IMG/VR virus record: IMGVR_UViG_3300024507_000366
DNA length: 64,000 nt
Strand: one strand, 5' to 3'
Source: an uncultured virus (IMG/VR IMGVR_UViG_3300024507_000366)
Lineage: Duplodnaviria; Heunggongvirae; Uroviricota; Caudoviricetes
In this document: piece after piece, positions 1 to 64,000 of the stretch
Position numbering within the stretch: position 1 is the first letter of the stretch
How the letters are laid out: each line of letters opens with the position of its first letter
Translations under genes and position numbers: made by a program
The notes under the pieces: generated by a model
Database searches by the model: none
Seen by the model: the letters and a program-made list of their open reading frames with translations, nothing else
Told to the model about the DNA's origin: nothing

Positions 1-56
1 GGGGGAAAGAAGGGGGAAGGGAGAAAGGGTTAAGGGGGAGGGAAAACCAAAATCGG

Positions 57-62
57 GTGTAA
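57..62 (+). promoter_or_regulatory. GTGTAA motif, candidate phage late promoter
   Basis: GGTGTAAA 8 nt before ATG 71; same motif recurs before at least 8 other starts. Confidence 0.65.
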
Positions 63-70
63 AATTTTAG

Positions 71-745
71 ATGAGAAATCGGGCCAAAAACCTCTACTTT
101 TTCCTCGCAGGACTGCTGCTTGGACTAGGTTCTATTTTTTTATCCCGAACCGCCGAGAAGTTCTATCATAAGTATAACCCAATCAACGAGTCACAACCGA
201 TTCGCAGATTTGGCCGAAACAATATTAATTCGTGGTTTCAAGATGGGCTTTTATTTTTAAAAACCTCGCCCAAAACTGAAAGTATTAGCAAATCTTATGA
301 TACGACATACGTCAGAGAAAGCCTTCTTAAGGCTGGACTAGGCACAAATGTTGATGTCATCTTCCGCGATAAACATTACAGCTTTGCCAGTCTTTCTTGG
401 TTTAACAAATATGTAACGTGGTGGATCACGATGATCATCGATCACGATGTCTACTTTGTCGCAAACTCTTTTGATTGTGATAATTTTAGCGATTTTTTTA
501 TGGTCGCTTACAGTTTTTCAAATTATAACCTCAACAGTGACTTGACATCTCAATTGGCCTGTGGCACAGTGATAGTCGAGCAGTTGGAGGAATACGCCGG
601 AATTCAGTATGGAGAAGGCATATGGCACTCCCTGAATATTGTTTGGCTTGACAGAGACTGGTTCGTAATAGAACCGCAAAACGGAGCCTATATAAGTTTA
701 GGGTCTTACCCCAATAAAAATAACATAAAGGCGATCATCTTTTAG
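71..745 (+). CDS. Membrane-anchored papain/transglutaminase-like Cys-His-Glu protein (agglutinin C-terminal-like)
   Basis: N-terminal hydrophobic helix; FDCDNF...ACG...HSLN...IEPQNG motif order. Confidence 0.55.
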   Translation: MRNRAKNLYFFLAGLLLGLGSIFLSRTAEKFYHKYNPINESQPIRRFGRNNINSWFQDGLLFLKTSPKTESISKSYDTTYVRESLLKAGLGTNVDVIFRDKHYSFASLSWFNKYVTWWITMIIDHDVYFVANSFDCDNFSDFFMVAYSFSNYNLNSDLTSQLACGTVIVEQLEEYAGIQYGEGIWHSLNIVWLDRDWFVIEPQNGAYISLGSYPNKNNIKAIIF

Positions 746-750
746 TGTAA
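745..750 (+). promoter_or_regulatory. GTGTAA motif, candidate late promoter
   Basis: AGTGTAAA 11 nt before ATG 762. Confidence 0.65.
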
Positions 751-761
751 AACTATTTATT

Positions 762-1514
762 ATGGAACTGGACTTTTCAAAGCAAATTTCGGAAGCTGGC
801 AAAACCGGATTGTGGGAAAACATTAGAAAAAAGAAAAAAAGAATGGGCAAAAACTACCGCCCGGCAAAACCCGGTTCTCCAGACCGCCCAAGCAAAGAAG
901 CTTGGCAGAAAGCACAGGCCGCTATTGAGTTAACCTATACAGAGGCCGAGAAGAAGACCCTTAATAAACCTTTCCGTTTACCTTCCGGTTCCAAAAAGAA
1001 GTTTGGTGTTTACGTTAAGAATCCAAAAGGCAATGTTGTAATGGTTAAATTTGGCGACCCCAATATGGAGATCAAGCGCGACGATCCAGATCGCCGCAAG
1101 AACTTCCGTGCCCGCCATCAGTGCGACTCCAACCCCGGTCCTAAGTGGAAGGCGCGCTACTGGTCTTGCAGAATGTGGGAGGGCGGCAAGTCTGTAACCC
1201 AAGTTACCAAAGGCTCGCTTGAAGAAGACCTGTACGAACAGCAAACGCTAATGCAGGAAAATCCAGAGCTTAATAACGTAGAGGAAGTCGAGGAGCCAGA
1301 GGAAGAGGGAATGGATTATGCCAAAGATGCAGCCGAAATGGCGTATTCAAATCTTATGGCGATTAAGAGAAACGTTGCCCTGATTGAGGCTTTAGCCAAT
1401 TCTTCTGAAGAGGTTAAGATGGAGCTTGGTGAATCTTGGCTTAGCGGAAAGCTTGTTATTTGCGACGATTATCTAAATGCAGTAGCTAAGTATTTAAGTT
1501 CAGAACAAGAATAA
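762..1514 (+). CDS. Multi-domain basic phage protein, probably virion-internal/DNA-binding
   Basis: GLWENIRKKK and KFGDPNM...RRKNFRARHQC...ARYWSC modules typical of large-phage proteins; acidic C-terminus. Confidence 0.55.
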   Translation: MELDFSKQISEAGKTGLWENIRKKKKRMGKNYRPAKPGSPDRPSKEAWQKAQAAIELTYTEAEKKTLNKPFRLPSGSKKKFGVYVKNPKGNVVMVKFGDPNMEIKRDDPDRRKNFRARHQCDSNPGPKWKARYWSCRMWEGGKSVTQVTKGSLEEDLYEQQTLMQENPELNNVEEVEEPEEEGMDYAKDAAEMAYSNLMAIKRNVALIEALANSSEEVKMELGESWLSGKLVICDDYLNAVAKYLSSEQE

Positions 1515-1535
1515 GCCAAAAGATATAGAAAATAT

Positions 1536-1575
1536 AGACCCGCCTTCTAAGATCTAGAAAGCGGGTTTATTATTT
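1536..1575 (+). terminator. Intrinsic terminator-like hairpin
   Basis: AGACCCGC-CTTCTA...TAGAAA-GCGGGTTT followed by T-rich tail. Confidence 0.6.
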
Positions 1576-2223
1576 ATGGCAGAAATAACCAGAGACGATC
1601 TTTTGGGTCGATCAATAATCGAATTTGTTCAAAAGTTTAAAATACAAAAAGTATTAGAAATTGGATCTTGGGATGGGACTGGGTCAACCTCTTGCTTCAT
1701 CGAAGCAATGCTTCCTTTCGACGATAAGTCCCTTTCCTGTTTGGAAATTAATAAAGATAGGTTTGTTGATCTAGTTAAAAATACAAAAAAACACGAATGG
1801 ATAAAGTGCTACAATGAATCGTCTATATCCTACAAATCTTTACTTTATAAGGATTTTGATAATATATGGCATTCACCATTCAACGGACTGCCTAGAGAAT
1901 ACAACCCAAAACACATAGTAAAAGGCTGGTTTGAAGACGATGTTGTCAAACTTAAGCAAGTAGATGCGGGCTTTCTGGAAAGAGATAATTCGTTTTTTGA
2001 CGGTGTCCTAATAGACGGAAGCGAGTTTACTGGTTTAAGTGAGTTTGAGTTATTGAAGAATAGGGTTAATTATCTTTTCTTGGATGATGTTTTTCACGCA
2101 TTCAAGACGAGAGAGGTTGCAGATATTTTGCTTAGGGATTCTGGCTGGGAATGCCTTGGATATAGCCAGAACACAAGAAATGGCTTTATGGTATTCAAGA
2201 GAAAAAATCTCATCAATGGATAA
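1576..2223 (+). CDS. Class I SAM-dependent methyltransferase
   Basis: VLEIGSWDGTGST motif I, FDGVLIDG, LFLDD. Confidence 0.7.
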   Translation: MAEITRDDLLGRSIIEFVQKFKIQKVLEIGSWDGTGSTSCFIEAMLPFDDKSLSCLEINKDRFVDLVKNTKKHEWIKCYNESSISYKSLLYKDFDNIWHSPFNGLPREYNPKHIVKGWFEDDVVKLKQVDAGFLERDNSFFDGVLIDGSEFTGLSEFELLKNRVNYLFLDDVFHAFKTREVADILLRDSGWECLGYSQNTRNGFMVFKRKNLING

Positions 2224-3163
2224 TCCAAAGGATATTTTAACAAAGTTTTATTCTTCAAAAAAATGCACTAGGCCGATATTAAAAGATCTTGATAAGATAA
2301 AAGAATCTAATGAGTTAAATTTAACAACTTTAAATATTGGACTTGGAGATGCAATTATTTTATCGTCTCTTACAAAAGACACTAGAAAAAAGTTAGATAT
2401 TTATTCTTTAAATAGGCACTGGCAAACTTTGTGCAAATTTAATAATAAACTAAATCCATCAGTACAAGAGGCAAAGAACAGGATTAGAGTAGAGATCCTG
2501 CACTTTTTTGATTGCGGAAATGGACATCTGTATCAAAAAACACAAAGGGCTCTTGGCTTAGAAGTCGATACATTGCCTAAAGGATATCTAACTCCGACAG
2601 TAAAAACCTCTATTAGAAAAAATAGAATTGCTATTAATTTTTCTACTGGACCAAGCGGCCTAGATCTGTTATCTGTTGGATTTAAAAACCCAAGAAGACT
2701 AGAAGATAATGCCAAACTTGAAATTGAAAAATTTATCAAAAATTCAAATTATAGTTTTGTAGAAATAGGGACTGAAAGAATGTTCGACTTTGATAATGTT
2801 GAAGACTTCACAAACAGATCCGTTGAAGATTCACTGAATGAACTAAGCTCATGTGAATTTTTTATAGGGCTTAATAGTGGCTTTATGAACGCAGCATCAT
2901 GTTTTGATATTAAGTCAATTATCATTGTGAATGTGCCAAGAATAGAAGATCTTTATCTACCGATAATTGTTGACTTCTACGATGACGAAACAAGAGCCGC
3001 GCAAGATCTTGAATGGCTGTTTCCGCAGAATGTGCATCTGCATCAAAATGGTGAAAATGAATTGGTTCCAATCGTATCAGAAGAAAATTTAAAAAAAGCA
3101 ATTAATGGCGAGGTATATCCTTATTGGAAATTTGATTTTCTTGATCTAATATTTACAACATGA
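2216..3163 (+). CDS. Glycosyltransferase, GT9 (heptosyltransferase)-like
   Basis: GLGDAII N-motif; FIGLNSGFMNAA C-motif; start moved to ATG 2216, overlapping previous gene end. Confidence 0.65.
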   Translation: MDNPKDILTKFYSSKKCTRPILKDLDKIKESNELNLTTLNIGLGDAIILSSLTKDTRKKLDIYSLNRHWQTLCKFNNKLNPSVQEAKNRIRVEILHFFDCGNGHLYQKTQRALGLEVDTLPKGYLTPTVKTSIRKNRIAINFSTGPSGLDLLSVGFKNPRRLEDNAKLEIEKFIKNSNYSFVEIGTERMFDFDNVEDFTNRSVEDSLNELSSCEFFIGLNSGFMNAASCFDIKSIIIVNVPRIEDLYLPIIVDFYDDETRAAQDLEWLFPQNVHLHQNGENELVPIVSEENLKKAINGEVYPYWKFDFLDLIFTT

Positions 3164-4302
3164 ACTGGCCGCTAAATGTAGACAACTTTACATTCGTTGA
3201 TAGATTAAAAATTTGCTCCTTTATTCTTAATAAGAAGAACAGGTGGACGCAAGGGAATCTTATCTATCAGTTTGAACTAGCTATGGCGGATTTTGTTGAC
3301 AGTAAGTACGCAGTATACTGTTCAAGCGGCTCAACTGCGAACACGATGATTGCGATGTATCTTGCTGACAAAGAGAAAGATAAGAATATCGTAGTTTTTC
3401 CATCTACAACTTGGGCCACATCAGTTGGACCATTTATTAGAGAAGGATTTTTACCAAAATTTATTGACGTATCCCTTGAGGATCTTTGCTTTAACTATGA
3501 TCTGCTTGAGGACTTTGTATCAAAAAACAAAGATAATATTGCTGCAATCTTTCCGACAAGCCTGCTAGGATTTGTTCCAGATATCCCTAGATTAAAGAAA
3601 ATAGCTCAAACTTATGGAGTAAGGCTAATGTTTGATAATTGCGAAAATACATTTGGGACTTATGATGGCAAAAACGTATCATCTTTTGTTACCTCCACTA
3701 CAAGTACTTATTTCGGCCACCATCTTCAAAGCATAGAAGGCGGATTTGTATTCACAAATGATGTAGATGAATACGAATATTTCCTTATGCTTAGAAATCA
3801 CGGGATGACAAGATCCGTAACAAATAATGCACGGTACGCCAATTTAGATGTTGATCCAAGATTTGATTTTTATTGCGTAGGGAATAATTTTCGAAACTCA
3901 GAAGTCCATGCGATGACTGGCCTTCTTGATCTCAAAAAAGCAGACAAACATATAGAAACGAGACGCAGGCTTTACTCTTTATTTGACACATATCTTTCTG
4001 ATCTTTATTATCTGCCGCCATTTGATGAAAAGAAGGAACATGTGGCTTTTGCCCTGCCAATCATACCGCTTAAGCAGGAAAGCAAGCAGCTCGCAATTAA
4101 TTATTGCAATTCAAAGGGCATTGAAACAAGACCTATTATTTCTGGCAATCTGCTTAGACAAACTTGTTTTAAGCAGTTTGGCAACTACGCCGATTATCCA
4201 AATAGCGAGTTCCTGCATCACAATGGGTTCTATGTTGGTCTCCATACTAAACTCAAAGACTCTGACGTAAGAAATTTAGCCAAAGATCTCAACACTATTT
4301 AA
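3160..4302 (+). CDS. DegT/DnrJ-family PLP enzyme, His-type (ColD-like 3-dehydratase)
   Basis: SSGSTAN, DNCE, STYFGHHLQSIEGG (His at the usual Lys position), GIETRPI. Confidence 0.8.
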   Translation: MNWPLNVDNFTFVDRLKICSFILNKKNRWTQGNLIYQFELAMADFVDSKYAVYCSSGSTANTMIAMYLADKEKDKNIVVFPSTTWATSVGPFIREGFLPKFIDVSLEDLCFNYDLLEDFVSKNKDNIAAIFPTSLLGFVPDIPRLKKIAQTYGVRLMFDNCENTFGTYDGKNVSSFVTSTTSTYFGHHLQSIEGGFVFTNDVDEYEYFLMLRNHGMTRSVTNNARYANLDVDPRFDFYCVGNNFRNSEVHAMTGLLDLKKADKHIETRRRLYSLFDTYLSDLYYLPPFDEKKEHVAFALPIIPLKQESKQLAINYCNSKGIETRPIISGNLLRQTCFKQFGNYADYPNSEFLHHNGFYVGLHTKLKDSDVRNLAKDLNTI

Positions 4303-4303
4303 A

Positions 4304-4660
4304 ATGTCAACCGAAAGAATAAATAAAATTAGCGAGCTTCTTCTAGAGGAGATCTCGGAACGGTTTGACAAAGAGCCGATCCACTCTTCTGATATCGAGT
4401 TTAGTGAAAGCTTCGCTGAAATCATGGATCGCTTTATTGTTCTGCACATTAGAATGTGGAAGCTGGAAGATGCGATTGCCGATGCAAAGACGGACGCCGA
4501 AGTCGCAGACTTGAAAAGGAAAGTCGATTACTGTTTCAAAGATCGCCGCCCGAAGTTAACAAAGGCAATTAATTCATATCTTGACGTTTATGTTAACAAG
4601 AATAACGTCAAAAAGTTTTCAGAAGAAAACGTTAAACTTTATAAAGGATTTAAAAATTAA
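4304..4660 (+). CDS. DUF4254-like small helical protein
   Basis: ESFAEIMDRFIVLHIRMWKLED pattern; located in glycan cluster. Confidence 0.45.
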   Translation: MSTERINKISELLLEEISERFDKEPIHSSDIEFSESFAEIMDRFIVLHIRMWKLEDAIADAKTDAEVADLKRKVDYCFKDRRPKLTKAINSYLDVYVNKNNVKKFSEENVKLYKGFKN

Positions 4661-5688
4661 TGAAAAAAGTAATCATTACAGGAGTTACTGGTCAGGATGG
4701 TAGTCATATGGCAGATTACCTTTTAACTAACACTGATGTTCAAATTTTTGGTGCAGTTCGTCGTCTTAGTGTTTCCAACCATAAAAATATTAGCCATATT
4801 TCCGATCCAAGATTCAAGCTTATCGACCTTGATATTGGTGACCCAGAAAGCGTAAATAACGCGATATTCAAATACAAGCCGGATTATTTTATTAATTTAG
4901 CGGCAAACTCCTTTGTAGGGACAAGTTGGGAAATGCCAGTCAACCATATGCAAACCAACTGTATGGGAGTGCTTTATCAACTTGAGGCAATTAGAAAGTT
5001 TGTTCCAAACTGTCGCTACTACAACGCAGGCTCCTCAGAGGAATTTGGAGATGTTACCTTTAGCCCCCAAACAGAATTTCATCCACTTAGACCCAGAAGT
5101 CCATACGGAGCATCAAAAGCTGCCGCAAGACAAGTTGTAAAAGTATGGAGAGACTCTTACAATCTTTATGCAGTTCAAGGCTGGCTTTTTAATCACGAAG
5201 GAACTCGCAGAGGCTCAGAGTTTGTCACTAGAAAGATCACCAAGGGAGTTGCAAAAATTAAAAAGGCAATAGACTCAAATAACTTTATTGAGGCTATAAA
5301 GCTAGGCAATCTTGAGTCAAAGCGCGATTGGAGTGATGCTGAAGACTTTGTTCATGGTATTTGGCTGATGCTTAATCAGGAAAAGCCAAAGGACTATGTG
5401 CTTTCTTCTGACGAAACTCATACTGTTAGAGAATTTGTAGAACTGTCTTTTGCTGCGGCTGGTATCGAAGGTCAATGGCTCGGCAACCGAGGAACCATCG
5501 AAGAAGTCTTTATAAATAAGGAAAGCAGACTTCCTATGGTAATGATCGATCCAAAGTTCTTCCGCCCAGCTGAAGTCGAACTGCTTCTTGGCGATTCTAC
5601 AATGGCCAGAAGTGAGCTTGGCTGGCGACCCAAGACAAGCTTCTTCCAGCTTGTTAAAAAGATGACGCTCAACGACCTTGCTCAATGA
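4660..5688 (+). CDS. gmd: GDP-mannose 4,6-dehydratase
   Basis: ITGVTGQDGS, PRSPYGASK, LFNHE, FVTRKIT, RDW, FRPAEVELLLGD. Confidence 0.95.
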   Translation: MKKVIITGVTGQDGSHMADYLLTNTDVQIFGAVRRLSVSNHKNISHISDPRFKLIDLDIGDPESVNNAIFKYKPDYFINLAANSFVGTSWEMPVNHMQTNCMGVLYQLEAIRKFVPNCRYYNAGSSEEFGDVTFSPQTEFHPLRPRSPYGASKAAARQVVKVWRDSYNLYAVQGWLFNHEGTRRGSEFVTRKITKGVAKIKKAIDSNNFIEAIKLGNLESKRDWSDAEDFVHGIWLMLNQEKPKDYVLSSDETHTVREFVELSFAAAGIEGQWLGNRGTIEEVFINKESRLPMVMIDPKFFRPAEVELLLGDSTMARSELGWRPKTSFFQLVKKMTLNDLAQ

Positions 5689-6635
5689 ACCATATCCTAG
5701 CTTATTGCGTACTGAATGAATTTCATCCATCAAGATTAAATATCTCAAGAGATTTAAACAGCGTAAATCTTTTTAGAAACGAAGCTCACTGCTCCATCTC
5801 TAGGGATGGAGTTCGTGTTTTAAGAAAGTCAAATTGGATCGACGAGATACGACTTAATTTCTTTATCCAATTTACAGACGCAACCATTAGAAGCTATAAT
5901 TTGTGCGATCTTGATTTTGAAGCCATTGTAAACTTTAACGATGGTCCGCAGAACGACTCAAAGGAAACAAGGCTGTGCTTTGCGCGTCCAAGAAACAGTC
6001 CACACATCTGCATTCCAGATTCTCATTTGTCGCGAACAGCTAGCATCTGTAGCCAAATAGAGAGCGTGGATATTCCATTTGAAGAAAAAATGGATAAAGC
6101 GATTTTTTGCGGGTCAGATACTGGCGCAAAGCACAATGGTTCAGTGCAAAGAATTGATCTTTGCAGAAAGTACAGATACAGCCAACTAGTAGACGCTAAG
6201 ATTACAAACTTTGTCGAATTTCCCTTTGAGGATGGCATCGCTGGAGCTTATATCAGTATTGCTGATCAATTAAAATATAAATATATTTTAAATGTCAATG
6301 GCAACACCACATCTTGGGAGAGGCTAATCTGGGCAATGAAATCAAATTCTATTTGTATTTATGTTCGCCCTCCGTCGTATCAAGATGAGATTTCTTGGTA
6401 CTATCATATGTTTGATGTCATTCAGGGCGTAATTTATGTTGATCAAGACTGTATCGAACACTTTATGGCACAGATGGGAAATGATAAAAATTACATTCAA
6501 TCAATTAAAAATTGTCAAAAATATCTAGCAAATGCTCTTGACAAACCAGACGTTCATGCCGCATACTTCTCCGCAATCCTAAAAGCTTATAACAGTTATT
6601 ACAATGGAGGCGGCGATGTTCAAAAACTCAGTTAA
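5685..6635 (+). CDS. Glycosyltransferase family 90 (CAP10-like)
   Basis: KAIFCGSDTG, DQLKYKYILNVNGNTTSWERL...SNS. Confidence 0.7.
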   Translation: MNHILAYCVLNEFHPSRLNISRDLNSVNLFRNEAHCSISRDGVRVLRKSNWIDEIRLNFFIQFTDATIRSYNLCDLDFEAIVNFNDGPQNDSKETRLCFARPRNSPHICIPDSHLSRTASICSQIESVDIPFEEKMDKAIFCGSDTGAKHNGSVQRIDLCRKYRYSQLVDAKITNFVEFPFEDGIAGAYISIADQLKYKYILNVNGNTTSWERLIWAMKSNSICIYVRPPSYQDEISWYYHMFDVIQGVIYVDQDCIEHFMAQMGNDKNYIQSIKNCQKYLANALDKPDVHAAYFSAILKAYNSYYNGGGDVQKLS

Positions 6636-7239
6636 CTTAATCGGTATCTATGGCGACGATCTTACTCACGCTTGTTCTGCTTGGACTTCAACCAGTCGTG
6701 ACATCAATGAAGAAAAGAAGGGCAGAGTGGGCGATCTACTCAAGATGCTGGCTGAAAATGGACACCACACTCCCTTTGAAAAATCCTCCCTGCATTTTCT
6801 AATAAAGACAGACATAGCCTCTCATATTCATCTAATCAAGCATAGAGTTGGCGTATCGGTAAACGGAGAATCTGCAAGATACAAGGAGATCAAAGAGGAT
6901 GACTATCTTGTTCCGCAAGATTGGCCAGATACTTGGAAGGAGATCCTCTCTACCCATACCGAAAGAGGAATGGATCTGTATCACAAGTGTATCGAAGACC
7001 TAGTTAAGAACTATGGCTTCACCAGAAAGCGCGCAAAGGAGTCAGCTAGATTCTTCCGTGGGTATAATACCCAGATTACAAGCGATGTAATGTTTAATTG
7101 GCGCTCGTTTTATCACTTCTTAAACCTTCGTAATAAGCAAGATGCACAAGTAGAGATTCGCAATATTGCATCAGAGATGCTTGAACTTGTAAAAGAAACC
7201 AACAAGTTCCCACTTACAATACAAGCTTTTAAGCTTTAA
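6616..7239 (+). CDS. thyX: Flavin-dependent thymidylate synthase
   Basis: GHHTPFE, KHRVGVSVNGESARY, FNWRSFYHFLNLR, AQVEIR. Confidence 0.93.
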   Translation: MFKNSVNLIGIYGDDLTHACSAWTSTSRDINEEKKGRVGDLLKMLAENGHHTPFEKSSLHFLIKTDIASHIHLIKHRVGVSVNGESARYKEIKEDDYLVPQDWPDTWKEILSTHTERGMDLYHKCIEDLVKNYGFTRKRAKESARFFRGYNTQITSDVMFNWRSFYHFLNLRNKQDAQVEIRNIASEMLELVKETNKFPLTIQAFKL

Positions 7240-7245
7240 GTGTAA
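7240..7245 (+). promoter_or_regulatory. GTGTAA motif, candidate late promoter
   Basis: AGTGTAAA 8 nt before GTG 7254. Confidence 0.6.
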
Positions 7246-7253
7246 ATAGTGGT

Positions 7254-7685
7254 GTGACCACTGAACTCATAAGCCTGTTTGGCGGCGCCATAACAGGCTT
7301 TATTTTTAGAATAATTGCATTAAAGGCAGAAGAAAGCAAGAATCGCTTTGATCGGATGATGAACGCAATTGATAAGCAGGACGAATCTGCTGACAAAGCA
7401 GCAAACAGAGACCCAGATTTTGGCAAGGTAATTAGACGAATGATAGTGATGTCGGTCATATTCTCTATCGTTATATCTCCGTTTGTGATGGCAATTCTTG
7501 GAATCCCAACTTATTTAGAAGTTAGTTATCAGGATGGCGGCGGGCTGTTTGGCTTTTTAGCCGATAAAACCAAGACCGCCTTTGTTGAAATTTCTGGCAA
7601 TTTAATTACCACCGAGATAAGACAGTGCCTAATCGCCATTACTGGATTTTATTTTGGTTCTGCCGCCGCAGCAAATAAGTCCTGA
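7254..7685 (+). CDS. Membrane protein, holin-like
   Basis: 2-3 hydrophobic segments; C-terminal AITGFYFGS typical of phage 3TM holin-like proteins. Confidence 0.5.
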   Translation: MTTELISLFGGAITGFIFRIIALKAEESKNRFDRMMNAIDKQDESADKAANRDPDFGKVIRRMIVMSVIFSIVISPFVMAILGIPTYLEVSYQDGGGLFGFLADKTKTAFVEISGNLITTEIRQCLIAITGFYFGSAAAANKS

Positions 7686-7690
7686 AAGGC

Positions 7691-7719
7691 TTGACAAGGT
7701 TAGGGAGATCGCTGAAGCT
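7691..7719 (+). promoter_or_regulatory. Sigma70-type promoter candidate
   Basis: TTGACA-17-GAAGCT, 5 nt before ATG 7725; -10 is weak. Confidence 0.4.
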
Positions 7720-7724
7720 GGGTT

Positions 7725-8054
7725 ATGAAGCAAAGGATTAATAGGCGAAATTATATTAATAATTTTGTCAACATTCCTAAGAATGCTGGCAAAGAATTCT
7801 GGATCAAGGAGATGGTATTATTCAAGAGACTTGAAGCCACTTATGGGATCGAGTTTCTTTCGCAATTTGTTCCACCAGAAAAGATTGCATCACTTGCGAT
7901 GTTCTTTTCTGATTATGGCAAGAAAAGGCTTGAAAGCTACAAGAACCAATTTTACTATCGTCCACAAGTTATCGAACGTCCGGTTATCTCCGAAAAAGTT
8001 GGAGATGACGTTCAAATTAAAACCAAAAAAACACTTAGAGATTTTCTACAATGA
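7725..8054 (+). CDS. Hypothetical protein
   Basis: ORF coupled (ATGA) to recA-like gene. Confidence 0.6.
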   Translation: MKQRINRRNYINNFVNIPKNAGKEFWIKEMVLFKRLEATYGIEFLSQFVPPEKIASLAMFFSDYGKKRLESYKNQFYYRPQVIERPVISEKVGDDVQIKTKKTLRDFLQ

Positions 8055-9208
8055 GCAAGAAGGCAAAAGAAGAACAGAAAGAAGATGGCATTTCATCCAA
8101 GAGTATTCTTGGCGATTTTTTAAAGTCCAACAAGGACGACCATTACAATTTCGAAGAGTCTGTAAACTACAAGGTTTCTACAGGCTCTTTGAATATGGAT
8201 ATGCAAACAGGCGGCGGTCTTGGACCAGGTCTACATCGCTTCGTAGGCTTTACCGAGGGCGGCAAGACCTCTGCGTCACTTGAGGTTATGCGGAACTTCC
8301 TCAATACCGTTCCAAGCTCAAAGGGCTTTTATATTAAAGCCGAGGGTCGCCTTTCCCCAGAGATGCAAAAGAGAAGCGGAGTAAAGTTCGTGTTTGACCC
8401 GTCCGAATGGGAGGCTGGCACCTGTTTTGTTTTTGAATCGAACATCTATGAGACCGTCGTAGACGCAATGCGAAAGCTGGTAATGTACAACGACGAAAAG
8501 AACAAGTATATGTTCATCGTTGATTCTGTTGACGGACTCATTGCGAAGAACGATCTTGATAAGACTTTTGAAGAGTCTGTAAAGGTCGCTGGTGGCGCCG
8601 TTATCGCAGCAAACCTTATGAAAAAGATTTCTATCGCGCTTACCAAGCGCGGGCATATGGCGATCTTTATCTCTCAGGTCAGAAGCGATATCAAACTGGA
8701 CCCTTACAGTTCAGCACCAATCCGCCAAACATCCGCCACTGGTGGCAATGCCCTGCTTCACTTTGCTAATTTTATCTTTGAATTTGAGCCTCGCTTTGAG
8801 GGAGATATTATCCTTAAAGACCCAAGCATAAAGAAGTCAGACCCGATAAAAAACCCAATCATCGGACACAACTGTAAGATTTATATCAAAAAAAGTCCAA
8901 ATGAGAAGAGCAAGAATAGAGTTACATATCCAATCAAGTATGGACGCAGCAATGGCAGATCCGTATGGGTTGAGAAGGAGATTGTTGATATGCTGCTTAC
9001 TTGGGAACTCGTAAGTCGTGCTGGAGCTTGGTATGCCGTATCGGAAGATCTTGCCAAAATTGCCAAGGATATCGGCATAGATATGCCTGAAAAATTTCAA
9101 GGGGAAAACGCGGTCTTTGAATTTATTGAAGCCAACGAAAAGCTGACTAAGACCCTGCACAAGTACTTCATTAATATTATCGCTGAGAACTCAGCAAATG
9201 AAGTTTAA
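8051..9208 (+). CDS. recA: RecA/UvsX-like recombinase
   Basis: STGSLNMD...GGG, Walker A GFTEGGKT, Walker B FIVDSV, FISQVR, TGGNALLHFA, AGAWY. Confidence 0.88.
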   Translation: MSKKAKEEQKEDGISSKSILGDFLKSNKDDHYNFEESVNYKVSTGSLNMDMQTGGGLGPGLHRFVGFTEGGKTSASLEVMRNFLNTVPSSKGFYIKAEGRLSPEMQKRSGVKFVFDPSEWEAGTCFVFESNIYETVVDAMRKLVMYNDEKNKYMFIVDSVDGLIAKNDLDKTFEESVKVAGGAVIAANLMKKISIALTKRGHMAIFISQVRSDIKLDPYSSAPIRQTSATGGNALLHFANFIFEFEPRFEGDIILKDPSIKKSDPIKNPIIGHNCKIYIKKSPNEKSKNRVTYPIKYGRSNGRSVWVEKEIVDMLLTWELVSRAGAWYAVSEDLAKIAKDIGIDMPEKFQGENAVFEFIEANEKLTKTLHKYFINIIAENSANEV

Positions 9209-9608
9209 GACCCTAAATGGCAAAGAGCGCTTTCTTAAAAATGCTAAAAAATACATAATTAATTGGGAAGCGAAATCCAAAAGCAACATCCAATGGAGGG
9301 TAAAGCAGTTTTTATTACCCTACTGGAAGTACGACGTTGTGTTTGAGGAGATAAGGGTTGTAGGAACCCGCCTATCTCTTGACATTTATAATGCAAATAA
9401 AAAGATAGCGATAGAGGTTCAGGGCAAGCAGCATCAAACCTACAACCCTTATTTCCACGGCAATGATCGGCGTAAGTGGTTGTCCCAGCTTAAACGTGAC
9501 GATTTAAAGTTGCAATTTTGCTTGACAAACGGCATAAAGCTGGTAGAAATCTACGAGACCGATCTCATCTGCAAAGAAACGTTCGAAAAGCAAGGAATCA
9601 TTTTATAA
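9198..9608 (+). CDS. PD-(D/E)XK very-short-patch-type endonuclease
   Basis: LSLDIY...IAIEVQGKQH...RDDLK..FC..NGIKLVEI. Confidence 0.7.
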   Translation: MKFKTLNGKERFLKNAKKYIINWEAKSKSNIQWRVKQFLLPYWKYDVVFEEIRVVGTRLSLDIYNANKKIAIEVQGKQHQTYNPYFHGNDRRKWLSQLKRDDLKLQFCLTNGIKLVEIYETDLICKETFEKQGIIL

Positions 9609-9847
9609 TGAGCCAAGAATCAAAAGATAAGGAATTTTTGTTCCCACCAGAGATGGTTGAGCAAATTTACGAACTCTCTGGAGGCGCAGAGAGTTATAAA
9701 GGCTTAATCCTATGTGTATGCACCCAGAATGGAGTGCCTCAAATCTTTACTAGATTTGATTCCGTAGTAACTTCCCTTGGTCTTAAAAAGGCGCTTGAGG
9801 AATATCTCAACTCTGAAGAGATGGATGTTAGAGACGACGAAATCTAA
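9608..9847 (+). CDS. Hypothetical protein
   Basis: ATG 9608 overlaps previous stop (TAATG); coupled to dnaB. Confidence 0.6.
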   Translation: MSQESKDKEFLFPPEMVEQIYELSGGAESYKGLILCVCTQNGVPQIFTRFDSVVTSLGLKKALEEYLNSEEMDVRDDEI

Positions 9848-11364
9848 TGCTTTATTCCCTAGAAGTAGAGAAGCAGCTTTTGGCTGGACTTATCCAGCAC
9901 CCAGATGCCTACGCAGAGATCTGCGACTTCATATCTGAAGCTGATTTTTATTCTGAAGAAACGGTCGTTCACAAGACGATCTACCACATTCTCCGAAAGT
10001 GTATGGAGAGCAATGAGAAGATTGACGAGATCATCATTGCTCAAAGAATCAAGGAAATCGGTATATCCTTTGAGGATAATATCGACATCTTCGACTATCT
10101 TCGCTCTCTCGCTCTTCGCAAGACGAACAAATCCACCGCAGTTTCTGCGGCGAAAGAGATTAAAAAATACTCTATTCGCCGCACAATCCACAGGTCAGCT
10201 TTGGACGTAGCGGACAAGATGAAGAAAATCGCTCCCGATTCTTCTTATCAGAAGATCATCGAAGAAGCCGATTCCGCATTTAATAAGACAATCAATCTTT
10301 ATGAAAACAATGATGAAAAGCCCGTTAACATCTTTGAGGAAATGGAGAATGTTATTGAAGAGCGCGGGAACAACCCTATTACTGAATTTGGCTTCATGGG
10401 GCCATTCCCAACTGTTAACAAGATTTACGGCTCTCTTCTGAGACCGGGCAACATCTCAGTTATCGTTGCTCGCTCTGGCGTAGGCAAGACCCTGCTTGCC
10501 TTAAACTATTCTACCAAGGTTTCAGCAAAGTACGATGTGCCCGTTCTTCATTTTGATAATGGAGAAATGAGTAAAGAAGAAGTGATTATGCGCCAATGCG
10601 CTGCGCTTAGTCACGTTCCAGTTCACTTGCTTGAGAGCGGACTCTGGCGCAAGGCTGGTGCAGAGACTGTCGATAAGGTCAGGGCAACTTGGAATCAAAT
10701 CAAGAATCTAAAGTTCTACTACTACAACGTAGGTGGAATGACAACCGACCAGATGATCAATAATCTGAAGAGGTTTTATTACTCAAGAATTGGCCGAGGC
10801 AATCCGCTCATCTTTAGCTTTGACTACATCAAGCCTTCTGCCGATTCGGACAGCAATAAGCCGGAATGGCAAGTGATCGGAGATATGTTGAATAAGTTTA
10901 AGAAGACTATCCAGAGAGATATCGTGCAAGATCAAAAGCCCTGTATTACGATGTTCACATCTGTTCAGTCTAACCGTAGCGGTGTTACTACCAACCGTGC
11001 AGCAGACGCAATCAATGATGACGAAAGCATTGTTTCGATGTCTGACCGAATTACTCATTATTGTTCACATATGGCAATCCTGCGCCAAAAGACTCTTGAT
11101 GAGCGGGCCGAGGAAGGTCAGGACTTTGGTACGCATAAATTAATTTTTGTTAAAAATAGATTCTTGGGCTCCGATATTGCTGGCGCCGTTGAACCCGTCA
11201 GAATGCCAGATGGCACTCTGAAGCGTAATTTTATCAATCTTCGTTTTAACAACTTTGATGTTGAAGAGCGCGGAGACCTCCGCGATATTGTCCGAGCAAT
11301 GGATACTGGAATCAGTCCACTTGAGCAAAACAATGACCAGAACGATGTCCCGAACTTCAATTGA
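9847..11364 (+). CDS. dnaB: Replicative DNA helicase
   Basis: DnaB N-domain, Walker A ARSGVGKT, GEMSKEE, FDYI, VQSNR, KNR. Confidence 0.9.
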   Translation: MLYSLEVEKQLLAGLIQHPDAYAEICDFISEADFYSEETVVHKTIYHILRKCMESNEKIDEIIIAQRIKEIGISFEDNIDIFDYLRSLALRKTNKSTAVSAAKEIKKYSIRRTIHRSALDVADKMKKIAPDSSYQKIIEEADSAFNKTINLYENNDEKPVNIFEEMENVIEERGNNPITEFGFMGPFPTVNKIYGSLLRPGNISVIVARSGVGKTLLALNYSTKVSAKYDVPVLHFDNGEMSKEEVIMRQCAALSHVPVHLLESGLWRKAGAETVDKVRATWNQIKNLKFYYYNVGGMTTDQMINNLKRFYYSRIGRGNPLIFSFDYIKPSADSDSNKPEWQVIGDMLNKFKKTIQRDIVQDQKPCITMFTSVQSNRSGVTTNRAADAINDDESIVSMSDRITHYCSHMAILRQKTLDERAEEGQDFGTHKLIFVKNRFLGSDIAGAVEPVRMPDGTLKRNFINLRFNNFDVEERGDLRDIVRAMDTGISPLEQNNDQNDVPNFN

Positions 11365-12424
11365 TTCGTTTCAGCTGAAGGCTTCTCTTGAGTCTTTAGG
11401 TTATAACCTAAAAGATTATGGAAGCTATTGGAGAACGAGAGCGCTATATCGCGGCGGGGATAATGGCACTGCTGTTAAGATATACAAGAACAGCGGCGTA
11501 TGGACCGACTATGCCGCTAATGGCTCCAAGAGCTATCCCATTCAGAAGCTTATCCAGCTTACACTGAATACAAATGATCCAGAGGTGATAAATAAGTATG
11601 TAAATACTTCTGCTGAAATTATCATTCAATCAGAGCCTAAACAGAAACTAGAAATGGAAAAGATCTATCCAGAGTCTCTGCTTTCAAATCTTCTGCCCCA
11701 CCTTGATTTTTATGAAAAGAAAGGGATCAGTAAAGATACTCTTAATTTTTATAAATGCGGCTATGCAACGGCTGGTCAGCTTTTTCGTAGAATTGTATTT
11801 CCGATTTATAATTCTTCTGGGCAGATCCACGGCTTTTCTGGCAGGGCGATCTTCTGGCAAAAGGATTCAGAGTTTCCAAAATGGAAACATCTGGGTAAGC
11901 GCGCTGATTGGGTTTACCCTCTTAACGTGGAGCGTAACTCTTCGTATGAAGTTAAAGAAACTATTGAGTCCAAAGGATATGTAATTATTGTCGAGAGTAT
12001 TGGCGATAGTATGGCGCTGTTTGAAAAAGGCTACAAGAACAATCTTGTGACCTTTGGTCTTGGCGTCTCTTCAAAAATCTGTTCGACATTAGTCGCCCTT
12101 TCTCCAGAAAAGATAATCATTTCGTCAAACAATGATTCTAACGGCGACACTAATCACGGCTTAATCTCTGCGTGCAAATCTTTCCTTCAACTTTGCTCGA
12201 TCTTCGATCCTTCAAAGATTGAGATTCGCCTTCCGCTTAAAAACGACTTTTTCGATATGCTTGTGGCAAGCAATGAGGGGGAGTCTAATATATTTTCTGA
12301 TTGGGAAAACAAAAGCATAAATAAGGATCTTCAAATCAAGAAGATTCACGAAATTGCAGTTGCAAATAACTTTTCTCAGCTTTTAATTAGCCGAGCAAGC
12401 AAACTTCTAGATCAAATTGAGTGA
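11345..12424 (+). CDS. dnaG: DNA primase (TOPRIM), atypical
   Basis: RIVFPIYN...GFSGR, PKWKH, IVESIGD; directly follows dnaB. Confidence 0.8.
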   Translation: MSRTSIDSFQLKASLESLGYNLKDYGSYWRTRALYRGGDNGTAVKIYKNSGVWTDYAANGSKSYPIQKLIQLTLNTNDPEVINKYVNTSAEIIIQSEPKQKLEMEKIYPESLLSNLLPHLDFYEKKGISKDTLNFYKCGYATAGQLFRRIVFPIYNSSGQIHGFSGRAIFWQKDSEFPKWKHLGKRADWVYPLNVERNSSYEVKETIESKGYVIIVESIGDSMALFEKGYKNNLVTFGLGVSSKICSTLVALSPEKIIISSNNDSNGDTNHGLISACKSFLQLCSIFDPSKIEIRLPLKNDFFDMLVASNEGESNIFSDWENKSINKDLQIKKIHEIAVANNFSQLLISRASKLLDQIE

Positions 12425-13445
12425 CTCAAAACACGTAGCATTGTCTGCTAGTAGGATTAAGACGCTGGAAAAATGCAGCTGGTCTTACTGGTGCAATTAT
12501 ATTTTAAAGCTGCCAGACACACCAAATGATGGATCAAGCAGGGGTGACGTTGTCCACCTTGTTCTTGAAGTTTTGTCGCATCCAAGAAGAAAGAAGTATG
12601 TTGAAAAGATCTTGGAGGCTGGTGATATTTTTTGCATTAAATCAATCAAGTCCTTAACCCTAAAGAGGGCGAGAAAGAATAAGGTATCTGATCCAGAGAA
12701 TATTGACTTAATCAAAGAAATGACTTTGGTTGGGCTAAGCTACGACTTTTTTGGCAGCGCCAAAAAGAAACCGGTCCAAGATTGCAGCGAAAGAGAGTTT
12801 GATATTGTTGTAGACGAAGAGAACAAGAAATACAGGATCAAGGGATTTATCGACCGCTTCTTCGCTTATAAGGACAAAACGTCTGTAATCCGTGACTATA
12901 AGACCAGCAAAGCGGTATTTGCTGGCAAAGACGCCGAAGACAATATGCAGCATCTGATGTATACCTTAGCGTCTAAGAAGCTTGACCCCGAGCTTACGGC
13001 GCGTGTTGAATTTTTATTCTTAAAGTTTGACGTTTCAAAAGGCGGCGATGGTCTTTTGAAAATGGAGCATTTGTCAGATGAGGACTTGGTAAGCTTTGAG
13101 TATCAGCTTACCGAAATTCAAAAAGTTGTAGATAAGTTCTCTGAAGCTGATGCCTATTCTAATTTTGCCGCAGATAAGCCGATTCCATCAGACGGATCTT
13201 TTTCTGGCAAGCTCGCGTGCGGGTTTGCGAAAAAGAAGGGTGAATTAAAGAAGGATGGCAAGCCAAAGTGGCATTGCCCATATAAATTTAGTTTTAATTA
13301 TTACGCTCTCAGAGATAAGGATAATAAAATTATAAAAAGCTTTTTTGAGGACGATAAGGAAGAGGCTTTTAAAATGGCCAAAGATGGACACAAGGTCACA
13401 AAAGAATACTATGCTGGGTGCCCAAAACACTTGACACGGGATTGA
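12417..13445 (+). CDS. PD-(D/E)XK exonuclease (RecB/Cas4-like)
   Basis: LSASRIKT..C, RGDVVHLVLE, GFIDR, IRDYKTSK, Q..MY, C-terminal cysteines. Confidence 0.8.
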   Translation: MSDSKHVALSASRIKTLEKCSWSYWCNYILKLPDTPNDGSSRGDVVHLVLEVLSHPRRKKYVEKILEAGDIFCIKSIKSLTLKRARKNKVSDPENIDLIKEMTLVGLSYDFFGSAKKKPVQDCSEREFDIVVDEENKKYRIKGFIDRFFAYKDKTSVIRDYKTSKAVFAGKDAEDNMQHLMYTLASKKLDPELTARVEFLFLKFDVSKGGDGLLKMEHLSDEDLVSFEYQLTEIQKVVDKFSEADAYSNFAADKPIPSDGSFSGKLACGFAKKKGELKKDGKPKWHCPYKFSFNYYALRDKDNKIIKSFFEDDKEEAFKMAKDGHKVTKEYYAGCPKHLTRD

Positions 13446-13458
13446 AAGTCTGTAAGAT
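13431..13458 (+). promoter_or_regulatory. Sigma70-type promoter
   Basis: TTGACA-16-TAAGAT, 6 nt before ATG 13465. Confidence 0.6.
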
Positions 13459-13464
13459 AGTGGT

Positions 13465-14199
13465 ATGATCCCACTATTCAAGTCTAGCTTTTCTGTAGGG
13501 AAAAGCATTCTGACTCTGGCCGAGCCAGAGAAGCAGAAGAAAGACGGTCCAGACAGCATTGTCCAGATTGCACTAGAGAATAATCTGAAGACACTGCATT
13601 TGGTAGAAGATTCTCTGACAGGGTTCTTGACGGCATTCAAGACCTGTGCAAAGCACGACATTCATCTTAGATTCGGATTGAGGATGGATATTTGCAACTC
13701 TTACGAGTCTATCGATACCTCCAAAAGCAAAGTGATTCTTTTTGCCAAGAATGATTCTGGCTTTAAAAGCGTCAGTAAGATATTCACTTATGCGAATACA
13801 GAGAAAGATGGCATCATCTCTAATGACGACCTAGCGTCACGCTTAACTGACGACATCCTGTTGGCTATTCCATTTTACGATAGTTTCGTTTGGCAGAACT
13901 GGCAGTACTTTAGAAACTGTATGCCTACATTTTTAAAAGATTTCGATCACGTATTCTTTACGGAAAATAATAAACTCCCTTTTGACTCTGTAATTGGAGA
14001 GGCTGTAAAATCAATGACCGCTGCCCCAGTAATGGTGAAGTCCATCTATTATAAAAACAGAGATGACTATGAGGCTTGGTTAACTTATAAAATTGCCTGC
14101 AACAGAAGAATGGGAAAGCATCAAACGCTTTCGGCTCCAGAAGTTAATGGCTGCGCGAGTAAGGAGTTCTGTTTCCAATCTTGGAAGGAGGCATCGTGA
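13465..14199 (+). CDS. Stand-alone PHP domain of DNA polymerase III alpha (metal ligands degenerate)
   Basis: PLFKSSFSVGKS (cf. HLHVHSxYSxLD), LVEDSLTGF, FGLRM, ILFAKNDSGF. Confidence 0.75.
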   Translation: MIPLFKSSFSVGKSILTLAEPEKQKKDGPDSIVQIALENNLKTLHLVEDSLTGFLTAFKTCAKHDIHLRFGLRMDICNSYESIDTSKSKVILFAKNDSGFKSVSKIFTYANTEKDGIISNDDLASRLTDDILLAIPFYDSFVWQNWQYFRNCMPTFLKDFDHVFFTENNKLPFDSVIGEAVKSMTAAPVMVKSIYYKNRDDYEAWLTYKIACNRRMGKHQTLSAPEVNGCASKEFCFQSWKEAS

Positions 14200-14822
14200 A
14201 TACGCTTTTAAAACAAAATCTTAATCAGAAGTTTGTAGTATTTGATACAGAGACCGAAGGCTTGTCTCTTACCTCTTCTCGCCCTTGGCAGCTTTCTTGG
14301 ATTGTTTGTCAAGGAGAAAAGATCCTTGAGTCACACGACGAATTTGTTTTATACCCTGATCTGAATGTTTCAGATGAAGCAGCGAGAATAACTGGGTTTG
14401 ACAAGTCATCTTATCTTTCAAAGGCCAAGCCACCAATCGATGTGTGGCAGAAATTTGCACCGTATCTTTATGACTCCAACAACCTTCTTGTTGGTCAGAA
14501 TATTTTAAATTATGACATTTATATTCTGAACACAATGATGGGCACAATTGGAATTCAGAATAACTGGAGCTTTCTGAATCGCTGCATTGACACACGCGCG
14601 CTATCAACGGCAATGTTCAAAGGCATTCAGCCATCTGGCGACTTGCTGCCTTGGCAGATGAAGTTGATGAACTTTCACGAAAAGGGTTTAAAGACCAGTC
14701 AAGCTTTTATGCTAAAGCACTTTGCAATTGATCACGACCCCAGTAAGCTACACAATGCGCTATACGATATCACAATGAATTATAAGATTTTCCGTAAGCT
14801 TATTATGGAGGTAAACGTATGA
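14196..14822 (+). CDS. DEDDh 3'-5' exonuclease (DnaQ/epsilon-like)
   Basis: FDTETEG, GQNILNYD, IDT, HNALYD; GTG start overlaps PHP stop. Confidence 0.85.
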   Translation: MNTLLKQNLNQKFVVFDTETEGLSLTSSRPWQLSWIVCQGEKILESHDEFVLYPDLNVSDEAARITGFDKSSYLSKAKPPIDVWQKFAPYLYDSNNLLVGQNILNYDIYILNTMMGTIGIQNNWSFLNRCIDTRALSTAMFKGIQPSGDLLPWQMKLMNFHEKGLKTSQAFMLKHFAIDHDPSKLHNALYDITMNYKIFRKLIMEVNV

Positions 14823-17383
14823 TCGATTTTAACGCCTGCTTTCAAAAGTACGAGCATCCCGTTCCTCCGGGCGTACGTCTTCCAGAGATCAAGATAGATG
14901 CCCGCCACTATGAGAATCTTGGCATCTCACCTTCTGTTTCAAACTATGAGTTCCTCCGTCAACTCTGCCTCAAGGCAGTCAAGGAAAAAGGCATCGACAA
15001 ACTTAACAATAAAAAAGAATATTATGAACGAGCAAAATACGAGCTTTCAGTTTTTGAAGAACTGGGCTTCACTGACTATATCCTGCTTAATTGGGACATT
15101 CTTAATTACGCTCATGAGCATAGCATTCCTACTGGCTATGGGCGTGGCTCTGCTGCTGGTTCTCTTATTCTCTTTCTTATTGGGGTTACCAATGTAGACC
15201 CGATCAAGAATGGGCTGTTCTTTGAACGCTTCGTCTCAAAGAGCCGCGCAAAGAAGATTGTGGTGGACGGAGTCACTTATCTCGATGGCTCACTGATGCC
15301 TGACGTAGATAATGACATTGAGTTCTCTCGCCGTCAGGATGTAATCAATTACATCAAGACTAAGTATTCAGGCAAGACTTGTAAGATCTTGACTATGAAT
15401 ACTTTGACAGGAAAACTTTGCATTAAAGAGTGTGGCAAGATCGTCGGAGAGATGACGGAGGATGATGTTAATGCGGTAAGCGACTCTATCCCAAAGCAAT
15501 TCGGTAAAGTCTTTGCCCTGAAGGACGCTTACGATGAAAGCGAAATCTTCAGAGCATTCTGCGATAAGAATCCTAAAGTATTCAAGATCGCCAAGAAGAT
15601 CGAGGGTTTAAACAAGAATACTGGCGTTCATCCATCCGGCATATCAATCTCTTATTATAATAACGAGGACATTATGCCGCTTCAGAAGACTGGAGATGGC
15701 GAGGTTGTTTCTGGATACGATATGAATAACGTATCAGAAATCACAGTTAAGTTTGATATCCTTGGGCTTAGAACACTCTCTGTTGTGTTTGACACTTGTC
15801 AGAGACTTGGGCTTGATTTTAAAACAGTTAATTTTGACCAGCCTTCAACTTATGGATTTCTGCAAGACCTAAAGAATCCAAAGGGCTTGTTCCAAATTGA
15901 AGCCAATACAAACTTCCACGTTTGCAAGAAAGTCAAGCCGCGAAATATGCTTGAGCTTGCCTGCGTACTATCTCTTGCGCGACCCGGAGCATTGGACTTT
16001 CTAGATCAGTACGCTAGATACGTTGAGACTGGAGATTTCCAATCCGTTCACCCGTTCTTTGACGATATCCTTAGCATTACTGGCGGCATCCCAATCTTCC
16101 AAGAGCAGCTAATGAAGATGATTGTCAAGGTTGGATTTACCCTTGACGAAGCTGAAACTGTCCGGCGCATCATTGGTAAGAAGAAGGTTAGCGAGATGCC
16201 AGCTTGGAAAGAGAAGATTGTAAACAAGGTAAGGGAGAATAATCTTGATTCGCAAATCGCAGATGTCCTTTGGAAGGTAGCCGAGGATAGTGCAAACTAT
16301 TCGTTTAATCTTTCTCACGCAGCAAGTTACGCCACACTTTCTGCGCTAACGACTTATTTAAAGTTCAATTATCCCAAAGAGTTCTTCTTGGCTCTACTCA
16401 AGTCTTCTAGACACGAACCAGATCCGCACGAAGAGATCGAAACAATCTCTCAAGAACTACCATTTTTTGGAATCAGATTGCTTGCCCCAGACTTGGTTAA
16501 GTCTAAGCCTGATTTTGAAATCGAAGATAATAATATTCGCTTTGGCTTAAACGCCATCAAGGGAGTTTCAGATAAGATTCTTTCCAAGTTGCTTGAGTTT
16601 CGCCAAGGAGAGTTCTCAAATAAAATTGATTGTTTCGATGGAGCCAAGGAAGCCAGTCTGAATATCGGAGTTCTTTCCGCACTGATTCAAGCCGGAACCT
16701 TATCCAGCTTTTCGGAAAAGCGTTGCAGACTTGTGCTTGAAGCCCAGACTTATAATGTTCTTACTGATCGCGAGAAGAGAAATGTAAAACTTCTGGCGCC
16801 AAAATATGGCTACGATGTCTTGACAACCATCTCGGAAGCGATGAAGAATAAGCAAGTTGCAGATGACGGCAAAGCTCTGATGTCCGAAAAACGCTACAAT
16901 ACTTTCAAAGCCAAGTACGAACCATTCAAGCGTATTTATGAGATGAATAAGAAATACGAGAAGTTTGCTAATTGGTTTTTTGAGAAGCGGCTTCTTGGAT
17001 ACAGCTATACTTACAAGCTGAAGGAAGTGTTCCAAGATACTGACTCTGACGCTTTGCTAACCAGCTATGAAGTTCTGCAATCAGAACCAAGGCAAGCGGT
17101 GAAGATGGTTGGTATTGTTAAGGAAGCTCGCAAAAAAACTAGCAGAAACGGCAACAACTATTTGTTTATCAAACTATCCGATGAGTACGGCCAGATCTCT
17201 TGCCGGTTAATGGACGGTCGCCAAGATAATATGACAAGATATTATGAAGGCGAAGGTCGCACGCCCAAGGAAGATGAGATTGTAATTGTGTATGGAAATA
17301 AATCTGACGATTCTATATTTTTAAATACACTGTCAATCTTGAACGAGAAAATTTATACAAAGCTTTCTGATTTAGAATCTTAA
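14819..17383 (+). CDS. dnaE: DNA polymerase III alpha catalytic core (no PHP domain)
   Basis: GRGSAAGS, FERF, MPDVDND, HPSG, KFDILGL, FQEQ, YSFNLSHA, IRFGLNAIKG, C-terminal OB fold. Confidence 0.93.
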   Translation: MIDFNACFQKYEHPVPPGVRLPEIKIDARHYENLGISPSVSNYEFLRQLCLKAVKEKGIDKLNNKKEYYERAKYELSVFEELGFTDYILLNWDILNYAHEHSIPTGYGRGSAAGSLILFLIGVTNVDPIKNGLFFERFVSKSRAKKIVVDGVTYLDGSLMPDVDNDIEFSRRQDVINYIKTKYSGKTCKILTMNTLTGKLCIKECGKIVGEMTEDDVNAVSDSIPKQFGKVFALKDAYDESEIFRAFCDKNPKVFKIAKKIEGLNKNTGVHPSGISISYYNNEDIMPLQKTGDGEVVSGYDMNNVSEITVKFDILGLRTLSVVFDTCQRLGLDFKTVNFDQPSTYGFLQDLKNPKGLFQIEANTNFHVCKKVKPRNMLELACVLSLARPGALDFLDQYARYVETGDFQSVHPFFDDILSITGGIPIFQEQLMKMIVKVGFTLDEAETVRRIIGKKKVSEMPAWKEKIVNKVRENNLDSQIADVLWKVAEDSANYSFNLSHAASYATLSALTTYLKFNYPKEFFLALLKSSRHEPDPHEEIETISQELPFFGIRLLAPDLVKSKPDFEIEDNNIRFGLNAIKGVSDKILSKLLEFRQGEFSNKIDCFDGAKEASLNIGVLSALIQAGTLSSFSEKRCRLVLEAQTYNVLTDREKRNVKLLAPKYGYDVLTTISEAMKNKQVADDGKALMSEKRYNTFKAKYEPFKRIYEMNKKYEKFANWFFEKRLLGYSYTYKLKEVFQDTDSDALLTSYEVLQSEPRQAVKMVGIVKEARKKTSRNGNNYLFIKLSDEYGQISCRLMDGRQDNMTRYYEGEGRTPKEDEIVIVYGNKSDDSIFLNTLSILNEKIYTKLSDLES

Positions 17384-17386
17384 ACA

Positions 17387-17392
17387 GTGTAA
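17387..17392 (+). promoter_or_regulatory. GTGTAA motif, candidate late promoter
   Basis: AGTGTAAA 9 nt before in-frame GTG 17402. Confidence 0.55.
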
Positions 17393-19813
17393 ATGAATAC
17401 AGTGCAAGAAATCAATTTCACGCCAAAGGCCAAAAGAGTCTTAGACGTTGCCAAACAAGCTTGCATAGAGAAAAAAATCGCTGAAATAAGCGATGGCTTC
17501 CTGTTTTATGCCCTGCTAAAATCGGACTCGATGATCGTAAACTCTGCCTTTAGCGGCATTAAGATTTCTCCACAAGAACTTGCGGATGTTGTATGGAAAG
17601 CGCTTCCATCAACTGTCAAAGGATCTGCAAAAGAAAACGCAGAGTTTAATCAGATTTCTAATAAGATTATCTCTGAGTCTCTTACGTATTCAAAGCAGTA
17701 CAGTCAAAACTATACCGGAGTAGAGCACATCTTCAGATCGGCGCTAACCCACTCTCCGTTTATTAAAAAATTCTTTAAAAAGAATGGCATTGATATCGGA
17801 TATATTGCCGAAAGGATTGATTCTGGGTGTAAAAATATTTCTAACCCAAAGAAAAAGGTTTCCACGCCAACTCAAGGATCTGAGCCTAATTTAAAATCCG
17901 CCGCAATCAAAAGCTATTGCATTAATTACAATGAGAAAGCGGCTAAGGGAGATTTTGATCTTATTTGCTTTAGAGAAAAGGAAGTTGAGCAGATGTCAGA
18001 AATCCTTTGCCGCAAACAAAAGAAGAATCCAATTATTGTTGGAGAAGCTGGCGTAGGCAAAAGCGCTATCGTAGGACTATTGGCGAAACATATTGTCGCT
18101 GGAGACTGCACCGAATTTCTTCTTGGCAAGGTTATTTTGCAGCTTGATATGACTGCCCTTGTCGCTGGCACAAACCTTCGCGGCCAGTTTGAGGAGCGTC
18201 TCCATAAGATCCTAAATGAAGTTAAGGCGCAAAAGAACATCATTCTGTTTATTGATGAGATTCATACAATTACTGGAATGGGCAATGACGAGGGGTCTCT
18301 TGACGCATCAAATATCTTAAAGCCTTATCTTGCTGGTGACGAGATCAGTTGCATTGGTGCAACAACCCAGAAAGAATATGAGAAGTACTTCCAGAACGAC
18401 TCGGCAATGAATCGCCGCTTTGAGCCTTTGTTCATCAAAGAACCCTCAAAGAAGGATACGTTAAAAATACTTAAAAACATAAAGAATCACTACGAGTTGT
18501 TTCACGCGGTACACTATCCAGATAAAATCTTGGAAGGCGTCGTTGATCTTTGCGAAAAGTATATTACCAATAGAAGATTCCCAGACAAGGCGATAGACTT
18601 GATGGATCACGTAGGCTCAAAGTCAAAGATTAAAATCTATGCCAGACCAGAGCTATTCAAAGACTTGGAGAAAAAGCTTGCTGGCACAACGGAGGAGGAC
18701 GAAATCTCTTTTATAGTAAAAGAGTACGAAGATAGGTATAACCAATGGTTTTCGTCGCTCAAGGACTCTAAAAAGGAAGTGAGCAAGCAGGATCTTTATG
18801 CTGCCCTCTCCGACAAGATTGGCGTATTCATAGACGCCAACGTTTCTGATTCAAAGTTTAAAAACATTTTTACAAATCTGCAAAAGCACGTATTCGGACA
18901 GGACGAGGCTTTAAGAAAGATCTCCAACTGCGTTGTCAGATCTTCGTTTGGACTCTCATCGTCTAACAGACCCCTTGGCAGTTTTATGTTTTTGGGGCCA
19001 ACGGGGTCTGGCAAAACATATCTTGCCAAGACACTAGCTATGGAAGCTTTTGGCAGTGAGTCAAGCTTAGTTAGGCTCGATATGTCAGAGTTTATGGAGC
19101 AGGCTTCGGTATCAAAGCTTATCGGCTCGCCTCCCGGTTACATTGGATTTGGCGAATCCAATATTCTTTCCGAGCAGCTTCAGAAGTTTCCATCCAGCAT
19201 CTTCTTGTTTGATGAAGTCGAAAAGGCGCATCCAGATGTTATTAACATTCTATTGCAAATTATGGACAATGGCCAACTGACAACTTCAGTTGGACGCAAA
19301 CTTGACTTTAAAAATTCTATTATTATCTTGACTGGGAATGTTGGCTTTCAGTTTGCCGATAACAAGAAAATGGGATTCTTCCAAGCAGCCGCACAAGCTT
19401 TGACCAAGGACGTTGTTAAGGAAAACTTGCAAAAATTTTTCCGCCCAGAGTTCTTGGCTCGCCTTAATGATATTGTTGTATTTAACTCGTTGACAGAAGA
19501 AGCTTTACGAAAGATTGCTGAGAAAGAAATCTCCAAGATCAAGGACAGTCTTAAAGATAAACAGATAGCATTTCGTGTCTCAGAAGAAGTTTATGCTTTC
19601 ATTCTTAATGAAACAAAAAGCTCAAACGACGGCGCAAGAAAGATCATCTTCTTCGTTGAGAATGAATTAAAGACAAAGATCGTTGACGTTTTGGCGTCTG
19701 GATCATATAATGATATTGCCGTGTCTTTGGAAAACGGGGCAATAAAAGTGGATGGAAAATCAAAAAAACTTCGTTCAGCACGTAATTCAGAGCAACGACA
19801 TTCTCCCAATTGA
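17393..19813 (+). CDS. ClpA/ClpC-type AAA+ ATPase (true start may be GTG 17402)
   Basis: Clp N-domain, GEAGVGKS, LFIDEIH, RRFPDKAIDLMD, GPTGSGKT, DMSEFME, LIGSPPGYIG, FDEVEKAHPDV, MGF loop. Confidence 0.92.
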   Translation: MNTVQEINFTPKAKRVLDVAKQACIEKKIAEISDGFLFYALLKSDSMIVNSAFSGIKISPQELADVVWKALPSTVKGSAKENAEFNQISNKIISESLTYSKQYSQNYTGVEHIFRSALTHSPFIKKFFKKNGIDIGYIAERIDSGCKNISNPKKKVSTPTQGSEPNLKSAAIKSYCINYNEKAAKGDFDLICFREKEVEQMSEILCRKQKKNPIIVGEAGVGKSAIVGLLAKHIVAGDCTEFLLGKVILQLDMTALVAGTNLRGQFEERLHKILNEVKAQKNIILFIDEIHTITGMGNDEGSLDASNILKPYLAGDEISCIGATTQKEYEKYFQNDSAMNRRFEPLFIKEPSKKDTLKILKNIKNHYELFHAVHYPDKILEGVVDLCEKYITNRRFPDKAIDLMDHVGSKSKIKIYARPELFKDLEKKLAGTTEEDEISFIVKEYEDRYNQWFSSLKDSKKEVSKQDLYAALSDKIGVFIDANVSDSKFKNIFTNLQKHVFGQDEALRKISNCVVRSSFGLSSSNRPLGSFMFLGPTGSGKTYLAKTLAMEAFGSESSLVRLDMSEFMEQASVSKLIGSPPGYIGFGESNILSEQLQKFPSSIFLFDEVEKAHPDVINILLQIMDNGQLTTSVGRKLDFKNSIIILTGNVGFQFADNKKMGFFQAAAQALTKDVVKENLQKFFRPEFLARLNDIVVFNSLTEEALRKIAEKEISKIKDSLKDKQIAFRVSEEVYAFILNETKSSNDGARKIIFFVENELKTKIVDVLASGSYNDIAVSLENGAIKVDGKSKKLRSARNSEQRHSPN

Positions 19814-20741
19814 GGAGGAGATGGTTAATGAGATCAGGTTAGTTATTGAAGGTAAGCTTGGCGCCGAAATTACTTCAATAGAAAAAAGATCTACTGAGGT
19901 TCTTTACGACTCTTACTTTGCAATCAGCGATAAAAAGCCGCTATTGATTAAAGTTAACCTGTCGCCAGAAATGCCCAATTTTTGGAAAGAGTTGGTCCAA
20001 TATAATTTTCCTTTTCATCCAAAGATAGTTTGCGCCTCGGATGAATATTCGATCAATAAATTTATTTGTTTCGAGCTTCCAAGGGGGATTTTTCTTTCTG
20101 ACATTTCGAACTATCCGTTAAGTTCAAGATTAAATTTGGTGTCAGATTTTGCGAGAGACGTTAAGAAAATGCACCAGACGAAGATAAAGGATGAGGATGA
20201 TACGCTTCGCATTTTTAATGCAATGTGTCCATTTGAAGCATCGATGATTTATGACACATTTCCTTTGGCCCAGTTAGTTGGGACAATGAGGTCCGTATTC
20301 AAAGGACTTTACAAATCAGACTTGCAAGATTGCGGGCTTGCACACTTTGACATTTGTCCAGAAAATGTTATCCAGTCAAATAAAGAATTTAAATTCTTAA
20401 ATTTTGAATACGCTGGCAATGCAAACATTTACATTGATATCTGGATGATGCAGCAGACAATGAACGCTTCGGATCAAAACTTTCTGAATTTTATTGATCA
20501 CTACGAACTTAACAAAACAAAGCTGCATTCATACAGGGAAGCGGCTGACTTATTCTCTTTTGCTTATTTTAATTCAAAGATTATTGCCGAGTATATGACA
20601 TTTGGCGTTAGGAATCATATTAAATTAAGATACTGGATAAACAAATCTGAAGCCTGCTATTCTCCTGTCGCGCATAAACTTTTTATCGAAAAAAAACTAG
20701 ACAATAAGATACGTCAGTTCTATAATTTGTGGAAACAATAA
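19752..20741 (+). CDS. Choline/aminoglycoside kinase-like protein
   Basis: HFDICPENV...FLNFEYAG..N..ID resembles HxDLxxxN...IDWEYAG. Confidence 0.55.
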   Translation: MENQKNFVQHVIQSNDILPIEEEMVNEIRLVIEGKLGAEITSIEKRSTEVLYDSYFAISDKKPLLIKVNLSPEMPNFWKELVQYNFPFHPKIVCASDEYSINKFICFELPRGIFLSDISNYPLSSRLNLVSDFARDVKKMHQTKIKDEDDTLRIFNAMCPFEASMIYDTFPLAQLVGTMRSVFKGLYKSDLQDCGLAHFDICPENVIQSNKEFKFLNFEYAGNANIYIDIWMMQQTMNASDQNFLNFIDHYELNKTKLHSYREAADLFSFAYFNSKIIAEYMTFGVRNHIKLRYWINKSEACYSPVAHKLFIEKKLDNKIRQFYNLWKQ

Positions 20742-20742
20742 T

Positions 20743-20979
20743 ATGAACAATAAGAACAATCGCGCAATCACTACGATTCAAAATACCGCAGGCCGCTTTT
20801 TTGGCCTTGAGACTGCTACTGAAATTATTAACGCTCGCCTTGTCGAGTTTGGCCCCTCGCTTATCACCGTGGAGGACCGTAACTCTGGAACCAATCGACG
20901 CTTCGCTAAGAATCAAATCACAGCTGTAACTTTTAAGGGACGAAGAATCACTGCTGTTCCTAATAAGCCCCGAGCTTAA
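20743..20979 (+). CDS. Small basic hypothetical protein
   Basis: Clean ORF followed by terminator. Confidence 0.65.
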   Translation: MNNKNNRAITTIQNTAGRFFGLETATEIINARLVEFGPSLITVEDRNSGTNRRFAKNQITAVTFKGRRITAVPNKPRA

Positions 20980-21003
20980 TTAAAATTAACCCCTAAAACC
21001 ACT

Positions 21004-21032
21004 GAGCCGAATGCAAATTCGGCTCTTTTTTT
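21004..21032 (+). terminator. Intrinsic terminator
   Basis: GAGCCGAAT-GCAA-ATTCGGCTC followed by T7. Confidence 0.9.
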
Positions 21033-21033
21033 A

Positions 21034-21039
21034 GTGTAA
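21034..21039 (+). promoter_or_regulatory. GTGTAA motif, candidate late promoter
   Basis: Immediately after the terminator, 10 nt before ATG 21050. Confidence 0.75.
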
Positions 21040-21049
21040 ATACTAAGGT

Positions 21050-21454
21050 ATGAATCTCACCTCATTAGCGCCCGCAGGATTGGTAAGCGCCCAAAGCCCA
21101 CTTACAGACCCAGTTATTATTGGGACAATAAAGGAAGACATCTACACAATCAATGACGGCGTTGGGTTTGAAGTTGATCCGGGCAACGGGTCGATTCAAT
21201 TGGTTGCTCTTGCTGCCAACCGCAGTCCACAAGCTACTAACTTTCTTGCGGGCGAAAGTGTTACTTTGATGGTAGATGATGGCAGCGGCTACGCTTTGAC
21301 TTGGACAGGAGCAACTTGGGGCACGGGCTCAATTAGCGGTGTTAGCTGGGTTGGTGGCAACGCGCCAGTTTTAGCGGCGACTGGGTACACTGTATTGCAG
21401 TTTTGGAAGATCGACACTAGAATTTACGGCGCTTTAGTTGGTAATGTTTTATGA
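21050..21454 (+). CDS. Short tail-fibre C-terminal/adapter-like protein
   Basis: DPGNGSIQ...GESVTLMV...VSWVGGNAP..A.TG..V..FW motif typical of fibre C-termini; 17-aa leader. Confidence 0.55.
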   Translation: MNLTSLAPAGLVSAQSPLTDPVIIGTIKEDIYTINDGVGFEVDPGNGSIQLVALAANRSPQATNFLAGESVTLMVDDGSGYALTWTGATWGTGSISGVSWVGGNAPVLAATGYTVLQFWKIDTRIYGALVGNVL

Positions 21455-23499
21455 GGCACCACTTCGTAAGAAGTTTAGCTGGGTCAAGAGATCCAAATTT
21501 TAAAAATGTAACCTTGTTGTTGCACGGAGATGGAACAAACGGGGGACAGAATAATACATTTTTAGACAGTAGCGCGAGCAATAACGCTATTACCAGAACT
21601 GGAAATGTAACACAGGGATCATTTAGCCCATACGGAGATAGGTGGAGTAATTATTTTGATGGAACAGGCGATTATTTAGTTACTGCCGCTAATACTGCTT
21701 TCCAGCTAGGAACTGGAGATTTTTCAGTTGATCTTTGGTTTTATCAAATTGGCAGCACAGCCAGTATTGGAACTCGCGCTATTTTTGGTATAGGGAATAA
21801 TGGGCAAACTGGAGATATTCAACTTTTTAATTGGTGGCCCTTTGGAGGTAATCCAGCAAATACACTAGCATTAAATTCATCTGCTGGTGGCACACTTGTA
21901 GTTACAAATACCGCTTATATCCCAAATACTTGGAATCATGTTGCAATTTCTAGAGCCTCTGGAGTAGTTTCTATTTATTTAAATGGTGTTCGTGTAGCTA
22001 ATGCCAGTTTTACAACCAATGCTTCGTACAATATATTAACAATTGGGCGCCCTTATACTAATTTAAGTCAGGAACATTGGCTTGGTTACATTTCAAACTT
22101 TCGTTTAGTTAAAGGAGTGGCGCTTTATTCTGGGACAAATATTAATGTTCCAACCTCTCCACTTTCTGCTATTGCGAATACATCCATATTAACTTGTCAA
22201 TCCAATCGCTTTCGCGACGCTAGCTCTAACAACTTTACCATCACCCGCAATGGCGATGTTTCTGTTCAACGTTTTTCCCCACTCTCTCCAGACGCAGAAT
22301 ACAGAACAGATAGAATTGCAGGCAGTGCATATTTTGATGGGAGTGATTACTTACTTGCGGCAAACAGAGCGCTAAGACTTGCATCTGGATTTTTTACAGC
22401 AGAATGCTGGGTTTACTTAAGTAGTTCTCCAGCAAGTGATTTTTCTGGATATACAATATTTTCTGATTATTATTGGAGCGGCGGTAACACTGGAGGGTAT
22501 TTTGTTACTATCGGGAATAATGGCAAAGTTAATTTATTTGCCTCTTCTGGAACTTTCAACACACAGTCCTCTAATATTTTAGCTTCAAACAATTCTATAA
22601 CTCATGGACAATGGAATCATATTGCAATTGTTAGAGGCGCGGGAGACTTAATAAATATATACATAAACGGAGTATCAACTACAACACCAATCGCTAGAAC
22701 TTCCCTACAACTTTCTAGCGGTGGCGCTGGAAATCATCAAAGTATGGTAGGCGCTAGAGTACATGATACTGTTAGTATATATGGCGGATTTATTGGAATT
22801 ATTTCTGATGTAAGAGTAATAAATGGCAAATGTTTATATACTGCCAATTTCACCCCGCCAACTGAACCTTTGACAGCTATTCCAGAAACAACATTCTTGG
22901 GCAGATTCGCTAACGGATCTATTGTGGATAATGCGATGATGAATAATTGGGAGACTGTAAACAGTACACAAATTAGCACAAGTATTAAAAAATACGGAAC
23001 TGGATCTATATATAATCCAGCAGGCTCATCTTTAAGAGTAAACTCAATTGCTCCAAATGCTTTTGGCACGGGCGACTTTACTGTTGAATTTTGGCTTTAT
23101 CCACTTGGCACTCAATTTGGAACTCCAATATCAAATTGGACTGGACCCGGCAACTGGGCTTTCTTATTTGAAGGCCAGCAAATAACATTTTCTGGGCCGG
23201 CTGCTGGATATCAAGTTTTTGTAAAAGATCCTACAAATATAACACTAAACCAATGGACTCATATTGCAGTTAGCAGAGCTTCTGGAACGATGAGACTTTT
23301 TAGAAATGGAATTGTTGTGGCATCTGCTGCTAACTCGACCAATTTTACTGCTGCTGGGCAATTATCTATTGGCAGTTTATATGGAGATGGTGCTTCTTGG
23401 CAATTTAACGGCTATTTTGATGATATAAGAATAACATCTGGCATAGCCAGATACACTTCGGATTTCGCCCCACCCACAGCCCCACTTCCTGACTTTTAA
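21451..23499 (+). CDS. Triple LamG/concanavalin-like virion lectin (receptor-binding candidate)
   Basis: VTLLLHGDG; three repeats of GDFTVEFW...WxHIAxxR...GYxxDxR. Confidence 0.8.
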   Translation: MRHHFVRSLAGSRDPNFKNVTLLLHGDGTNGGQNNTFLDSSASNNAITRTGNVTQGSFSPYGDRWSNYFDGTGDYLVTAANTAFQLGTGDFSVDLWFYQIGSTASIGTRAIFGIGNNGQTGDIQLFNWWPFGGNPANTLALNSSAGGTLVVTNTAYIPNTWNHVAISRASGVVSIYLNGVRVANASFTTNASYNILTIGRPYTNLSQEHWLGYISNFRLVKGVALYSGTNINVPTSPLSAIANTSILTCQSNRFRDASSNNFTITRNGDVSVQRFSPLSPDAEYRTDRIAGSAYFDGSDYLLAANRALRLASGFFTAECWVYLSSSPASDFSGYTIFSDYYWSGGNTGGYFVTIGNNGKVNLFASSGTFNTQSSNILASNNSITHGQWNHIAIVRGAGDLINIYINGVSTTTPIARTSLQLSSGGAGNHQSMVGARVHDTVSIYGGFIGIISDVRVINGKCLYTANFTPPTEPLTAIPETTFLGRFANGSIVDNAMMNNWETVNSTQISTSIKKYGTGSIYNPAGSSLRVNSIAPNAFGTGDFTVEFWLYPLGTQFGTPISNWTGPGNWAFLFEGQQITFSGPAAGYQVFVKDPTNITLNQWTHIAVSRASGTMRLFRNGIVVASAANSTNFTAAGQLSIGSLYGDGASWQFNGYFDDIRITSGIARYTSDFAPPTAPLPDF

Positions 23500-23501
23500 T
23501 T

Positions 23502-23984
23502 ATGAATATCGCCATCATCAACAATGGTCAAGTCACTCAAGTTGGTGACTACAGAGCTTTATTTCCCAACACCAGCTTTCCGCCTAGCGGCCCCAACGAC
23601 CTTTTCCTTTCTGAGAATAATGCAATGAAGGTTAATCTCTGGAAGGAGTATAATCCAGCCACTGAAAAACTTGTCAGCTGTGAGCCTTACATTGAGAACG
23701 GTTGGGTTTATACAGTAACGGTTCAAGCTTTGACGCCAGAAGAGATCGCGGAGCGCGACATTGTCCCACCTTACAGAGTCACTAAGGATACCATTACTAG
23801 CAGAGTTTTGGAAGCCAATAAACTACCTGACTTGATGGCGCTGATAGCTTCGCTACCCGCAGAGCAGAAGTTTCTTTGGGAAGGTTTCTCTTGGTTTTGG
23901 AATAATAATCAAACAGTTCGCGGTATGGCGACCCAGATTGGGCTGGACCCAGAAGTTGTTTTGGCGCCAGATCCTTATCTTTAA
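23502..23984 (+). CDS. Fibre-associated/assembly chaperone-like protein
   Basis: LFPNTSFP...CEPYI; position directly after the lectin gene. Confidence 0.5.
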   Translation: MNIAIINNGQVTQVGDYRALFPNTSFPPSGPNDLFLSENNAMKVNLWKEYNPATEKLVSCEPYIENGWVYTVTVQALTPEEIAERDIVPPYRVTKDTITSRVLEANKLPDLMALIASLPAEQKFLWEGFSWFWNNNQTVRGMATQIGLDPEVVLAPDPYL

Positions 23985-23988
23985 TTCG

Positions 23989-23994
23989 GTGTAA
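23989..23994 (+). promoter_or_regulatory. GTGTAA motif, candidate late promoter
   Basis: GGTGTAAA 9 nt before ATG 24004. Confidence 0.7.
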
Positions 23995-24003
23995 ATATAA
24001 AGT

Positions 24004-24138
24004 ATGAATCTTTCTACTGCAATTCCTGCTGGATTAGTTGGCCCTCAAGGTGCCGCTGGCACATCAGGCACCAGTGGAACGAGCGGCACCGCACCAGACG
24101 ATGACCAAAACGTCATCGCAAACCAAGTCTTTAGCTAA
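24004..24138 (+). CDS. 44-aa peptide absent from the ORF track (leader + GTS repeats + DDDQNVIANQVFS)
   Basis: MNLSTAIPAGLVGPQGAAGTSGTSGTSGTAPDDDQNVIANQVFS; N-terminus homologous to ORF 21050; has its own GTGTAA motif. Confidence 0.75.
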   Translation: MNLSTAIPAGLVGPQGAAGTSGTSGTSGTAPDDDQNVIANQVFS

Positions 24139-24146
24139 TTTAAAAA

Positions 24147-24509
24147 ATGGCAACATTCTCAAAAGTACTCTTATCGGGCTCAACCCAAGGCAAAGCCATT
24201 AAAGTTGCAGCCACAACATCAACCGGCACCACAATTCACGCGACTGGCACATCGTCCTCAGTTATTGATGAGGTGTGGCTGTATGCATATAATTCATCAG
24301 CTAGCGCAGTTGTACTCACGATTCAATACGGTGGAACCACTGCGGTTGACAATGATATTAAATTAACTATTCCCGCAACTTCTGGATTGACGCTAGTTGT
24401 GCCCGGTTTAATATTAACTGGTACAGGTTCTGCCGCAAATACAGTTTATGCTTATGCTGGAACAACAAATGTTATTACAATTTCTGGTTACGTTAATAGA
24501 ATTTCATAA
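24147..24509 (+). CDS. Virion adapter-like beta protein
   Basis: MATFSKVLLSGSTQGK...DEVWLYAYN...ISGYVNRI; Thr/Ser-rich. Confidence 0.55.
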   Translation: MATFSKVLLSGSTQGKAIKVAATTSTGTTIHATGTSSSVIDEVWLYAYNSSASAVVLTIQYGGTTAVDNDIKLTIPATSGLTLVVPGLILTGTGSAANTVYAYAGTTNVITISGYVNRIS

Positions 24510-25408
24510 TGGCTAATCCGTTAAAAAGAGCGGTTTCTTCCAGTCAAGTGTCAGACTGGTTTTCTTCATCGAGTTCAATATCGACGCCTTCTAGAAGACA
24601 GAGTTTTCAAGTTGAGTACTTGGTTGTCTCTGGCGGCGGCGGTGGCGGCGCCGTCAATTCTTCTAATGGAAGTGCTGGTGGAGGAGGTGGAGGAGGCTTA
24701 TTAATTGGAGCTTTAACTTTAAATTTAAATCAATCTTACTCTATTACAGTTGGTGCAGGAGGGGCTGGAAATACGAAAACAGGAGATTTTAGAGGCACCA
24801 ATGGAACTGACTCAATTTTTTCATCTGTATCAACTAATGGCGGGGGAGGCGGTGGATCAGGCGACAGTGGTACTCGTCTCGGTAAATCGGGAGGCTCTGG
24901 TGGCGGAACTGGATATAACGGAGGATCTACTGGTGGAGCAGGCAATACGCCTCCAACTACTCCAAGTCAGGGCAATAATGGCGGCGGCGGCGGGCCAGCA
25001 GGCTCACCCTATGGCGGTGGTGGTGGCGGTGGTGCGGGCGCTGTTGGAGCATCTGGTCACGGTGGAGGAGGCGGCAATGGCTCGATTTCTTCTATAACTG
25101 GCGCAGCGGTATATTACGCTGGTGGCGGTGGTGGAGGTAACGAAGGAGCTTCTGCTGGAAGTGGCGGATTTGGTGGCGGTGGAAATGGAACAAGAAGCGG
25201 CTCTGGCATTAACGGAACGCAAAACTTAGGTGGCGGTGGTGGCGGAGCGGGCGGCGTTGCAGGCGGAAACGGAGGTAACGGCGGCTCTGGAGTAGTGATT
25301 TTAAAAAGTTCATTTCAGGCAACCTCTACCACTGGTTCCCCTAGCTTGACTACTAGTGAAGGATATTACATTTACACATTTAATTCTAGCGGGAGTATAA
25401 CTTTTTAA
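24509..25408 (+). CDS. Glycine-rich domain protein (fibre/adhesin)
   Basis: VEYLVVSGGGGGG...GGSGVVI...IYTFNSSGSITF. Confidence 0.75.
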   Translation: MANPLKRAVSSSQVSDWFSSSSSISTPSRRQSFQVEYLVVSGGGGGGAVNSSNGSAGGGGGGGLLIGALTLNLNQSYSITVGAGGAGNTKTGDFRGTNGTDSIFSSVSTNGGGGGGSGDSGTRLGKSGGSGGGTGYNGGSTGGAGNTPPTTPSQGNNGGGGGPAGSPYGGGGGGGAGAVGASGHGGGGGNGSISSITGAAVYYAGGGGGGNEGASAGSGGFGGGGNGTRSGSGINGTQNLGGGGGGAGGVAGGNGGNGGSGVVILKSSFQATSTTGSPSLTTSEGYYIYTFNSSGSITF

Positions 25409-25774
25409 ATGGCTCATTTCGCAAAAATCGACGACGATAATATTGTTCAACAAGTAATTGTTGTATCTAACAGCGATTGTCTTGATTCCAACGGGCAAGA
25501 AAGTGAAGCTATTGGCATAGCTTTTTGCCAAAATCTTTTTGGCGGCGGTCGCTGGGTCCAAACTTCTTATAACAATAATATTCGTGTGCGCTATGCTGGA
25601 ATTGGTTACCGCTACGACGAAGTTCGCGACGCTTTCATCGCCCCTCAACCTTATTTATCTTGGACTTTTAATGAAACAACATTAGACTGGCAGGCACCGA
25701 TTCCATATCCAAACGATGGCAAGGTTTATGTATGGAACGAACCAACTCTTCAATGGATAGAAGTTCCAGTGTAA
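25409..25774 (+). CDS. Fibre-associated small protein
   Basis: MAHFAKID...WVQTSYNNNIR..YAGIGY.YD...DAFIAPQPY.SW; directly follows the Gly-rich gene. Confidence 0.65.
   Translation: MAHFAKIDDDNIVQQVIVVSNSDCLDSNGQESEAIGIAFCQNLFGGGRWVQTSYNNNIRVRYAGIGYRYDEVRDAFIAPQPYLSWTFNETTLDWQAPIPYPNDGKVYVWNEPTLQWIEVPV
25769..25774 (+). promoter_or_regulatory. GTGTAA motif, candidate late promoter
   Basis: Doubles as Val-stop of the upstream gene; 9 nt before ATG 25784. Confidence 0.65.
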
Positions 25775-25783
25775 ATTTAATAT

Positions 25784-25996
25784 ATGCCACTACCAACTCC
25801 TAAGAAAAATCAAGAAGAAGACGATTTCATCTCGTCCTGTATGGGTTCCGAGACAATGAACAAAGAGTACCCAAATCAAAAGCAGCGCGCTGCGATTTGC
25901 TACTCCCAATACCGCCGTAAGAAGAAAAAGGCGCAAGGTTCAATGGACGAAACCAAGTGGGACGAGGGTGACGTTTCTCGCGTTATTATCGAATAA
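25784..25996 (+). CDS. Small phage head-associated-type protein
   Basis: MPLPTP...DFISSCM...EYP..KQRAAICYSQ module. Confidence 0.55.
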   Translation: MPLPTPKKNQEEDDFISSCMGSETMNKEYPNQKQRAAICYSQYRRKKKKAQGSMDETKWDEGDVSRVIIE

Positions 25997-26047
25997 AAGT
26001 TCTTTAAATCAGAACGGGCGCATTTATCATCGTTAAACTGATGATTT

Positions 26048-26512
26048 ATGCGCCTTAATTTTTATAAACCCAACAAGTCGAATACAGGTACAGCGGTATC
26101 TTTTAACACATCTTATAAGGACAAGGATCAGACAAAAGGCGAAGCTCCAGATCTTTACGTAAGCTTCGTCAAGCAGGCAGGATGGAACGAGCAGACCCGC
26201 AAGGGCTCATTCTCAGAAAACGCCAAAAACCCAGAGAAGACTGCGGCGCTAAAGCTTAACGAGACAGAGGCGGCATCGATTATTCGTGCAGTAAGGTGCT
26301 CGTCTAAGTTCTCTACTGTTCACGCTTATCAGGGCTCAACAACATCAATTATGTTTGGGCCGTATCAAAAGAAGAGTGGCGAAGACGCTTTCTCATTTAG
26401 TATCAAGAAGGGTGAGCAATCCTTCCTGATCGGCTTTGAGCTTGGTGAGGCCGAGCTTATTGCTCAGTATATGGAAAACTATCTTCGCGTTTTCTTTGAG
26501 TGTTCAGTATGA
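26048..26512 (+). CDS. Putative ssDNA-binding protein (PC4/Whirly-like)
   Basis: Two beta-beta-beta-helix repeats (KLNETEAASII; FELGEAELI); fold assignment is tentative. Confidence 0.4.
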   Translation: MRLNFYKPNKSNTGTAVSFNTSYKDKDQTKGEAPDLYVSFVKQAGWNEQTRKGSFSENAKNPEKTAALKLNETEAASIIRAVRCSSKFSTVHAYQGSTTSIMFGPYQKKSGEDAFSFSIKKGEQSFLIGFELGEAELIAQYMENYLRVFFECSV

Positions 26513-28425
26513 AAAAGACCGTAGTTCTCCACAGTAATCACAGCAGAGCTTTTACAGGTTTTGGCAAGAATATGCGAAATGTTCTTCGCTATTTGCATAA
26601 GACTGGTAAGTACAATCTTGTTGAGTTTGCCAATGCAAAAACTAAAGACTCTGAAGAGCTAAAAACATTACCGTGGAGAGCTTACGGTACACTGCCAGAA
26701 AACAGTAAACTGCAATCGTTTGGCGGCGATCAAACCAAGATCAGAACTGCGGCTTATGGTCTGTATGAGATTGACGGTTTAATGAAAGAGGTCAAGCCTG
26801 ATTTCTATATCGGCATTGAGGATATCTGGGCCTTGGCTCCGTTAGTCGAAAAGAAGTGGTGGAACCAAAACTGTATGATTTGGACAACCTTGGACTCCCT
26901 GCCCATTTATCCAGATGCGCTCAAAATGATTCCCAAGGTAAATCATTATTATGCTTGGGCCTCCTTTGTTTCCAAGGAGGTCAAACGTCTTGGTTATGAT
27001 GAAGGCGCAATCAAAACACTTAGAGGAGCGGGCGAGACTTCTGCCTTTTACAGACTTAGCGACGAGAATCGCGCCGCTCTGAGAAAAGAGTTTAATCTGT
27101 CTGATGAGTTCATCATTGGCTTCGTGTTCCGAAATCAGCTTCGCAAAAGCGTGCCAAACCTCCTGCAAGGCTTCAAGATCTTCAAGGATAAGAACCCCAA
27201 GGTAAAAGCCAAGCTTTTGCTTCACACCCACTGGTCAGAAGGCTGGGACATTCCTCGCTTGATCAAGGATGCCGGTATTGAAAACTCGGACGTTCTCACC
27301 ACCTACTTCTGCAAAAGCTGCAAGCAGTTTGAAGTGAAGCCGTTTATCGGCCAAAAGATTCAGTGCAGATACTGTGGCGCCAAAGGAACTGTCGAAACCA
27401 CAAATATATCAGACGGAGTATCAGAAGCACAGCTTAACGAAATATATAACTTAATGGATGTTTACTGCCATCCGTTCACTAGTGGTGGGCAGGAGATTCC
27501 AATCACAGAAGCTAAACTAACAGAGCTTGTCACCTTAGTAACAAACTATTCTTGTGGCGAAGACTTCTCCACGGAAGAGAGCGGCGGTATCCCATTGAAT
27601 TGGAAACCTTATTACGAACCAGGTAGTAATTTTATTAAAGCTACCACTCTTCCAGAATCAATTGCCGAAAAGCTTGAGAGGGTATATAAGATGAGTCCTT
27701 CCAAGCGCGCCGAGATGGGTAAGGTTGGACGACGATTCGTAATCGACAACTTGTCTGCCGAAATTATTGGCAAACAGTTGGAAAAAATCATCGATGAAGC
27801 TCCTCAAGTTGAGTGGGATTTTAATACTTCTTTTGTGCCCCGCGACCCAAGCTACAATGGCAAAGAAGAACTTCAGAACTTAGACTGGGTCATTGACCTG
27901 TACGCCAACATTTTAAAGGTCAAGGTGGACCCAAATGACGACGGCGTAAAAAGCTGGATGAGCCAGCTAAACAATGGAATCCCCCGCGAGCAAATTCTAA
28001 ACTACTTTAAAAACGTTGGCGCGAAAGAGAATCAAGAAAACATCAAAATTGAGTTCTCTGATGTACTGGATAAGAATGATAAAGGTCGAAGAATCTTATT
28101 TGTAATGCCAGAAAGTGCGGGAGATGTATTCCTATCCACTTCTTTACTACCCTCGATCAAGAAGCTTTATCCAGATTTTAATATTTATTTTGCAACTAAA
28201 CCTGAATATTTAAATATCCTAGAGGGTAATCCACTAATCCACAAAACCATTGTGTTTAGTCCTTTTATGGAAAACCTCTTAACAATGGAAGGTCACGGCG
28301 CTTATGAAGGCTACTTTAATCTTGCTTACCTACCTCACTTTGGCACCCAAAAGCTTTTTGACTATCAGCACAATGGTGCCGATCTTATCGAATTAAATCT
28401 CTATTCCGAAAATGCACATTCTTGA
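26509..28425 (+). CDS. GT4-like glycosyltransferase + Zn ribbon + DUF4214-like + GT9 N-terminal half
   Basis: TGFG, RNQLRK, YNLMDVYCHPFTSGGQEIPITEA; CKSC/CRYC; ESAGDVFLSTSLL...GNPLI. Confidence 0.75.
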   Translation: MKKTVVLHSNHSRAFTGFGKNMRNVLRYLHKTGKYNLVEFANAKTKDSEELKTLPWRAYGTLPENSKLQSFGGDQTKIRTAAYGLYEIDGLMKEVKPDFYIGIEDIWALAPLVEKKWWNQNCMIWTTLDSLPIYPDALKMIPKVNHYYAWASFVSKEVKRLGYDEGAIKTLRGAGETSAFYRLSDENRAALRKEFNLSDEFIIGFVFRNQLRKSVPNLLQGFKIFKDKNPKVKAKLLLHTHWSEGWDIPRLIKDAGIENSDVLTTYFCKSCKQFEVKPFIGQKIQCRYCGAKGTVETTNISDGVSEAQLNEIYNLMDVYCHPFTSGGQEIPITEAKLTELVTLVTNYSCGEDFSTEESGGIPLNWKPYYEPGSNFIKATTLPESIAEKLERVYKMSPSKRAEMGKVGRRFVIDNLSAEIIGKQLEKIIDEAPQVEWDFNTSFVPRDPSYNGKEELQNLDWVIDLYANILKVKVDPNDDGVKSWMSQLNNGIPREQILNYFKNVGAKENQENIKIEFSDVLDKNDKGRRILFVMPESAGDVFLSTSLLPSIKKLYPDFNIYFATKPEYLNILEGNPLIHKTIVFSPFMENLLTMEGHGAYEGYFNLAYLPHFGTQKLFDYQHNGADLIELNLYSENAHS

Positions 28426-29587
28426 GCGTTACGCCCTTTCTTGTGGAGTTAAAATAGATAAGCCATTTATTTTGGAGCAGTATTATCCAATAGCCTTGGA
28501 CAAATACATTGTTTTTCAAACTAGCGGCAAGGGTAACTCCAGACAATACGATTACTGGCTAAAGGTTTTCCAATACATCAGAGAATATACCAAAGATTAT
28601 AAAATCGTTCACGTAGGGGTAGAAAGCGACCAAAGTGTTGCAGGAGTCGATCTTGATCTCAGGGGTAAGACCAGTATCAGACAGCTAGCATATCTTATTA
28701 AAAACAGTTGCTTATACCTTGGAATTGACAGTTTATCGACCCATTTGGCAGGACACTACGACAAGAAGATCGTCGCCCTGTATTCTTATTGCTATGCTCA
28801 GAACTGCTTTCCAATCTGGGGCAAGCGCCATAACCGCTCATTGATTGAGGTTAATTGGGCGGAACAAGGTAAACCTTCCTTCTCCCTAACCGAAAAGAAA
28901 AAGAATATTAATACAGTTAAGCCCGAGATCATCGCTAAGGCAGCTTTGGATCATCTTGGAGTAACTAACAACCTAGATCTGGTAAAAACTCTTTTTATTG
29001 GCGCGGAGTATCACAACCCAACCATAGAAGTTGTCCCCGACTCAACCAGCTATCCAATCTTTATCAAAGATAAAATCTGCAACGTCAGAATGGATTATCA
29101 TTTTGATGAGCAGAACCTAATGCGGCTAGCTAGTATCTGCAAAGTTAATATTGTTACTGCAAAAGAGATCAATATTAATATTTTAAATTCGATCAAAGCA
29201 AAAATTTGTGGTCTAAACGTCATCGCCAGCAATGATATCTCAGAAGAATACCTGACCAAAGTGAAGTCGTTAGGTATCAAATTGAATCTTTCGGCACCAT
29301 TTAATGACGAGTGGTCCGCGCTTTGTGAAAAATTCTTTGATTTTAAATTAGATAAGGACGAGGTTATCACCAAGTCCAGAATTAAAAATGCATCAGAAAT
29401 CGACGAATCTTGCAATTTTAATTCTGAAAAAATCATCTTTTCGGAAGGAAAAGTGTATTCGTGCAAACTTTTTTGGGAAAAGAAGCAGCCAAAGCTTGAC
29501 AGGTCAGCGAAAGTCGTAGATGATCAGGCATTCTGGCAGGAGTCAGATTACTTCTACATTTACAAAGATGAGCGACCAAACCTTTAA
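28412..29587 (+). CDS. GT9 C-terminal half plus unknown domain
   Basis: DLRGKTSIRQLAYLI...LGIDSLSTHLAG...IVALY. Confidence 0.7.
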   Translation: MHILERYALSCGVKIDKPFILEQYYPIALDKYIVFQTSGKGNSRQYDYWLKVFQYIREYTKDYKIVHVGVESDQSVAGVDLDLRGKTSIRQLAYLIKNSCLYLGIDSLSTHLAGHYDKKIVALYSYCYAQNCFPIWGKRHNRSLIEVNWAEQGKPSFSLTEKKKNINTVKPEIIAKAALDHLGVTNNLDLVKTLFIGAEYHNPTIEVVPDSTSYPIFIKDKICNVRMDYHFDEQNLMRLASICKVNIVTAKEININILNSIKAKICGLNVIASNDISEEYLTKVKSLGIKLNLSAPFNDEWSALCEKFFDFKLDKDEVITKSRIKNASEIDESCNFNSEKIIFSEGKVYSCKLFWEKKQPKLDRSAKVVDDQAFWQESDYFYIYKDERPNL

Positions 29588-30338
29588 TAAACCAACTCTC
29601 CGCGATAGTCGCGGTTTTCTTTCCAACGTTAACTACATTCTAAATAAGGATGGCACAGTCAACTGGCGCGCAATGGTGAATCCGGCGCACCTGTATCCCA
29701 ACAAGGACTGGTTTGAGCGTAGAAACCGCCCTGTGCCAGAGGCTTATACTCCAGATCTCAGAGATGAGCAGCTTCTTATCAAGCTTGGCGGCATCAAGGA
29801 AGTTGCAAAGCTTCGCGGATATAATAGAATCACCTTTGCTTTCCCAAAGCTTGAAAAAGATTATGTCGTCGCCACTTGCACAATCGATTGGATGACTAAT
29901 CAAGAATCCACGAATCCAATTGCTGGAGAAGACGCTTGGGAATCTCTAAGCACGATGGATGTAGCTAATGCTACTTACGATAATACCGATGGCTTTGGCC
30001 AGAAGTTTCTTGAGACAATCGCCGCAAATCGCGCCTTTGTTCGCACAGTCCGCAACTTCCTTGGTATTCATATCGTTGGCGAGGATGAAATCTCTAAGAA
30101 GCCAATCACCGCCGCCGCATCTTCTAGCAACAGCGATGTTTCTCCTCAAGCTATTCTTGAAAAGAAGTTCGCCGCCAGTAATGAAGGCTCTGAGTTCTCA
30201 GACTTCAAGAATTGGCTGCGTCAGCTTTGGGTTGACGAGACTTATCGCAACGAAGACGCAAAGAACTGGAAGAGTTGGTCTGATGTTCCTGCAAAGGAAG
30301 CCCGTACCCTTATCAAGCAGCTTGCAAAGTCAGAATGA
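29568..30338 (+). CDS. Rad52/Sak-like single-strand annealing protein
   Basis: VVATCTI...ANAT...ETIAANRAFVRTVRNFLGI. Confidence 0.5.
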   Translation: MSDQTFNKPTLRDSRGFLSNVNYILNKDGTVNWRAMVNPAHLYPNKDWFERRNRPVPEAYTPDLRDEQLLIKLGGIKEVAKLRGYNRITFAFPKLEKDYVVATCTIDWMTNQESTNPIAGEDAWESLSTMDVANATYDNTDGFGQKFLETIAANRAFVRTVRNFLGIHIVGEDEISKKPITAAASSSNSDVSPQAILEKKFAASNEGSEFSDFKNWLRQLWVDETYRNEDAKNWKSWSDVPAKEARTLIKQLAKSE

Positions 30339-30805
30339 CCAAGAGAATAATCAACGCTAGCGAACTGCGGAAGATCCTTCTGAAAATGAAGGATAGTCAG
30401 CATTTAGAAAAGATTTTAAATAAGCAGAGTCACGTTGCTGGCAAATGGGATATTGACCATTTGATCGAGCAGCTTGTTCAGCTTGTTCTTGTCTTTAAAC
30501 AGAATGCGGTTGTAGTTTGCCACTTTGATGGCGACAAGCCAACCTCTCTGTTCGCTGGCTTGATCTCAGAAGATTGGGCGTGTGGAAAATTAGGCTTGAC
30601 TGAAATCATTTGGGTTTCAGTCGAGCCGTCAATGTTTGGCGGTTTTAGAATTTTACAAGAGGTCGAGAAAATTATTGTCCATCAAAAGATTGACTTCTTG
30701 TCGATGAACTATATGTGTAATGGTGGAGATCCGAGAATTCAGCAGTTTTTGATGAATAACGGATTTCGCTTGGATACACTTTCTTTCGTCAAGAACTATA
30801 AATAG
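30335..30805 (+). CDS. GNAT-fold acetyltransferase-like protein
   Basis: EIIWVS...GFRIL..VE...QFLMNNGF. Confidence 0.5.
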   Translation: MTKRIINASELRKILLKMKDSQHLEKILNKQSHVAGKWDIDHLIEQLVQLVLVFKQNAVVVCHFDGDKPTSLFAGLISEDWACGKLGLTEIIWVSVEPSMFGGFRILQEVEKIIVHQKIDFLSMNYMCNGGDPRIQQFLMNNGFRLDTLSFVKNYK

Positions 30806-30877
30806 TTCTTGACAAAGGTTTTTAGTTCCAAACCCTAATGTCTGATATGTAAAATATCTTACCTATTTTTACTTTCT

Positions 30878-33181
30878 ATGAAAAAGCAAATGACTGTTAA
30901 GAAGAGAAGCGGCGAAATGGAAAAGTTTGACGCTGACAAAATCAATAGAGTTTTAGCTTGGGCCTGTCAGGGTATTCCAGACACTTCCTTTGAGGAGGTT
31001 GGTATGAACGCCAACCTGTCTTTTTTTGACGGAATCTCGTCGAAGGATATTCACAATACAATGATCGAGACCGCAGCTAATTTGATTTCTGAGGAAAAGC
31101 CTCAGTATCAATATGTTGCGTCGCGCCTTTTAAATTACCATCTTCGCAAGGAAGTTTGGGGCGGCAAGAATGCTCCAAAGCTCATCGACTTTGTAAAAGA
31201 CAATATTAAAAATAAAGTCTACGATCCAGAGATTTTAAATTGGTACGATGAGCGTGAGTGGCATAAGCTGGATGAGGCTCTGAAGCACGACCGCGATTTT
31301 AATTTCACATATGCTGGCATCAAGCAGCTTTGTGAAAAGTATCTTGTTCAGAACAGAACCACAAAGAAACTTTATGAGACTCCGCAGTTCGCTTATATGC
31401 TGATTGCGATGACTTTGTTCAAGGATTACAAAGGCGAGCGAATTAATTATATTAAAAAGGCTTATAATTACTTCAGTCTTCACAAGATCAATCTGCCGAC
31501 TCCAATTATGGCAGGCGTCAGAACCACTCTGAAGTCTTATGCTTCTTGCGCCCTGTTTACTGTAGACGATACTCTTGAGTCCATCTTCGCAAACAATAGC
31601 GCTATCGGTTTTGCGACTGGCAACCGTTATGGCATTGGCATCAATGCAAGTCGTATTCGTGCCGTAAACTCGCCCGTCAAGGGCGGAATGGTCAGCCACA
31701 CTGGCCCCATTCCTTTCTTGAAGATGTTTGAGTCTACCGTAAAGTCCTGCCATCAGAACGGCATTCGCGGAGGCTCTGCAACAGTCAATGTTGCTTGGTT
31801 CCATCACGACATCGAAGAAATTCTCGTCCTCAAGAACAATGCTGGTACAGATGATAATCGCGTTCGTAAGCTCGACTACTGCATTGGTTTTGATCGTGTT
31901 TTCTATGATCGCCTAATCAAGAATGAACCAGTTACGCTATTCTCTTATCACGAAGTTCCCGAGCTTTGGAACTATTTCGGAATGCCAGAGTTCAAGGATA
32001 TTTATGAGGCGGCAGAAAAGACGAAGAGTATTAAGTTTAAAAAGACAGTAAATGCTCGCGAGCTTTTCTATCTGTTCTCCAAAGAGAGAGTTGAGACTGG
32101 CCGTATTTATCTGATGAATGTTGACCACGCCAACACTCACGGCTCTTGGAAGGCACAGGTCGATACTAGCAACCTTTGCCTTGAGGTAAACCATCCTCTG
32201 AAGGCGATTAAGGATCTTAACGATCCAAACGGTGAAATTGGCGTGTGTATCCTGTCTGCCGTTAACCTCCTTGAGGTCGATAAGAACGAGATGGACTCTG
32301 TGTGCGAGATCATTGTCCGAATGCTCGACTCTTTGATTGATCACCAAAACTACTTTGTTCCCGCTGCCGCAAACTTTGCCAAGAATCGCCGTAGTCTTGG
32401 TGTTGGCGTCACTAACCTTGCTGGTTACCTCGCTGATCTTGGCGTAAAGTATACCGACAAGGAAGCTGCTAACGAAGCCGCCAAGATTATGGAGCTTGTC
32501 AGTTTTAATCTGATTAAGGCTTCAGTAAAGATGGCAGAGGAGTTTGGCGCCTGCAAACTGTTCTCCGAAACTAAGTTCGCTGATGGAATCCTGCCAATCG
32601 ATACTTACTGCAAGAATATTGATGAGTTCGTGACCGAGAAGCTGCATTGCGATTGGGAAGGTTTGCGTAAGGACATCAAGAAGCACGGGATGCGTCACAG
32701 CACTCTGACCGCGCTGATGCCTGTCGAAAGCAGTTCTGTAATCCAGTCGTCTACCAATGGTATCGAGCCCCCTCGTTCACTGATCTCATACAAGCGGTCA
32801 AAGGCTGGTGTTATTCCGGTTGTTGTTCCTCATATGAAGAAGAACAAGGACAAGTATACCCTTGCATTTGAAATGCCCAACAACTCTGGTTACCTCAAGG
32901 TTGTTGCGGCTCTTCAGAAGTTCGTCGATATGAGCATCTCGACTAATCTTTACTACAATACCACTCGCTACACTAATAAAATTCCAAGTCAAGGCGAACT
33001 CGTTGGCGATTTAATGCTCGCCTACAAGTATGGAATTAAAAATCTTTATTATACAAACAGCTTTGATGGCGACACTCAGACTGCATTAAATACAGTTAAA
33101 CAAGAACCAAAACAAGTAAGCCAACCAGAAGAAGCTCAAGACGATACTCAGGGCTGCGCTGGCGGAGCTTGCACTCTATAA
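30878..33181 (+). CDS. nrdA: Ribonucleotide reductase class Ia alpha (with ATP cone)
   Basis: VKKRSG, ETPQF, PTPIMAG, ASC, SNLCLE, VCILSA, MPVESSS, LYY, C-terminal CAGGAC. Confidence 0.97.
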   Translation: MKKQMTVKKRSGEMEKFDADKINRVLAWACQGIPDTSFEEVGMNANLSFFDGISSKDIHNTMIETAANLISEEKPQYQYVASRLLNYHLRKEVWGGKNAPKLIDFVKDNIKNKVYDPEILNWYDEREWHKLDEALKHDRDFNFTYAGIKQLCEKYLVQNRTTKKLYETPQFAYMLIAMTLFKDYKGERINYIKKAYNYFSLHKINLPTPIMAGVRTTLKSYASCALFTVDDTLESIFANNSAIGFATGNRYGIGINASRIRAVNSPVKGGMVSHTGPIPFLKMFESTVKSCHQNGIRGGSATVNVAWFHHDIEEILVLKNNAGTDDNRVRKLDYCIGFDRVFYDRLIKNEPVTLFSYHEVPELWNYFGMPEFKDIYEAAEKTKSIKFKKTVNARELFYLFSKERVETGRIYLMNVDHANTHGSWKAQVDTSNLCLEVNHPLKAIKDLNDPNGEIGVCILSAVNLLEVDKNEMDSVCEIIVRMLDSLIDHQNYFVPAAANFAKNRRSLGVGVTNLAGYLADLGVKYTDKEAANEAAKIMELVSFNLIKASVKMAEEFGACKLFSETKFADGILPIDTYCKNIDEFVTEKLHCDWEGLRKDIKKHGMRHSTLTALMPVESSSVIQSSTNGIEPPRSLISYKRSKAGVIPVVVPHMKKNKDKYTLAFEMPNNSGYLKVVAALQKFVDMSISTNLYYNTTRYTNKIPSQGELVGDLMLAYKYGIKNLYYTNSFDGDTQTALNTVKQEPKQVSQPEEAQDDTQGCAGGACTL

Positions 33182-33185
33182 AAAT

Positions 33186-34241
33186 ATGAAAACCGTACTT
33201 AACACAGTTAATCTCGATTCACTTAAACAGCCTCTATTTCTTGGCGAAGACTTGGCAATTCAGCGGTATGATCGACTGAAGTATCCCAAGTTTTACGAAC
33301 TATACGACCAGCAGATTAACTTCTTCTGGCGTCCACAGGAAGTAAATCTAACTAAGGATGCGGCAGATTACAAGACGCTCTCTCCCGAAGAGAAGTTTGT
33401 CTTCGATAGCAATCTGCGCTTTCAGACAATGACTGACTCTATGCTGAGTCGCAGCATCAACTCTCTCTCTAAGTACGTAAGTAACCCAGAGCTTGAGATT
33501 TGTATGAATGTCTGGTCATTCTTTGAGACTGTTCATAGCAACAGCTATACATACATCCTGCAAAACGTTCACCCAGATGCCACCAAGTTCTTTGATTCTA
33601 TCTTAGAGGACAAGGAGATCGTTAAACGCGCACAGGCGATCTCTAATCGCTATGACGCCCTGCTGAATACCAAGAGCGACGATCCTCGTCAGCAGATCTT
33701 TGAGGCTCTGCTGGCTACCCAAATCACAGAAGGTGTCACCTTCTATGTTTCATTTGCCTGCTCATTCTACTTTGGTTATCGCGGTAAGATGGAAGGTAAC
33801 GCCAAGATCATCAATCTTATCTCCCGAGACGAGAATCTGCACGTAGCCATTAGCCACAATATCTTGAAGATTCTGCGCGATCAACCCAAGGAAGGCTTTC
33901 AAGATATTGTCAAGAAGAATGAAGATCGTATCTACGAGGCTTACAAGATGGCAGTTGAGTCAGAAAAGGATTGGGCCGACTATCTATTCTCCAAGGGCAA
34001 CCTTGTGGGCCTTACCTCTGATTCGCTCAAGCACTATGTTGAGTGGCTGGCGGACAATAGACTGACATCGATGGGTTATAAAAGAATTTATAATACCAAG
34101 TCTAATCCACTTGCTGGCTGGCTTGACAGCTTCTATGACAGTAAGAAGATTCAGGTTGCCCCACAGGAGACCGAGATCTCTTCTTACGTCAAGGGAGTAG
34201 ACAGCAAGATCGATGAGTCAGTGTTTGATATCAAGTTCTAA
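33186..34241 (+). CDS. nrdB: Ribonucleotide reductase class Ia beta
   Basis: FFWRPQE, ETVHSNSY, EGVTFYVSF, RDENLH, VAPQETEISSY. Confidence 0.97.
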   Translation: MKTVLNTVNLDSLKQPLFLGEDLAIQRYDRLKYPKFYELYDQQINFFWRPQEVNLTKDAADYKTLSPEEKFVFDSNLRFQTMTDSMLSRSINSLSKYVSNPELEICMNVWSFFETVHSNSYTYILQNVHPDATKFFDSILEDKEIVKRAQAISNRYDALLNTKSDDPRQQIFEALLATQITEGVTFYVSFACSFYFGYRGKMEGNAKIINLISRDENLHVAISHNILKILRDQPKEGFQDIVKKNEDRIYEAYKMAVESEKDWADYLFSKGNLVGLTSDSLKHYVEWLADNRLTSMGYKRIYNTKSNPLAGWLDSFYDSKKIQVAPQETEISSYVKGVDSKIDESVFDIKF

Positions 34242-37200
34242 TTACTCAACATAGAGGCTACTACCTCTTGGGTCGTACCATTCACTATCCGCCCTGATGA
34301 TGTCACCTCTCTCACCGGGGCGGATAACTGAAATTTCTTGTCCGTCTGAGTTTGTAACATAAATATCCTTATCTCCTCTATTAAGAATGGAGACAGAAGC
34401 TCCTTCCGTGATATCGGCAGGAAGGACAAATGTAGAGTCTGTTGCAGGATCTACAACAAGAACTTGGTTTAGTTGATTTTCTACGATAGGAACTGGGACT
34501 TCAACTCTTTTTACTAAACCGCCAGTGCCAGTAACAAGTACGCCATTATAATCAAATTCTACGCCTACTGCTGGATTTGTAGTTACGCCAATCGCAGTCC
34601 AGTTTATATTTCCAACTGTAAGAATTTGATATCTAAATCCTCTAATTAATGAGGAAGATGTTGGCGCAAATTCAACTGTTTCGTTTCTTCCTCCATTTAC
34701 AGAAACTGTTTGTATTGGCCCAGAAACCCTCTCTATAGGCAAGGATTCAAGATATCCACTGACTACATCAGAGATTTCTCCCGCCCCGAAGTCATCCCAA
34801 GGTACAAATTTAAAATAGTACCAAACTCCTGTTTGTAATCCATTTGAAAGCCTTATTTCATTGAGATAAGATCTTGTTCTATAAAGACTTGGATGCTTGT
34901 ACAGATTGCTATTACCAAGAATATCTGGCTGAAAATCAGAAGTGTCGCCAGTATAAACATCAACTGACCAAACGTCTTTATTTGAAATTGACGAGTAGCA
35001 ATTAAAAATAATTTCACCCTTTGAAATTTCTTCAGTCAGAACCGTAAAGCTTATGCCTGAAAATCCTGTTTGATTTGTCCCAGTTATTTCTGACAGATTT
35101 GAAAGACCTAGTGGATTACCAAGTGTTCTTGGAATTTCGCGCCCTTCTCCAGATCCATATTCGACATAGTGTCCAGATCCCCAAACTTCTCTTGGGATCG
35201 ATCTGTCTACATTTGCATTATAATATTTATCTAGGTCATCGTAGGCATAGACATAAGCCTTGAAGTCTTTTTCTCCAGAACCTTGATAATTAATATTAAT
35301 ACCGTTATATGTCGGAACGGAGGTTGTACCTGTACCATTTAAGCCAGTTGCACTTTTGAATGCCCCAGAAATATCTTGGAATAAAATCTCACGCTCTTCA
35401 TCCTCGCTTCTTAGAAGCGCATTTGTTGCATAGTTTCTAAGACCAGATCCAAGAATACCTTGGGCGCCGCTTCCCCAGAAAGCTAACCCAGTGAAATTTT
35501 TGTTGCCAAAGAATCCAGACAGGATATAATACGGAGAATTCTGATAGGAATCAATAACATCTATTCTTGAATAGTGCGGCTTTACATTGTAAGCATAAAA
35601 GTTTCCTGTTTTTGAAAGATTGGTATTGTCAGTTACAACGACTCTCAGTCCCAGATTCCTATCTCCATAGATATTTTGATAATCAGTTGTTTCTCTGCTT
35701 GTCAGTCTCTTATTCTCTTCTTGTGTAATTGTGTAAGAAAATCTATCATATGCTTTGATTGGAGCAGTTAAAGCCTGACCGGCCTCATCAAGGACTTGAA
35801 CTGAGATATTTGGCGGCAAATCGACAAACGGATTTGCTAGCATTTTTTCGACTGAATCTATAATCCCGCCTGTTGGATCTATGTATTTCCATCTAAAAGT
35901 TAAGTCTTTAGATGTGAAATTGCCTTTCCCCAAGCCAGCCATAACGCCGCCACCAACGTGATAAATAGAATAATCCAAGCTGCTTGTATCTGCCGTATCA
36001 ATTGTAAAACCGCTTGGAATAGTCGAGGTTATTGTATAACCGCCAGCACCAGTAATGGTCGCTTGAGGCAGAACCATTACTCCGGTCGAAGCCGCGCCGT
36101 TTGACAAAAATTTATAAATGGATGAACTTATTGAATATACGTCAACGTCAAATTGGCCCCAAGTTTCACGGATCGGGATTGTCAATGAGGTTGTGCCAGA
36201 TGGGGCAAAATAAGGTTCAACTATGGCATCATTTTCTATGGAAGTAGTTGAATAGTCTGGTCTGCTAACATATATTTTATAACCACTTATTGGGCTGGCG
36301 CTAGCCTGCCAAGATATATTTAAACCTGTTGGCACTGAGCCACTTAGAGTAACGCCGGTTGAAGTTATTCTTGCTGGCGCTTCTGGCTTAATGACGATAT
36401 CGTATGGAGACTGCACATAAACAGAAGGAGATGTGTCAAGAATATCCCTTTCGACAAAATCCTGTTTTTCTTTTAAATACTCAATTCCAACTACTGAATA
36501 TAGATTAGCCTCTTCTTCTTTTACTCCGATAGTTTTGTATAGCTTGGGCTCAACACCAGAGCCGCTTAAAACATACAGACTTCCTTCCTGAACGCTAGTA
36601 AGATTTTTAGGCAAGGTGTCCACATCAAGATCATAAAATCCTCTTGGATATCCAGTTCCGATCACTAAGCCGCTGTACCCAAGTCCGTTGCTTTCTGCAA
36701 GGTTTGCGATGTCAGACTGACCTAATGTTCCACCTCCGACATAAACATCGATATCAAGGGCAGCAAACGCAGAAGAAATGTGAGATGAAGTTAGGGTGGT
36801 ATTTAAATAAACTTTAGAAGATCCATAAAAATCTTTAGGAAAGCCAATGGTGGAATATCCTAAATTATTGCCAATTGCCCATTTCGATCTTGCTGTGCTG
36901 CCAGCGTCATAATCGCTAGTAAACAATTGGGAAGATCTTTCGTGAGATCTTGTGCAGACATATGGAACGGATACGCCTGCGTTTGTCACCTTTACTTTAT
37001 TGCCGACCGAGTATGCTCTGCCCGCCTCCCATTCGGGAAACACAGACTCTTGCCTATTTCCTACGTCAGCCTGAACAATAGTATAAAACGGACGGAGTCT
37101 TGAAAATGCCAACAAATCTCTGTAAGTAAATTTTATCTTACCAGTTTCAGAATTACCCTTCGAAGCTCTCTCAAGAATTCTGTATCCATTTTTAACAAAT

Positions 37201-39905
37201 ACTCCAGCGTAACCAAAGGTAGATGAGCTAGATGCAATATCGTCGCCTATTCTAAATACTTCTGTCGCAGCTGCGCCGGTAGCCCAAGTAACGCTTGGAC
37301 TAAAAGTATTGCTTAATTGATTACCTCTGGTATAAACCAGAACAACTTCATCGGCATCTGCGGCGGTATAGACAGAATTTGTCCAAAAATCATTTAAGTC
37401 ACTAATAGCCCCAGATGCTTCAACTGCACCCGCTGCGGAAATTCTGAACATTCTGATTTCATTGGAGCTTGAGGTGCCAGTTACGACTCCGTTGATTGAC
37501 AAAGTACTGCTAGTCGAAGCATTAAAATTAATTTCACCAGTCCAGTTTGGAACAGCAGCTAGCCCAGAAACTAACTGACCAGTGCCACCAGATCCAGAAA
37601 TTGTAATGTCTATATTGTTTTGAGAGAATACCCCTGTCACATCTGCATAAGTCACAGTATCCCATTTTGGATTGCCGTTTAATACAGTATGATCTGGCAA
37701 TGCGTAAACAACACCAGTGAGAACGGTCTCTCCAGTAATTACCCCACCGCCAGAAATTCTACCCTCTATTGGATAAACTTCAGTTTTTGCCGACTTTAAG
37801 AGAAAATCTCCCGTGACAGTGATTGTCGCGCCATAAGAATCATCTTGAACAGTATGGATGTTAAACTTTCTTATTTGCTTCTGCCTTCTAGCGCGGATTT
37901 GCTCAAGCGTTCCAGTAAATCCGCCATCACTGCCAGTCATATAGTTTAAATCAGAAACCGCATAGTTGCCTGATGGAACGTGAATATAAATACCTGATGC
38001 CAGCCCAGTTTGAAATTCGCCATCAATTTTAATTGTATTCGCTGAAGCATCGACATCTAGGATTCTGCCGAATGTTCTGCCAACATTTCTAACTTCATCG
38101 CTGACTGCAAAGATGTCACCAGGCTGTAAGTAAACAGCCTCCAACCCACCGATAAAAGAAACAGTATCGGCCTCAAACATTGAACTGCAAAGAATATAGC
38201 GGCCAATTCTTCTTGCTTCAGATCTTGAAGTGCAGCCTGCCGCATTTACTTTAAACGGGTTAATTCCATACTTTCTAATTCCTTCGATATCTTCAACCAA
38301 CTCCATTTTAGTTTTGAAGTTATCATATTTATCATTATATACAATCTCTACACTGGTGTATCTTTTATTTCTGACAGTTTCTGTATAATTAAACAGGCCA
38401 TCTTTTACATTGGCATTGCCAAAATAAAGCACTGGCTCTTTGGGACGGTCAGCAAAGAAAGAGAATCCTTCAGTATTCCAATAGACGATTCCCTTGAAAA
38501 TTGCCGCAATATCCTGAATAACTTTGTAAGCTTCGTCCTTATTAAAAAAGATTATATTACAAGTGTATCTTGGTTCTAGACCACCCTTGCCATCTGGGAC
38601 ACCTCTGAATTTACCATCATCATCAACAGCGTCGCAGTATCTTGCAATGTCGTACAGCGTCCACTTGTCTACCGAGCTTGAATCGATGAAGTTGCCTAAG
38701 CCGTAATTAGGATCAGTAATAATATCATACAGCACCCAAGCAGGATTATCAGTCCACGCGATTTTAAAAGTGCCATCCCAGTCTCCATAATAGACCTTAT
38801 TGCTGTCGTAAAAGTTGTTATCACAGAACTGTTGCAGCTTACTATCAGAGTCGTGCTGCATATTAAAAGCGCCACCACCACTATCATTACCAAGCTCTCT
38901 AAGTGTTCTTGTTCCAGAAAATTGTGCATCTACATAAAAATAATATAGCTGTATGCAATTTTCTCTAGCGTGATTAAGCAAGATTTGGTAAGTGGAAGGC
39001 GACATTATTTCAGGAGTAGAACCTGAGAAATAAATCACTTTTCTAACTGTATTGGACCAAACAGACTCTAATACAGAGTCTTCTGAGCTTTTACCAACTT
39101 GATCAGTGATACTGAACTGGCTTTTTCTTAAAAAGAAATTGGCAATCGTTGTTTCTGCTGGGTCTGTGATTGGGCTATTTTGTAAATTGTCTGCCAGCGC
39201 ATCGAACAGTCGCTTGTAAAGATTAGTTTGATTATTGCCAGCCGAATCTGGAACCTCTAATTCAAAAAACAAATCAGTCTGATAATATGTAAAGCCGTTG
39301 ATAACATCGCCGGTTGACTCATTAATTACAGTGTTAACGCCATTTTTCGTTTGCCAGATAGAAGCCCTTACGTTAGTGTAGCCAGAAATTAATTTGCTTA
39401 AAAACTGCGCTAAATTTCTTCTGAGTAAGCTTCTTGTCCCAGCGCCCATATTCTGGTCAACCATAAAGATGACATCAAGAGTAGTTGGGTTCGCAGGGTA
39501 ATTTGGATTTGAATAGACATATCTGCGGTCTAATCCATTACCACCAAGAGGAAAGTAGTTAGAAGGCACTTTAACCTTCTTCATTTTCACATCGTACTCT
39601 CTATTTGGAATGCTAGAGAATGTTCTTGAATCAAACTTTAGACCAACGTGCGCTGTAAGTGGGTAAGAAAAATTGCGATCAATTACTTCGTAAATTCCAT
39701 CGACACTGATATCCTTTTTGACCAGAGGACTTACTGTTTCAGAACTTATTTTTTCAATTGTTACATACCTGTCTTTCCCGTCAATGGATGGCGGCAAAAT
39801 TATCTCAGCCTTGTTATTTGCCATTTCTGACAGATAAACAAGATTATTTTCAAGCGTGCCATTTAGCGATTGGCCATCATCTCCATTAGTGCCTTGATCG
39901 TCCAT
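34242..39905 (-). CDS. Tail-tip/host-specificity protein J, C-terminal part (vWA, FNIII and CBM-like inserts)
   Basis: SYPLTA.VGLKFDSRTF, KVKVPSNY, WDGTFKIAWTDNPAW..YD, EPRYTCN, GCTSRSEARR.GR, LQPGDIF. Confidence 0.85.
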   Translation of the reverse strand: MDDQGTNGDDGQSLNGTLENNLVYLSEMANNKAEIILPPSIDGKDRYVTIEKISSETVSPLVKKDISVDGIYEVIDRNFSYPLTAHVGLKFDSRTFSSIPNREYDVKMKKVKVPSNYFPLGGNGLDRRYVYSNPNYPANPTTLDVIFMVDQNMGAGTRSLLRRNLAQFLSKLISGYTNVRASIWQTKNGVNTVINESTGDVINGFTYYQTDLFFELEVPDSAGNNQTNLYKRLFDALADNLQNSPITDPAETTIANFFLRKSQFSITDQVGKSSEDSVLESVWSNTVRKVIYFSGSTPEIMSPSTYQILLNHARENCIQLYYFYVDAQFSGTRTLRELGNDSGGGAFNMQHDSDSKLQQFCDNNFYDSNKVYYGDWDGTFKIAWTDNPAWVLYDIITDPNYGLGNFIDSSSVDKWTLYDIARYCDAVDDDGKFRGVPDGKGGLEPRYTCNIIFFNKDEAYKVIQDIAAIFKGIVYWNTEGFSFFADRPKEPVLYFGNANVKDGLFNYTETVRNKRYTSVEIVYNDKYDNFKTKMELVEDIEGIRKYGINPFKVNAAGCTSRSEARRIGRYILCSSMFEADTVSFIGGLEAVYLQPGDIFAVSDEVRNVGRTFGRILDVDASANTIKIDGEFQTGLASGIYIHVPSGNYAVSDLNYMTGSDGGFTGTLEQIRARRQKQIRKFNIHTVQDDSYGATITVTGDFLLKSAKTEVYPIEGRISGGGVITGETVLTGVVYALPDHTVLNGNPKWDTVTYADVTGVFSQNNIDITISGSGGTGQLVSGLAAVPNWTGEINFNASTSSTLSINGVVTGTSSSNEIRMFRISAAGAVEASGAISDLNDFWTNSVYTAADADEVVLVYTRGNQLSNTFSPSVTWATGAAATEVFRIGDDIASSSSTFGYAGVFVKNGYRILERASKGNSETGKIKFTYRDLLAFSRLRPFYTIVQADVGNRQESVFPEWEAGRAYSVGNKVKVTNAGVSVPYVCTRSHERSSQLFTSDYDAGSTARSKWAIGNNLGYSTIGFPKDFYGSSKVYLNTTLTSSHISSAFAALDIDVYVGGGTLGQSDIANLAESNGLGYSGLVIGTGYPRGFYDLDVDTLPKNLTSVQEGSLYVLSGSGVEPKLYKTIGVKEEEANLYSVVGIEYLKEKQDFVERDILDTSPSVYVQSPYDIVIKPEAPARITSTGVTLSGSVPTGLNISWQASASPISGYKIYVSRPDYSTTSIENDAIVEPYFAPSGTTSLTIPIRETWGQFDVDVYSISSSIYKFLSNGAASTGVMVLPQATITGAGGYTITSTIPSGFTIDTADTSSLDYSIYHVGGGVMAGLGKGNFTSKDLTFRWKYIDPTGGIIDSVEKMLANPFVDLPPNISVQVLDEAGQALTAPIKAYDRFSYTITQEENKRLTSRETTDYQNIYGDRNLGLRVVVTDNTNLSKTGNFYAYNVKPHYSRIDVIDSYQNSPYYILSGFFGNKNFTGLAFWGSGAQGILGSGLRNYATNALLRSEDEEREILFQDISGAFKSATGLNGTGTTSVPTYNGININYQGSGEKDFKAYVYAYDDLDKYYNANVDRSIPREVWGSGHYVEYGSGEGREIPRTLGNPLGLSNLSEITGTNQTGFSGISFTVLTEEISKGEIIFNCYSSISNKDVWSVDVYTGDTSDFQPDILGNSNLYKHPSLYRTRSYLNEIRLSNGLQTGVWYYFKFVPWDDFGAGEISDVVSGYLESLPIERVSGPIQTVSVNGGRNETVEFAPTSSSLIRGFRYQILTVGNINWTAIGVTTNPAVGVEFDYNGVLVTGTGGLVKRVEVPVPIVENQLNQVLVVDPATDSTFVLPADITEGASVSILNRGDKDIYVTNSDGQEISVIRPGERGDIIRADSEWYDPRGSSLYVE

Positions 39906-39921
39906 TTTATTATATTAAAAT

Positions 39922-40473
39922 TTAAGCTGTAATTGTAAAGCTTCTTCTATTATCGGTAGTTCCAGAAGCTGTTAGTCTAACAGGAGGATTATTTGGAGAA
40001 TGAGCGTCTATGTGAACGTAATGGATTCCCAATCCAAGTTTTTGAGTTATTTCTGCTGGTATAACAAAGCTAAATACTCCGCTACTATTTATTTCTGTAG
40101 CTTTACATTCTACTTGATAAGCTGGCAAGCTATCGGGCGGGCCACTGCGACCGATATCAATTTGAGCAGTAACTTTGATAGCTGGCTTCAACTCTAAAAG
40201 AGTCGCGCCATTCATTAATTTATATGTTGCAGTTCCTGATAATGTTATTGTCGATCCCCTAGAGAAGCTAGAGCCTGATAGAGTATCAAAAACAGCAGAA
40301 GCTGAATTTTCTCCCACAGCCAAAGATGCGTAAACTATTCTATCAAAAGCGGTTGGAACATATTCGTCATCTTGTCTTCTTTTTAATTGGTATATGATAG
40401 GAAGAATATTTGAGTAATTTCTTGGGTTTAGTTTTGAAGCTAAATCTTCTTCTCTTGTTTTTGGTAGTGGCAT
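39922..40473 (-). CDS. Hypothetical Ig-like beta protein lying between the J halves
   Basis: ORF coupled by TAATG to the J N-part; RGSTITLSGT...GVFSF. Confidence 0.6.
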   Translation of the reverse strand: MPLPKTREEDLASKLNPRNYSNILPIIYQLKRRQDDEYVPTAFDRIVYASLAVGENSASAVFDTLSGSSFSRGSTITLSGTATYKLMNGATLLELKPAIKVTAQIDIGRSGPPDSLPAYQVECKATEINSSGVFSFVIPAEITQKLGLGIHYVHIDAHSPNNPPVRLTASGTTDNRRSFTITA

Positions 40474-41390
40474 TATAGAGGCTCCTGATAGACCATTCTC
40501 CTGAGAGCTTCCTCACTGGAGACAGCGTTGAGAATTCTAGAATCTTTAGATGTGTTAATGCTAGGTATGCCAGCAGTATTAAATACTGAGCCTCCAAAAG
40601 TGCTTGGGTTGGCGTAAGGACCAGCAGCGCCATCAAGAGTGGACGCTTCTTCTCCCACCATATAAGCGCACGGGCTAAGAACTAAGCCATCAATAACGAC
40701 TCTTTTGGGCGTAAATACCTTTGATCCTTCTAGCCCATATCTTACCATAAGCTCTACTGAGCTTCTCTTATTCATTCCCATCTTACCAGCTTCTCCTGGT
40801 GCTTTGCCCTCAGAGACCGTGTCTGACAACTGTTCAATTATAAAAGCAATTTGTATTTTTTTGACATCCTTGTTTCTGATATGATGAACATAAATAAATG
40901 GATCTTGCGGTAAGTCAGGCCAGCCATTCTGACCCTTTGCCCAGCTGGTAAAATTTTCTTTTGGTAACTCTGGTCCGGTATAGTTTCTGCCGACAGGTCT
41001 AACATCTTCTTCATTTGGGTTTATTTTACCAAGTAATTTAAAATTAGCGGGCTTATAAATATAGACCTTATTAAAATTAGCTAAAGGCTTTTGATTTTCT
41101 GTGCCAAGATTGATTTCCATCAAAATGTTTCTGAAATTATATTCTCCAGCGGAGTTCATAGCGGGAAGCTTATTTAAATAAATACCTTTCAGCATATCTA
41201 AGCCATAAACTTTTCTACCAAATTGATCCACAAGTCCATAAATCGGACCTTCGCAAAGAGCGTCTACGCTATGAGAAATAGACATAGACTTCATTAAGTT
41301 TTGGTTACGATCAGGTGGAACCAGTCTTGGCACTGGTGCCTTGTCTCCTTTGGCGCCCTTAATGAACCTATATTTATTTAATATTTTCAT
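40473..41390 (-). CDS. Tail-tip protein J, N-terminal part
   Basis: IKGA..., DALCEGPIYGLV, IYLNKLP, YNF, LGTENQ. Confidence 0.75.
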   Translation of the reverse strand: MKILNKYRFIKGAKGDKAPVPRLVPPDRNQNLMKSMSISHSVDALCEGPIYGLVDQFGRKVYGLDMLKGIYLNKLPAMNSAGEYNFRNILMEINLGTENQKPLANFNKVYIYKPANFKLLGKINPNEEDVRPVGRNYTGPELPKENFTSWAKGQNGWPDLPQDPFIYVHHIRNKDVKKIQIAFIIEQLSDTVSEGKAPGEAGKMGMNKRSSVELMVRYGLEGSKVFTPKRVVIDGLVLSPCAYMVGEEASTLDGAAGPYANPSTFGGSVFNTAGIPSINTSKDSRILNAVSSEEALRRMVYQEPL

Positions 41391-43978
41391 TATGCACTAT
41401 AGTTATTTACAGGAATAGATGTTTCTTTTACCCCTTTAAGCGAAAGTTTTGAATCCAAGAATCTAACTTTTACTCTAACTGGCGAAGTAGTCAGTGTTAC
41501 GCCATCCAAACTTACTTTGCAATTAAACTTTGATTCATAATATGAATAGCCGTTATCGATCTCTCCGTTCTTTGAAGGTCTTTTAGCCGAAAACTGTACG
41601 ACTCTGTTGCCCTCTGATGATCTTGACTCGGCATAGTTGTATACATCTTCGAACACAAGACCAGTTCCGTTAGCTGCCGTACCATTTGTTTTTGTAAAGA
41701 CTGTTCCAATTCTTGGTGAGCTTGCTCCAATGCTTCCCCAATTAGTAGTGTTGCCGAGATTAAGAATTTTATACTGTCTTCCGCTTACCATCTGATCTAG
41801 CGGAACTCCCCAAGATCTTGGCATAAATTTGCCACTTTCAGGTAGATTAATATCGGAAATTTGTCTATATTTTAATTTATCTGCTGGAATAACTTTAAAA
41901 TCAGAATAGCCCCCATCCCAATTAGTATCATACTGGTAATAAAAACTAATACCTTCTGAGCCCAGACCATCTTGGAATCTTGCGTATAAATGATGATATC
42001 CGGCAGTTAGCAAGATTTCTCCGCTGCTGGACGGCATTGCTGCAATCGAAGCGCTGTCAGTTGGACTTGCGAAACCGTGACCGCTATACCAAACGCTAGC
42101 AGCTTGACCATCAATGTACAGATCAGCCGCATCATCAGAGTCTATCTTGAAATTGTATTTAACAACTGGATAACAAAGACCATCACCAGTGCTTTGATAA
42201 GAATTTTTAACAAACGTGAGCCCAAGCTTTGGAGGAATAGCGGCCCCGCCCGCGCCAGTTAAACCAATCGCCGCCCACTGCCCTGTGTCGCCAACTTTAA
42301 TAATTTCATACATTACTCCAGCAGTGGTATCTGGAACCTGCCTCTTCAAGTTGCTCACCAATGGGATATACAAGTAACCCATCATTTCCATAGCATAATT
42401 ATCAACGCTGGTCGTGTTGCCGCGAACACTTTGCTCATTTGTGGCCTCAACGATTCCCTCATACACGCCTTCGTATTTGAAGGCGGGCATCCCGCTGATA
42501 AGCTGGTCAAACTCTACCTTGCCAGTTGGTGAGGAAAGGCCAGTCCAGAATGGAGCATTGCCAGTATTTGTTCCTGTAGATGGTAGATGACCAGAAAATG
42601 TTGATAGGGCTTTATAAATTCTTTCTTGACTTGGCTCTAAAATTTTTCTCCAGTGAGTTGTTCTTACAGTGTTTCCTGCGCCAGTTGGGATACCTCCGGT
42701 TCCGCTAAATCCACTGACAGCTTGAAAATAAGTACTCTTTTCACTCCCTGTTGGGAAGTTTACAAGCTCTCCACTATTATACAAATAAGTAGAATCCCAA
42801 TCAGAAATTGATAATTTTGCAAATTGAGTTGGGCCATACTTGACCAAATCTCCAGACACATATTCTGCAAAATAATTCGGATCTGAACTTGTTGTATTTC
42901 TGTATTCTGACAGAAGCTTGTAATCCGCTGGATGATAGGATCGGTAAACAAGTCCGCTCTGGAACGAGTATGGATACTCAATATAAATTTGATTCTTGGT
43001 TGAATCCTGATTCAGTAAAGACCACTCGTATTCGATATCTTCATCATATGTGTCTAGATCAATATTTGAGACAATCTCTCCGTTTCTTTTGACGACGACT
43101 TCTACAGGACTTGAAGTGACCTTGTAAGCGTTCTTGGATAAAATATCAATGTACGAGTTTACAATTGTCGCAGAGGCAAATGAGACAGTATCATTCATAT
43201 CCACAGCTTGATTTGTGGAGAATGAATCTTGAATTACTCCATCTGTGGAATCTGGCGCTTCATTTACAAATTCAAGGCTGGTATAGTCATCAACCGGCTT
43301 ATCTACTGGAGCCATCAACTGCTTGATGTCCATATTCAAAGAATGGTGAGTGGCGCCAGCGCTGATCTGAGAGCCGCCAATTTTTAATCTACCGTAGCCA
43401 ACTGGTATAGCTTGTCCCTGAGATGCATTATTGGGTTTATTACCAAAAAGATAAGATTTTCCGCCAGCTTGAACTTCTTGGTTGAAGTCTGGTTTTGGCG
43501 GTGGGAACAAAAGACCCATCACACCTTGCAAGACTAGGCTGGCACCAAGACCTATCAAAGTTGAACCAAGAAGCGAAAGCGAGCCCCCAGCAGAAACAGC
43601 CGCACCAGTTGTTGTTAATGCGCCCGCCGTTCCAAACCAAGCCGCGCCAAAAGCTCCTGCTGCACCAGCAGTAAGAACTATTGCCAAAACTCCGACAGCA
43701 ATTAAAACCCCATTTTTTCCTGCTCCCCATACAATCGGCACAATGTGAACTTCCTTTGGAGCTTTTTTAATCTCAAGCTCCTCTTTAGTTTTTATGACTT
43801 CTTCGTCAACAACGACACGATAATGAACTCCCTTTGCAGCAAGCCTTTTAATTTCTAAGTCAAAGTTTCTTTTGTTTGCCTTGATTGCAAGAAAAGCCTC
43901 CTTTGGAGACTCAATGTGAAAATTGAATTCGTGCCCAAACTTGTTTCGCAGTTCACCGTAAAGAAAAACTTTAGTCAT
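41390..43978 (-). CDS. Tail assembly protein I-like with long PA14/CBM-containing extension
   Basis: VFLYGEL..KFG, IHIVPIV.G, SYLF, QGQAIPVGYGRLKIG; IDSDDAADLYIDG PA14 motif. Confidence 0.8.
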   Translation of the reverse strand: MTKVFLYGELRNKFGHEFNFHIESPKEAFLAIKANKRNFDLEIKRLAAKGVHYRVVVDEEVIKTKEELEIKKAPKEVHIVPIVWGAGKNGVLIAVGVLAIVLTAGAAGAFGAAWFGTAGALTTTGAAVSAGGSLSLLGSTLIGLGASLVLQGVMGLLFPPPKPDFNQEVQAGGKSYLFGNKPNNASQGQAIPVGYGRLKIGGSQISAGATHHSLNMDIKQLMAPVDKPVDDYTSLEFVNEAPDSTDGVIQDSFSTNQAVDMNDTVSFASATIVNSYIDILSKNAYKVTSSPVEVVVKRNGEIVSNIDLDTYDEDIEYEWSLLNQDSTKNQIYIEYPYSFQSGLVYRSYHPADYKLLSEYRNTTSSDPNYFAEYVSGDLVKYGPTQFAKLSISDWDSTYLYNSGELVNFPTGSEKSTYFQAVSGFSGTGGIPTGAGNTVRTTHWRKILEPSQERIYKALSTFSGHLPSTGTNTGNAPFWTGLSSPTGKVEFDQLISGMPAFKYEGVYEGIVEATNEQSVRGNTTSVDNYAMEMMGYLYIPLVSNLKRQVPDTTAGVMYEIIKVGDTGQWAAIGLTGAGGAAIPPKLGLTFVKNSYQSTGDGLCYPVVKYNFKIDSDDAADLYIDGQAASVWYSGHGFASPTDSASIAAMPSSSGEILLTAGYHHLYARFQDGLGSEGISFYYQYDTNWDGGYSDFKVIPADKLKYRQISDINLPESGKFMPRSWGVPLDQMVSGRQYKILNLGNTTNWGSIGASSPRIGTVFTKTNGTAANGTGLVFEDVYNYAESRSSEGNRVVQFSAKRPSKNGEIDNGYSYYESKFNCKVSLDGVTLTTSPVRVKVRFLDSKLSLKGVKETSIPVNNYSA

Positions 43979-44333
43979 ATTGTTTCTTTAAAATTTGCAC
44001 AAAATCCTTGTTAACGTGAATTGATTTTGGCAAAATAAGATTAAACTTTTCGGACTTTTTACTATAGATCACAAAAGGAATGCACGAATTCTCACAATTA
44101 AATTGGTCAAACTTTGACTCAAGCTCGCCAGAATCTGGATGAGTATGATAAATTGCCGCCAATTTGCCTGTTTTAATCTTCTTTAAAATTTCGAGCGGGT
44201 GAATTTCAAATATATCATTTTGATAAACTGCCACATTCTTGGCTGGCTCACTTACCAATTGACCGTCTTCAACCAAAACAAAGCCGCAGACTTCGGCGTC
44301 GGATGTGTTAGCGTGCTCAATGATGGATTTCAT
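43971..44333 (-). CDS. Tail assembly protein K-like (JAB/MPN domain only)
   Basis: EVCGF...IYHTHP...S..D; no NlpC/P60 domain; start 44333 follows L stop. Confidence 0.75.
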   Translation of the reverse strand: MKSIIEHANTSDAEVCGFVLVEDGQLVSEPAKNVAVYQNDIFEIHPLEILKKIKTGKLAAIYHTHPDSGELESKFDQFNCENSCIPFVIYSKKSEKFNLILPKSIHVNKDFVQILKKQYD

Positions 44334-44334
44334 A

Positions 44335-45831
44335 TTACGACGAAATTGAATACTCCTCTGTTCCGGGGAATCCGCCAAACGGCAAGTAAGACTTGTTTCC
44401 AAATCTCATTTTGCAGCCCTCTATCGTTCTTGAGCACTGATCAGCAACCCAGTATTCTTTATTAAATAATGGGCTTTTGGCAGGAGTTGCCGTGTGGTTT
44501 TTTAAACAAAAATAAAATCTTTGCAGCGGCTCCCAATTTGGAATGGAATTAACATCGCGCTTAGTGACCTTGACATTGTGATTTTCAATGTAAACATAAT
44601 CGCCAACTCGATAGTTCGTGTTGTTTTGCCAGCGGCCTGCAAAGGTTTCTCCCATCACACTATCCTTATCCAAAGAAATCGATTTGCTAATCGAAAGCGT
44701 AGTATAAAATCTTTGGCTAGATGTCAAAGATCCATACTCGGTTGGATCATAATAAAACCTAGTTGATGGGAGAGAAATGAAGGATGATGAATTTGGAACT
44801 TTGTAAGTTAAGGTTAAGTATTGGTCTCCTCCCAATCCATTAGCTTCAAAAAATCTTATCACAAGTCTATGATACCCTTCTGGTAATGTTATGCTGCCAG
44901 AGACATTTACAGTTGACCCGTTAGAAGAATAACGAGAACAAATGAGCGTATTATTGATAAATAACTCTACACAATCATTCACTTGAACTTGAAAAGAATA
45001 AGTCCCGCCCTGCCCATAATCAACTTTAAAGTATCCTAGAAACTCGTAATAATAATTATCTGCCACCTCTGGAGTAGTCGCAGAGACTAATGTTTCTGAA
45101 CTTGCTAAATAAGAGGCGGCAGCTATGGCGCTAGTAAAAGAAGCGTTGCTTGTAGGCATTGTTGTACCATTGTACCTCCTTCTAATCAAAGATCCTTGAT
45201 TTAAATCTGTTGGGAGGCTTAGTCTCAGATCGTTTTCATCTGCAACTGGTGGACCCATATATCTGCATCCATTACCTCTATAATGAAAAGAGCAGTAGCG
45301 CGCCATTACAGTTCTTCTTGGAAAAGTAACGTTTTCAATTTCCAGCGGCGAAGCTAATTCAAGTTCAATCGCTGCCCTGTTTTCGCTCGCCCTTCTGAGA
45401 ACAAAAAACACTTGATCTTCTAACCCAGCCGTAGCGTCAGCTGACCCGTAGGGATTCCGACCTTCGGCAAAGTTAGCGTTGTCAAGAAACTTTAAAAATG
45501 TTCTTTTTCTGACCACCTTAGCGCCAACAAGGTTATTGTAACGTCTAATTAAATTAGATACGAAGAAATCTTGATTGGAAACCGCCAGCTTTGGTCTTGG
45601 TAAGCTGCCGTCACCTTTGCTTTCAAATCCAGAACTCTGAATTGGAAATGGCAGATACTCAACGCCCTGCCAGTATATCGAACCATTTATTCCATTAGTT
45701 CCGCCGTGAATGTAAAGTTTATCATCAGGAGTATTAACGTAATCATAATAAATAACGAAAAACTCCAGAAGAGCGGTTGGCTCTAATGAAAATAGTTCAG
45801 AATTTACCTTTTGACTAGATTCCCTAGACAT
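44335..45831 (-). CDS. Minor tail protein L-like with PA14 and CBM-like inserts
   Basis: IYWQG.EY.PFPIQ..GFE....LPRPKL, RKRTF.KFLD..NF, ELASPLE, C...Y...C, DQC...GC..RF, LPFGGFPG. Confidence 0.88.
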   Translation of the reverse strand: MSRESSQKVNSELFSLEPTALLEFFVIYYDYVNTPDDKLYIHGGTNGINGSIYWQGVEYLPFPIQSSGFESKGDGSLPRPKLAVSNQDFFVSNLIRRYNNLVGAKVVRKRTFLKFLDNANFAEGRNPYGSADATAGLEDQVFFVLRRASENRAAIELELASPLEIENVTFPRRTVMARYCSFHYRGNGCRYMGPPVADENDLRLSLPTDLNQGSLIRRRYNGTTMPTSNASFTSAIAAASYLASSETLVSATTPEVADNYYYEFLGYFKVDYGQGGTYSFQVQVNDCVELFINNTLICSRYSSNGSTVNVSGSITLPEGYHRLVIRFFEANGLGGDQYLTLTYKVPNSSSFISLPSTRFYYDPTEYGSLTSSQRFYTTLSISKSISLDKDSVMGETFAGRWQNNTNYRVGDYVYIENHNVKVTKRDVNSIPNWEPLQRFYFCLKNHTATPAKSPLFNKEYWVADQCSRTIEGCKMRFGNKSYLPFGGFPGTEEYSISS

Positions 45832-45853
45832 TTCCTTTTACCTTTAGATTATA

Positions 45854-45859
45854 TTACAC
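45854..45859 (-). promoter_or_regulatory. GTGTAA motif heading the tail-tip operon
   Basis: Minus strand reads AGTGTAATATAATCTAAAGGTAAAAGGAAATG (22-nt spacer with AAGG). Confidence 0.6.
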
Positions 45860-45861
45860 TG

Positions 45862-46341
45862 ATGGACCCTAAAAGCAAGATAAAAATAGATTCTTTTGAG
45901 GTCAGTAGGATGTACCTGACAGACATTCCAGAGGTATTAAAAATGGCCATTGAGGCCCAATCCTCTTTCGGAGTTAACCCAATATCGTCTCCCACAGCCT
46001 TTATCCAAGAAATGAGCAGGGTATTGCAGGCGAATACTAGATTTTCGTTTGTTTTCCGTTCAAATAATAAAATATTTGCAGCTTTCATCTTTAGCGCGAA
46101 AACAACTAAAAGCGCCGATTTCCTTTATGCTTTCTCAAATCCTAGAATTATTCAAACAGAAGAAATGTACGAGGCGTTCTCAAATAAACTAAAGGAGATG
46201 CCTTTTGATGTTATTTATGCTTATGTCTTGAAGAAGAGAAAAAGATTTGAAGTTTACGTCAGATTTTTAAAATCTATTGGATTTAAAAAGATTTTTAATG
46301 AAAATGATGTTTATCTGGTGATTTCGAACGAAAAAGCTTGA
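45862..46341 (+). CDS. GNAT-fold-like protein
   Basis: MYLTDIPEV...FVFRSNNKIFAAF...IYAYV...FLKSIGF. Confidence 0.45.
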   Translation: MDPKSKIKIDSFEVSRMYLTDIPEVLKMAIEAQSSFGVNPISSPTAFIQEMSRVLQANTRFSFVFRSNNKIFAAFIFSAKTTKSADFLYAFSNPRIIQTEEMYEAFSNKLKEMPFDVIYAYVLKKRKRFEVYVRFLKSIGFKKIFNENDVYLVISNEKA

Positions 46342-46366
46342 CAAAGGATCATTGGTCGCTTAAATT
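46338..46366 (+). promoter_or_regulatory. Sigma70-type promoter
   Basis: TTGACA-17-TAAATT, 7 nt before ATG 46374. Confidence 0.6.
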
Positions 46367-46373
46367 CATAGCA

Positions 46374-46748
46374 ATGAATTTAAACAGGCTCGTAAGCCTT
46401 GCCAGAAACTTAATCATCTACGACGACATCGAGTTGCGGTGTCGGCACTTCGCATTCATTTTAAACAAAAGCAAAATAGTTTCTATCGGGCGAAACTCCA
46501 AGAAGTCTCACCCAATTAACCAAAAGTATGGTTATTTTGACGGAAGTGGTTTACACGCAGAGGCTTGCGCGGTAATTAAGTCTGGAAATATCGACCATTC
46601 AAGGCATACTTTAGTCACGTTTCGTATTGACAGGAACAATAAAGTTGCTATGGGTAAGCCGTGCAGACACTGCCAAAAGCTTCTCAACGACGTTAACTTT
46701 AAGGAGATTTATTATTCTGATGAACAAGGACAATTCCAAAAAGCCTGA
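46374..46748 (+). CDS. Zinc-dependent cytidine/dCMP deaminase-like protein
   Basis: SIGRN, LHAE, KPCRHC, IYYS. Confidence 0.8.
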   Translation: MNLNRLVSLARNLIIYDDIELRCRHFAFILNKSKIVSIGRNSKKSHPINQKYGYFDGSGLHAEACAVIKSGNIDHSRHTLVTFRIDRNNKVAMGKPCRHCQKLLNDVNFKEIYYSDEQGQFQKA

Positions 46749-47031
46749 AGATATCATTTCTGATGGATTCGGCAGTAGCTGGGTAAAGTGCAAGATGGGC
46801 GAGGCGTGTGGTTTGCACGTTGTTCGCCCCGGCAAGTCTCAGTGCTGGTGCGACTCTAAAACAGCTTTCCTGTACGAGGACAGCTTTGAGTCAAAAGATA
46901 AGGCTCGGCTTGCTGGTTGGGCTGGAGATGGCTGGTATTTTTGGGGGGAAGATGATGTGTCCTGCTACGGACCCTACAAAACTGAATTGGAAACTAAGCG
47001 GGACTTTCTAAGATACTTAAACTCAATTTAA
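46720..47031 (+). CDS. Hypothetical Cys/His-containing protein
   Basis: ORF bridging deaminase and GT; C...CGLH...QCWC, GWYFW...GPY. Confidence 0.55.
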   Translation: MNKDNSKKPEDIISDGFGSSWVKCKMGEACGLHVVRPGKSQCWCDSKTAFLYEDSFESKDKARLAGWAGDGWYFWGEDDVSCYGPYKTELETKRDFLRYLNSI

Positions 47032-48023
47032 TGAATATTTTAATTATTGAAGCTACCAGCAAGCGGAAGCCGCTGGCTGAAGATTACAGTGACACTTCCA
47101 TTGTTCATTGCCGTAATAGTCTTATTTTAAAGAAAGCTCTTGGCGCCGATCTTCTTGACGGCGAGTACTTCCTACCAGAAGTACTGAAGAAGCAGTACGA
47201 CATCATCATCTGCTGCTACGCTTCGCCGTATATGCCGCACGTACCTTACCGTCAGGTTCTTGAGAAGAACCCCAAGGCAAGGTATATCTGGCTTGTAAAC
47301 GATCACGATATCGAGGATAACCAGCTTCTCCGCTGGGGTATCATTAATATGGGGCTGACCTATGATATGATCTGCAACAATCCCAGAGAAGGCTATCGTC
47401 ACTGGATTTTGAATAAAAACATTGCAAATAAGAAACTTAATGATTTTATTAACAAGTGGCTCACAGTTAATTTAAACTCGCTGATTATGGACGAGAACAG
47501 AACTCCTGTTGACCACTCACAGAAGAATGGTGTCATTTATTACGGCACCTACCGCAAATGGCGCGCCGAGTCGTTCAAGAAGTTCCTAACTGAAGGAGTG
47601 TTTCTTTCTGCTTCAAATAAGAATTGGAAAAAATTCCAAGCTCTTGGCTGCAATTGCAACTATATGCCCAAGCTTGAATGGCAGAAGAACAATGAGGATC
47701 TTCGCAAGTTCAAGTACTCCATTTATATGGAGGACGAGCACACTCATAAGAACTATGCGTTTCTTGCCAATCGCTTCTACGAGGCTTTGATGGCAGATGT
47801 GGTTATGCTGTTTGATGCTGACTGCGCCAATACTATTCAAAAGTGCGGCTACACCATTCCCGAGCGCCTAATCATCGATAACGAAAAACTGAAGAGTGGC
47901 GTAGTTAAGTACGCAGAATCTCTTGCTTTTCAAGCAAACCTGATGTATCAACAGACATTCTTTGATCAAGCGATAGACGAAAAACGAACCGCAATTAAGC
48001 AAATAAAAGATTTTCTCGTATGA
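47031..48023 (+). CDS. GT-B glycosyltransferase resembling T4 DNA beta-glucosyltransferase
   Basis: VIYYGTYR and NRFYEALMADVVMLFD parallel T4 BGT VIYGGSFR and RVWETMASDAVMLID (BGT motifs recalled from memory). Confidence 0.55.
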   Translation: MNILIIEATSKRKPLAEDYSDTSIVHCRNSLILKKALGADLLDGEYFLPEVLKKQYDIIICCYASPYMPHVPYRQVLEKNPKARYIWLVNDHDIEDNQLLRWGIINMGLTYDMICNNPREGYRHWILNKNIANKKLNDFINKWLTVNLNSLIMDENRTPVDHSQKNGVIYYGTYRKWRAESFKKFLTEGVFLSASNKNWKKFQALGCNCNYMPKLEWQKNNEDLRKFKYSIYMEDEHTHKNYAFLANRFYEALMADVVMLFDADCANTIQKCGYTIPERLIIDNEKLKSGVVKYAESLAFQANLMYQQTFFDQAIDEKRTAIKQIKDFLV

Positions 48024-48289
48024 AATACAAAGGACGAATTGAACTGACGCCAAAGTCAGCAAAGCATCTCGGAGTCGATGTCAAAAGACAATATGAGATC
48101 GATCTCCTGTCAAAGGCGAAAGTCATCTCAAATAATAATTATATTTTAATTTCAGTACCGGAAATCGGTATTGAAGGCGAAATCCAAGTCAACGAAACTA
48201 ATTTCTTCACCCAAGAACTTGAAATTAAAGGATGGTTCTCTGTTAATCCAGAAGCCTACCTTTGCCAAGTCAGGTTGATTTTACAATGA
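48020..48289 (+). CDS. Hypothetical protein
   Basis: ATGA-coupled ORF. Confidence 0.6.
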   Translation: MKYKGRIELTPKSAKHLGVDVKRQYEIDLLSKAKVISNNNYILISVPEIGIEGEIQVNETNFFTQELEIKGWFSVNPEAYLCQVRLILQ

Positions 48290-48513
48290 GATATAAAATA
48301 AACACCACCGTCAACGTCTTTGGCGATCAATTAGTTTATGGCGCCTCTGGACAGCAAGTCACCCTTTACAAGGACGACTGCATTCGAATTGTTAGTCGTA
48401 TGAAAGATATGTGGAGCAATGATATCGAGCATTGGCAAACTTCCTGCGGATGGCTCTTAAAAATCACACAAGATATTTTACCATATTTTGACAAGGACGA
48501 AGATCAACAATGA
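48286..48513 (+). CDS. Hypothetical protein
   Basis: ATGA-coupled ORF. Confidence 0.6.
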   Translation: MRYKINTTVNVFGDQLVYGASGQQVTLYKDDCIRIVSRMKDMWSNDIEHWQTSCGWLLKITQDILPYFDKDEDQQ

Positions 48514-49154
48514 TGACACTAAAGGAGCAGGAAGACAAAGTTTACGAAGAGTTTTTGAAAGTCAAAGGTGACTTTGAGACACTTCTTGATCGCAAGATCA
48601 CGCGAAAGAACTTCAAGAAGGCGATAATCGACACGACAAGAATTGCCGCCAGCGAGATGTCAAAGCTTGAAGCGGATGATGGAGTCCGAGACAATATCGC
48701 GGAGTTCTTTAAGGTTTGCCACAGTTATCTTGGAGAAGTTGTCTGGGCCGAGATCAAGGAAAAGAATATTAAAATTTTCATCCACTACGAGGACACTCCA
48801 ATGCTAGCTTGGAACATTCCAATCGATATGTTCTTTTCTCAGCAGGAGCAGTACGAAGTTGGGGTGAAGATGATCACCAACAGTTTACAGGAGTGCTTTA
48901 TTTCGTTCTTCCTTTCTCCAGAACTTCGTCAGTCCGTGATCAAAGGGGACGAGTCAGCGATTAGAATTCTTTACAATTCGTTTAATCGCCCCTCAATGGA
49001 TTCCAGCGTAGTCAACCTCAAGATGCTGAAGGAATGCTTCCCAGACTTTTACAAGTACATCACAACAGAGCTTGACATTATGACCGTAGAGCAGATGGAA
49101 GCGTTTGTTAAAAATAAGAACGGTAAAAAGGTGCGTGGCTCAAAGAAGGCTTAA
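48510..49154 (+). CDS. Hypothetical helical protein
   Basis: ATGA-coupled 214-aa ORF. Confidence 0.65.
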   Translation: MMTLKEQEDKVYEEFLKVKGDFETLLDRKITRKNFKKAIIDTTRIAASEMSKLEADDGVRDNIAEFFKVCHSYLGEVVWAEIKEKNIKIFIHYEDTPMLAWNIPIDMFFSQQEQYEVGVKMITNSLQECFISFFLSPELRQSVIKGDESAIRILYNSFNRPSMDSSVVNLKMLKECFPDFYKYITTELDIMTVEQMEAFVKNKNGKKVRGSKKA

Positions 49155-49155
49155 C

Positions 49156-50052
49156 GTGTACGAAAGGCCGACAGTTTGCACTGAACCGTTATGGTTTGGT
49201 TTGGGCGATACAATGCATTTCTTACCAGTTGTAAAGAAATTAAGCAAGACGCTGAACTCTAAAATCGACATCATCACCCAGCATCCTCAAGTCTTCCGAA
49301 ATAATCCTTATGTTGCTGCTATCTTTAATCTGCAAGATTATAATTTCAAGATACAAGAAGGGAACCCCTACTTCTTCGCGCCGTTAAGAAACAAGAATCC
49401 GTTCTGGTTTAATATTGATATTAAACAGTATATTGCTCACTCGCTTGGATTTGAACTGCTTGATGACGAGAGGGTTCTGGAGTTTTATCCAGAACCATTT
49501 GTGAATGTCGATTTGCCAAATAAGTATGTATTAATCACTCCAGCAAAACGCGGCGTCGACAGAGACTTTGGCAAAGATGGCTGGCAGAAAATAGTGAATG
49601 AGTTAAACGCAAATAAGATTCCTGTTGTTCTTGAAGGGGCTGGCGAGTATCACGAACTGGACGTTGAGCTAGGATTAAACCTTTGCGGGCAAATAAATTC
49701 ATTGAGCCAGACTTGGCACTTGATGAACAAAGCCCACTCTTACGTCACCTTTGATACTGGGATGTACATCCTAGCAGGCTCAACAGGAACGCAAATATTC
49801 TTAATAGATTCTTACTTTGAGAATCGCTGGCACAAGCCATTCAGAAAAGGCAGTCTCGATTATAAATTAAAAGTAATTGAGGGAGATTGCGCCGAAAAAT
49901 GTTTGGGTAATTTGAAATACTATGTTCGCGAATCTGGCCTGCATCAGTTCAAGGTACAGCAGTGCCAGTTAAAGTACGATTCTTTCAAGTGTATCCCAAG
50001 CGTTGAAAAGGTCGCCAAAGAAGTTGTAAATCATTACAATGCCGTATCTTAA
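49156..50052 (+). CDS. GT9-like glycosyltransferase
   Basis: GLGDTM...VFRNNPYV; YVTFDTGMYILAG; GTG start directly after previous stop. Confidence 0.7.
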   Translation: MYERPTVCTEPLWFGLGDTMHFLPVVKKLSKTLNSKIDIITQHPQVFRNNPYVAAIFNLQDYNFKIQEGNPYFFAPLRNKNPFWFNIDIKQYIAHSLGFELLDDERVLEFYPEPFVNVDLPNKYVLITPAKRGVDRDFGKDGWQKIVNELNANKIPVVLEGAGEYHELDVELGLNLCGQINSLSQTWHLMNKAHSYVTFDTGMYILAGSTGTQIFLIDSYFENRWHKPFRKGSLDYKLKVIEGDCAEKCLGNLKYYVRESGLHQFKVQQCQLKYDSFKCIPSVEKVAKEVVNHYNAVS

Positions 50053-50695
50053 TTCTAATATCCCGACATTCTTCGCTTACCTCAAGAGCGACTTCCTGTA
50101 TAATAATACTAATAAAAATACGGAATATATCCCTTGCGAAGTGTTTGGCGTTACCTCTCTAACCAGACGGTGTTTATTGTTTCAGATTATGACCGAGTTT
50201 GGGTCAAGACACGATAGAGTGCCAATTCATTATCTGGTCAGAGACCCAAAGCATTCCAAGCTTGATCTCGATTGGTTGCAGCTTTGGGACTGCTACTCAA
50301 ATTCCCTTTCAGTTACCAGATACGAGTACCACAAGAACGCTTCTGTTGAAGTGCAGTTGAAGAATCGTGAATGGATTGAGGGCAAATATCTATTCACAAT
50401 AGACTGGCACGATAACCCCGACGCAGCTTACGGTTATTCTGAAATGGCTGGAGGCCACAAGTGCGGACATCTTATCTGGGGATTACAGAACAAGAAAGGC
50501 GATCCGGTTAATCAGTTATTCCTACAGCCAAATAACCGACTGATTTGGAAAGATGGCGGCGCTTTTATTTCCAAAAAGCTTGACAAGAAGCCCGATTGGA
50601 AGGTATTTGAAGGAGAGTTCACTTGCGAAGGCAAAGGCAAGTGGGTCGCTGAAGACAACTACGACTACTTTTATCAATTTAAAAATAACGAATGA
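50039..50695 (+). CDS. Conserved phage hypothetical protein
   Basis: MPYLNSNIP...LQLWDC...GKYLFTIDW...HKCGH...QPNNR. Confidence 0.65.
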   Translation: MPYLNSNIPTFFAYLKSDFLYNNTNKNTEYIPCEVFGVTSLTRRCLLFQIMTEFGSRHDRVPIHYLVRDPKHSKLDLDWLQLWDCYSNSLSVTRYEYHKNASVEVQLKNREWIEGKYLFTIDWHDNPDAAYGYSEMAGGHKCGHLIWGLQNKKGDPVNQLFLQPNNRLIWKDGGAFISKKLDKKPDWKVFEGEFTCEGKGKWVAEDNYDYFYQFKNNE

Positions 50696-51177
50696 TCGAA
50701 GTTCAAATAAGTAATGATATGATTAGCGAGGCTTTGGAAAGAGCCGCGCAAGTTCCAATTTTGAACAATTCGGACACAAATAATCACGGAACCAAGATAG
50801 CTGCTCTCTCTGATCTGATGGTTCAGAAGACTTGGGGCGGGCGAATCGTATCCGATATGAGCTTCGATTTCGATTGGATCTCACCCAAGCTATTTTTATT
50901 TGAAATTAAATCCAAGGAGCGCAATGTTGTACCACAGCCTTGGCACAACTGCACAGTAAAGGAGTACAATACCAAACAGAAATGCGACTACTACCTGTTC
51001 ACCAGCATCTTTGGGGACTACAGCAGAGGCTGGATTCTTGGCTACATCAAGAAAAGCGATTTCTTTGAGCAAGCTACATTCTTCAAGGGCGGCGACTTTG
51101 ATCCCGATCCAAGAGGAGACCGATACAAGTTCCCGTCTAATTGTTTTAATTTGAAAATCGAGCAGTTGCACTGTTGA
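50692..51177 (+). CDS. PD-(D/E)XK-like nuclease
   Basis: FDFD...EIKSK...QKCDYYLF...WILG. Confidence 0.5.
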   Translation: MIEVQISNDMISEALERAAQVPILNNSDTNNHGTKIAALSDLMVQKTWGGRIVSDMSFDFDWISPKLFLFEIKSKERNVVPQPWHNCTVKEYNTKQKCDYYLFTSIFGDYSRGWILGYIKKSDFFEQATFFKGGDFDPDPRGDRYKFPSNCFNLKIEQLHC

Positions 51178-51208
51178 CAAGCTGCCATTGATCTGACTCG
51201 CTCACCCT

Positions 51209-52111
51209 ATGCAACTCGCACTTTGCTGCATCTCCAACGTCCTTGCTGACCAAGGTCATAAGTTCCAGACTATGACCCTTACTCGCTTTCTCAAGCTTCC
51301 CCGCGCAGAAGCTATCAACACCGTAAGCGAGCGTATCCTCAACAACTTCCTTGTTACCAATCGCGTCATCCAGCACTGCGCTGACTCTGGCATCGCAGGC
51401 TATCGCCTCTCCTCTGCGCTCGTTCCCGTCATCTCTCACCCCATCGTCAACTTGCGCTTGCAGGACTTGCCCAACTGGTCCGACATTCGCGCTGCGCTCG
51501 ACCAGATTGCAGCCACTATCGTTCGTACCGGCGTTCGCGTTTCCGCTCACCCCTCCGAGTACATCACGCTCACCAGTCTCGATCCTACCGCCATCCGCAA
51601 CAGCGTTGACGATCTCACTCAGCACGCTGACATCTTCGACCTTATCGGCTTGCCACAAGACTACCGTTCACCTCTCAACATCCATTGCCGTCAAGACGGC
51701 GACCCTGTAGAGATTTCACAACGTTTCCTGTCCGTCTTCCGTACCCTGCCTGCCAACGTTCGCAATCGTCTTGTCATCGAGGTCAACGACAACGTTAGCG
51801 GCACTTGGTCTATCCGTAACCTTTTTCAGTACTTCTACTTGACAGCAGGCATTCCTGTCACCTACGATTCGCTCCATCGCCAGTTCTGCAATCACGGCAA
51901 CGATGACTCTGCTGATTTCCATCTCGCTCATTCTACTTGGCCTACTACCCCTCTGTTTCATTACTCCGAGGGTGTCGATGGCACGCGCAAACACGCCGAT
52001 ATGCCCACAGGCATTCCCAATTCCTACGGCAAACCCGTGTTCTTCGACGTAGAACTCAAGTCCAAAGATCACGCCATTTTTCACATCCTCCAACAATGCA
52101 AAGCAAAATAG
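51209..52111 (+). CDS. uvsE: UV damage endonuclease
   Basis: LALCC, YRLSS, RVSAHPSEY, NIH, RLVIEVND, YDSLH, HYSE, KHAD, DVELKSKD. Confidence 0.9.
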   Translation: MQLALCCISNVLADQGHKFQTMTLTRFLKLPRAEAINTVSERILNNFLVTNRVIQHCADSGIAGYRLSSALVPVISHPIVNLRLQDLPNWSDIRAALDQIAATIVRTGVRVSAHPSEYITLTSLDPTAIRNSVDDLTQHADIFDLIGLPQDYRSPLNIHCRQDGDPVEISQRFLSVFRTLPANVRNRLVIEVNDNVSGTWSIRNLFQYFYLTAGIPVTYDSLHRQFCNHGNDDSADFHLAHSTWPTTPLFHYSEGVDGTRKHADMPTGIPNSYGKPVFFDVELKSKDHAIFHILQQCKAK

Positions 52112-52437
52112 ACAGTACAAAAGATAAGGTCGCCGCCTTTTTAATTGATAAAAATATCCCATTTGAAATTGCGCCGATCAACCTAGAGCACGAAAGCGAG
52201 AAGAAGTCCGTCACCGGCTACAAGGTAGTGATCGCCGCGCTCTCCAGCGTAATCGCGTGGAACTTCAAGTCACGCAAGGTCGAGTTCCTTGCGCTGAACG
52301 AGAACCTCATCCAGCACCTTGTGTCGGAGGGAATGTCCGACGAGCAGATTATGGAGCAGGGTAAGGTGTGGATTCACATCAAGACCTTCGCCTCCTACAA
52401 GAAGTTTCTGACGCTGTGCGTCGAGCCAGCGAATTAA
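52096..52437 (+). CDS. Hypothetical protein
   Basis: Phage-like codon usage from ATG 52096. Confidence 0.6.
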   Translation: MQSKIDSTKDKVAAFLIDKNIPFEIAPINLEHESEKKSVTGYKVVIAALSSVIAWNFKSRKVEFLALNENLIQHLVSEGMSDEQIMEQGKVWIHIKTFASYKKFLTLCVEPAN

Positions 52438-52448
52438 AACTAATTAAA

Positions 52449-52685
52449 ATGAATCGCCCAATCATCTATTCTTCCAAGAACGTTAACGACGTATACTGGG
52501 TCTACCAGCAGGCAAATTCTGCTTTCCTCAAGCACTTCAAGCACCAAGGAGACTTCGCGATTTCGTTCACCAGCAAAGATCCGCTCTTCTCTTTGGCGGT
52601 TGAAGACCCTTCAGAAAACGAGTTTAAGTGGCTCACTGACAAAGTTTTAGAAATTCTCTCAGAAAAAGTTAAACAAACCGCTTGA
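52449..52685 (+). CDS. Hypothetical protein
   Basis: ATG after AT-rich spacer. Confidence 0.55.
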   Translation: MNRPIIYSSKNVNDVYWVYQQANSAFLKHFKHQGDFAISFTSKDPLFSLAVEDPSENEFKWLTDKVLEILSEKVKQTA

Positions 52686-52710
52686 CGGCAGGCAGGGAAT
52701 CAACGATACT
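52682..52710 (+). promoter_or_regulatory. Sigma70-type promoter for rIIA
   Basis: TTGACG-17-GATACT. Confidence 0.55.
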
Positions 52711-52730
52711 CTGCTCACCAAATTGCTCCA

Positions 52731-54896
52731 ATGATTGTTCAAACCATCCAGCGCAACGTTGTTGAATCCAGCGACTTCAAGTCTGAAATCGCTACTATCG
52801 ATCCGCAGGAGATGCGCTACATCTCCTCGCTCCTCCGCAACAATTACTCCGAGCCGATTTTGGCTACGGTTCGCGAGACCGTTGCCAACGCCCTTGACGC
52901 CAACTCTGGCGCGAATCGGCCCATCGAGATCACTTGCCCGAGCTTCCAAGACCCTGTTTTCAAGGTCCGCGATTTCGGCGCTGGCTTGTCTGAGGAAGAC
53001 CTCTTTGGTCTTTACACCAAGTACGGTCGCTCCACCAAGCGCGACGACAACACTTGCATTGGTGGATTCGGTATCGGTCGCTTTGCTCCTCTGTCCTACA
53101 CCGACACTTTCAACGTCGTTTCCCGTAACAACGGCAAGGAAGTGATCATCTCCGTCTACGTTGACGAGGAGGGTAACACTCGCTTCACCAAGCTTGGCGA
53201 GCAGGCTTGCACTGGCGAGAGCGGCTTGGAGATCATCGTTGCAGTGAAGATGGACAACCTGTCCGAATTCAAGGAGGCTATTGCTTACTGCACTTGTTTC
53301 CTCGACAAGGATTTCGTTCTGCACGGTATGCAGAAGATCGTCACGAACTGGACCGTTAAGACCGATTCTTGGGGGCACTTCAGTGAAGCAGAAAATGATG
53401 CAGATGGCAATCATCCTTGCCATCACGGCGCGAATGCCTTGCTTGTTATGGGCGGCGTTCCTTACCCTGTTGACCTTGGAACCTTGATCACTGTCGGGAC
53501 TCAGGGCAAGATTGCCGAGTTCATCTCCGTGATTAATAATCGCGGCTACTCTGCTCGCAATTTCGTTTTCTTCGTTCCCGTTGGCTCTGTGTCCCTGCAC
53601 CACTCTCGCGAGAGTCTGGAATACAACCCGCGCACCAAGTCCTTTTTAATTAATTTTTTTAACAAGGTTCAGTCCGAGATGCTGGAGGACTTCCAGAGCA
53701 ATCTCAGCAAGTTTAACGACTTCTCAGACTTCGTTGACGCGCAATCTAAAATCTGCGCCAACCCCATCTTTCGGACGATTGCTAATCGGGAGTTCGTTTT
53801 CACTTCAGCTTCCGGTCAGACCTTCAAGTCGAACTGCTTGCAGAAGGTCAATGACATTCTGATTGCAGCCTTCTCCCAAAACATCCGCAGGCGTCGTTCT
53901 AGCTCCTCTGCTTTCAAGCGGATCAACCTTACCAAGGAGAACATTTACATCGAGGACATTTTTGACTCCAAGGCAAACAACTATCTCTTGGTAGCCGACG
54001 AGCGCAGTTATATGAACTGCATCAATTGGATCTTTGCCGAAAAGCCTTTTGAGTTCAATAACATCTTCGTTGTCTCCAAGGAAAACGCTGAGAAGACCCT
54101 TCTCATCAACCACACCAAGAGCAAGAATATCCTGTTCGTTTCTAAGACCTCCAAGATCGTTCGTCCCAAGGCTGGAGCGACAGATGTCTTGAGGCTTTGG
54201 AAGACTGGCGATTCTCTCTACGGCAATCATTACGTTAAAACCACAGCGCCGAGCGAGGATTTCCATTATGTTCTGATTGACAGGAACAACAGCAAGCACC
54301 CTAGCAATCACGAAATTACTTTCGGTCGTTCCCGCCTTCATCTGAAGAGCAGCAGCCTCTATCACTTTATCATTGAAACCTCAAATAAGCTTGGCATCAA
54401 AATCGATGCTCTCTACGGGATTTATAACGAATTAAATCTCCCGCCTAACGCCAAGAACCTCTTCACTGAGTTTTCGGATAAGTTCAAGGCTCTGGCGAAG
54501 AAGAACGAGGATATTCTCGCCAAGAAAGCTGGGGCTCTGCACTACAGGTCGCTGCTTGAGCGTTCAATGTCGAACACTAGCAACACTGTGTTCCGGCTTG
54601 ACTTGTCCGCCTCGTTGGGCAAAGACCATCCCCTCTCCAAGATCGGGGCTAAGGCTTTCGACAGGGTTTCCTACAGCGATGACCTTCAAGAGAAGGAAAT
54701 CGATTTGATCTCCAGTATCACCAGCAAGGGCACTTTCGAGATGGAAGACCTTCCCGTCGATCAGAAGAAGATCGAGAATGAAGTTATGTTTGTGGTCAAC
54801 AAGTACCCGATGCTGAAGCATCTTGGCTGGAGTCACGGTGCAGAAGCCTCAACCGACATCATCAACTACATCAAGTTTATCGATCAGCACTCTTGA
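52731..54896 (+). CDS. rIIA: rIIA-like protein (GHKL ATPase N-domain)
   Basis: YSEPILATVRETVANALDA, VRDFGAGL, YG.STKR, IGGFGIG; followed by rIIB. Confidence 0.85.
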   Translation: MIVQTIQRNVVESSDFKSEIATIDPQEMRYISSLLRNNYSEPILATVRETVANALDANSGANRPIEITCPSFQDPVFKVRDFGAGLSEEDLFGLYTKYGRSTKRDDNTCIGGFGIGRFAPLSYTDTFNVVSRNNGKEVIISVYVDEEGNTRFTKLGEQACTGESGLEIIVAVKMDNLSEFKEAIAYCTCFLDKDFVLHGMQKIVTNWTVKTDSWGHFSEAENDADGNHPCHHGANALLVMGGVPYPVDLGTLITVGTQGKIAEFISVINNRGYSARNFVFFVPVGSVSLHHSRESLEYNPRTKSFLINFFNKVQSEMLEDFQSNLSKFNDFSDFVDAQSKICANPIFRTIANREFVFTSASGQTFKSNCLQKVNDILIAAFSQNIRRRRSSSSAFKRINLTKENIYIEDIFDSKANNYLLVADERSYMNCINWIFAEKPFEFNNIFVVSKENAEKTLLINHTKSKNILFVSKTSKIVRPKAGATDVLRLWKTGDSLYGNHYVKTTAPSEDFHYVLIDRNNSKHPSNHEITFGRSRLHLKSSSLYHFIIETSNKLGIKIDALYGIYNELNLPPNAKNLFTEFSDKFKALAKKNEDILAKKAGALHYRSLLERSMSNTSNTVFRLDLSASLGKDHPLSKIGAKAFDRVSYSDDLQEKEIDLISSITSKGTFEMEDLPVDQKKIENEVMFVVNKYPMLKHLGWSHGAEASTDIINYIKFIDQHS

Positions 54897-54935
54897 TATT
54901 TTCCCATCAACCCATAACATACAATACCTAGTATT

Positions 54936-56027
54936 ATGAATAAGCCCGCCTACATTATGCGCGACGAGTCTATCACGGTCATCGTGGAGAATCGTCCTTA
55001 CACGGTCGAGAAGACGCACCCGAACTTCCTTCCTCTCCGTAAGGCTTTGCTGAATGGAGACTACAGCGACATTCCGAACCTCGTTTCGGTGCCGCACGTT
55101 ATCAAGAATATGACTCGCGGCTCGATCCGTATCGAGAACGAGAAAGTGTTCTACAAGAACCATCAGCTTCACGGCGTCGTTGTGAACAAGCTGATCGAGA
55201 TGCTGAAGGCTGGCGCGACTGACGCTGACCCTCTCCTGCTCTTCATCGAGCGTCTGATGGCGAATCCTTCCGCCAACTCTGTCAACGAGCTTTACACGTT
55301 CCTGTCTTACAAGAACTTGCCGATCACTCCCGCTGGAACTTTCTTGGCCTACAAGGGGGTTAAAAATGATTTTTATTCCCGTCAGGCCAACAAGGACACT
55401 ATCGTTGTGCAGGGCAAGACGGACTCCACTGGCGCCATCTTCAATGGTGTCGGTGAGACCATCGAGGTTGCTCGCCGCTCGGTCGATGACGTTAAGGACA
55501 ATCACTGCTCCTTTGGCCTGCACGTAGGCAGCTACGATTACGCGAACAACTGGGCTGGCAATGACGGTCGTCTGTTGCTGGTGGAGGTCGATCCCGCTGA
55601 TGCTGTCAGCGTGCCGACTGACGCCAACTTCCAGAAGCTCCGCACCGCTCGCTACAAGGTCGTTGCCGACATCACTCCCGAGCGCAAGGAGATTCCCGAT
55701 GCGGTCTACAACTACAGCGATGACTGCGATGGCTGCGACGAGACTTGCGAAGGCTGCGAGTCTGAGACCAGCTACGACAAGATGTTCAATGAACTCAACG
55801 CCGAACACGACGAAGACTTCATCAACCTCAAGATTCGCAACTACATCGAGAACTCCATCGAGGCTGGCACTCACCCCAGCATCAAGCAGATCCAGAGCCG
55901 GATGAAGAATTACTCTCTGTCCTGCGAAGTGATCGAGGAGATCGTCACCGAGGAACTCGGCTACCGAGTCACCAGCGATGACGGTTCCGATAGCTACAGC
56001 AGCCTGCTCGTTTACCATAACTTCTGA
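54936..56027 (+). CDS. rIIB: rIIB-like protein
   Basis: NPS...ELY.FL, G.FLAYK.V, CSFGLHVG, V.VDPADAVSVP.D..K.R...Y.V. Confidence 0.88.
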   Translation: MNKPAYIMRDESITVIVENRPYTVEKTHPNFLPLRKALLNGDYSDIPNLVSVPHVIKNMTRGSIRIENEKVFYKNHQLHGVVVNKLIEMLKAGATDADPLLLFIERLMANPSANSVNELYTFLSYKNLPITPAGTFLAYKGVKNDFYSRQANKDTIVVQGKTDSTGAIFNGVGETIEVARRSVDDVKDNHCSFGLHVGSYDYANNWAGNDGRLLLVEVDPADAVSVPTDANFQKLRTARYKVVADITPERKEIPDAVYNYSDDCDGCDETCEGCESETSYDKMFNELNAEHDEDFINLKIRNYIENSIEAGTHPSIKQIQSRMKNYSLSCEVIEEIVTEELGYRVTSDDGSDSYSSLLVYHNF

Positions 56028-56032
56028 TAAAT

Positions 56033-56290
56033 ATGCTCAACAATCCACTCGTACAAAAGCTGTCTAACGCCAGCGAAACCGAACTTGATGTTGCCTTTGC
56101 GCTCCTCAAGTACAAGGAAATTGGTATCTACCGCAAAATCAAGGGGCTCTGCCTCGCATTCGGTCTGAATTTTGAGGAGGTTATCAAGATTCTTCCGCAG
56201 GAGAATGGCCGACTTCTCGACAGAGAAACACGCCATTACATCCACGACTTTATGCTGGCACGCGCAAAGGAGTTTCACACAAAGAACTAA
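56033..56290 (+). CDS. Hypothetical protein
   Basis: Tightly packed ORF. Confidence 0.6.
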   Translation: MLNNPLVQKLSNASETELDVAFALLKYKEIGIYRKIKGLCLAFGLNFEEVIKILPQENGRLLDRETRHYIHDFMLARAKEFHTKN

Positions 56291-56598
56291 TGGATACCGT
56301 AACTTATCTCACCAAGGATGTTGAGACCAACAAGAACTGGCTTGAGGTCTGGTCGATTGAAGCTGACGGCTCTCTGAAGACTTGCGTAAATTTTTACGAT
56401 ATGGCTTTCGAGAACGTCGCAGCTTGGGTCGCCAACTGCTTCCGCCTAGAGTCTGACCGGACTGACGAAGACCTTGTGGTTGTTCACGCCTACAAGGACG
56501 AAAAGAACGAGATGGTCAGGGAGATCATCCCGATCAACCCTGAGACTCCGGTCTTCCAGAGCGTCAAAAAGTTCCGCGCCACCCTCATTAAGAATTAA
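56290..56598 (+). CDS. Hypothetical protein
   Basis: TAATG-coupled ORF. Confidence 0.6.
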   Translation: MDTVTYLTKDVETNKNWLEVWSIEADGSLKTCVNFYDMAFENVAAWVANCFRLESDRTDEDLVVVHAYKDEKNEMVREIIPINPETPVFQSVKKFRATLIKN

Positions 56599-56603
56599 TT
56601 AAA

Positions 56604-56939
56604 ATGAACCGCACCGAGCTATTCGCCCATCACGCCGAGCTTTGCAAGAAAGCGTTCAGCATAATGCAAGCGAAGAACAATGATTATGCTGGCAGTAAGG
56701 GAGACAACCCATTCGCCAACTTCCAACGCTGCGAGTCTATGGGCGTCTGCTCGGTAGAGCAGGGCTTTCTGGTGCGAATTGTGGATAAGGTCTCGCGCCT
56801 GTCCACGTTCGCAGCAGATGGCAAGCTGATGGTTCCTAATGAGAGCTATGAGGACGCGATCCTCGACATTATGAACTACTGCGTTCTGATGTCAGCTTAC
56901 GTCAAGGACAAGAAGACCAAGCTATCAAACGATAGCTGA
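56604..56939 (+). CDS. Nucleotide-modification-associated (Nmad1/DUF1599-like) all-alpha protein
   Basis: KNNDYA...PFANF...RIVDKVSRL...ESYEDAILDIMNY. Confidence 0.7.
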   Translation: MNRTELFAHHAELCKKAFSIMQAKNNDYAGSKGDNPFANFQRCESMGVCSVEQGFLVRIVDKVSRLSTFAADGKLMVPNESYEDAILDIMNYCVLMSAYVKDKKTKLSNDS

Positions 56940-57188
56940 ACCAACGAATCGATAACCAGCATCATAAGGCTGAACTAGTAAACCTGTGGGTAGGTTCAGC
57001 TTTATGATCTTGCTGTTGTATTCCCTGATCAGGTGATCGTTGAAATCCTGATAGGTGCTAGATCCAGTTGCGTTATAGCCAGTTGCGGAGTACAAACCAG
57101 TAATTTCGGCCCGATAAGCTACCCAAGCACCGGACGTTACGGTATAATCGTTATGAATCTCTGCTTGAAGAAGGCGCGGGCTGTCCAT
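56925..57188 (-). CDS. Hypothetical protein; lone minus-strand gene with late motif
   Basis: AGTGTAAT 8 nt before ATG; Thr/Gly/Tyr-rich like the virion genes. Confidence 0.65.
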   Translation of the reverse strand: MDSPRLLQAEIHNDYTVTSGAWVAYRAEITGLYSATGYNATGSSTYQDFNDHLIREYNSKIIKLNLPTGLLVQPYDAGYRFVGSAIV

Positions 57189-57196
57189 ATATTTTA

Positions 57197-57202
57197 TTAC
57201 AC
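57197..57202 (-). promoter_or_regulatory. GTGTAA motif, candidate late promoter
   Basis: Minus strand reads AGTGTAATAAAATATATG. Confidence 0.7.
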
Positions 57203-57282
57203 TTAATGTCAGTTTTCAGTATTCTTTTATTTATTGTTTTTACCATATACTTGCTACAAAAACCTAATCACTTCATCAACAA

Positions 57283-57636
57283 ATGAACACCAGAAAGATT
57301 CTCATAAATGCGGACTACGGAGGGTTCGATCTCTCGGAGCAAGCTTGCGAGCTTTACCTTAGTAAGAAAAACCTTGCGTTTTCCAAGATTCCAAGAGAAA
57401 ACCCTCTGTTTGGCAACAAGTGTTCGTTCCAAGTTGGAGGCGACTACTGGTCTGCCTACAAAGTTCAGCGCGATGATCCAGTCCTAATCGAAGTTGTCGA
57501 AGAGCTTGGCTTGGAGAAGTCTGCTGGCGTGTTTGCCTCGCTGAAGATTGTGGAGATTCCCCTTGACGTTGAGTGGGAGATTTTTGAGTATGACGGCGTC
57601 GAGGAGATTCACGAAAAAAAGCGCAAGTGGAGCTAA
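57283..57636 (+). CDS. Conserved phage hypothetical protein
   Basis: IN..YGGF.LS..A...RDDPVLI.VVEELG...LKIVEIP.DV.W.I.EYDG.E. Confidence 0.7.
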   Translation: MNTRKILINADYGGFDLSEQACELYLSKKNLAFSKIPRENPLFGNKCSFQVGGDYWSAYKVQRDDPVLIEVVEELGLEKSAGVFASLKIVEIPLDVEWEIFEYDGVEEIHEKKRKWS

Positions 57637-57637
57637 T

Positions 57638-57856
57638 ATGTCCGAAGACGCCCATTCAGACCAGATGACAATCGTGATTTGCCAATGCTGCGAATCACAG
57701 TTCAGTCCCCAAGTTGAGCAAGTTCGTCAAGACGTTGACTTAGGTTACGTCTGCTCGGACTGCTTCATCCAACTCAGATGGGCTGGAGCGCGCCTCAAGG
57801 TCGCGACAATGAACCGCTGCACCAAGGCTCACAACAGCAGGGGCAACAACATTTAA
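57638..57856 (+). CDS. Small zinc-finger-like protein
   Basis: CQCC...CSDC. Confidence 0.5.
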   Translation: MSEDAHSDQMTIVICQCCESQFSPQVEQVRQDVDLGYVCSDCFIQLRWAGARLKVATMNRCTKAHNSRGNNI

Positions 57857-57857
57857 A

Positions 57858-58160
57858 ATGAATTTTAAACCACTCCCCGAGGAACTGACCAATCACGGGT
57901 ACAAGATGAAGATGGTAAAGCGCACTGATCTGGTCGCAATGTATTCCAAGTGCGGCGGCTTTGAGGTCGTTGCTGTTCAACGCCACAACGGCTATGAGAT
58001 CAAGGGCGTCAAGGTCGAGCCTGCCGAATATCTCCCCAAGGACGAAGACTTTGGGACAAAGGGCTGGTTCTTCTCTGGTCCGAATGGCCGCGAAATGGCG
58101 GAAGAAAAGTTCTCCGAATTGCAAAAAAGCCTCTTGACTAAGAGCAAGCTTTCTGATTAA
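57858..58160 (+). CDS. Hypothetical protein
   Basis: FEVV...E.LP.DEDFG..GW. Confidence 0.6.
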   Translation: MNFKPLPEELTNHGYKMKMVKRTDLVAMYSKCGGFEVVAVQRHNGYEIKGVKVEPAEYLPKDEDFGTKGWFFSGPNGREMAEEKFSELQKSLLTKSKLSD

Positions 58161-58198
58161 CTCTCAGCGTCAAATCAACCTAGTCTCACCTACTAACT

Positions 58199-58567
58199 AT
58201 GTTCTACACAATCGCAAACGAAGATCCGGTAGTCACGACGGTTCCAAACGACTACTTTTCCACTACGTTCTCCGCAACTCGACGGCACAAGGGTATCCAC
58301 GTTTACATCTTGGATAACAAGGATCAGAGAATCGGCGTCCTTGCCGTCACTGATGGCTACTATGACGACAAGAACGTTGTGATTGGCTGGTCTCTCTGCA
58401 ACTTCACCGCAGGCGACCGCTTCGACACTGAGCTTGGTCTGAAGATCGCCTACGAGCGTTCTGCCAAGCACTCCATCGCGCCGCTCCCGATGTCCATTCT
58501 TCCCCGCTACGAGGCTTTCCTCCATCGCGTGAAGAAGTATTACAAGAATAAAACGGTTATTTGCTAA
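58199..58567 (+). CDS. Hypothetical protein
   Basis: IGWSLC....DRFD.ELG.KIA..R; upstream TTGACT-17-TTAACT (58134-58162). Confidence 0.65.
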   Translation: MFYTIANEDPVVTTVPNDYFSTTFSATRRHKGIHVYILDNKDQRIGVLAVTDGYYDDKNVVIGWSLCNFTAGDRFDTELGLKIAYERSAKHSIAPLPMSILPRYEAFLHRVKKYYKNKTVIC

Positions 58568-58585
58568 CCTAGAGCCTCACCTAAA

Positions 58586-58831
58586 ATGGACGAGAACGCG
58601 CCAATCGCCCAAGCGGCGTCTGACTCTTACGGCGACGGTTCACCTTCCGCCGCCGCAACGTCCGTCATCCAAACCTACAACTACATCTTCCAGAAGTACC
58701 GCAGGGAATTTGAGGAGTCGTTGACCTACGACGAGACCAAGGACCGTAAGTACCAGAAGGAGATGCGAAAGCTTGCGAGAGAAAGGCAACGTCAAGCTGA
58801 GATCGATCAGATTGAAAAAGATCGCGGCTAG
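58586..58831 (+). CDS. Hypothetical protein
   Basis: Clean ORF. Confidence 0.55.
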   Translation: MDENAPIAQAASDSYGDGSPSAAATSVIQTYNYIFQKYRREFEESLTYDETKDRKYQKEMRKLARERQRQAEIDQIEKDRG

Positions 58832-58850
58832 TTTTTATTAATTATTTTTC

Positions 58851-58925
58851 GTCTCTATAGTTTAACGGATAAAACCGTGGATTTCTAATCCACTAATCAG
58901 GGTTCGATTCCCTGTGGAGACGCCA
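58851..58925 (+). tRNA. tRNA-Arg(UCU)
   Basis: GTCTCTA/TGGAGAC acceptor; GTGGA-TTTCTAA-TCCAC anticodon arm; GGTTCGATTCC; encoded CCA. Confidence 0.92.
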
Positions 58926-58932
58926 AATTTCA

Positions 58933-59472
58933 GTGCAGCACATCTGTTTAAATTGCAAGACAGAGTTTGTTAACTCTGACAAACGAAGTAAGTTTTGTAA
59001 GCAATCCTGCGCTGCGGTTTACAACAACAAGCTTTTTCCAAAAAGGAAAAGGCTGCGTAAATGCAAGAATTGTGATAACCTTGTCAAATCTGGCCGAACT
59101 TATTGCGAGACCTGTGTTTCTAAAAAAATCCATTTTTGTAAAAACGGAATGATTAAAAATGGATTGATCGAGGACAGAACTCTTGAAGAAGAAGTTTTCT
59201 TAAAAAAGCACAGAGGCGCTAACAGATACGACCACATCAGACAGCACGCCCAGCGTGTAATGAAAGACGAAAAACGCGCCTGCCAGTGCGGTTACGACAA
59301 GCACGTTGAAGTTTGCCACATAAAAGCCATAAGGGACTTCGATTTAAAAACAAAAATAAAAGACATTAACTCAAAGGAGAATCTCGTTCTCCTATGCCCC
59401 AACTGCCACTGGGAGTTTGACAATGGACTTTTGACCCTAAAAAATGTTGGTAATTCGCAGAGCAACGCTTGA
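58933..59472 (+). CDS. HNH endonuclease with N-terminal zinc fingers
   Basis: CLNC..FC..SC, CKNC, EVCHIK...NLVLLCPNCHWEFD. Confidence 0.85.
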   Translation: MQHICLNCKTEFVNSDKRSKFCKQSCAAVYNNKLFPKRKRLRKCKNCDNLVKSGRTYCETCVSKKIHFCKNGMIKNGLIEDRTLEEEVFLKKHRGANRYDHIRQHAQRVMKDEKRACQCGYDKHVEVCHIKAIRDFDLKTKIKDINSKENLVLLCPNCHWEFDNGLLTLKNVGNSQSNA

Positions 59473-59494
59473 CAGACGATCCTACACTGTGATA

Positions 59495-59626
59495 ATGTTA
59501 AGGGGCGAAGAGCCAAAGTGGATTCCAACAACTGACTACGAGCACCAACGAATTTTAGAAATCTACAAGCAAGATAGACGCTACGACGGCATCCTTAACG
59601 ACTTTTCAGACTACGACATCAAATGA
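59495..59626 (+). CDS. Small hypothetical protein
   Basis: ATG 59495, ATGA-coupled to next gene; TTGACA-16-GATAAT (59469-59496) overlaps the start. Confidence 0.4.
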   Translation: MLRGEEPKWIPTTDYEHQRILEIYKQDRRYDGILNDFSDYDIK

Positions 59627-59847
59627 ATATCAAAAAAGGTTTTGTAATCGAGTTCAACGTGCGGGGCGACAATGGGAAAAAGTATCCAAACTCCGTGATG
59701 ACGAGCGAAGAATTTGGCACAGAAGTGTTCAATGACTTGACAGAAGGCGAGCAAGCTGGTAGTGTATCTACAGACAGAGATATTGAAGGCATCGTTGGCT
59801 TCAACACCCCTGTCAAATACGACCGCGCATTCGTTATTTTAAATTAA
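59623..59847 (+). CDS. Hypothetical protein
   Basis: Clean ORF before tRNA. Confidence 0.55.
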   Translation: MNIKKGFVIEFNVRGDNGKKYPNSVMTSEEFGTEVFNDLTEGEQAGSVSTDRDIEGIVGFNTPVKYDRAFVILN

Positions 59848-59853
59848 TTTTAT

Positions 59854-59930
59854 CGTCCCATAGCTCAATTGGTTAGAGCAAGCTCTTTATAAGGGCTAGG
59901 TTCTGGGTTCAAGCCCCAGTGGGACCACCA
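59854..59930 (+). tRNA. tRNA-Ile(UAU)
   Basis: AGCTC-TTTATAA-GGGCT anticodon arm; TAGCTCAATTGGTTAGAGC D-arm; GGTTCAAGCCC; ACCA end; C1:C72 mismatch. Confidence 0.9.
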
Positions 59931-59938
59931 ATTTCACA

Positions 59939-60163
59939 ATGTCTTACGTTCAATTAACTGAAGCCCAACTCTATGACCTTGGAAGTCGCGGTTTACCGTA
60001 TGACGACAGGAATATTCTGAGGCTTCATATCCTGCATCTTCGTCACGAACACGATATGAATGTTCGTGATATTGCGAAGAGGATGGGAATGAAAATGAAG
60101 ACGGTACAAAAGTATTTGAAGTCCGATTCTGTCGAATTGCAAAAGTTTAGACCTGAGTTTTAA
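59939..60163 (+). CDS. Small HTH (sigma region 4-like) protein
   Basis: MNVRDIAKRMGMKMKTVQKYL. Confidence 0.6.
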   Translation: MSYVQLTEAQLYDLGSRGLPYDDRNILRLHILHLRHEHDMNVRDIAKRMGMKMKTVQKYLKSDSVELQKFRPEF

Positions 60164-60169
60164 AATTTC

Positions 60170-60244
60170 GGTGCTATAGCTCAATGGTAGAGCAGCGTCC
60201 TTTTAAGTCGTTGGTTCTGGGTTCAAATCCCAGTGGCACCACCA
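60170..60244 (+). tRNA. tRNA-Lys(UUU)
   Basis: GGTGCTA/TGGCACC; loop CTTTTAA; GGTTCAAATCC; ACCA. Confidence 0.92.
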
Positions 60245-60248
60245 ATTT

Positions 60249-60357
60249 TGGCGTAGGGCTAAGACGGTTCGATTCCGTCGTCATCTTGGCCGATGTTTAA
60301 TAGCCGATATGGACAAGGCAATGCATCTGCCATCAAGGTTCGATTCCTTGCGCGCCA
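60249..60357 (+). ncRNA. tRNA-like cloverleaf RNA with two T-arms
   Basis: TGGCGT/GCGCCA closing stem; GACGG-TTCGATT-CCGTC and CAAGG-TTCGATT-CCTTG; two further hairpins. Confidence 0.65.
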
Positions 60358-60386
60358 TCAATTCTCTTAATCAAGAAATAAATCAT

Positions 60387-60575
60387 ATGGAACACCCTCT
60401 ATATTATGCCATTGATTATGATCTTAATGTGATCAAGTTGGGCTATTTTGACAACTACCATCTTGCTTGTCTTTATGCTGAAAAAAAGGAGATTGAGTTT
60501 ATGAAAATTTTCAATCACGCTGAACTGGTTACTCTTTACAATAACATTGATGCTGCCACATCAGATTGGTCTTAA
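60387..60575 (+). CDS. Hypothetical protein
   Basis: Start moved to ATG 60387, downstream of the RNA. Confidence 0.55.
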   Translation: MEHPLYYAIDYDLNVIKLGYFDNYHLACLYAEKKEIEFMKIFNHAELVTLYNNIDAATSDWS

Positions 60576-60630
60576 CCGTTAGATGATAGCGGCATAAAAT
60601 GGAGCCTTCATTGGTTAGACAACCTTTTAC

Positions 60631-60659
60631 TTGACTTCCTTCAATCCTTCAAATACACT
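60631..60659 (+). promoter_or_regulatory. Sigma70-type promoter
   Basis: TTGACT-17-TACACT, 9 nt before ATG 60669. Confidence 0.6.
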
Positions 60660-60668
60660 GATCGCACA

Positions 60669-60866
60669 ATGAAAATCACAACCAAAAAGTCCAAGTCTGT
60701 CCGACTTGTTGCCGAAAGCTACGAAGACCGTTGCCTGCTGACCGAAATCAGCCGCAAGATGAACAACAATGCGTGCTATCACGAATACATTGACACTTCA
60801 GCATTTGACCGTCACGAACGTGTCACTGAACTGACCCTGTGCATTACAGAGCCCGTTAACTCTTAA
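60669..60866 (+). CDS. Hypothetical protein
   Basis: ORF with its own promoter. Confidence 0.55.
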   Translation: MKITTKKSKSVRLVAESYEDRCLLTEISRKMNNNACYHEYIDTSAFDRHERVTELTLCITEPVNS

Positions 60867-60910
60867 CGCTTTTAATGTTGACTTTCGCCGTGAATTTTTA
60901 CTATTAATTA

Positions 60911-61249
60911 ATGAAGCAATGCCGCCGCTGCGGGACCATAAAAGAAATCGAACAGTTCCCATTCTTTTCTGGTCAGCAGACGGGGCGCAAAAACACCTGT
61001 ACGGAATGCACGAAAGAGTTGTCTCGGTTAAGAGCAAAGCTCAAGACCGAGAATCCTCCACCAGCAGCGGGCGAATGCCCTATTTGCAGCACTCACACCG
61101 AAATCTGGATACTGGATCACTGTCACTTCACGAATGAGTTTCGGGGCTACATCTGCAACAACTGCAATCTCGCGCTTGGCAGATTCAACGACGACGAAAA
61201 ATTGTTGAGAAAAGCTATTGACTATTTGAACGGAAAAAATAGAGTGTAG
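60911..61249 (+). CDS. Endonuclease VII-family protein
   Basis: CRRC..K, CTEC, CPIC, LDHCH....RGYICNNCNLALG. Confidence 0.85.
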   Translation: MKQCRRCGTIKEIEQFPFFSGQQTGRKNTCTECTKELSRLRAKLKTENPPPAAGECPICSTHTEIWILDHCHFTNEFRGYICNNCNLALGRFNDDEKLLRKAIDYLNGKNRV

Positions 61250-61255
61250 GTAAAT

Positions 61256-61332
61256 GGCCGTATAGACCAACCGGCAGAGTCAAGTCACTTAAAATGACTG
61301 TAGTGTGGGTTCGAATCCCTCTGCGGCTACCA
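61256..61332 (+). tRNA. tRNA-Leu(UAA), short variable arm
   Basis: GGCCGTA/TGCGGCT; AGTCA-CTTAAAA-TGACT; 5-nt variable loop; GGTTCGAATCC; ACCA. Confidence 0.88.
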
Positions 61333-61339
61333 ATTTAAA

Positions 61340-61516
61340 ATGATTAAAATTATTCTGATGCCTTTTCGCGCAGCTTTGGCTGCTGCTGTTGTCATCGCAT
61401 TTTCTCCTGTTCTTTTGATCGCGCTGATTGTCGATCACTCGATCATCAGTTCAGAATTATGGAAAGACGTTTTTAATTTTGTTATTCACGGTTCAAACGA
61501 AGCTTACTGGGACTAA
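61340..61516 (+). CDS. 58-aa membrane protein absent from the ORF track
   Basis: MIKIILMPFRAALAAAVVIAFSPVLLIALIVD...EAYWD; fills the gap up to ATG 61518. Confidence 0.6.
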   Translation: MIKIILMPFRAALAAAVVIAFSPVLLIALIVDHSIISSELWKDVFNFVIHGSNEAYWD

Positions 61517-61517
61517 A

Positions 61518-61856
61518 ATGAAAAACACGACTAACACCCTCATTGGGGCAATCGCCATCTTGGCGATCATTACTATCTTCTCGCTAGAGACGAGAACGAA
61601 TGCGGCTAGCGAGGTCTATGACGAGCCTTCGCCGCAGATGCTGCTCTCCGAGGAGCACGCCGAAAGCATCATTTCCATCATTCAGACAGAAGGCTTTGAT
61701 GCGGCGTTTACTCATTACTCCAACTACCGCGACATCTCCGACCCGCACTTCCACTACTTGCGACAGAACTATATCGATGCTGCTGCGGAACTTATGAGTT
61801 ATCTTGCAGCTTCCTCTGGAAAGACTTTCGAGCCACCGTACTATTTAAAGAAATAA
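61518..61856 (+). CDS. Exported/membrane hypothetical protein
   Basis: N-terminal hydrophobic segment from MKNTTNTL. Confidence 0.6.
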   Translation: MKNTTNTLIGAIAILAIITIFSLETRTNAASEVYDEPSPQMLLSEEHAESIISIIQTEGFDAAFTHYSNYRDISDPHFHYLRQNYIDAAAELMSYLAASSGKTFEPPYYLKK

Positions 61857-61857
61857 A

Positions 61858-62280
61858 ATGAGAGATACTGCCAAAATATCCTTCGCGCTATTCTTCTGCG
61901 TAGCAATTCTGTTCTCACTAATCTTTTCACAGGAGAAGCCAACGCCAACAACCGCAGCAGTAGTATCGCCGGACACTTACTCTGCTGTTGAAGGACAAGT
62001 GGTAGAAATGAGTGCGACTGCTGAAGGGGACACTCCACTGACCTTTCAGTGGTACAAGAAAGGGTTAACGGATATTTTGGTTGGCGTCGGTCCGACATAC
62101 ACCATCCAAAACGCCAGAGTTTCTGATACCGGCACCTACTACGTATCTGCAACAAATTCTATTGGAGTTGCCCAAAGTAACATCGTAACGCTTAACGTCT
62201 CTCCCGCCCCCACAATCACAAACCCGCCGTCATTCATTTACATCGAAGCCCGCGACGACATTCGCCCAACATCATCGTGA
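61858..62280 (+). CDS. Exported Ig (I-set-like) domain protein
   Basis: Signal peptide; G..V.M.A.AEG..PLTFQWYK...YTI.NA..SDTGTYYV.ATN..G. Confidence 0.8.
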   Translation: MRDTAKISFALFFCVAILFSLIFSQEKPTPTTAAVVSPDTYSAVEGQVVEMSATAEGDTPLTFQWYKKGLTDILVGVGPTYTIQNARVSDTGTYYVSATNSIGVAQSNIVTLNVSPAPTITNPPSFIYIEARDDIRPTSS

Positions 62281-62816
62281 AGAAATCATTTTTTATCATT
62301 TTTATTCTCGCAGTTTTTTTTTGCTTCTCCGCGCCAGCCTGCTCACGAAAATCGGATGAGCCTCCGATGTTCAATGGGCAAACCATCAACAAGTTAAGCT
62401 TGATGGTTGCTTACAACATCCCGACAACCGGCAAAGCTTCTTATGCTGTCGTCAATCGGGACTGGGTGCTGTGGGCCTACGACGATTACCGCAAATGGTT
62501 AGGCAGCGGAGCTTATGGAGTAACAAAGTGGGACGACCGATCCCAATGCACCCTGTTTGCAACCGCTTTTGAAGTTTACTGCCAGCTTGCGTTCTTCCGC
62601 CAAGGCTTTCACAGCGACATTCAAGCGCAGGGAATTGCAGTTGGAACTGTATGGTATTTCACGTTCACTCCTATGCAGCAAGGAATGTTGGAAGGTCACG
62701 CAGTCAATCAGATCATCACGCAGAATGGGATGGAATACTTTGAGCCACAAACCGGCAAGTTTATCCAGTTGACAGAGGGTCAAAGACTGTCAACTTACTT
62801 CTCAAAATTCGACTAA
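62277..62816 (+). CDS. Exported papain/transglutaminase-like protein
   Basis: Signal/lipoprotein-like N-terminus; QCTLFA...IAVG...GHAVN...FEPQTG. Confidence 0.55.
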   Translation: MKKSFFIIFILAVFFCFSAPACSRKSDEPPMFNGQTINKLSLMVAYNIPTTGKASYAVVNRDWVLWAYDDYRKWLGSGAYGVTKWDDRSQCTLFATAFEVYCQLAFFRQGFHSDIQAQGIAVGTVWYFTFTPMQQGMLEGHAVNQIITQNGMEYFEPQTGKFIQLTEGQRLSTYFSKFD

Positions 62817-63460
62817 TGAAAATCGCTGTCCTGTCTGACACTCACGGCAAACACTTTGGCATCCAAGTGCCAGACGCCGACACGGTTATTCACTGCGGAG
62901 ACTTTTGTGATTTCGGGCAAATCAAAGACGCAATGTCGTTCTTGAATTGGTTTAACTGCTTACCGCACAAGAATAAAATTTTTATTGCTGGCAATCACGA
63001 CCTTGCCTTTGAGAAAGAAAGCTTCATCAAAAACTTACTAAAGCACGATTATCCGCAGTTAACTTACCTTGAAGACAGTGGGTGCGAAATCGAAGGAGTA
63101 AAGTTTTGGGGCTCGCCAGTTTCCCCACGTTTCTTCAACTGGGCGTTTAACCGGACTCGCGGCGCGGAGATCCGCCGCCATTGGGATATGATCCCTGCGG
63201 ATACAGACGTTTTGATCACGCACGGTCCACCTTATCAAATTCTTGATCGTGCTCCAAGGGGAAACTCTTACGATCACGTTGGGTGCAGAGACTTGCTCGA
63301 CAAGATAGTTCTACTGAGTCCGAAACTTCATTTGTTTGGGCACATCCACGCTGATGGAGGTAAAAGCTTTGTGAGCGGAATGAACACAATTTTCTGTAAC
63401 GCTTCCATCGTGAGCGAGGACTACAGCGTCACCAATCAGCCGCAAGTTTTTATTATTTAA
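62816..63460 (+). CDS. Metallophosphoesterase
   Basis: SDTHG, HCGD, AGNHD, THGPP, FGHIH. Confidence 0.9.
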   Translation: MKIAVLSDTHGKHFGIQVPDADTVIHCGDFCDFGQIKDAMSFLNWFNCLPHKNKIFIAGNHDLAFEKESFIKNLLKHDYPQLTYLEDSGCEIEGVKFWGSPVSPRFFNWAFNRTRGAEIRRHWDMIPADTDVLITHGPPYQILDRAPRGNSYDHVGCRDLLDKIVLLSPKLHLFGHIHADGGKSFVSGMNTIFCNASIVSEDYSVTNQPQVFII

Positions 63461-63462
63461 AA

Positions 63463-63645
63463 ATGAACCAGTTCAAAGAGGCGTCGATGGAAGATGTCAA
63501 CGCTGCTGCTGTTGCTGCAATTTCTTGCCTTGAACAGCTAAAAGTGCTTGACAGTAACGATCCGAAGCACGATGCTTTGTTCAACCAATTAACCGCAGTG
63601 ATGGAAAAGTATTTCAATTATCCCGATTACCAAGGCTTCCAATGA
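63463..63645 (+). CDS. Hypothetical protein
   Basis: ORF coupled to next gene. Confidence 0.55.
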   Translation: MNQFKEASMEDVNAAAVAAISCLEQLKVLDSNDPKHDALFNQLTAVMEKYFNYPDYQGFQ

Positions 63646-64000
63646 AAACCAAGAAAGATATCCAACACTACAAAGACGAAGCTGAACGCTATCGTTACCT
63701 TTTTGGCTGGCGTTTCAATGGCGAATATGCAGTCGCTGCTCGCGCAGCCGCAAAGGAAGACCAGCGTTTGTATCGTAAGGTTGGCAAGAAGTTCGTCCCC
63801 GTGAATGACCCCTATGCTTACGATGGTCTTCGCAATGGCTTCTGGCTAATCCAAGTCAAAGATGGCTCCACTTCCATCCGTCAAGAGATCTATCCCGACA
63901 AGGCTTCGCTCCACGCCGCTGCTCGTTTGATGGAGGACAAGCTGGTACAGATTATTTGTAAGGCTTGTGAAGCTCGCCCTAACCAGACAGAGCTTTCTCC
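63642..64000 (+). CDS. Hypothetical protein, runs off the window end
   Basis: ATG 63642 (ATGA overlap); open to the window end (MKTKKDIQHYK...LYRKVGKKFVPV...). Confidence 0.6.
   Translation, partial: MKTKKDIQHYKDEAERYRYLFGWRFNGEYAVAARAAAKEDQRLYRKVGKKFVPVNDPYAYDGLRNGFWLIQVKDGSTSIRQEIYPDKASLHAAARLMEDKLVQIICKACEARPNQTELS

Follow-up and report, generated by a model that had tools for sequence, protein, structure and literature searches.

Constant and exchangeable parts of adhesins

In lambda Stf/Tfa, P2 H/G, Mu S/U and T4 gp37/gp38, a constant N-terminus is followed by a swapped C-terminus and then by a fibre-assembly chaperone. Glycine-rich motifs are found at the fibre tip in the T-even gp38-type adhesins. 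Proteins of the C1q/collectin type consist of an N-terminal segment, a collagen stalk and a globular jelly-roll head, and in Bacillus a terminal connector peptide joins the Ena subunits to one another. Very short N-terminal docking peptides of 7 and 11 residues, as well as MALxxLV, are described in PMC6872550 for several otherwise unrelated secondary receptor-binding proteins (RBPs) of branched systems, as is the swapping of RBP genes while structural genes stay syntenic, in K1E/K1-5/SP6 and in Klebsiella KP32, KP34, Menlow and PhiK64-1. PMC13352976 reports that a docking peptide is experimentally required for incorporation.

An uncultivated river phage of ~146 kb, siphovirus-like and with lambda-type tip genes, carries two adjacent tail-fibre/adhesin gene sets, each opened by the same short N-terminal peptide. 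The window analysed is a stretch of 64,000 nts, corresponding to 46% of the genome; positions below refer to it, and all genes and elements located lie on the + strand.

An exchange site for adhesin cassettes

The region from 21.0 to 25.8 kb is a hot spot at which fibre/adhesin cassettes are exchanged between the phage and its relatives. In all syntenic relatives, the site is directly preceded by a conserved 78-aa gene (20743..20979; 54-100% amino acid identity) and flanked on the right by a conserved 70-aa gene (25784..25996; 89-100% amino acid identity). In these relatives, the site holds either cassette alone, both together or a third cassette. A metagenome contig of 146,241 bp (L014/L019, 100% amino acid identity) has both cassettes, as does the window. 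L006, L017, L024 and L026 (Clp 97% identical in amino acids) have cassette 2 only at the site; L005, L007, L011, L013 and L023 (Clp 54-56%) have an Ig-like gene and cassette 1 only, and L018 has a leader-Gly-rich fusion with a p160-like gene.

Gene content of the two cassettes

The first-pass annotation had listed a leader gene, a triple-LamG gene and a partner gene for cassette 1, and a 44-aa ORF, a 120-aa gene, a glycine-rich gene and a partner gene for cassette 2; both gene lists were recovered. In the 134-aa protein of cassette 1 (21050..21454), the leader is joined directly to a fibre C-terminal domain of ~118 residues, without a stalk. The protein has 416 homologues with many differing N-termini, its nearest Atlas cluster is named 'phage tail fibre C-terminal domain' (PF26209 in 48% of members, score 0.97), and in L030 its C-terminal domain also forms the end of a collagen-like fibre of 812 aa. 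The 134-aa protein is 100% identical to its L013 counterpart, all 23 changes between the two genes being synonymous. The next gene, whose start overlaps the upstream stop (ATGA), encodes a 682-aa protein (21451..23499) with three lectin-like Laminin_G_3 domains (Pfam E 2e-48 over 3 stretches); its ends are 90-92% identical to L013 in nucleotides and its middle is 67% identical or unalignable. The 160-aa partner gene (23502..23984) probably encodes a fibre-assembly chaperone. Its product had no match in Pfam, PHROG or NCBIfam and gave leads only in the Atlas (Caudo_TAP_N, XkdW, Phage_tail_APC and DUF4376; feature scores 0.81-0.87, TM 0.47-0.58), and its C-terminal half is kept at cassette ends in L012, L016, L018, L020, L022, L025 and L030.

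Cassette 2 opens with a 44-aa putative minimal adaptor (24004..24138) reading MNLSTAIPAGLVGPQGAAGTSGTSGTSGTAPDDDQNVIANQVFS, in which the leader is followed by six more Gly-X-Y triplets and the tail DDDQNVIANQVFS. Contigs from RNA libraries span 23491-24057 and 24038-24390. The tail conforms to a motif widespread at C-termini, DxDQxIIAxQVF[SG]. A relative of the downstream knob gene is encoded in 592 of 604 pattern-matched viral stretches, the best 80 of which were examined, 77 with a usable upstream ORF. Among these 77, the ORF upstream of the knob gene ends in the strict motif Q[VIM][FY][GSNTA]1-3 in 66, in a looser version in 7 and in a weak one in 3, with none in 1. In the best 80 loci, these upstream ORFs range from 44 to 1546 aa, and 48 distinct N-termini occur among the 59 complete ones. 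Longer genes with the same tail are found in L025 (1124 aa), L009 (at least 682 aa), L030 (227 aa) and L073 (1064 aa). Relatives carry long stalks where this phage has none: deletion of both stalks has left the leader and tip domain in the 134-aa protein and the leader, GXY triplets and tail in the 44-aa protein. The proposal that both first genes are fibre ends without their shaft agrees with the presence of the same ends on long collagen-like fibres in relatives.

The 120-aa product of the second gene (24147..24509; phrog_30535) had been taken for an adapter. This role was rejected, as the AF2 model (pLDDT 95.6, all beta) and structure matches point to a beta jelly-roll knob; an adaptor role would fit the 44-aa protein instead. 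The predicted fold matches Ena subunits (Z 9.0 and 8.3) and Pgp3 (Z 8.2), while Foldseek returned Pgp3, the BC2L-C N-terminal domain, the Sf6/HS1 needle knobs and C1q at E about 3e-3. Matches in BFVD include cyanophage 'virion structural proteins' and entries named 'C1q domain containing protein' and 'Collagen-like protein', and 1505 representative proteins match the knob at E<=1e-3. The following 299-aa glycine-rich protein (24509..25408; Gly_rich_2 70.2 bits against a cutoff of 24.3, E 3.3e-19) is a probable adhesin, variable beyond its N-terminus: only the first ~46 codons of its gene align with L006 at the nucleotide level. In 61 of 78 loci, the knob gene is followed by one with at least 20% Gly and a shared N-terminus, MANPLxRxVSSSQVxDW. 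In about 27 of the 80 loci (tblastn), the 121-aa partner gene (25409..25774; phrog_7759, PHROG E 1.1e-46) comes after the knob and Gly-rich genes.

The shared leader peptide

MNLxxxxPAGLVxxQ is common to the ORFs at 21050-21454 (134 aa) and 24004-24138 (44 aa), which both exist exactly as the first-pass annotation described them; 9 of their first 16 residues are identical. In a six-frame scan of the window, MNL.{3,6}P.G matched only these two ORFs, and of four matches to P[AS]G[LIVM][LIVM] only these two stand at an ORF start. The GTS repeats of the 44-aa protein are in register with the leader (PAG LVG PQG AAG TSG TSG TSG). A collagen-type Gly-X-Y run therefore begins with the leader itself, which supplies the N-terminal cap and the opening triplets of a collagen-like trimeric stalk. 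In L009, L016 and L030, long collagen stalks follow it (Pfam Collagen E 3e-20 to 2e-22).

At the peptide level the leader stays constant, whereas all that follows it is exchanged. The metagenome scan gave 12 loci, each a true leader gene, and the leader stands without exception at the extreme N-terminus, ahead of about ten differing architectures, as would be expected from the earlier proposal of a leader conserved in relatives with varied downstream modules. Among them, the fibre tip domain follows the leader immediately, after a linker of 30 aa, or at the end of a collagen stalk of ~690 aa. Other leader genes encode the 44-aa mini form, a 227-aa form with stalk, domain and tail, collagen fibres (308, 421 and 469 aa), Gly-rich fusions (347 and 350 aa), a fibre of 638 aa or more and a 184-aa domain. 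Fibres with other N-termini occur in the same arrays (L025, 1124 aa; L106, 333 aa). Beyond the syntenic relatives, no backbone genes common to the window and the other leader-bearing contigs were found. Across 14 leaders, N2, L3, P8, G10 and L11 are invariant, with 2-4 codons used for each, and leader 1 (MNLTSLAPAGLVSAQS; 21050..21097) shows 3-4 synonymous and 0 non-synonymous changes relative to L013 and relatives. This synonymous variation at invariant residues bears out conservation as a peptide.

Gene-start box and recombination joints

The first-pass annotation had assigned both cassettes the same promoter. The box GTGTAAATA indeed precedes both, 7 nts before the ATG of cassette 1 (21034..21042) and 6 nts before that of cassette 2 (23989..23997), but it is a general gene-start box, not peculiar to the cassettes, and only a putative promoter element. 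A third copy (GTGTAAAT; 25769..25776) lies ahead of the 70-aa right-flank gene, as it does in L006, L013 and L018. GTGTAAAT occurs 6 times in the window versus 1.92 expected, a count reached in 1 of 100 shuffles, and GTGTAAA lies 7-10 nts before six ORF starts (71, 762, 7254, 21050, 24004 and 25784), whereas the reversed control motif lies before none (0/3). An intrinsic-terminator-like hairpin followed by a T run (21004..21032; 9-bp stem, 4-nt loop, TTTTTTT) lies 5′ of the first box, and also 5′ of the box in L006, L017, L018 and L024.

Collinearity between the window and L006 extends to 21057 and resumes at 23989, and L006 bases 5985-6008 align to both places; cassette 1 is therefore a 2955-bp insertion between direct repeats, whose left and right copies consist of boxes 1 and 2, each with ATGAATCT. 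In L013, a dead leader start (ACG AAT CTA TCT GCC ATT TAA) lies between the box and the live ATG. Cassette 1 has been exchanged horizontally, its ends being 90-92% identical to L013 in nucleotides and its flanks 66-71%. The recombination joints are the cassette ends, the box and leader on the left and the partner gene and next box on the right, in line with the suggestion that the leader DNA serves as a recombination point. Past ATGAATCT, the DNA of the two window leaders is only ~60% identical, hence present-day homologous exchange would need the box and first 8 nts, or a donor with a matching leader.

Proposed mechanism and alternative explanations

Taken as a whole, the explanation that we favour, and consider reasonably probable, is a hot spot exchanging cassettes of common layout, with a constant leader, cassette ends acting as joints and docking of the leader to a common socket. 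Each cassette comprises the gene-start box (GTGTAAATA), a leader gene with MNL-x4-PAGLV(G-x-QG) as its first 12-16 residues, the binding parts and, last, a small chaperone-like gene. By analogy with known docking peptides, the leader may plug each trimeric module into one common virion socket. The tail of the 44-aa protein would plug into the knob, which would carry the glycine-rich adhesin; in cassette 1, the LamG lectin would be carried by the 134-aa protein. Receptor specificity may reside in the variable middle parts of the LamG and Gly-rich genes. No socket protein for the leader was identified in the window (46% of the genome), and no T4gp10-like branching domain was detected by Pfam in the tail genes examined there. 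Cassette swapping at one site offers a new example of phages changing what they stick to.

The leader could instead be a trimerisation or registration cap that nucleates a collagen-like triple helix or trimeric fold, kept since all payloads trimerise. Its passage in register into the triplets and its place at the head of long collagen stalks suit this reading, which is nonetheless unlikely: the leader is kept with no collagen after it in the 134-aa protein, the L012/L018 Gly-rich fusions and the 184-aa protein, the collagen-like fibre of L106 lacks it, and the nine residues ahead of the first Gly (MNLSxxxPA) are conserved as strongly as the triplets. A DNA-level likeness, left on the box and leader by gene conversion or by site-specific or homing recombination with no selection on the peptide, is much harder to sustain. 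The repeats flanking the insertion, the box at every cassette junction in distant relatives and the HNH and endonuclease VII genes elsewhere in the window are compatible with such a footprint, but codon usage at the invariant residues and the purely synonymous changes in leader 1 argue against it, the box also precedes unrelated genes, and no recombinase was found in or beside the cassettes.

The 44-aa ORF might likewise be all that an internal deletion left of a long collagen-like fibre gene, no longer functional and still open only because it is young or supports translation of the knob gene. It has longer same-tail counterparts, its known 44-45-aa forms, in three further protein clusters, are all close relatives (84-95% identity), and the knob gene begins 8 nts past its stop, making translational coupling possible. 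Such a remnant is nevertheless doubtful, as neither functional end is damaged, length and frame persist in a variant that starts differently (MYNLSS...), the final Ser survives although its codon belongs to different families (TCC/AGC) in L025 and the window, and short tail-bearing adaptors (65-103 aa) are common in other lineages. In the one sequence pair compared at the DNA level, with L006, synonymous changes outnumber non-synonymous ones by 6 to 3 (dN/dS about 0.15, binomial 0.010). Together with the widely conserved C-terminal motif, this agrees with the earlier suggestion of selection, and from its sequence the ORF looks like a selected, real minimal adaptor that would connect virion socket and knob in the favoured mechanism.

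Comparison with known systems

Like the K1E/K1-5/SP6 and KP32-type RBPs, the cassettes place a short conserved peptide at the extreme N-terminus of otherwise unrelated parts. Here, however, the phage is siphovirus-like, of ~146 kb and with lambda-type tip genes, the peptide caps a collagen-like stalk, docking is putative, the payloads are lectin-like, glycine-rich or jelly-roll proteins rather than depolymerase tailspikes, and neither a T4gp10-like branching domain nor another socket was seen in the half genome examined. Bacillus Ena subunits are the best structural matches of the knob (7a02, Z 9.0, rmsd 2.5 over 95 residues; 9i0y, Z 8.3), but with only 7-18% identity and Z values in the range common for jelly rolls.

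The layout resembles that of the gp38-type adhesins: a glycine-rich protein (Pfam Gly_rich_2, PF21722), the most variable of the set, is encoded just downstream of a fibre gene, but a separate knob gene lies between the two, and the Gly-rich domain is fused to the leader in L012/L018. With C1q and collectins, the locus shares a collagen-like stalk and a compact, ~120-residue beta jelly-roll head; here, stalk and head are separate polypeptides from adjacent genes, presumably joined via the conserved C-terminal tail of the stalk, which in the window is reduced to seven triplets. As in lambda Stf/Tfa, P2 H/G, Mu S/U and T4 gp37/gp38, fibre and chaperone-like gene are swapped as a unit between diverged phages, with the difference that the constant part is only 12-16 residues long, the multi-gene cassettes stand in tandem at one site and the stalk can be deleted entirely.

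A conserved N-terminal leader on varied fibre genes

Two genes of the window open with a common leader, MNLxxxxPAGLV. The 134-aa gene (21050-21454) heads cassette 1, which also holds a 682-aa LamG gene and a 160-aa partner, and the 44-aa ORF (24004-24138) heads cassette 2, which also holds a 120-aa knob gene, a 299-aa glycine-rich gene and a 121-aa partner. The two proteins start with MNLTSLAPAGLVSAQS and MNLSTAIPAGLVGPQG, respectively, with 9 out of 16 residues identical, and GTGTAAATA sits 6-7 nts before the start of each (21050 and 24004), so that the pair of leader-bearing ORFs described in the first-pass annotation, with these downstream genes, is real. No other ORF in any of the window's six frames opens in this way, and the two leaders have little DNA in common beyond ATGAATCT, a low likeness which would also guard the tandem cassettes against deletion.

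Relatives were found by scanning public viral and metagenome contigs with the back-translated leader, followed by a comparison of gene order. Across all loci, the motif lies 1-4 residues after the initiator methionine in 26 of 28 regex matches, the two exceptions being a probable chance match (L008) and a variant on a Peptidase_S74 fibre (L004). In 14 leaders from nine genomic contexts, N2, L3, P8, G10 and L11 are invariant yet encoded by 2-4 codons each. Between the window and the related locus L013, the 134-aa gene shows 23 synonymous and no non-synonymous differences, with 3-4 and none, respectively, in the first 16 codons. The leader is thus strictly N-terminal and conserved as a peptide, not as DNA, on varied payloads. 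The earlier proposal of a constant leader with swappable modules is largely right in outline, since the motif scan found the leader conserved in relatives and the tabulation of downstream genes revealed about ten different architectures behind it.

In the 44-aa protein, the leader continues as PAG-LVG-PQG-AAG-TSG-TSG-TSG in one unbroken Gly-X-Y register, suggesting that it consists of an N-terminal cap (MNLSxxxPA) and the first triplets of a collagen-like stalk. These seven in-register triplets, from PAG to TSG, score 18 bits against the Pfam collagen family (PF01391), below the cutoff of 27.2 (E 0.0024). Leader-bearing proteins of L009 and L016 pass with 72 and 79 bits, respectively, and the leader-collagen fibres of these two loci are 308, 469 and 421 aa long. 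A fragment of another large phage, L030, has both cassettes too, arranged as in the window and with long stalks. Its first fibre (812 aa) comprises the leader, ~690 collagen-like residues and the 118-aa domain of the 134-aa protein, and is followed by LamG and p160-like genes (p160 being the 160-aa partner). The second (227 aa) comprises the leader, collagen, a domain of ~100 aa and a tail ending in ...DNDQNILANQIFS, and is followed by the knob (92% identity), glycine-rich and 121-aa partner (77%) genes, while a third leader-bearing fibre measures at least 638 aa. Hence the view that the first genes of both cassettes are fibre ends devoid of a shaft was correct: L030, L009 and L016 carry the full stalked forms, and the stalks have been deleted in the window phage. 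On a single 27.5-kb contig, to which both L106 (15338-18000) and L030 belong, at least four fibre cassettes follow one another; one of them combines the collagen and 118-aa-domain design with another N-terminus (MPADSLRAKVTS...).

Cassette exchange at defined joints

The interval between two conserved genes, of 78 aa (20743-20979) and 70 aa (25784-25996), has four alternative contents. The window and a 146-kb metagenome contig hold cassettes 1 and 2. Four loci (L006, L017, L024 and L026) hold cassette 2 only, right behind the same terminator and box (the gene-start motif with GTGTAAA), and their ClpB-like protein is 97% identical to that of the window. In L018, where the flank genes are 90-97% identical, a third cassette is found, consisting of a 350-aa direct fusion of leader and glycine-rich sequence followed by a p160-like gene. 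The fourth content, a small Ig-domain gene and then cassette 1 only, occurs in the far more distant phages L005, L007, L011, L013 and L023, with identities of 54-56% for the ClpB-like protein and 44-54% for the other flank genes; L013 and L023 are one 59,798-bp record in two collections.

The window and L006 are collinear (86% nt identity) up to 21057 and again from 23989, and because L006 5985-6008 aligns at both junctions, cassette 1 is a 2955-bp insertion between the direct repeats GTGTAAATA...ATGAATCT. In the comparison with L013, the flanks are 66-71% identical, 21049-21648 reaches 92%, 23440-23999 reaches 89% and the middle of the LamG gene is 67% identical or unalignable, a pattern showing that cassette 1 moved recently between otherwise distant phages and that its lectin-like middle was replaced again. 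Cassette 2 behaves likewise: the 44-aa gene, the 120-aa gene and the first ~46 codons of the glycine-rich gene align with L006 at 87%, and 24648-25562 is unalignable. Between the box and the live start, L013 carries a scar, ACG AAT CTA TCT GCC ATT TAA, which corresponds to a dead MNLSAI-type leader start. The L006 repeats, the L013 identity pattern and this scar all support the earlier idea of the leader DNA as a recombination point, here the box-plus-leader region. The right-hand end of the cassettes is shared sequence too, since the conserved C-terminal half of p160 (...LGLDPxVxLAPDPYL) closes cassettes in seven other contexts, directly before the next box or leader.

Cassettes are therefore exchanged at defined joints. 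Four alternative contents at one site, with joints at a 24-bp repeat, represent exchange caught in the act in uncultivated river phages, one cassette having been transferred between phages that otherwise share only about 55% identity in their genes.

A gene-start box at the cassette junctions

GTGTAAA is found 7-10 nts before six ORF starts of the window (71, 762, 7254, 21050, 24004 and 25784), the corresponding box copies lying on the plus strand at 57, 745, 7240, 21034, 23989 and 25769. Six of its 12 occurrences in the window precede starts, against none out of three for the reversed control motif. The box also precedes other genes in L013 and in the L009 contig, and in L030 AATAAATA or TATAAATA is located 9-14 nts before each of the three leader genes. 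A strong terminator-like hairpin (21004-21032) lies ahead of the first box of the cassettes. On the minus strand, TGTAAATA is also found 13 nts before the start of a 305-aa tail gene (41411).

The T4-type late promoter consensus is TATAAATA, an octamer upstream of late genes, and the window box, TGTAAATA, is one base off this consensus. The box looks like a phage-specific gene-start signal of general use, and it marks every cassette junction. It is possibly a promoter, perhaps with nearly leaderless mRNAs, or alternatively a translation signal; one contig of an RNA library crosses the terminator and the box, transcript starts not being readable from contigs.

The 44-aa ORF, its tail motif and the knob

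The 44-aa ORF is a real gene. In comparison with L006, it carries 6 synonymous and 3 non-synonymous differences, which corresponds to a dN/dS of about 0.15 (P = 0.010 for at least 6 of 9 being synonymous) and speaks for the purifying selection expected of it if genuine. Three more protein clusters, 84-95% identical, preserve it as an ORF of 44-45 aa, and in one of them the start reads MYNLSS. The 44-aa product contains neither Lys nor Arg. Contigs of four RNA libraries, which may contain DNA and from which strand and transcript ends are not readable, match stretches of the locus exactly, among them 23491-24057 and 24038-24390. The idea that frameshifting or read-through joins the 44-aa ORF to the knob gene was rejected, because the stop in frame 0 (24136-24138) comes ahead of the A-run and the knob frame is closed by a stop of its own at 24141-24143; L009, L025 and L030 likewise keep two distinct genes. 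A protein search for longer forms of the ORF returned one collagen-like protein only (E 0.58), and fused forms were found by DNA-pattern scans instead.

The end of the 44-aa protein matches the ends of long fibres encoded just before the knob in L009 (at least 682 aa, ...DYVLAAQVFS) and L025 (1124 aa, ...DFNILANQVFS). In a wider survey, 592 of 604 pattern-matched IMG/VR stretches encoded a knob relative, and the best 80 loci were kept (L026-L105), three of them without a usable upstream ORF. Among the other 77 of these best loci, the gene before the knob ends with Q[VIM][FY][GSNTA]1-3 in 66, with a looser form of this tail in seven, a weak one in three and none in one. The tail consensus is DxDQxILAxQVFG, in which Gln never varies and Phe hardly does. 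Upstream of the knob, gene length varies between 44 and 1546 aa, many of the genes being short (65-103 aa), and 59 complete ORFs have 48 different N-termini; in 42 of the 66 cases with the tail, the stop is placed 8-9 nts ahead of the point where the knob match begins. The tail-bearing gene and the knob gene are thus linked, and the window protein (leader, six more triplets and tail) is the shortest of its class among the best 80 loci.

The first-pass annotation had assigned the role of adapter to the 120-aa protein. This was wrong: the 120-aa protein is predicted with high confidence (AF2 pLDDT 95.6) to be an all-beta jelly-roll knob, and it is the 44-aa protein with its tail that fits an adaptor. 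VIA-align ranked Ena spore-appendage subunits first (Z 9.0 and 8.3) and the TNF-like C-terminal domain of Pgp3 at Z 8.2, amid many generic jelly rolls. Foldseek returned Pgp3, the N-terminal lectin domain of BC2L-C, the Sf6/HS1 tail-needle knobs, C1q, TNF and 4-1BBL (E 3e-3 to 1e-2, TM 0.43-0.56), and in BFVD, cyanophage 'virion structural proteins' as well as C1q-domain proteins were among the matches. Profiles of the knob and 134-aa families gave nothing meaningful against PDB sequences (best E 0.028 and 0.035, respectively). A complex prediction with three copies each of the 44-aa protein and the knob gave no answer (score 0.01, mark 0.32) and speaks neither for nor against binding.

Other cassette proteins

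The 118-aa domain of the 134-aa protein has 416 matches. Among 33 homologues fetched from the 120 listed, six carry the leader and 27 other N-terminal modules, including Mtd_N-like and Phage_fiber_2-bearing ones; the domain sits C-terminally in fibre-like proteins as in the 812-aa collagen-like fibre of L030. The Pfam search gave no match to PF26209 (Phage_phiTE_241_C), a C-terminal domain of phage tail fibres, and in its nearest Atlas cluster (0.97, 202 shared features) PF26209 is found in 48% of the members. The AF2 model of the 134-aa monomer is poor (pLDDT 59.7), and its BFVD matches are sequence-driven leads only. One block, 92% identical to L013, comprises the 134-aa gene plus ~65 codons at the start of the LamG gene, which travel together. 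The 682-aa protein itself contains three stretches of Laminin_G_3 (PF13385; 164.8 bits, cutoff 27.6).

Residues 34-266 of the 299-aa protein match Gly_rich_2 (PF21722; 70.2 bits, cutoff 24.3, E 3.3e-19). As tblastn was unreliable for this gene (10 of 80), a composition test was used instead: in 61 of 78 loci, the knob gene is followed by one of ~300 aa in which Gly makes up at least 20% of the residues. Most of the 61 share a conserved N-terminus, MANPLxRxVSSSQVxDW, before a variable remainder, which suggests a third docking-type segment in the chain. The 160-aa partner has no match in Pfam, PHROG or NCBIfam; weak Atlas leads point to tail-fibre chaperones (feature scores 0.81-0.87), with TM values of 0.58 for a Phage_tail_APC cluster and 0.47 for DUF4376.

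Small Ig-domain proteins with signal-peptide-like starts edge fibre cassettes in L013 (5338-5945) and, after a p160-like gene, in L025 and L020. An Ig-like 140-aa gene of the window (61858-62280) lies away from the cassettes.

The phage and its relatives

The record behind the window measures 67,240 bp and is 46% complete according to CheckV, window positions 42-64000 corresponding to 3282-67240 of the record in reverse orientation. Because a metagenome contig of 146,241 bp (L014/L019) carries the studied locus at 100% protein identity, the genome is ~146 kb long. The window encodes a split DnaE-type polymerase, a ClpB-like ATPase, a ribonucleotide reductase, rIIA/rIIB and a UvsX-like recombinase, and its DNA is present in river metagenomes. 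Lambda-type tail-tip genes occupy 34.2-45.8 kb on the minus strand, encoding L with PA14, a JAB-domain K-like, an I-like and a 1887-aa J-like protein.

The polymerase is split over three adjoining ORFs (13465-17383): a 244-aa N-terminal part, a 213-aa exonuclease-like protein and an 854-aa core with finger, HhH and OB domains. The homologue of tail protein L (44335-45831, minus strand) ends with a PA14 domain of carbohydrate-binding type, and the I-like protein (862 aa) is much longer than that of lambda; both may add surfaces for binding or docking to the tail tip. Glycosyltransferase-like genes flank the cassettes (26500-29587 and 49105-50052), namely a 641-aa GT1-like gene with DUF4214 and two Glyco_transf_9-like genes, and aminotransferase and nucleotide-sugar epimerase genes lie at 3160-5688; these sugar genes may serve to modify the virion or the host surface. 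Genes of HNH and endonuclease VII type (9198-9608, 58933-59472 and 60911-61249) are found among replication genes, none adjoining the cassettes. The G+C content is 47-51% at 50000-56000, a region spanning ferredoxin-like, endonuclease and rIIA/rIIB genes, against 40-43% elsewhere.

No close cultured relative was found. Among cultured phages, the knob matches only those of the Pseudanabaena phages PA-SR01 and Pam2 (39-41% identity, other gene context). For the 134-aa domain, the matches in the corresponding search were limited to Synechococcus phage S-CREM2 and a single uncultured record. PA-SR01 (L110, 76467-79861) and Pam2 are freshwater cyanophages of ~140 kb, in which the knob gene has no same-strand tail-bearing gene upstream and a 1013-aa protein is encoded downstream. 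The leader pattern had no match in 185,579 prokaryote genomes and therefore gives no prophage or host clue. A search with the J protein, DnaE, tail protein L and all window ORFs revealed no backbone gene common to the window and the other leader-bearing contigs beyond the cassette genes, which says nothing either way because these contigs are fragments. The L004 contig encodes a DnaE at 34% identity.

A possible two-ended docking system

The host range of phages is set by their receptor-binding modules, and most knowledge of how such modules are exchanged and mounted comes from a small number of cultured coliphages and Klebsiella phages. The feature described here is genuine and well delimited. 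Modular receptor-binding cassettes with a short docking-type leader are known already; the new element is apparently the widespread pairing of C-terminal tail and knob with its 44-aa minimal form; a non-exhaustive literature search found no published description of this pairing. The N-terminal leader and the C-terminal tail are two very short linear motifs, constant in an otherwise fully variable system, and together they account for a 44-aa ORF overlooked by gene callers.

By analogy with known N-terminal docking peptides, the leader would be a plug that mounts each trimeric module on one virion site, the tail would plug into the knob and the knob would carry the glycine-rich adhesin, as the 134-aa protein would carry the LamG lectin. 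In the main rival explanation, the leader would act as a cap for trimerisation or registration, which fits less well with its presence on payloads that lack collagen. If leader and tail are docking elements, they would provide handles for assigning fibre genes to virion parts in metagenomes and a minimal natural adaptor for the study of trimeric fibre attachment.

A broader and rather doubtful version of the docking reading, offered tentatively, is a two-ended peptide standard. A 12-16-residue plug (MNLxxxxPAGLV) would fit a virion socket and a 13-residue plug (DxDQxIIAxQVF[SG]) the knob that carries the glycine-rich adhesin, the 44-aa protein being both plugs joined by a collagen helix of seven triplets. 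The stalk (0 to ~690 residues) would act as a tunable spacer, and the C-terminal pair would recur in hundreds of environmental lineages with about 50 N-terminal plugs. Should this hold, the 44-aa protein would be the smallest natural fibre adaptor known and the whole a natural plug-and-play system for receptor-binding modules.

A Pfam search of six tail genes for a T4gp10-like branching or adapter domain returned only Phage-tail_3, Phage_tail_L with PA14, and Prok-JAB, with 46% of the genome covered. Docking by the leader is suggested by precedent, as two reports describe N-terminal docking peptides of 7-11 residues in K1-5/SP6 and Klebsiella phages (PMC6872550; PMC13352976). In docking-peptide systems of the K1-5/SP6/KP32 type, a short peptide at the extreme N-terminus is shared by receptor-binding proteins with unrelated remainders, and the window leader has this same arrangement.

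Follow-up and report, generated by a model that had tools for sequence, protein, structure and literature searches.

A stretch of about 109 nucleotides at 60249–60357 on the + strand, situated inside the tRNA array of a riverine phage, is most readily understood as a conserved, tRNA-derived, non-decoding small-RNA gene of roughly 110 bases that forms one unit of the array, a reading held with somewhat better than even confidence. The sequence of this element is near-constant while the neighbouring genes have diverged, which suggests that it is probably a working small RNA. The evidence supports a tRNA-like unit that is neither a tRNA nor the product of random decay. All positions refer to the window, the whole stretch of 64,000 nucleotides that was analysed. 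The element and its surroundings comprise the following features:

59469–59496, + strand: promoter-like TTGACA-16-GATAAT, 11/12, the stronger of two (consensus scan only).
60137–60166, + strand: promoter-like TTGCAA-18-TAAAAT, 9/12, just before tRNA-Lys (consensus scan only).
60170–60244, + strand: tRNA-Lys(UUU), called by ARAGORN and by the Rfam tRNA model (72.3 bits); the next unit upstream, ending in ACCA and followed by ATTT.
60249–60254, + strand: 5' strand TGGCGT of the closing, acceptor-like stem, its pairs standard in five of five variants; G60250 is the likely +1 if maturation is tRNA-like.
60255–60262, + strand: unpaired linker AGGGCTAA, containing GG, D-loop-like but without a stem; invariant in all five variants.
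60263–60279, + strand: T-arm 1, GACGG-TTCGATT-CCGTC, with a 5-bp stem, at the D-arm position, read from the sequence; invariant in the five variants.
60280–60314, + strand: central imperfect hairpin of 10 pairs with a 12-nucleotide loop; fold uncertain, with rival pairings.
60317–60331, + strand: small hairpin GGCA-ATGCATC-TGCC, with a 4-bp stem and a 7-nucleotide loop, read from the sequence and the variants.
60334–60350, + strand: T-arm 2, CAAGG-TTCGATT-CCTTG, with a 5-bp stem, adjoining the closing stem as in a tRNA; the loop is TTCAATT in one variant.
60352–60363, + strand: 3' strand GCGCCA of the closing stem, CCA position and ATT trailer; A-TCA-ATT in the window.
60911–61249, + strand: endonuclease VII-like gene (PHROG endonuclease VII, 4.4e-25).

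The element starts four nucleotides past the CCA of tRNA-Lys, as an earlier note on this DNA had correctly described: the CCA ends at 60244 and is followed by ATTT and then by TGGCGT at 60249. The array consists of tRNAs alternating with small ORFs on a single strand, and HNH and endonuclease VII genes are interspersed through it. The consensus scan detected no terminator-like site on the + strand between either promoter-like site and the element. In three other variants the endonuclease VII gene lies directly downstream of the element, after a 35-nucleotide spacer; in the window two small ORFs (about 60387–60575 and 60669–60866) lie between the two, and two ORFs are also found there in variant V5.

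The closing stem (60249–60254 with 60352–60357) comprises six pairs, one of which is U-G. This stem, both T-arms and the 4-bp hairpin are all present where the earlier note had located them. The 'long stem' at 60280–60314 that it had also described fares less well: pairing around a 12-nucleotide loop exists, but it is imperfect, being interrupted by one bulged G and one C-U mismatch, and its Boltzmann probability is 0.03 in the window and up to 0.63 among variants. Closing stem, spacer base and T-arm 2 stem make up about 12 stacked pairs, and by established tRNA geometry the acceptor/T-stem stack of a tRNA has this same length of ∼12 pairs. The 17-nucleotide T-arm 1 is identical in the analogous element of another phage, L139. 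The loop of the small hairpin reads ATGCATC in the window, GGGCATC in three variants and GGGCAAC in one, the GCA at its centre being kept in all five. Every tRNA of the array ends in N-CCA-ATT, and two variants of the element do likewise (G-CCA-ATT); a third ends in A-CCG-ATT. Two observations count against a tRNA mimic: the GG of the small-hairpin loop, present in four of five variants, is lost in the window copy, and the CCA position is altered in three of the five (TCA twice, CCG once).

The presence of two T-arms is well beyond chance. The motif GGTTCRANTCC has five copies in the window, where 0.34 are expected, and none of 100 shuffles reaches five; three copies are inside tRNAs called by ARAGORN and two inside the element. 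A closing stem of at least six pairs arises in about 10% of mismatched-flank controls. The fold of the whole element is not better than that of shuffled sequences (z −1.21; 28 of 200 shuffles fold as well), and z lies between −1.05 and −1.52 in the three family variants folded (window, L125 and L143). Across the five variants the structure given in the earlier note is less stable than the minimum-free-energy fold by 2.6 to 10 kcal/mol; helix probabilities disagree among variants, and the middle of the element has rival folds, namely an alternative hairpin and a D-arm-like pairing of GCCG with AGGC.

Infernal/Rfam and ARAGORN, two of the checks named in the earlier note, call no known tRNA or Rfam family on the element, in agreement with its statement that a canonical anticodon arm is absent. 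ARAGORN made no call on the element in default, intron, pseudogene and tmRNA modes; calls obtained under -ps90 in two of five sequences were judged spurious, as they contain long 'introns' and span neighbouring sequence. At gathering scores, the Rfam search of the whole window placed no family on the element, and at E ≤ 10 (401 nucleotides, then 131) only sub-threshold fragments of 11.5–14.3 bits were returned. The top one is mascRNA (14.3 bits, E 1.4, gathering score 42.5); the tRNA family RF00005 gives a partial alignment of 13.4 bits (E 2.5) against a gathering score of 29. Measured against a canonical tRNA, the 3' part of the element has a canonical T-arm 2, with a stem of six pairs plus one unpaired C as opposed to a 7-bp acceptor stem. 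In a blastn comparison with 50,697 phage records, matches fell over tRNAs only and none over the element. ARAGORN and Rfam thus leave an annotation gap, calling neither the element nor the similar units examined. In a sample of viral contigs, one or both T-loops fall outside any tRNA called by ARAGORN in 53 of 123 pairs with close spacing.

Homologues were sought by pattern scans of sequence collections that covered at most about 118 loci. Five distinct sequence variants are represented at a minimum of 29 loci in related riverine phage contigs. The metagenome scan located the element in 12 of 14 loci; the remaining two, L146 and L148, are ordinary packed tRNA arrays. Between lineages the element is 92–94% identical (7–9 differences over 111–112 positions, window lineage versus three others), whereas the adjoining endonuclease VII gene is 68–69% identical (97–101 differences over 318 positions) and its third codon positions 44–47% (56–59 differences over 106). 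The difference rates of element and gene are separated by Fisher p values of 1e-13 to 6e-16. Blastn profiles single out the element as the best-preserved block, at 92.4–93.8% compared with 88–89% for tRNA-Ile, 86–94% for tRNA-Lys and 68–80% for protein genes. The high identity next to a diverged endonuclease VII gene, together with the true N-CCA-ATT end of two variants, indicates a conserved array unit and not decaying debris.

All 30 pairs of the model are kept in five of five variants, which along with these identities and the N-CCA-ATT ends bears out the earlier argument against random decay. Thirteen columns vary: ten are unpaired, two are one-sided changes in the closing stem that preserve pairing and the last is an ambiguous indel where stem and loop meet, a bias towards unpaired sites with a Fisher p of 0.039. 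Compensatory changes are absent within the true family, as 0 of 30 pairs covary across the five variants. The homologue comparison proposed earlier therefore yields no covariation, but it does yield strong purifying conservation, which is not a picture of decay.

The borders of the unit are sharp throughout, with three different contexts on its left side and three on its right. The genome parts examined of L120, L130 and L131 contain no copy, so that the element is dispensable. In L120 a tRNA-Lys occupies its place, 35 nucleotides before the same endonuclease VII gene. The region is mosaic, L120 matching the window at 94% identity on its left side and the other lineages at 90–93% on its right; a recent exchange of modules is therefore possible and could inflate the identity of the element relative to that of the endonuclease gene. 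The T-stems and the 3' strands of the element have no counterpart among the tRNAs of the window and of six related loci, where no parental tRNA was recognized. The tRNA architecture is plastic in this phage group, as relatives' tRNAs show gained or lost extra arms.

The best reading of these data, one that we regard as moderately probable, is a non-decoding tRNA mimic matured by tRNA enzymes. The element would be co-transcribed with tRNA-Lys, cut by RNase P at G60250, trimmed at its 3' end and CCA-tailed in the manner of a tRNA; as the window copy encodes TCA, the CCA would have to be added. The mature RNA would adopt a five-helix topology akin to that of class II tRNAs, in which T-loop 1 may replace the D-loop at the elbow, and would offer a factor that recognizes tRNA shape one or two T-arm/elbow surfaces. 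Candidate partners are T-loop modifying enzymes, the CCA enzyme, RNase P and a tRNA-targeting host defence nuclease. The more specific idea of a decoy for anticodon nucleases, voiced in the earlier note, is not borne out, as the element has no anticodon-loop mimic of any tRNA in the array. Six riverine metatranscriptome runs contain part of a 901-nucleotide stretch. Contigs from four runs include one over 59741–60289 and another over 60338–60675, with none over 60290–60337; at a depth of 2–5, with ends and strand not readable and DNA carry-over possible, they are neutral on transcription.

The strongest alternative, although a doubtful one, is a functionless chimera of tRNA fragments, created by recombination and homing-endonuclease traffic in the array and surviving only because it arose recently. 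In it, one tRNA would have supplied the T-arm and 3' strand, and these would have been joined to the remnant of another, extending from the D-arm to the 3' end and devoid of an anticodon arm. The partial Rfam tRNA alignment fits this composition: it covers 60301–60350 and takes in U8-A9, a D-arm (A14, G18, G19, A21) and the T-arm, with the anticodon arm deleted. T-arm 1 is moreover followed by seven nucleotides plus one, arranged as an acceptor 3' strand. The altered CCA in three of five variants, the lack of compensatory changes and a fold no better than shuffles can be taken as signs of relaxed constraint, and the three relatives without the element, the HNH and endonuclease VII genes in the array and the commonness of T-loop hairpins outside called tRNAs in viral contigs point in the same direction. 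Fragments of tRNA genes are described as a known and widespread by-product of element integration (PMC9897764). Debris of this kind is, however, hard to reconcile with an element that is 92–94% identical beside third codon positions at 44–47% and that is kept as well as the real tRNAs of the array. The exact unit borders in several contexts and the true CCA retained in two variants also speak against it, as does the 5' strand, which pairs with the 3' end and would be needless for a displaced 3' fragment.

The same architecture recurs in unrelated phages, among them L139, L062 and L266/L280. L139 is a complete phage of 211 kb, whose look-alike sits in a tRNA array; the look-alike of L266/L280 is located four nucleotides after a phage tmRNA gene and has an alanine-type G3:U70, A73 and CCA. 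Threading of L139 and L266 on the model shows two-sided changes that preserve pairing at 17 of the 30 pairs, a result that 0 of 500 shuffles reach, but the threading alignment was fitted to the model and the two sequences were chosen by their T-loop pattern, so that the count is biased towards the model and homology with the element is putative. A scan of bacterial genomes for T-arm 1 plus the T-loop pattern gave two matches, both ordinary tandem tRNAs. Literature searches on T4 stable RNAs, phage tRNA-like RNAs, tRNA-mimic decoys and 'T-large', with subscription journals outside their coverage, returned no description of a phage RNA with two T-arms. The 'T-large' motif is a candidate RNA with two T-loops; its family is absent from the Rfam matches on the element at E ≤ 10. 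Tentatively, and with a low probability attached, the element may belong to an undescribed, widespread class of phage RNAs defined by a terminal acceptor-like stem, two complete T-arms and variable hairpins, forming units within the tRNA or tmRNA arrays of unrelated phages and acting in trans, with the two T-loops as an elbow-like or elbow-docking surface. Its members would serve as decoys or sponges for host factors that read tRNA shape or for tRNA-cleaving defence nucleases, as binders of the tRNA elbow or, where chargeable, as non-ribosomal aminoacyl carriers.

A role in cis is unlikely. As a processing signal of the t-element or mascRNA type, the element would draw in RNase P and the enzymes that process tRNA 3' ends, so that the polycistronic transcript is cut and the 5' end of the downstream mRNA is set. 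Its end 35 nucleotides before the endonuclease VII start codon in three variants, the alternation of tRNAs and small ORFs on one strand, the lack of an intervening terminator-like site on the + strand and the rank of mascRNA as top sub-threshold Rfam match (14.3 bits, E 1.4) are consistent with such a role, and the acceptor/T stack geometry expected of tRNA-like processing signals is present. In plant mitochondria, tRNA-like t-elements shape mRNA ends (PMC1920247). Nevertheless, since an ordinary tRNA-Lys holds the element's place before the same gene in L120, no special element is needed for processing there, which undercuts a suggestion made in the earlier note. Two ORFs separate the element from the endonuclease VII gene in the window and in V5, and a processing signal leaves the second T-arm and the invariant 5' half unexplained.

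Less probable still is a Y-RNA-like mimic of the YrlA type. On this view the permuted T, acceptor-like and D modules would be represented by T-arm 1, the central hairpin and the small hairpin with its GG loop, and a protein-binding stem by the paired ends. YrlA resembles the element in being tRNA-derived, with a canonical T-arm, acceptor-like and D-like hairpins and paired ends. Its order, as set out in PMC4201824, is a 5' motif, YUAY and then T, AS and D, and the element offers GGCGTAGG, CTAA, T-arm 1, a hairpin without linker, AA and a 4-bp hairpin (with a GG loop in four of five variants), a compatible order of modules with a D-like loop devoid of A14 and A21. According to the same paper, TruB, DusA, RNase P and the CCA enzyme all act on YrlA (PMC4201824), a maturation of the kind proposed for the element. 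However, it places YrlA within 4 kb of a Ro60 gene, and none was found near the element: no TROVE domain was detected in the window ORFs scanned (55 with Pfam, 19 with PHROGs; the window is about 46% of the genome), and PF05731 is absent from five related or analogous records, two of them complete phages. The Y-RNA-like molecule proposed earlier is thus left without its protein partner in these sequences. In addition, GGCGTAGG misses the GNCGAAN0-1G 5' motif by one base, no Y-RNA-type family occurs among the Rfam matches at E ≤ 10, and YrlA itself has one T-arm and no terminal CCA-type end beside a T-arm.

Two further readings are hardly credible. An aberrant decoding tRNA would be either a tRNA-Cys relic reading through GCA in the 7-nucleotide loop or a suppressor reading through the 12-nucleotide loop. 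GCA is central in the 7-nucleotide loop in five of five variants, with a U just before it in the window, the relatives' tRNAs have gained or lost extra arms, and E. coli tRNA-Cys presumably has a 3' strand like the CGCGCC of the element and similar pairs at the first four acceptor positions; but there is no D-arm, the stem is just 4 bp and stands 2–3 nucleotides from the T-arm, G and not U precedes the triplet in four of five variants, the discriminator is A or G, and both ARAGORN and Infernal reject the element. Decoding by the 12-nucleotide loop was discarded: the variants do not agree on a candidate triplet, and a 7-nucleotide loop closed by a 5-bp stem is lacking. A DNA-level site, be it an attP-like copy of the 3' part of a host tRNA or a target or recombination site of the neighbouring endonucleases, would suit the tRNA-like 3' part, the flanking endonuclease genes and the loss of the element in L120 exactly between two CCAATT unit ends, yet no integrase was found in the window, whose gene content includes rIIA/rIIB, the 5' strand complements the 3' end, as an attP core does not require, bacterial genomes yielded only ordinary tandem tRNAs for the pattern and the endonuclease VII gene also occurs without the element.

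Should the element be a true tRNA mimic that engages tRNA-recognizing enzymes or tRNA-targeting defences, counter-defence, currently pictured as the work of phage tRNAs against host tRNA-cleaving nucleases (PMC10264068), would gain an RNA-based layer.

Known RNAs share individual features with the element. The interdigitated double T-loop motif of the T-box Stem I tip, RNase P and the ribosomal L1 stalk likewise has two T-loops per RNA. These T-loops interlock into a platform that docks the tRNA elbow, as described in PMC3664808 and PMC4919913. They are 5-nucleotide motifs in bulges or apical loops of one helix, whereas the element has two complete tRNA-type T-arms. Class II tRNAs (Ser, Leu) also have five helices closed by an acceptor stem, and model R1 gives full-length alignments to T4 tRNA-Ser (23.2 bits) and tRNA-Leu (16.7 bits), so that the element fits the five-helix class II topology. 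It differs from these tRNAs in carrying a T-arm instead of a D-arm and in an 'anticodon' hairpin with a 12-nucleotide loop and no conserved triplet. The tRNA-like domain of tmRNA combines, as the element does, an acceptor stem and T-arm with a D-loop-like stretch without D-stem and no anticodon arm, and it has a CCA, found in two variants of the element. In contrast to tmRNA, the element has C3-G70 in place of G3:U70, no tag reading frame and no pseudoknots; ARAGORN -m found no tmRNA, and no tmRNA family is listed on the element by Rfam at E ≤ 10. A 13-bit tmRNA_permuted fragment at 60217–60269 reaches into its first 21 nucleotides.

That phage tRNA arrays can carry small stable RNAs other than tRNAs has been clear since T4. 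Judged by architecture and setting, the closest known analogue is one of these, the species 1 RNA, or rnaC, of T4. Both rnaC and rnaD (species 1 and 2) are small RNA units of a phage tRNA array placed right after a tRNA, their size of 119–139 nucleotides is near that of the element, and the T4 array contains the homing endonuclease gene segB just as endonuclease genes are present in the array of the element. In rnaC a terminal T-arm, CCGGG-TTCGAAT-CCCGG, lies beside a short stem formed by its two ends, and large hairpins stand in place of the D and anticodon arms; the element, too, is a non-tRNA member of such an array and has a T-arm beside its terminal stem. The resemblance has limits: rnaC has one T-arm against two in the element and folds far better than shuffles (z −4.57), which the element does not, the annotated record of rnaC and rnaD has no CCA end, and no sequence homology was detected, as model R1 scores 13.2 bits on rnaC and nothing on rnaD. 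To our knowledge no function has been reported for stable RNAs of the rnaC/rnaD type. The element has an unusually clear anatomy, with both T-arms complete and the anticodon arm missing; purifying conservation can be measured for it, similar units exist in phages unrelated to its own, and it provides a second, well-delimited case of the puzzle posed by the non-tRNA stable RNAs of T4.

The element (60249-60357, + strand) lies in a window that makes up 64 kb of a 67-kb IMG/VR record with an estimated completeness of ~46%. Re-reading of the sequence bore out all the coordinates that the earlier note had given for this tRNA-like unit, whose parts follow one another in this order:

tRNA-Lys(UUU): 3' end at 60244, followed by ATTT and then the element
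closing stem, 5' strand: TGGCGT, directly after ATTT
linker: AGGGCTAA, between the closing-stem 5' strand and T-arm 1
60263-79: T-arm 1, GACGG-TTCGATT-CCGTC, perfect
imperfect hairpin: 35 nt, after T-arm 1 and followed by AA
60317-31: small hairpin with a 4-bp stem and a 7-nt loop, followed by AT
60334-50: T-arm 2, CAAGG-TTCGATT-CCTTG, perfect, followed by C
closing stem, 3' strand: GCGCCA, after the spacer C

The motif GGTTCRANTCC, expected 0.34 times in the 64 kb, occurs five times: three copies reside inside called tRNAs and two inside the element. T-stem 2, one spacer base and the closing stem amount to a stack of ~12 pairs that carries N-CCA at its 3' end; in established tRNA biology, an acceptor/T minihelix of this kind is what RNase P, T-loop modifying enzymes and the CCA enzyme recognise. 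The helices number five, as in class II tRNAs, and R1, an RNA family model built from the element variants, aligns over its full length with T4 tRNA-Ser (23.2 bits) and T4 tRNA-Leu (16.7 bits). In the class II frame the D-arm position is occupied by T-arm 1, and the next hairpin follows without an intervening linker. The T-loops may have their partners in the GG-containing linker, which is invariant, and in the hairpin with the GG loop. A mechanical ORF of 88 aa (60309-60575) starts within the element and has no Pfam or PHROG match; as it is absent from relatives carrying the element, the real gene, if any, probably starts at ATG 60387 (62 aa).

ARAGORN identifies four tRNAs in the window (Arg-UCU, Ile-UAU, Lys-UUU and Leu-UAA) and makes no call on the element, either by default or in the intron, pseudogene and tmRNA modes; calls returned there with -ps90 were judged spurious. 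Rfam at gathering scores recovers the four tRNAs alone. At E<=10, a search of 131 nt produced fragments only (11.5-14.3 bits; mascRNA, tRNA-Sec and tRNA among others), the tRNA fragment covering 60301-60350 as U8-A9, D-arm and T-arm and skipping the anticodon arm. The folding energy is no better than that of shuffled sequence (z -1.21), the structure first proposed lies 2.6-10 kcal/mol above the minimum across variants, helix probabilities in the middle part disagree from variant to variant, and RNAalifold favours a different middle. It follows that both T-arms are solid; the 6-bp closing stem is plausible and not significant alone, since ~10% of mismatched-flank controls have stems of at least 6 pairs, and the interior fold is a tentative assignment.

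Between the four tRNAs (58851-61332), all of which read A-ending codons, lie small ORFs, an HNH endonuclease gene (58933-59472) and an endonuclease VII-like gene (60911-61249). N-CCA-ATT closes each tRNA of the array; the element ends in G-CCA-ATT in variants V3 and V4, A-TCA-ATT in the window and V5, and A-CCG-ATT in V2. Its exact borders are kept in three left and three right contexts: it follows tRNA-Lys, two odd tRNA-like units (contig L143) or a small helix-turn-helix ORF (L144), and on its other side the endonuclease VII gene begins 35 nt further on, except in the window and V5, where one of two different sequences follows. The element behaves as a tRNA-array unit, and an accessory one, given that it was not found within the known parts of the L120, L130 and L131 genomes. 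On the minus strand of L143 the two odd units replace tRNA-Lys ahead of V3:

995-1065, minus strand: Rfam tRNA of 40.8 bits with a UUU-type anticodon loop and an aberrant T-loop, missed by ARAGORN
about 905-990, minus strand: short unit ending in a T-arm-like hairpin and A-CCA

The tRNAs of this phage group are unusually variable in architecture. The window's tRNA-Leu(UAA) (61256-61332) lacks a long variable arm and measures 77 nt, its L120 counterpart 76 nt, and those of other relatives, e.g. L125 1984-2071, 86-88 nt with the arm present; L150 has a 94-nt tRNA-Ile(UAU) with an extra arm. Elsewhere (52731-56027, 30878-34241, 3160-6632) the phage's genes include those for rIIA/rIIB-like proteins, ThyX, the two ribonucleotide reductase subunits, a RecA-like protein, a Lon-like ATP-dependent protease and lambda-J-like tail proteins, and a sugar-modification block with a DegT aminotransferase, a GDP-mannose dehydratase and glycosyltransferases.

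Relatives were gathered by protein-anchored and pattern scans. The window's exact element is present at 12 loci, V2 at 12, V5 at 3, and V3 and V4 at one each; all are related phage contigs, and the runs containing the window's stretch are riverine metagenomes. Of 116 aligned columns 13 vary: ten belong to loops, linkers, the 3' tail or the mismatch position, two fall in the closing stem with pairing kept (U-G to U-A; U-A to U-G), and the remaining one, where a stem borders its loop, is an ambiguous indel of one base. The covariation among homologues that had been suggested as a check did not emerge: no pair is altered on both sides among the five variants, which therefore provide no covariation proof within the family. 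Conservation was compared between the window lineage and V2, V3 and V4.

Differences between the window lineage and V2, V3 and V4
element: 7-9 of 111-112
endonuclease VII gene: 97-101 of 318
endonuclease VII third codon positions: 56-59 of 106

Fisher p values for the element against third codon positions range from 1e-13 to 6e-16. In blastn profiles the element is the region's best-kept block, and its 92.4-93.8% identity against 68-80% for coding DNA upholds the earlier note's argument against random decay; tRNA-Ile reaches 88-89% and tRNA-Lys 86-94%. The region is mosaic, however. L120 is a recombinant (2914-4270 against window 59852-61336), 94% identical to the window as far as the tRNA-Lys end and resembling other lineages on the right (90-93%, endonuclease gene). 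Precisely where the two parts meet, with a CCAATT unit end on either side, the element is missing, and two ORFs are gone with it; whole-unit exchange therefore happens and could inflate the element's identity. An extra HNH gene (3695-4123, minus strand) precedes tRNA-Leu in L120.

The element is a real, conserved, tRNA-derived unit. The most likely reading, favoured by a modest balance of probability, is a putative functional non-decoding small RNA, and we infer that it mimics a tRNA without decoding. It would share a transcript with tRNA-Lys, be matured in the manner of a tRNA and act via its T-arm/elbow surfaces. Two promoter-like sites precede it (59469-96 and 60137-66), and the scan found no terminator-like site on the + strand from these to the element. 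That the element is debris is less likely, indeed improbable: to judge from the comparisons above, a neutrally decaying relic should not show its conservation pattern. A processing signal is possible, although an ordinary tRNA serves the same job in L120. The Y-RNA-like role once considered draws on a module order resembling that of YrlA, as described in PMC4201824, but loses ground because searches of the window and of five records (two complete) turned up no Ro60 gene and the 5' motif is one base off. For an anticodon-nuclease decoy the element offers no anticodon-loop mimic. A decoding tRNA is very unlikely because nearly all other tRNA rules fail, although the 7-nt loop keeps GCA in all variants, and so is a DNA site, because no integrase was found in the window and the element's 5' strand pairs with its 3' end.

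Comparable units were sought in two scans of viral contigs for T-loops paired 40-64 nt apart. In 53 of the 123 pairs listed in the first, one or both T-loops fall outside the tRNAs called by ARAGORN. T-arm hairpins outside called tRNAs are common in IMG/VR loci L002-L118 and L156-L273, some within very long terminal stems (19 bp in L188, 14 bp in L243, 11 bp in L224). Among 102 distinct listed pairs 40-60 nt apart, a flank-joining stem of at least 7 pairs is found in 11 (4.4% expected, p 0.005) and of at least 6 pairs in 21 (10.2% expected, p 0.001). One look-alike (L139/L277) comes from a complete 211-kb phage, where it is part of the tRNA array; its closing stem has 8 bp, its T-arm 1 is identical to the window element's, and its 4-bp/7-nt hairpin is followed by AT and T-arm 2 (z -3.08; R1 in this genome, E 2.5e-7). 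Another (L062) has a closing stem of 8-9 bp. A third (L266/L280) begins 4 nt past a phage tmRNA gene on a 93-kb viral contig, and ARAGORN on the overlapping L266 reports no tRNA in the tmRNA/look-alike stretch:

L280 602-995, minus strand: tmRNA (Rfam RF00023, 113 bits)
L280 501-604, minus strand: two-T-arm look-alike with G3:U70, A73 and CCA
L280 about 420-500, minus strand: third CCA-ending unit, after the look-alike

Threading of L139 and L266 on R1 shows 17 of 30 pairs changed on both sides and still paired, a number reached by none of 500 shuffles. As modelled, this shows a shared architecture with the element and not a proven homology, because the alignment was fitted to R1 and both sequences were picked by their T-loop pattern.

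No description of a two-T-arm phage RNA was found in the literature searched, a body with subscription journals and old T4/T5 papers mostly outside it. The closest known system is T4 rnaC/rnaD, entered in the T4 record as 'small, stable RNA' species 1 and 2 and situated directly after tRNA-Arg in the tRNA cluster, next to the segB homing endonuclease gene. In rnaC a canonical T-arm adjoins the terminal stem at the 3' end, and hairpins replace the D and anticodon arms. The element is of the same kind, a non-tRNA unit of a tRNA cluster with a T-arm beside its terminal stem; it is not homologous to rnaC/rnaD by comparison with R1 and, unlike rnaC, possesses two T-arms.
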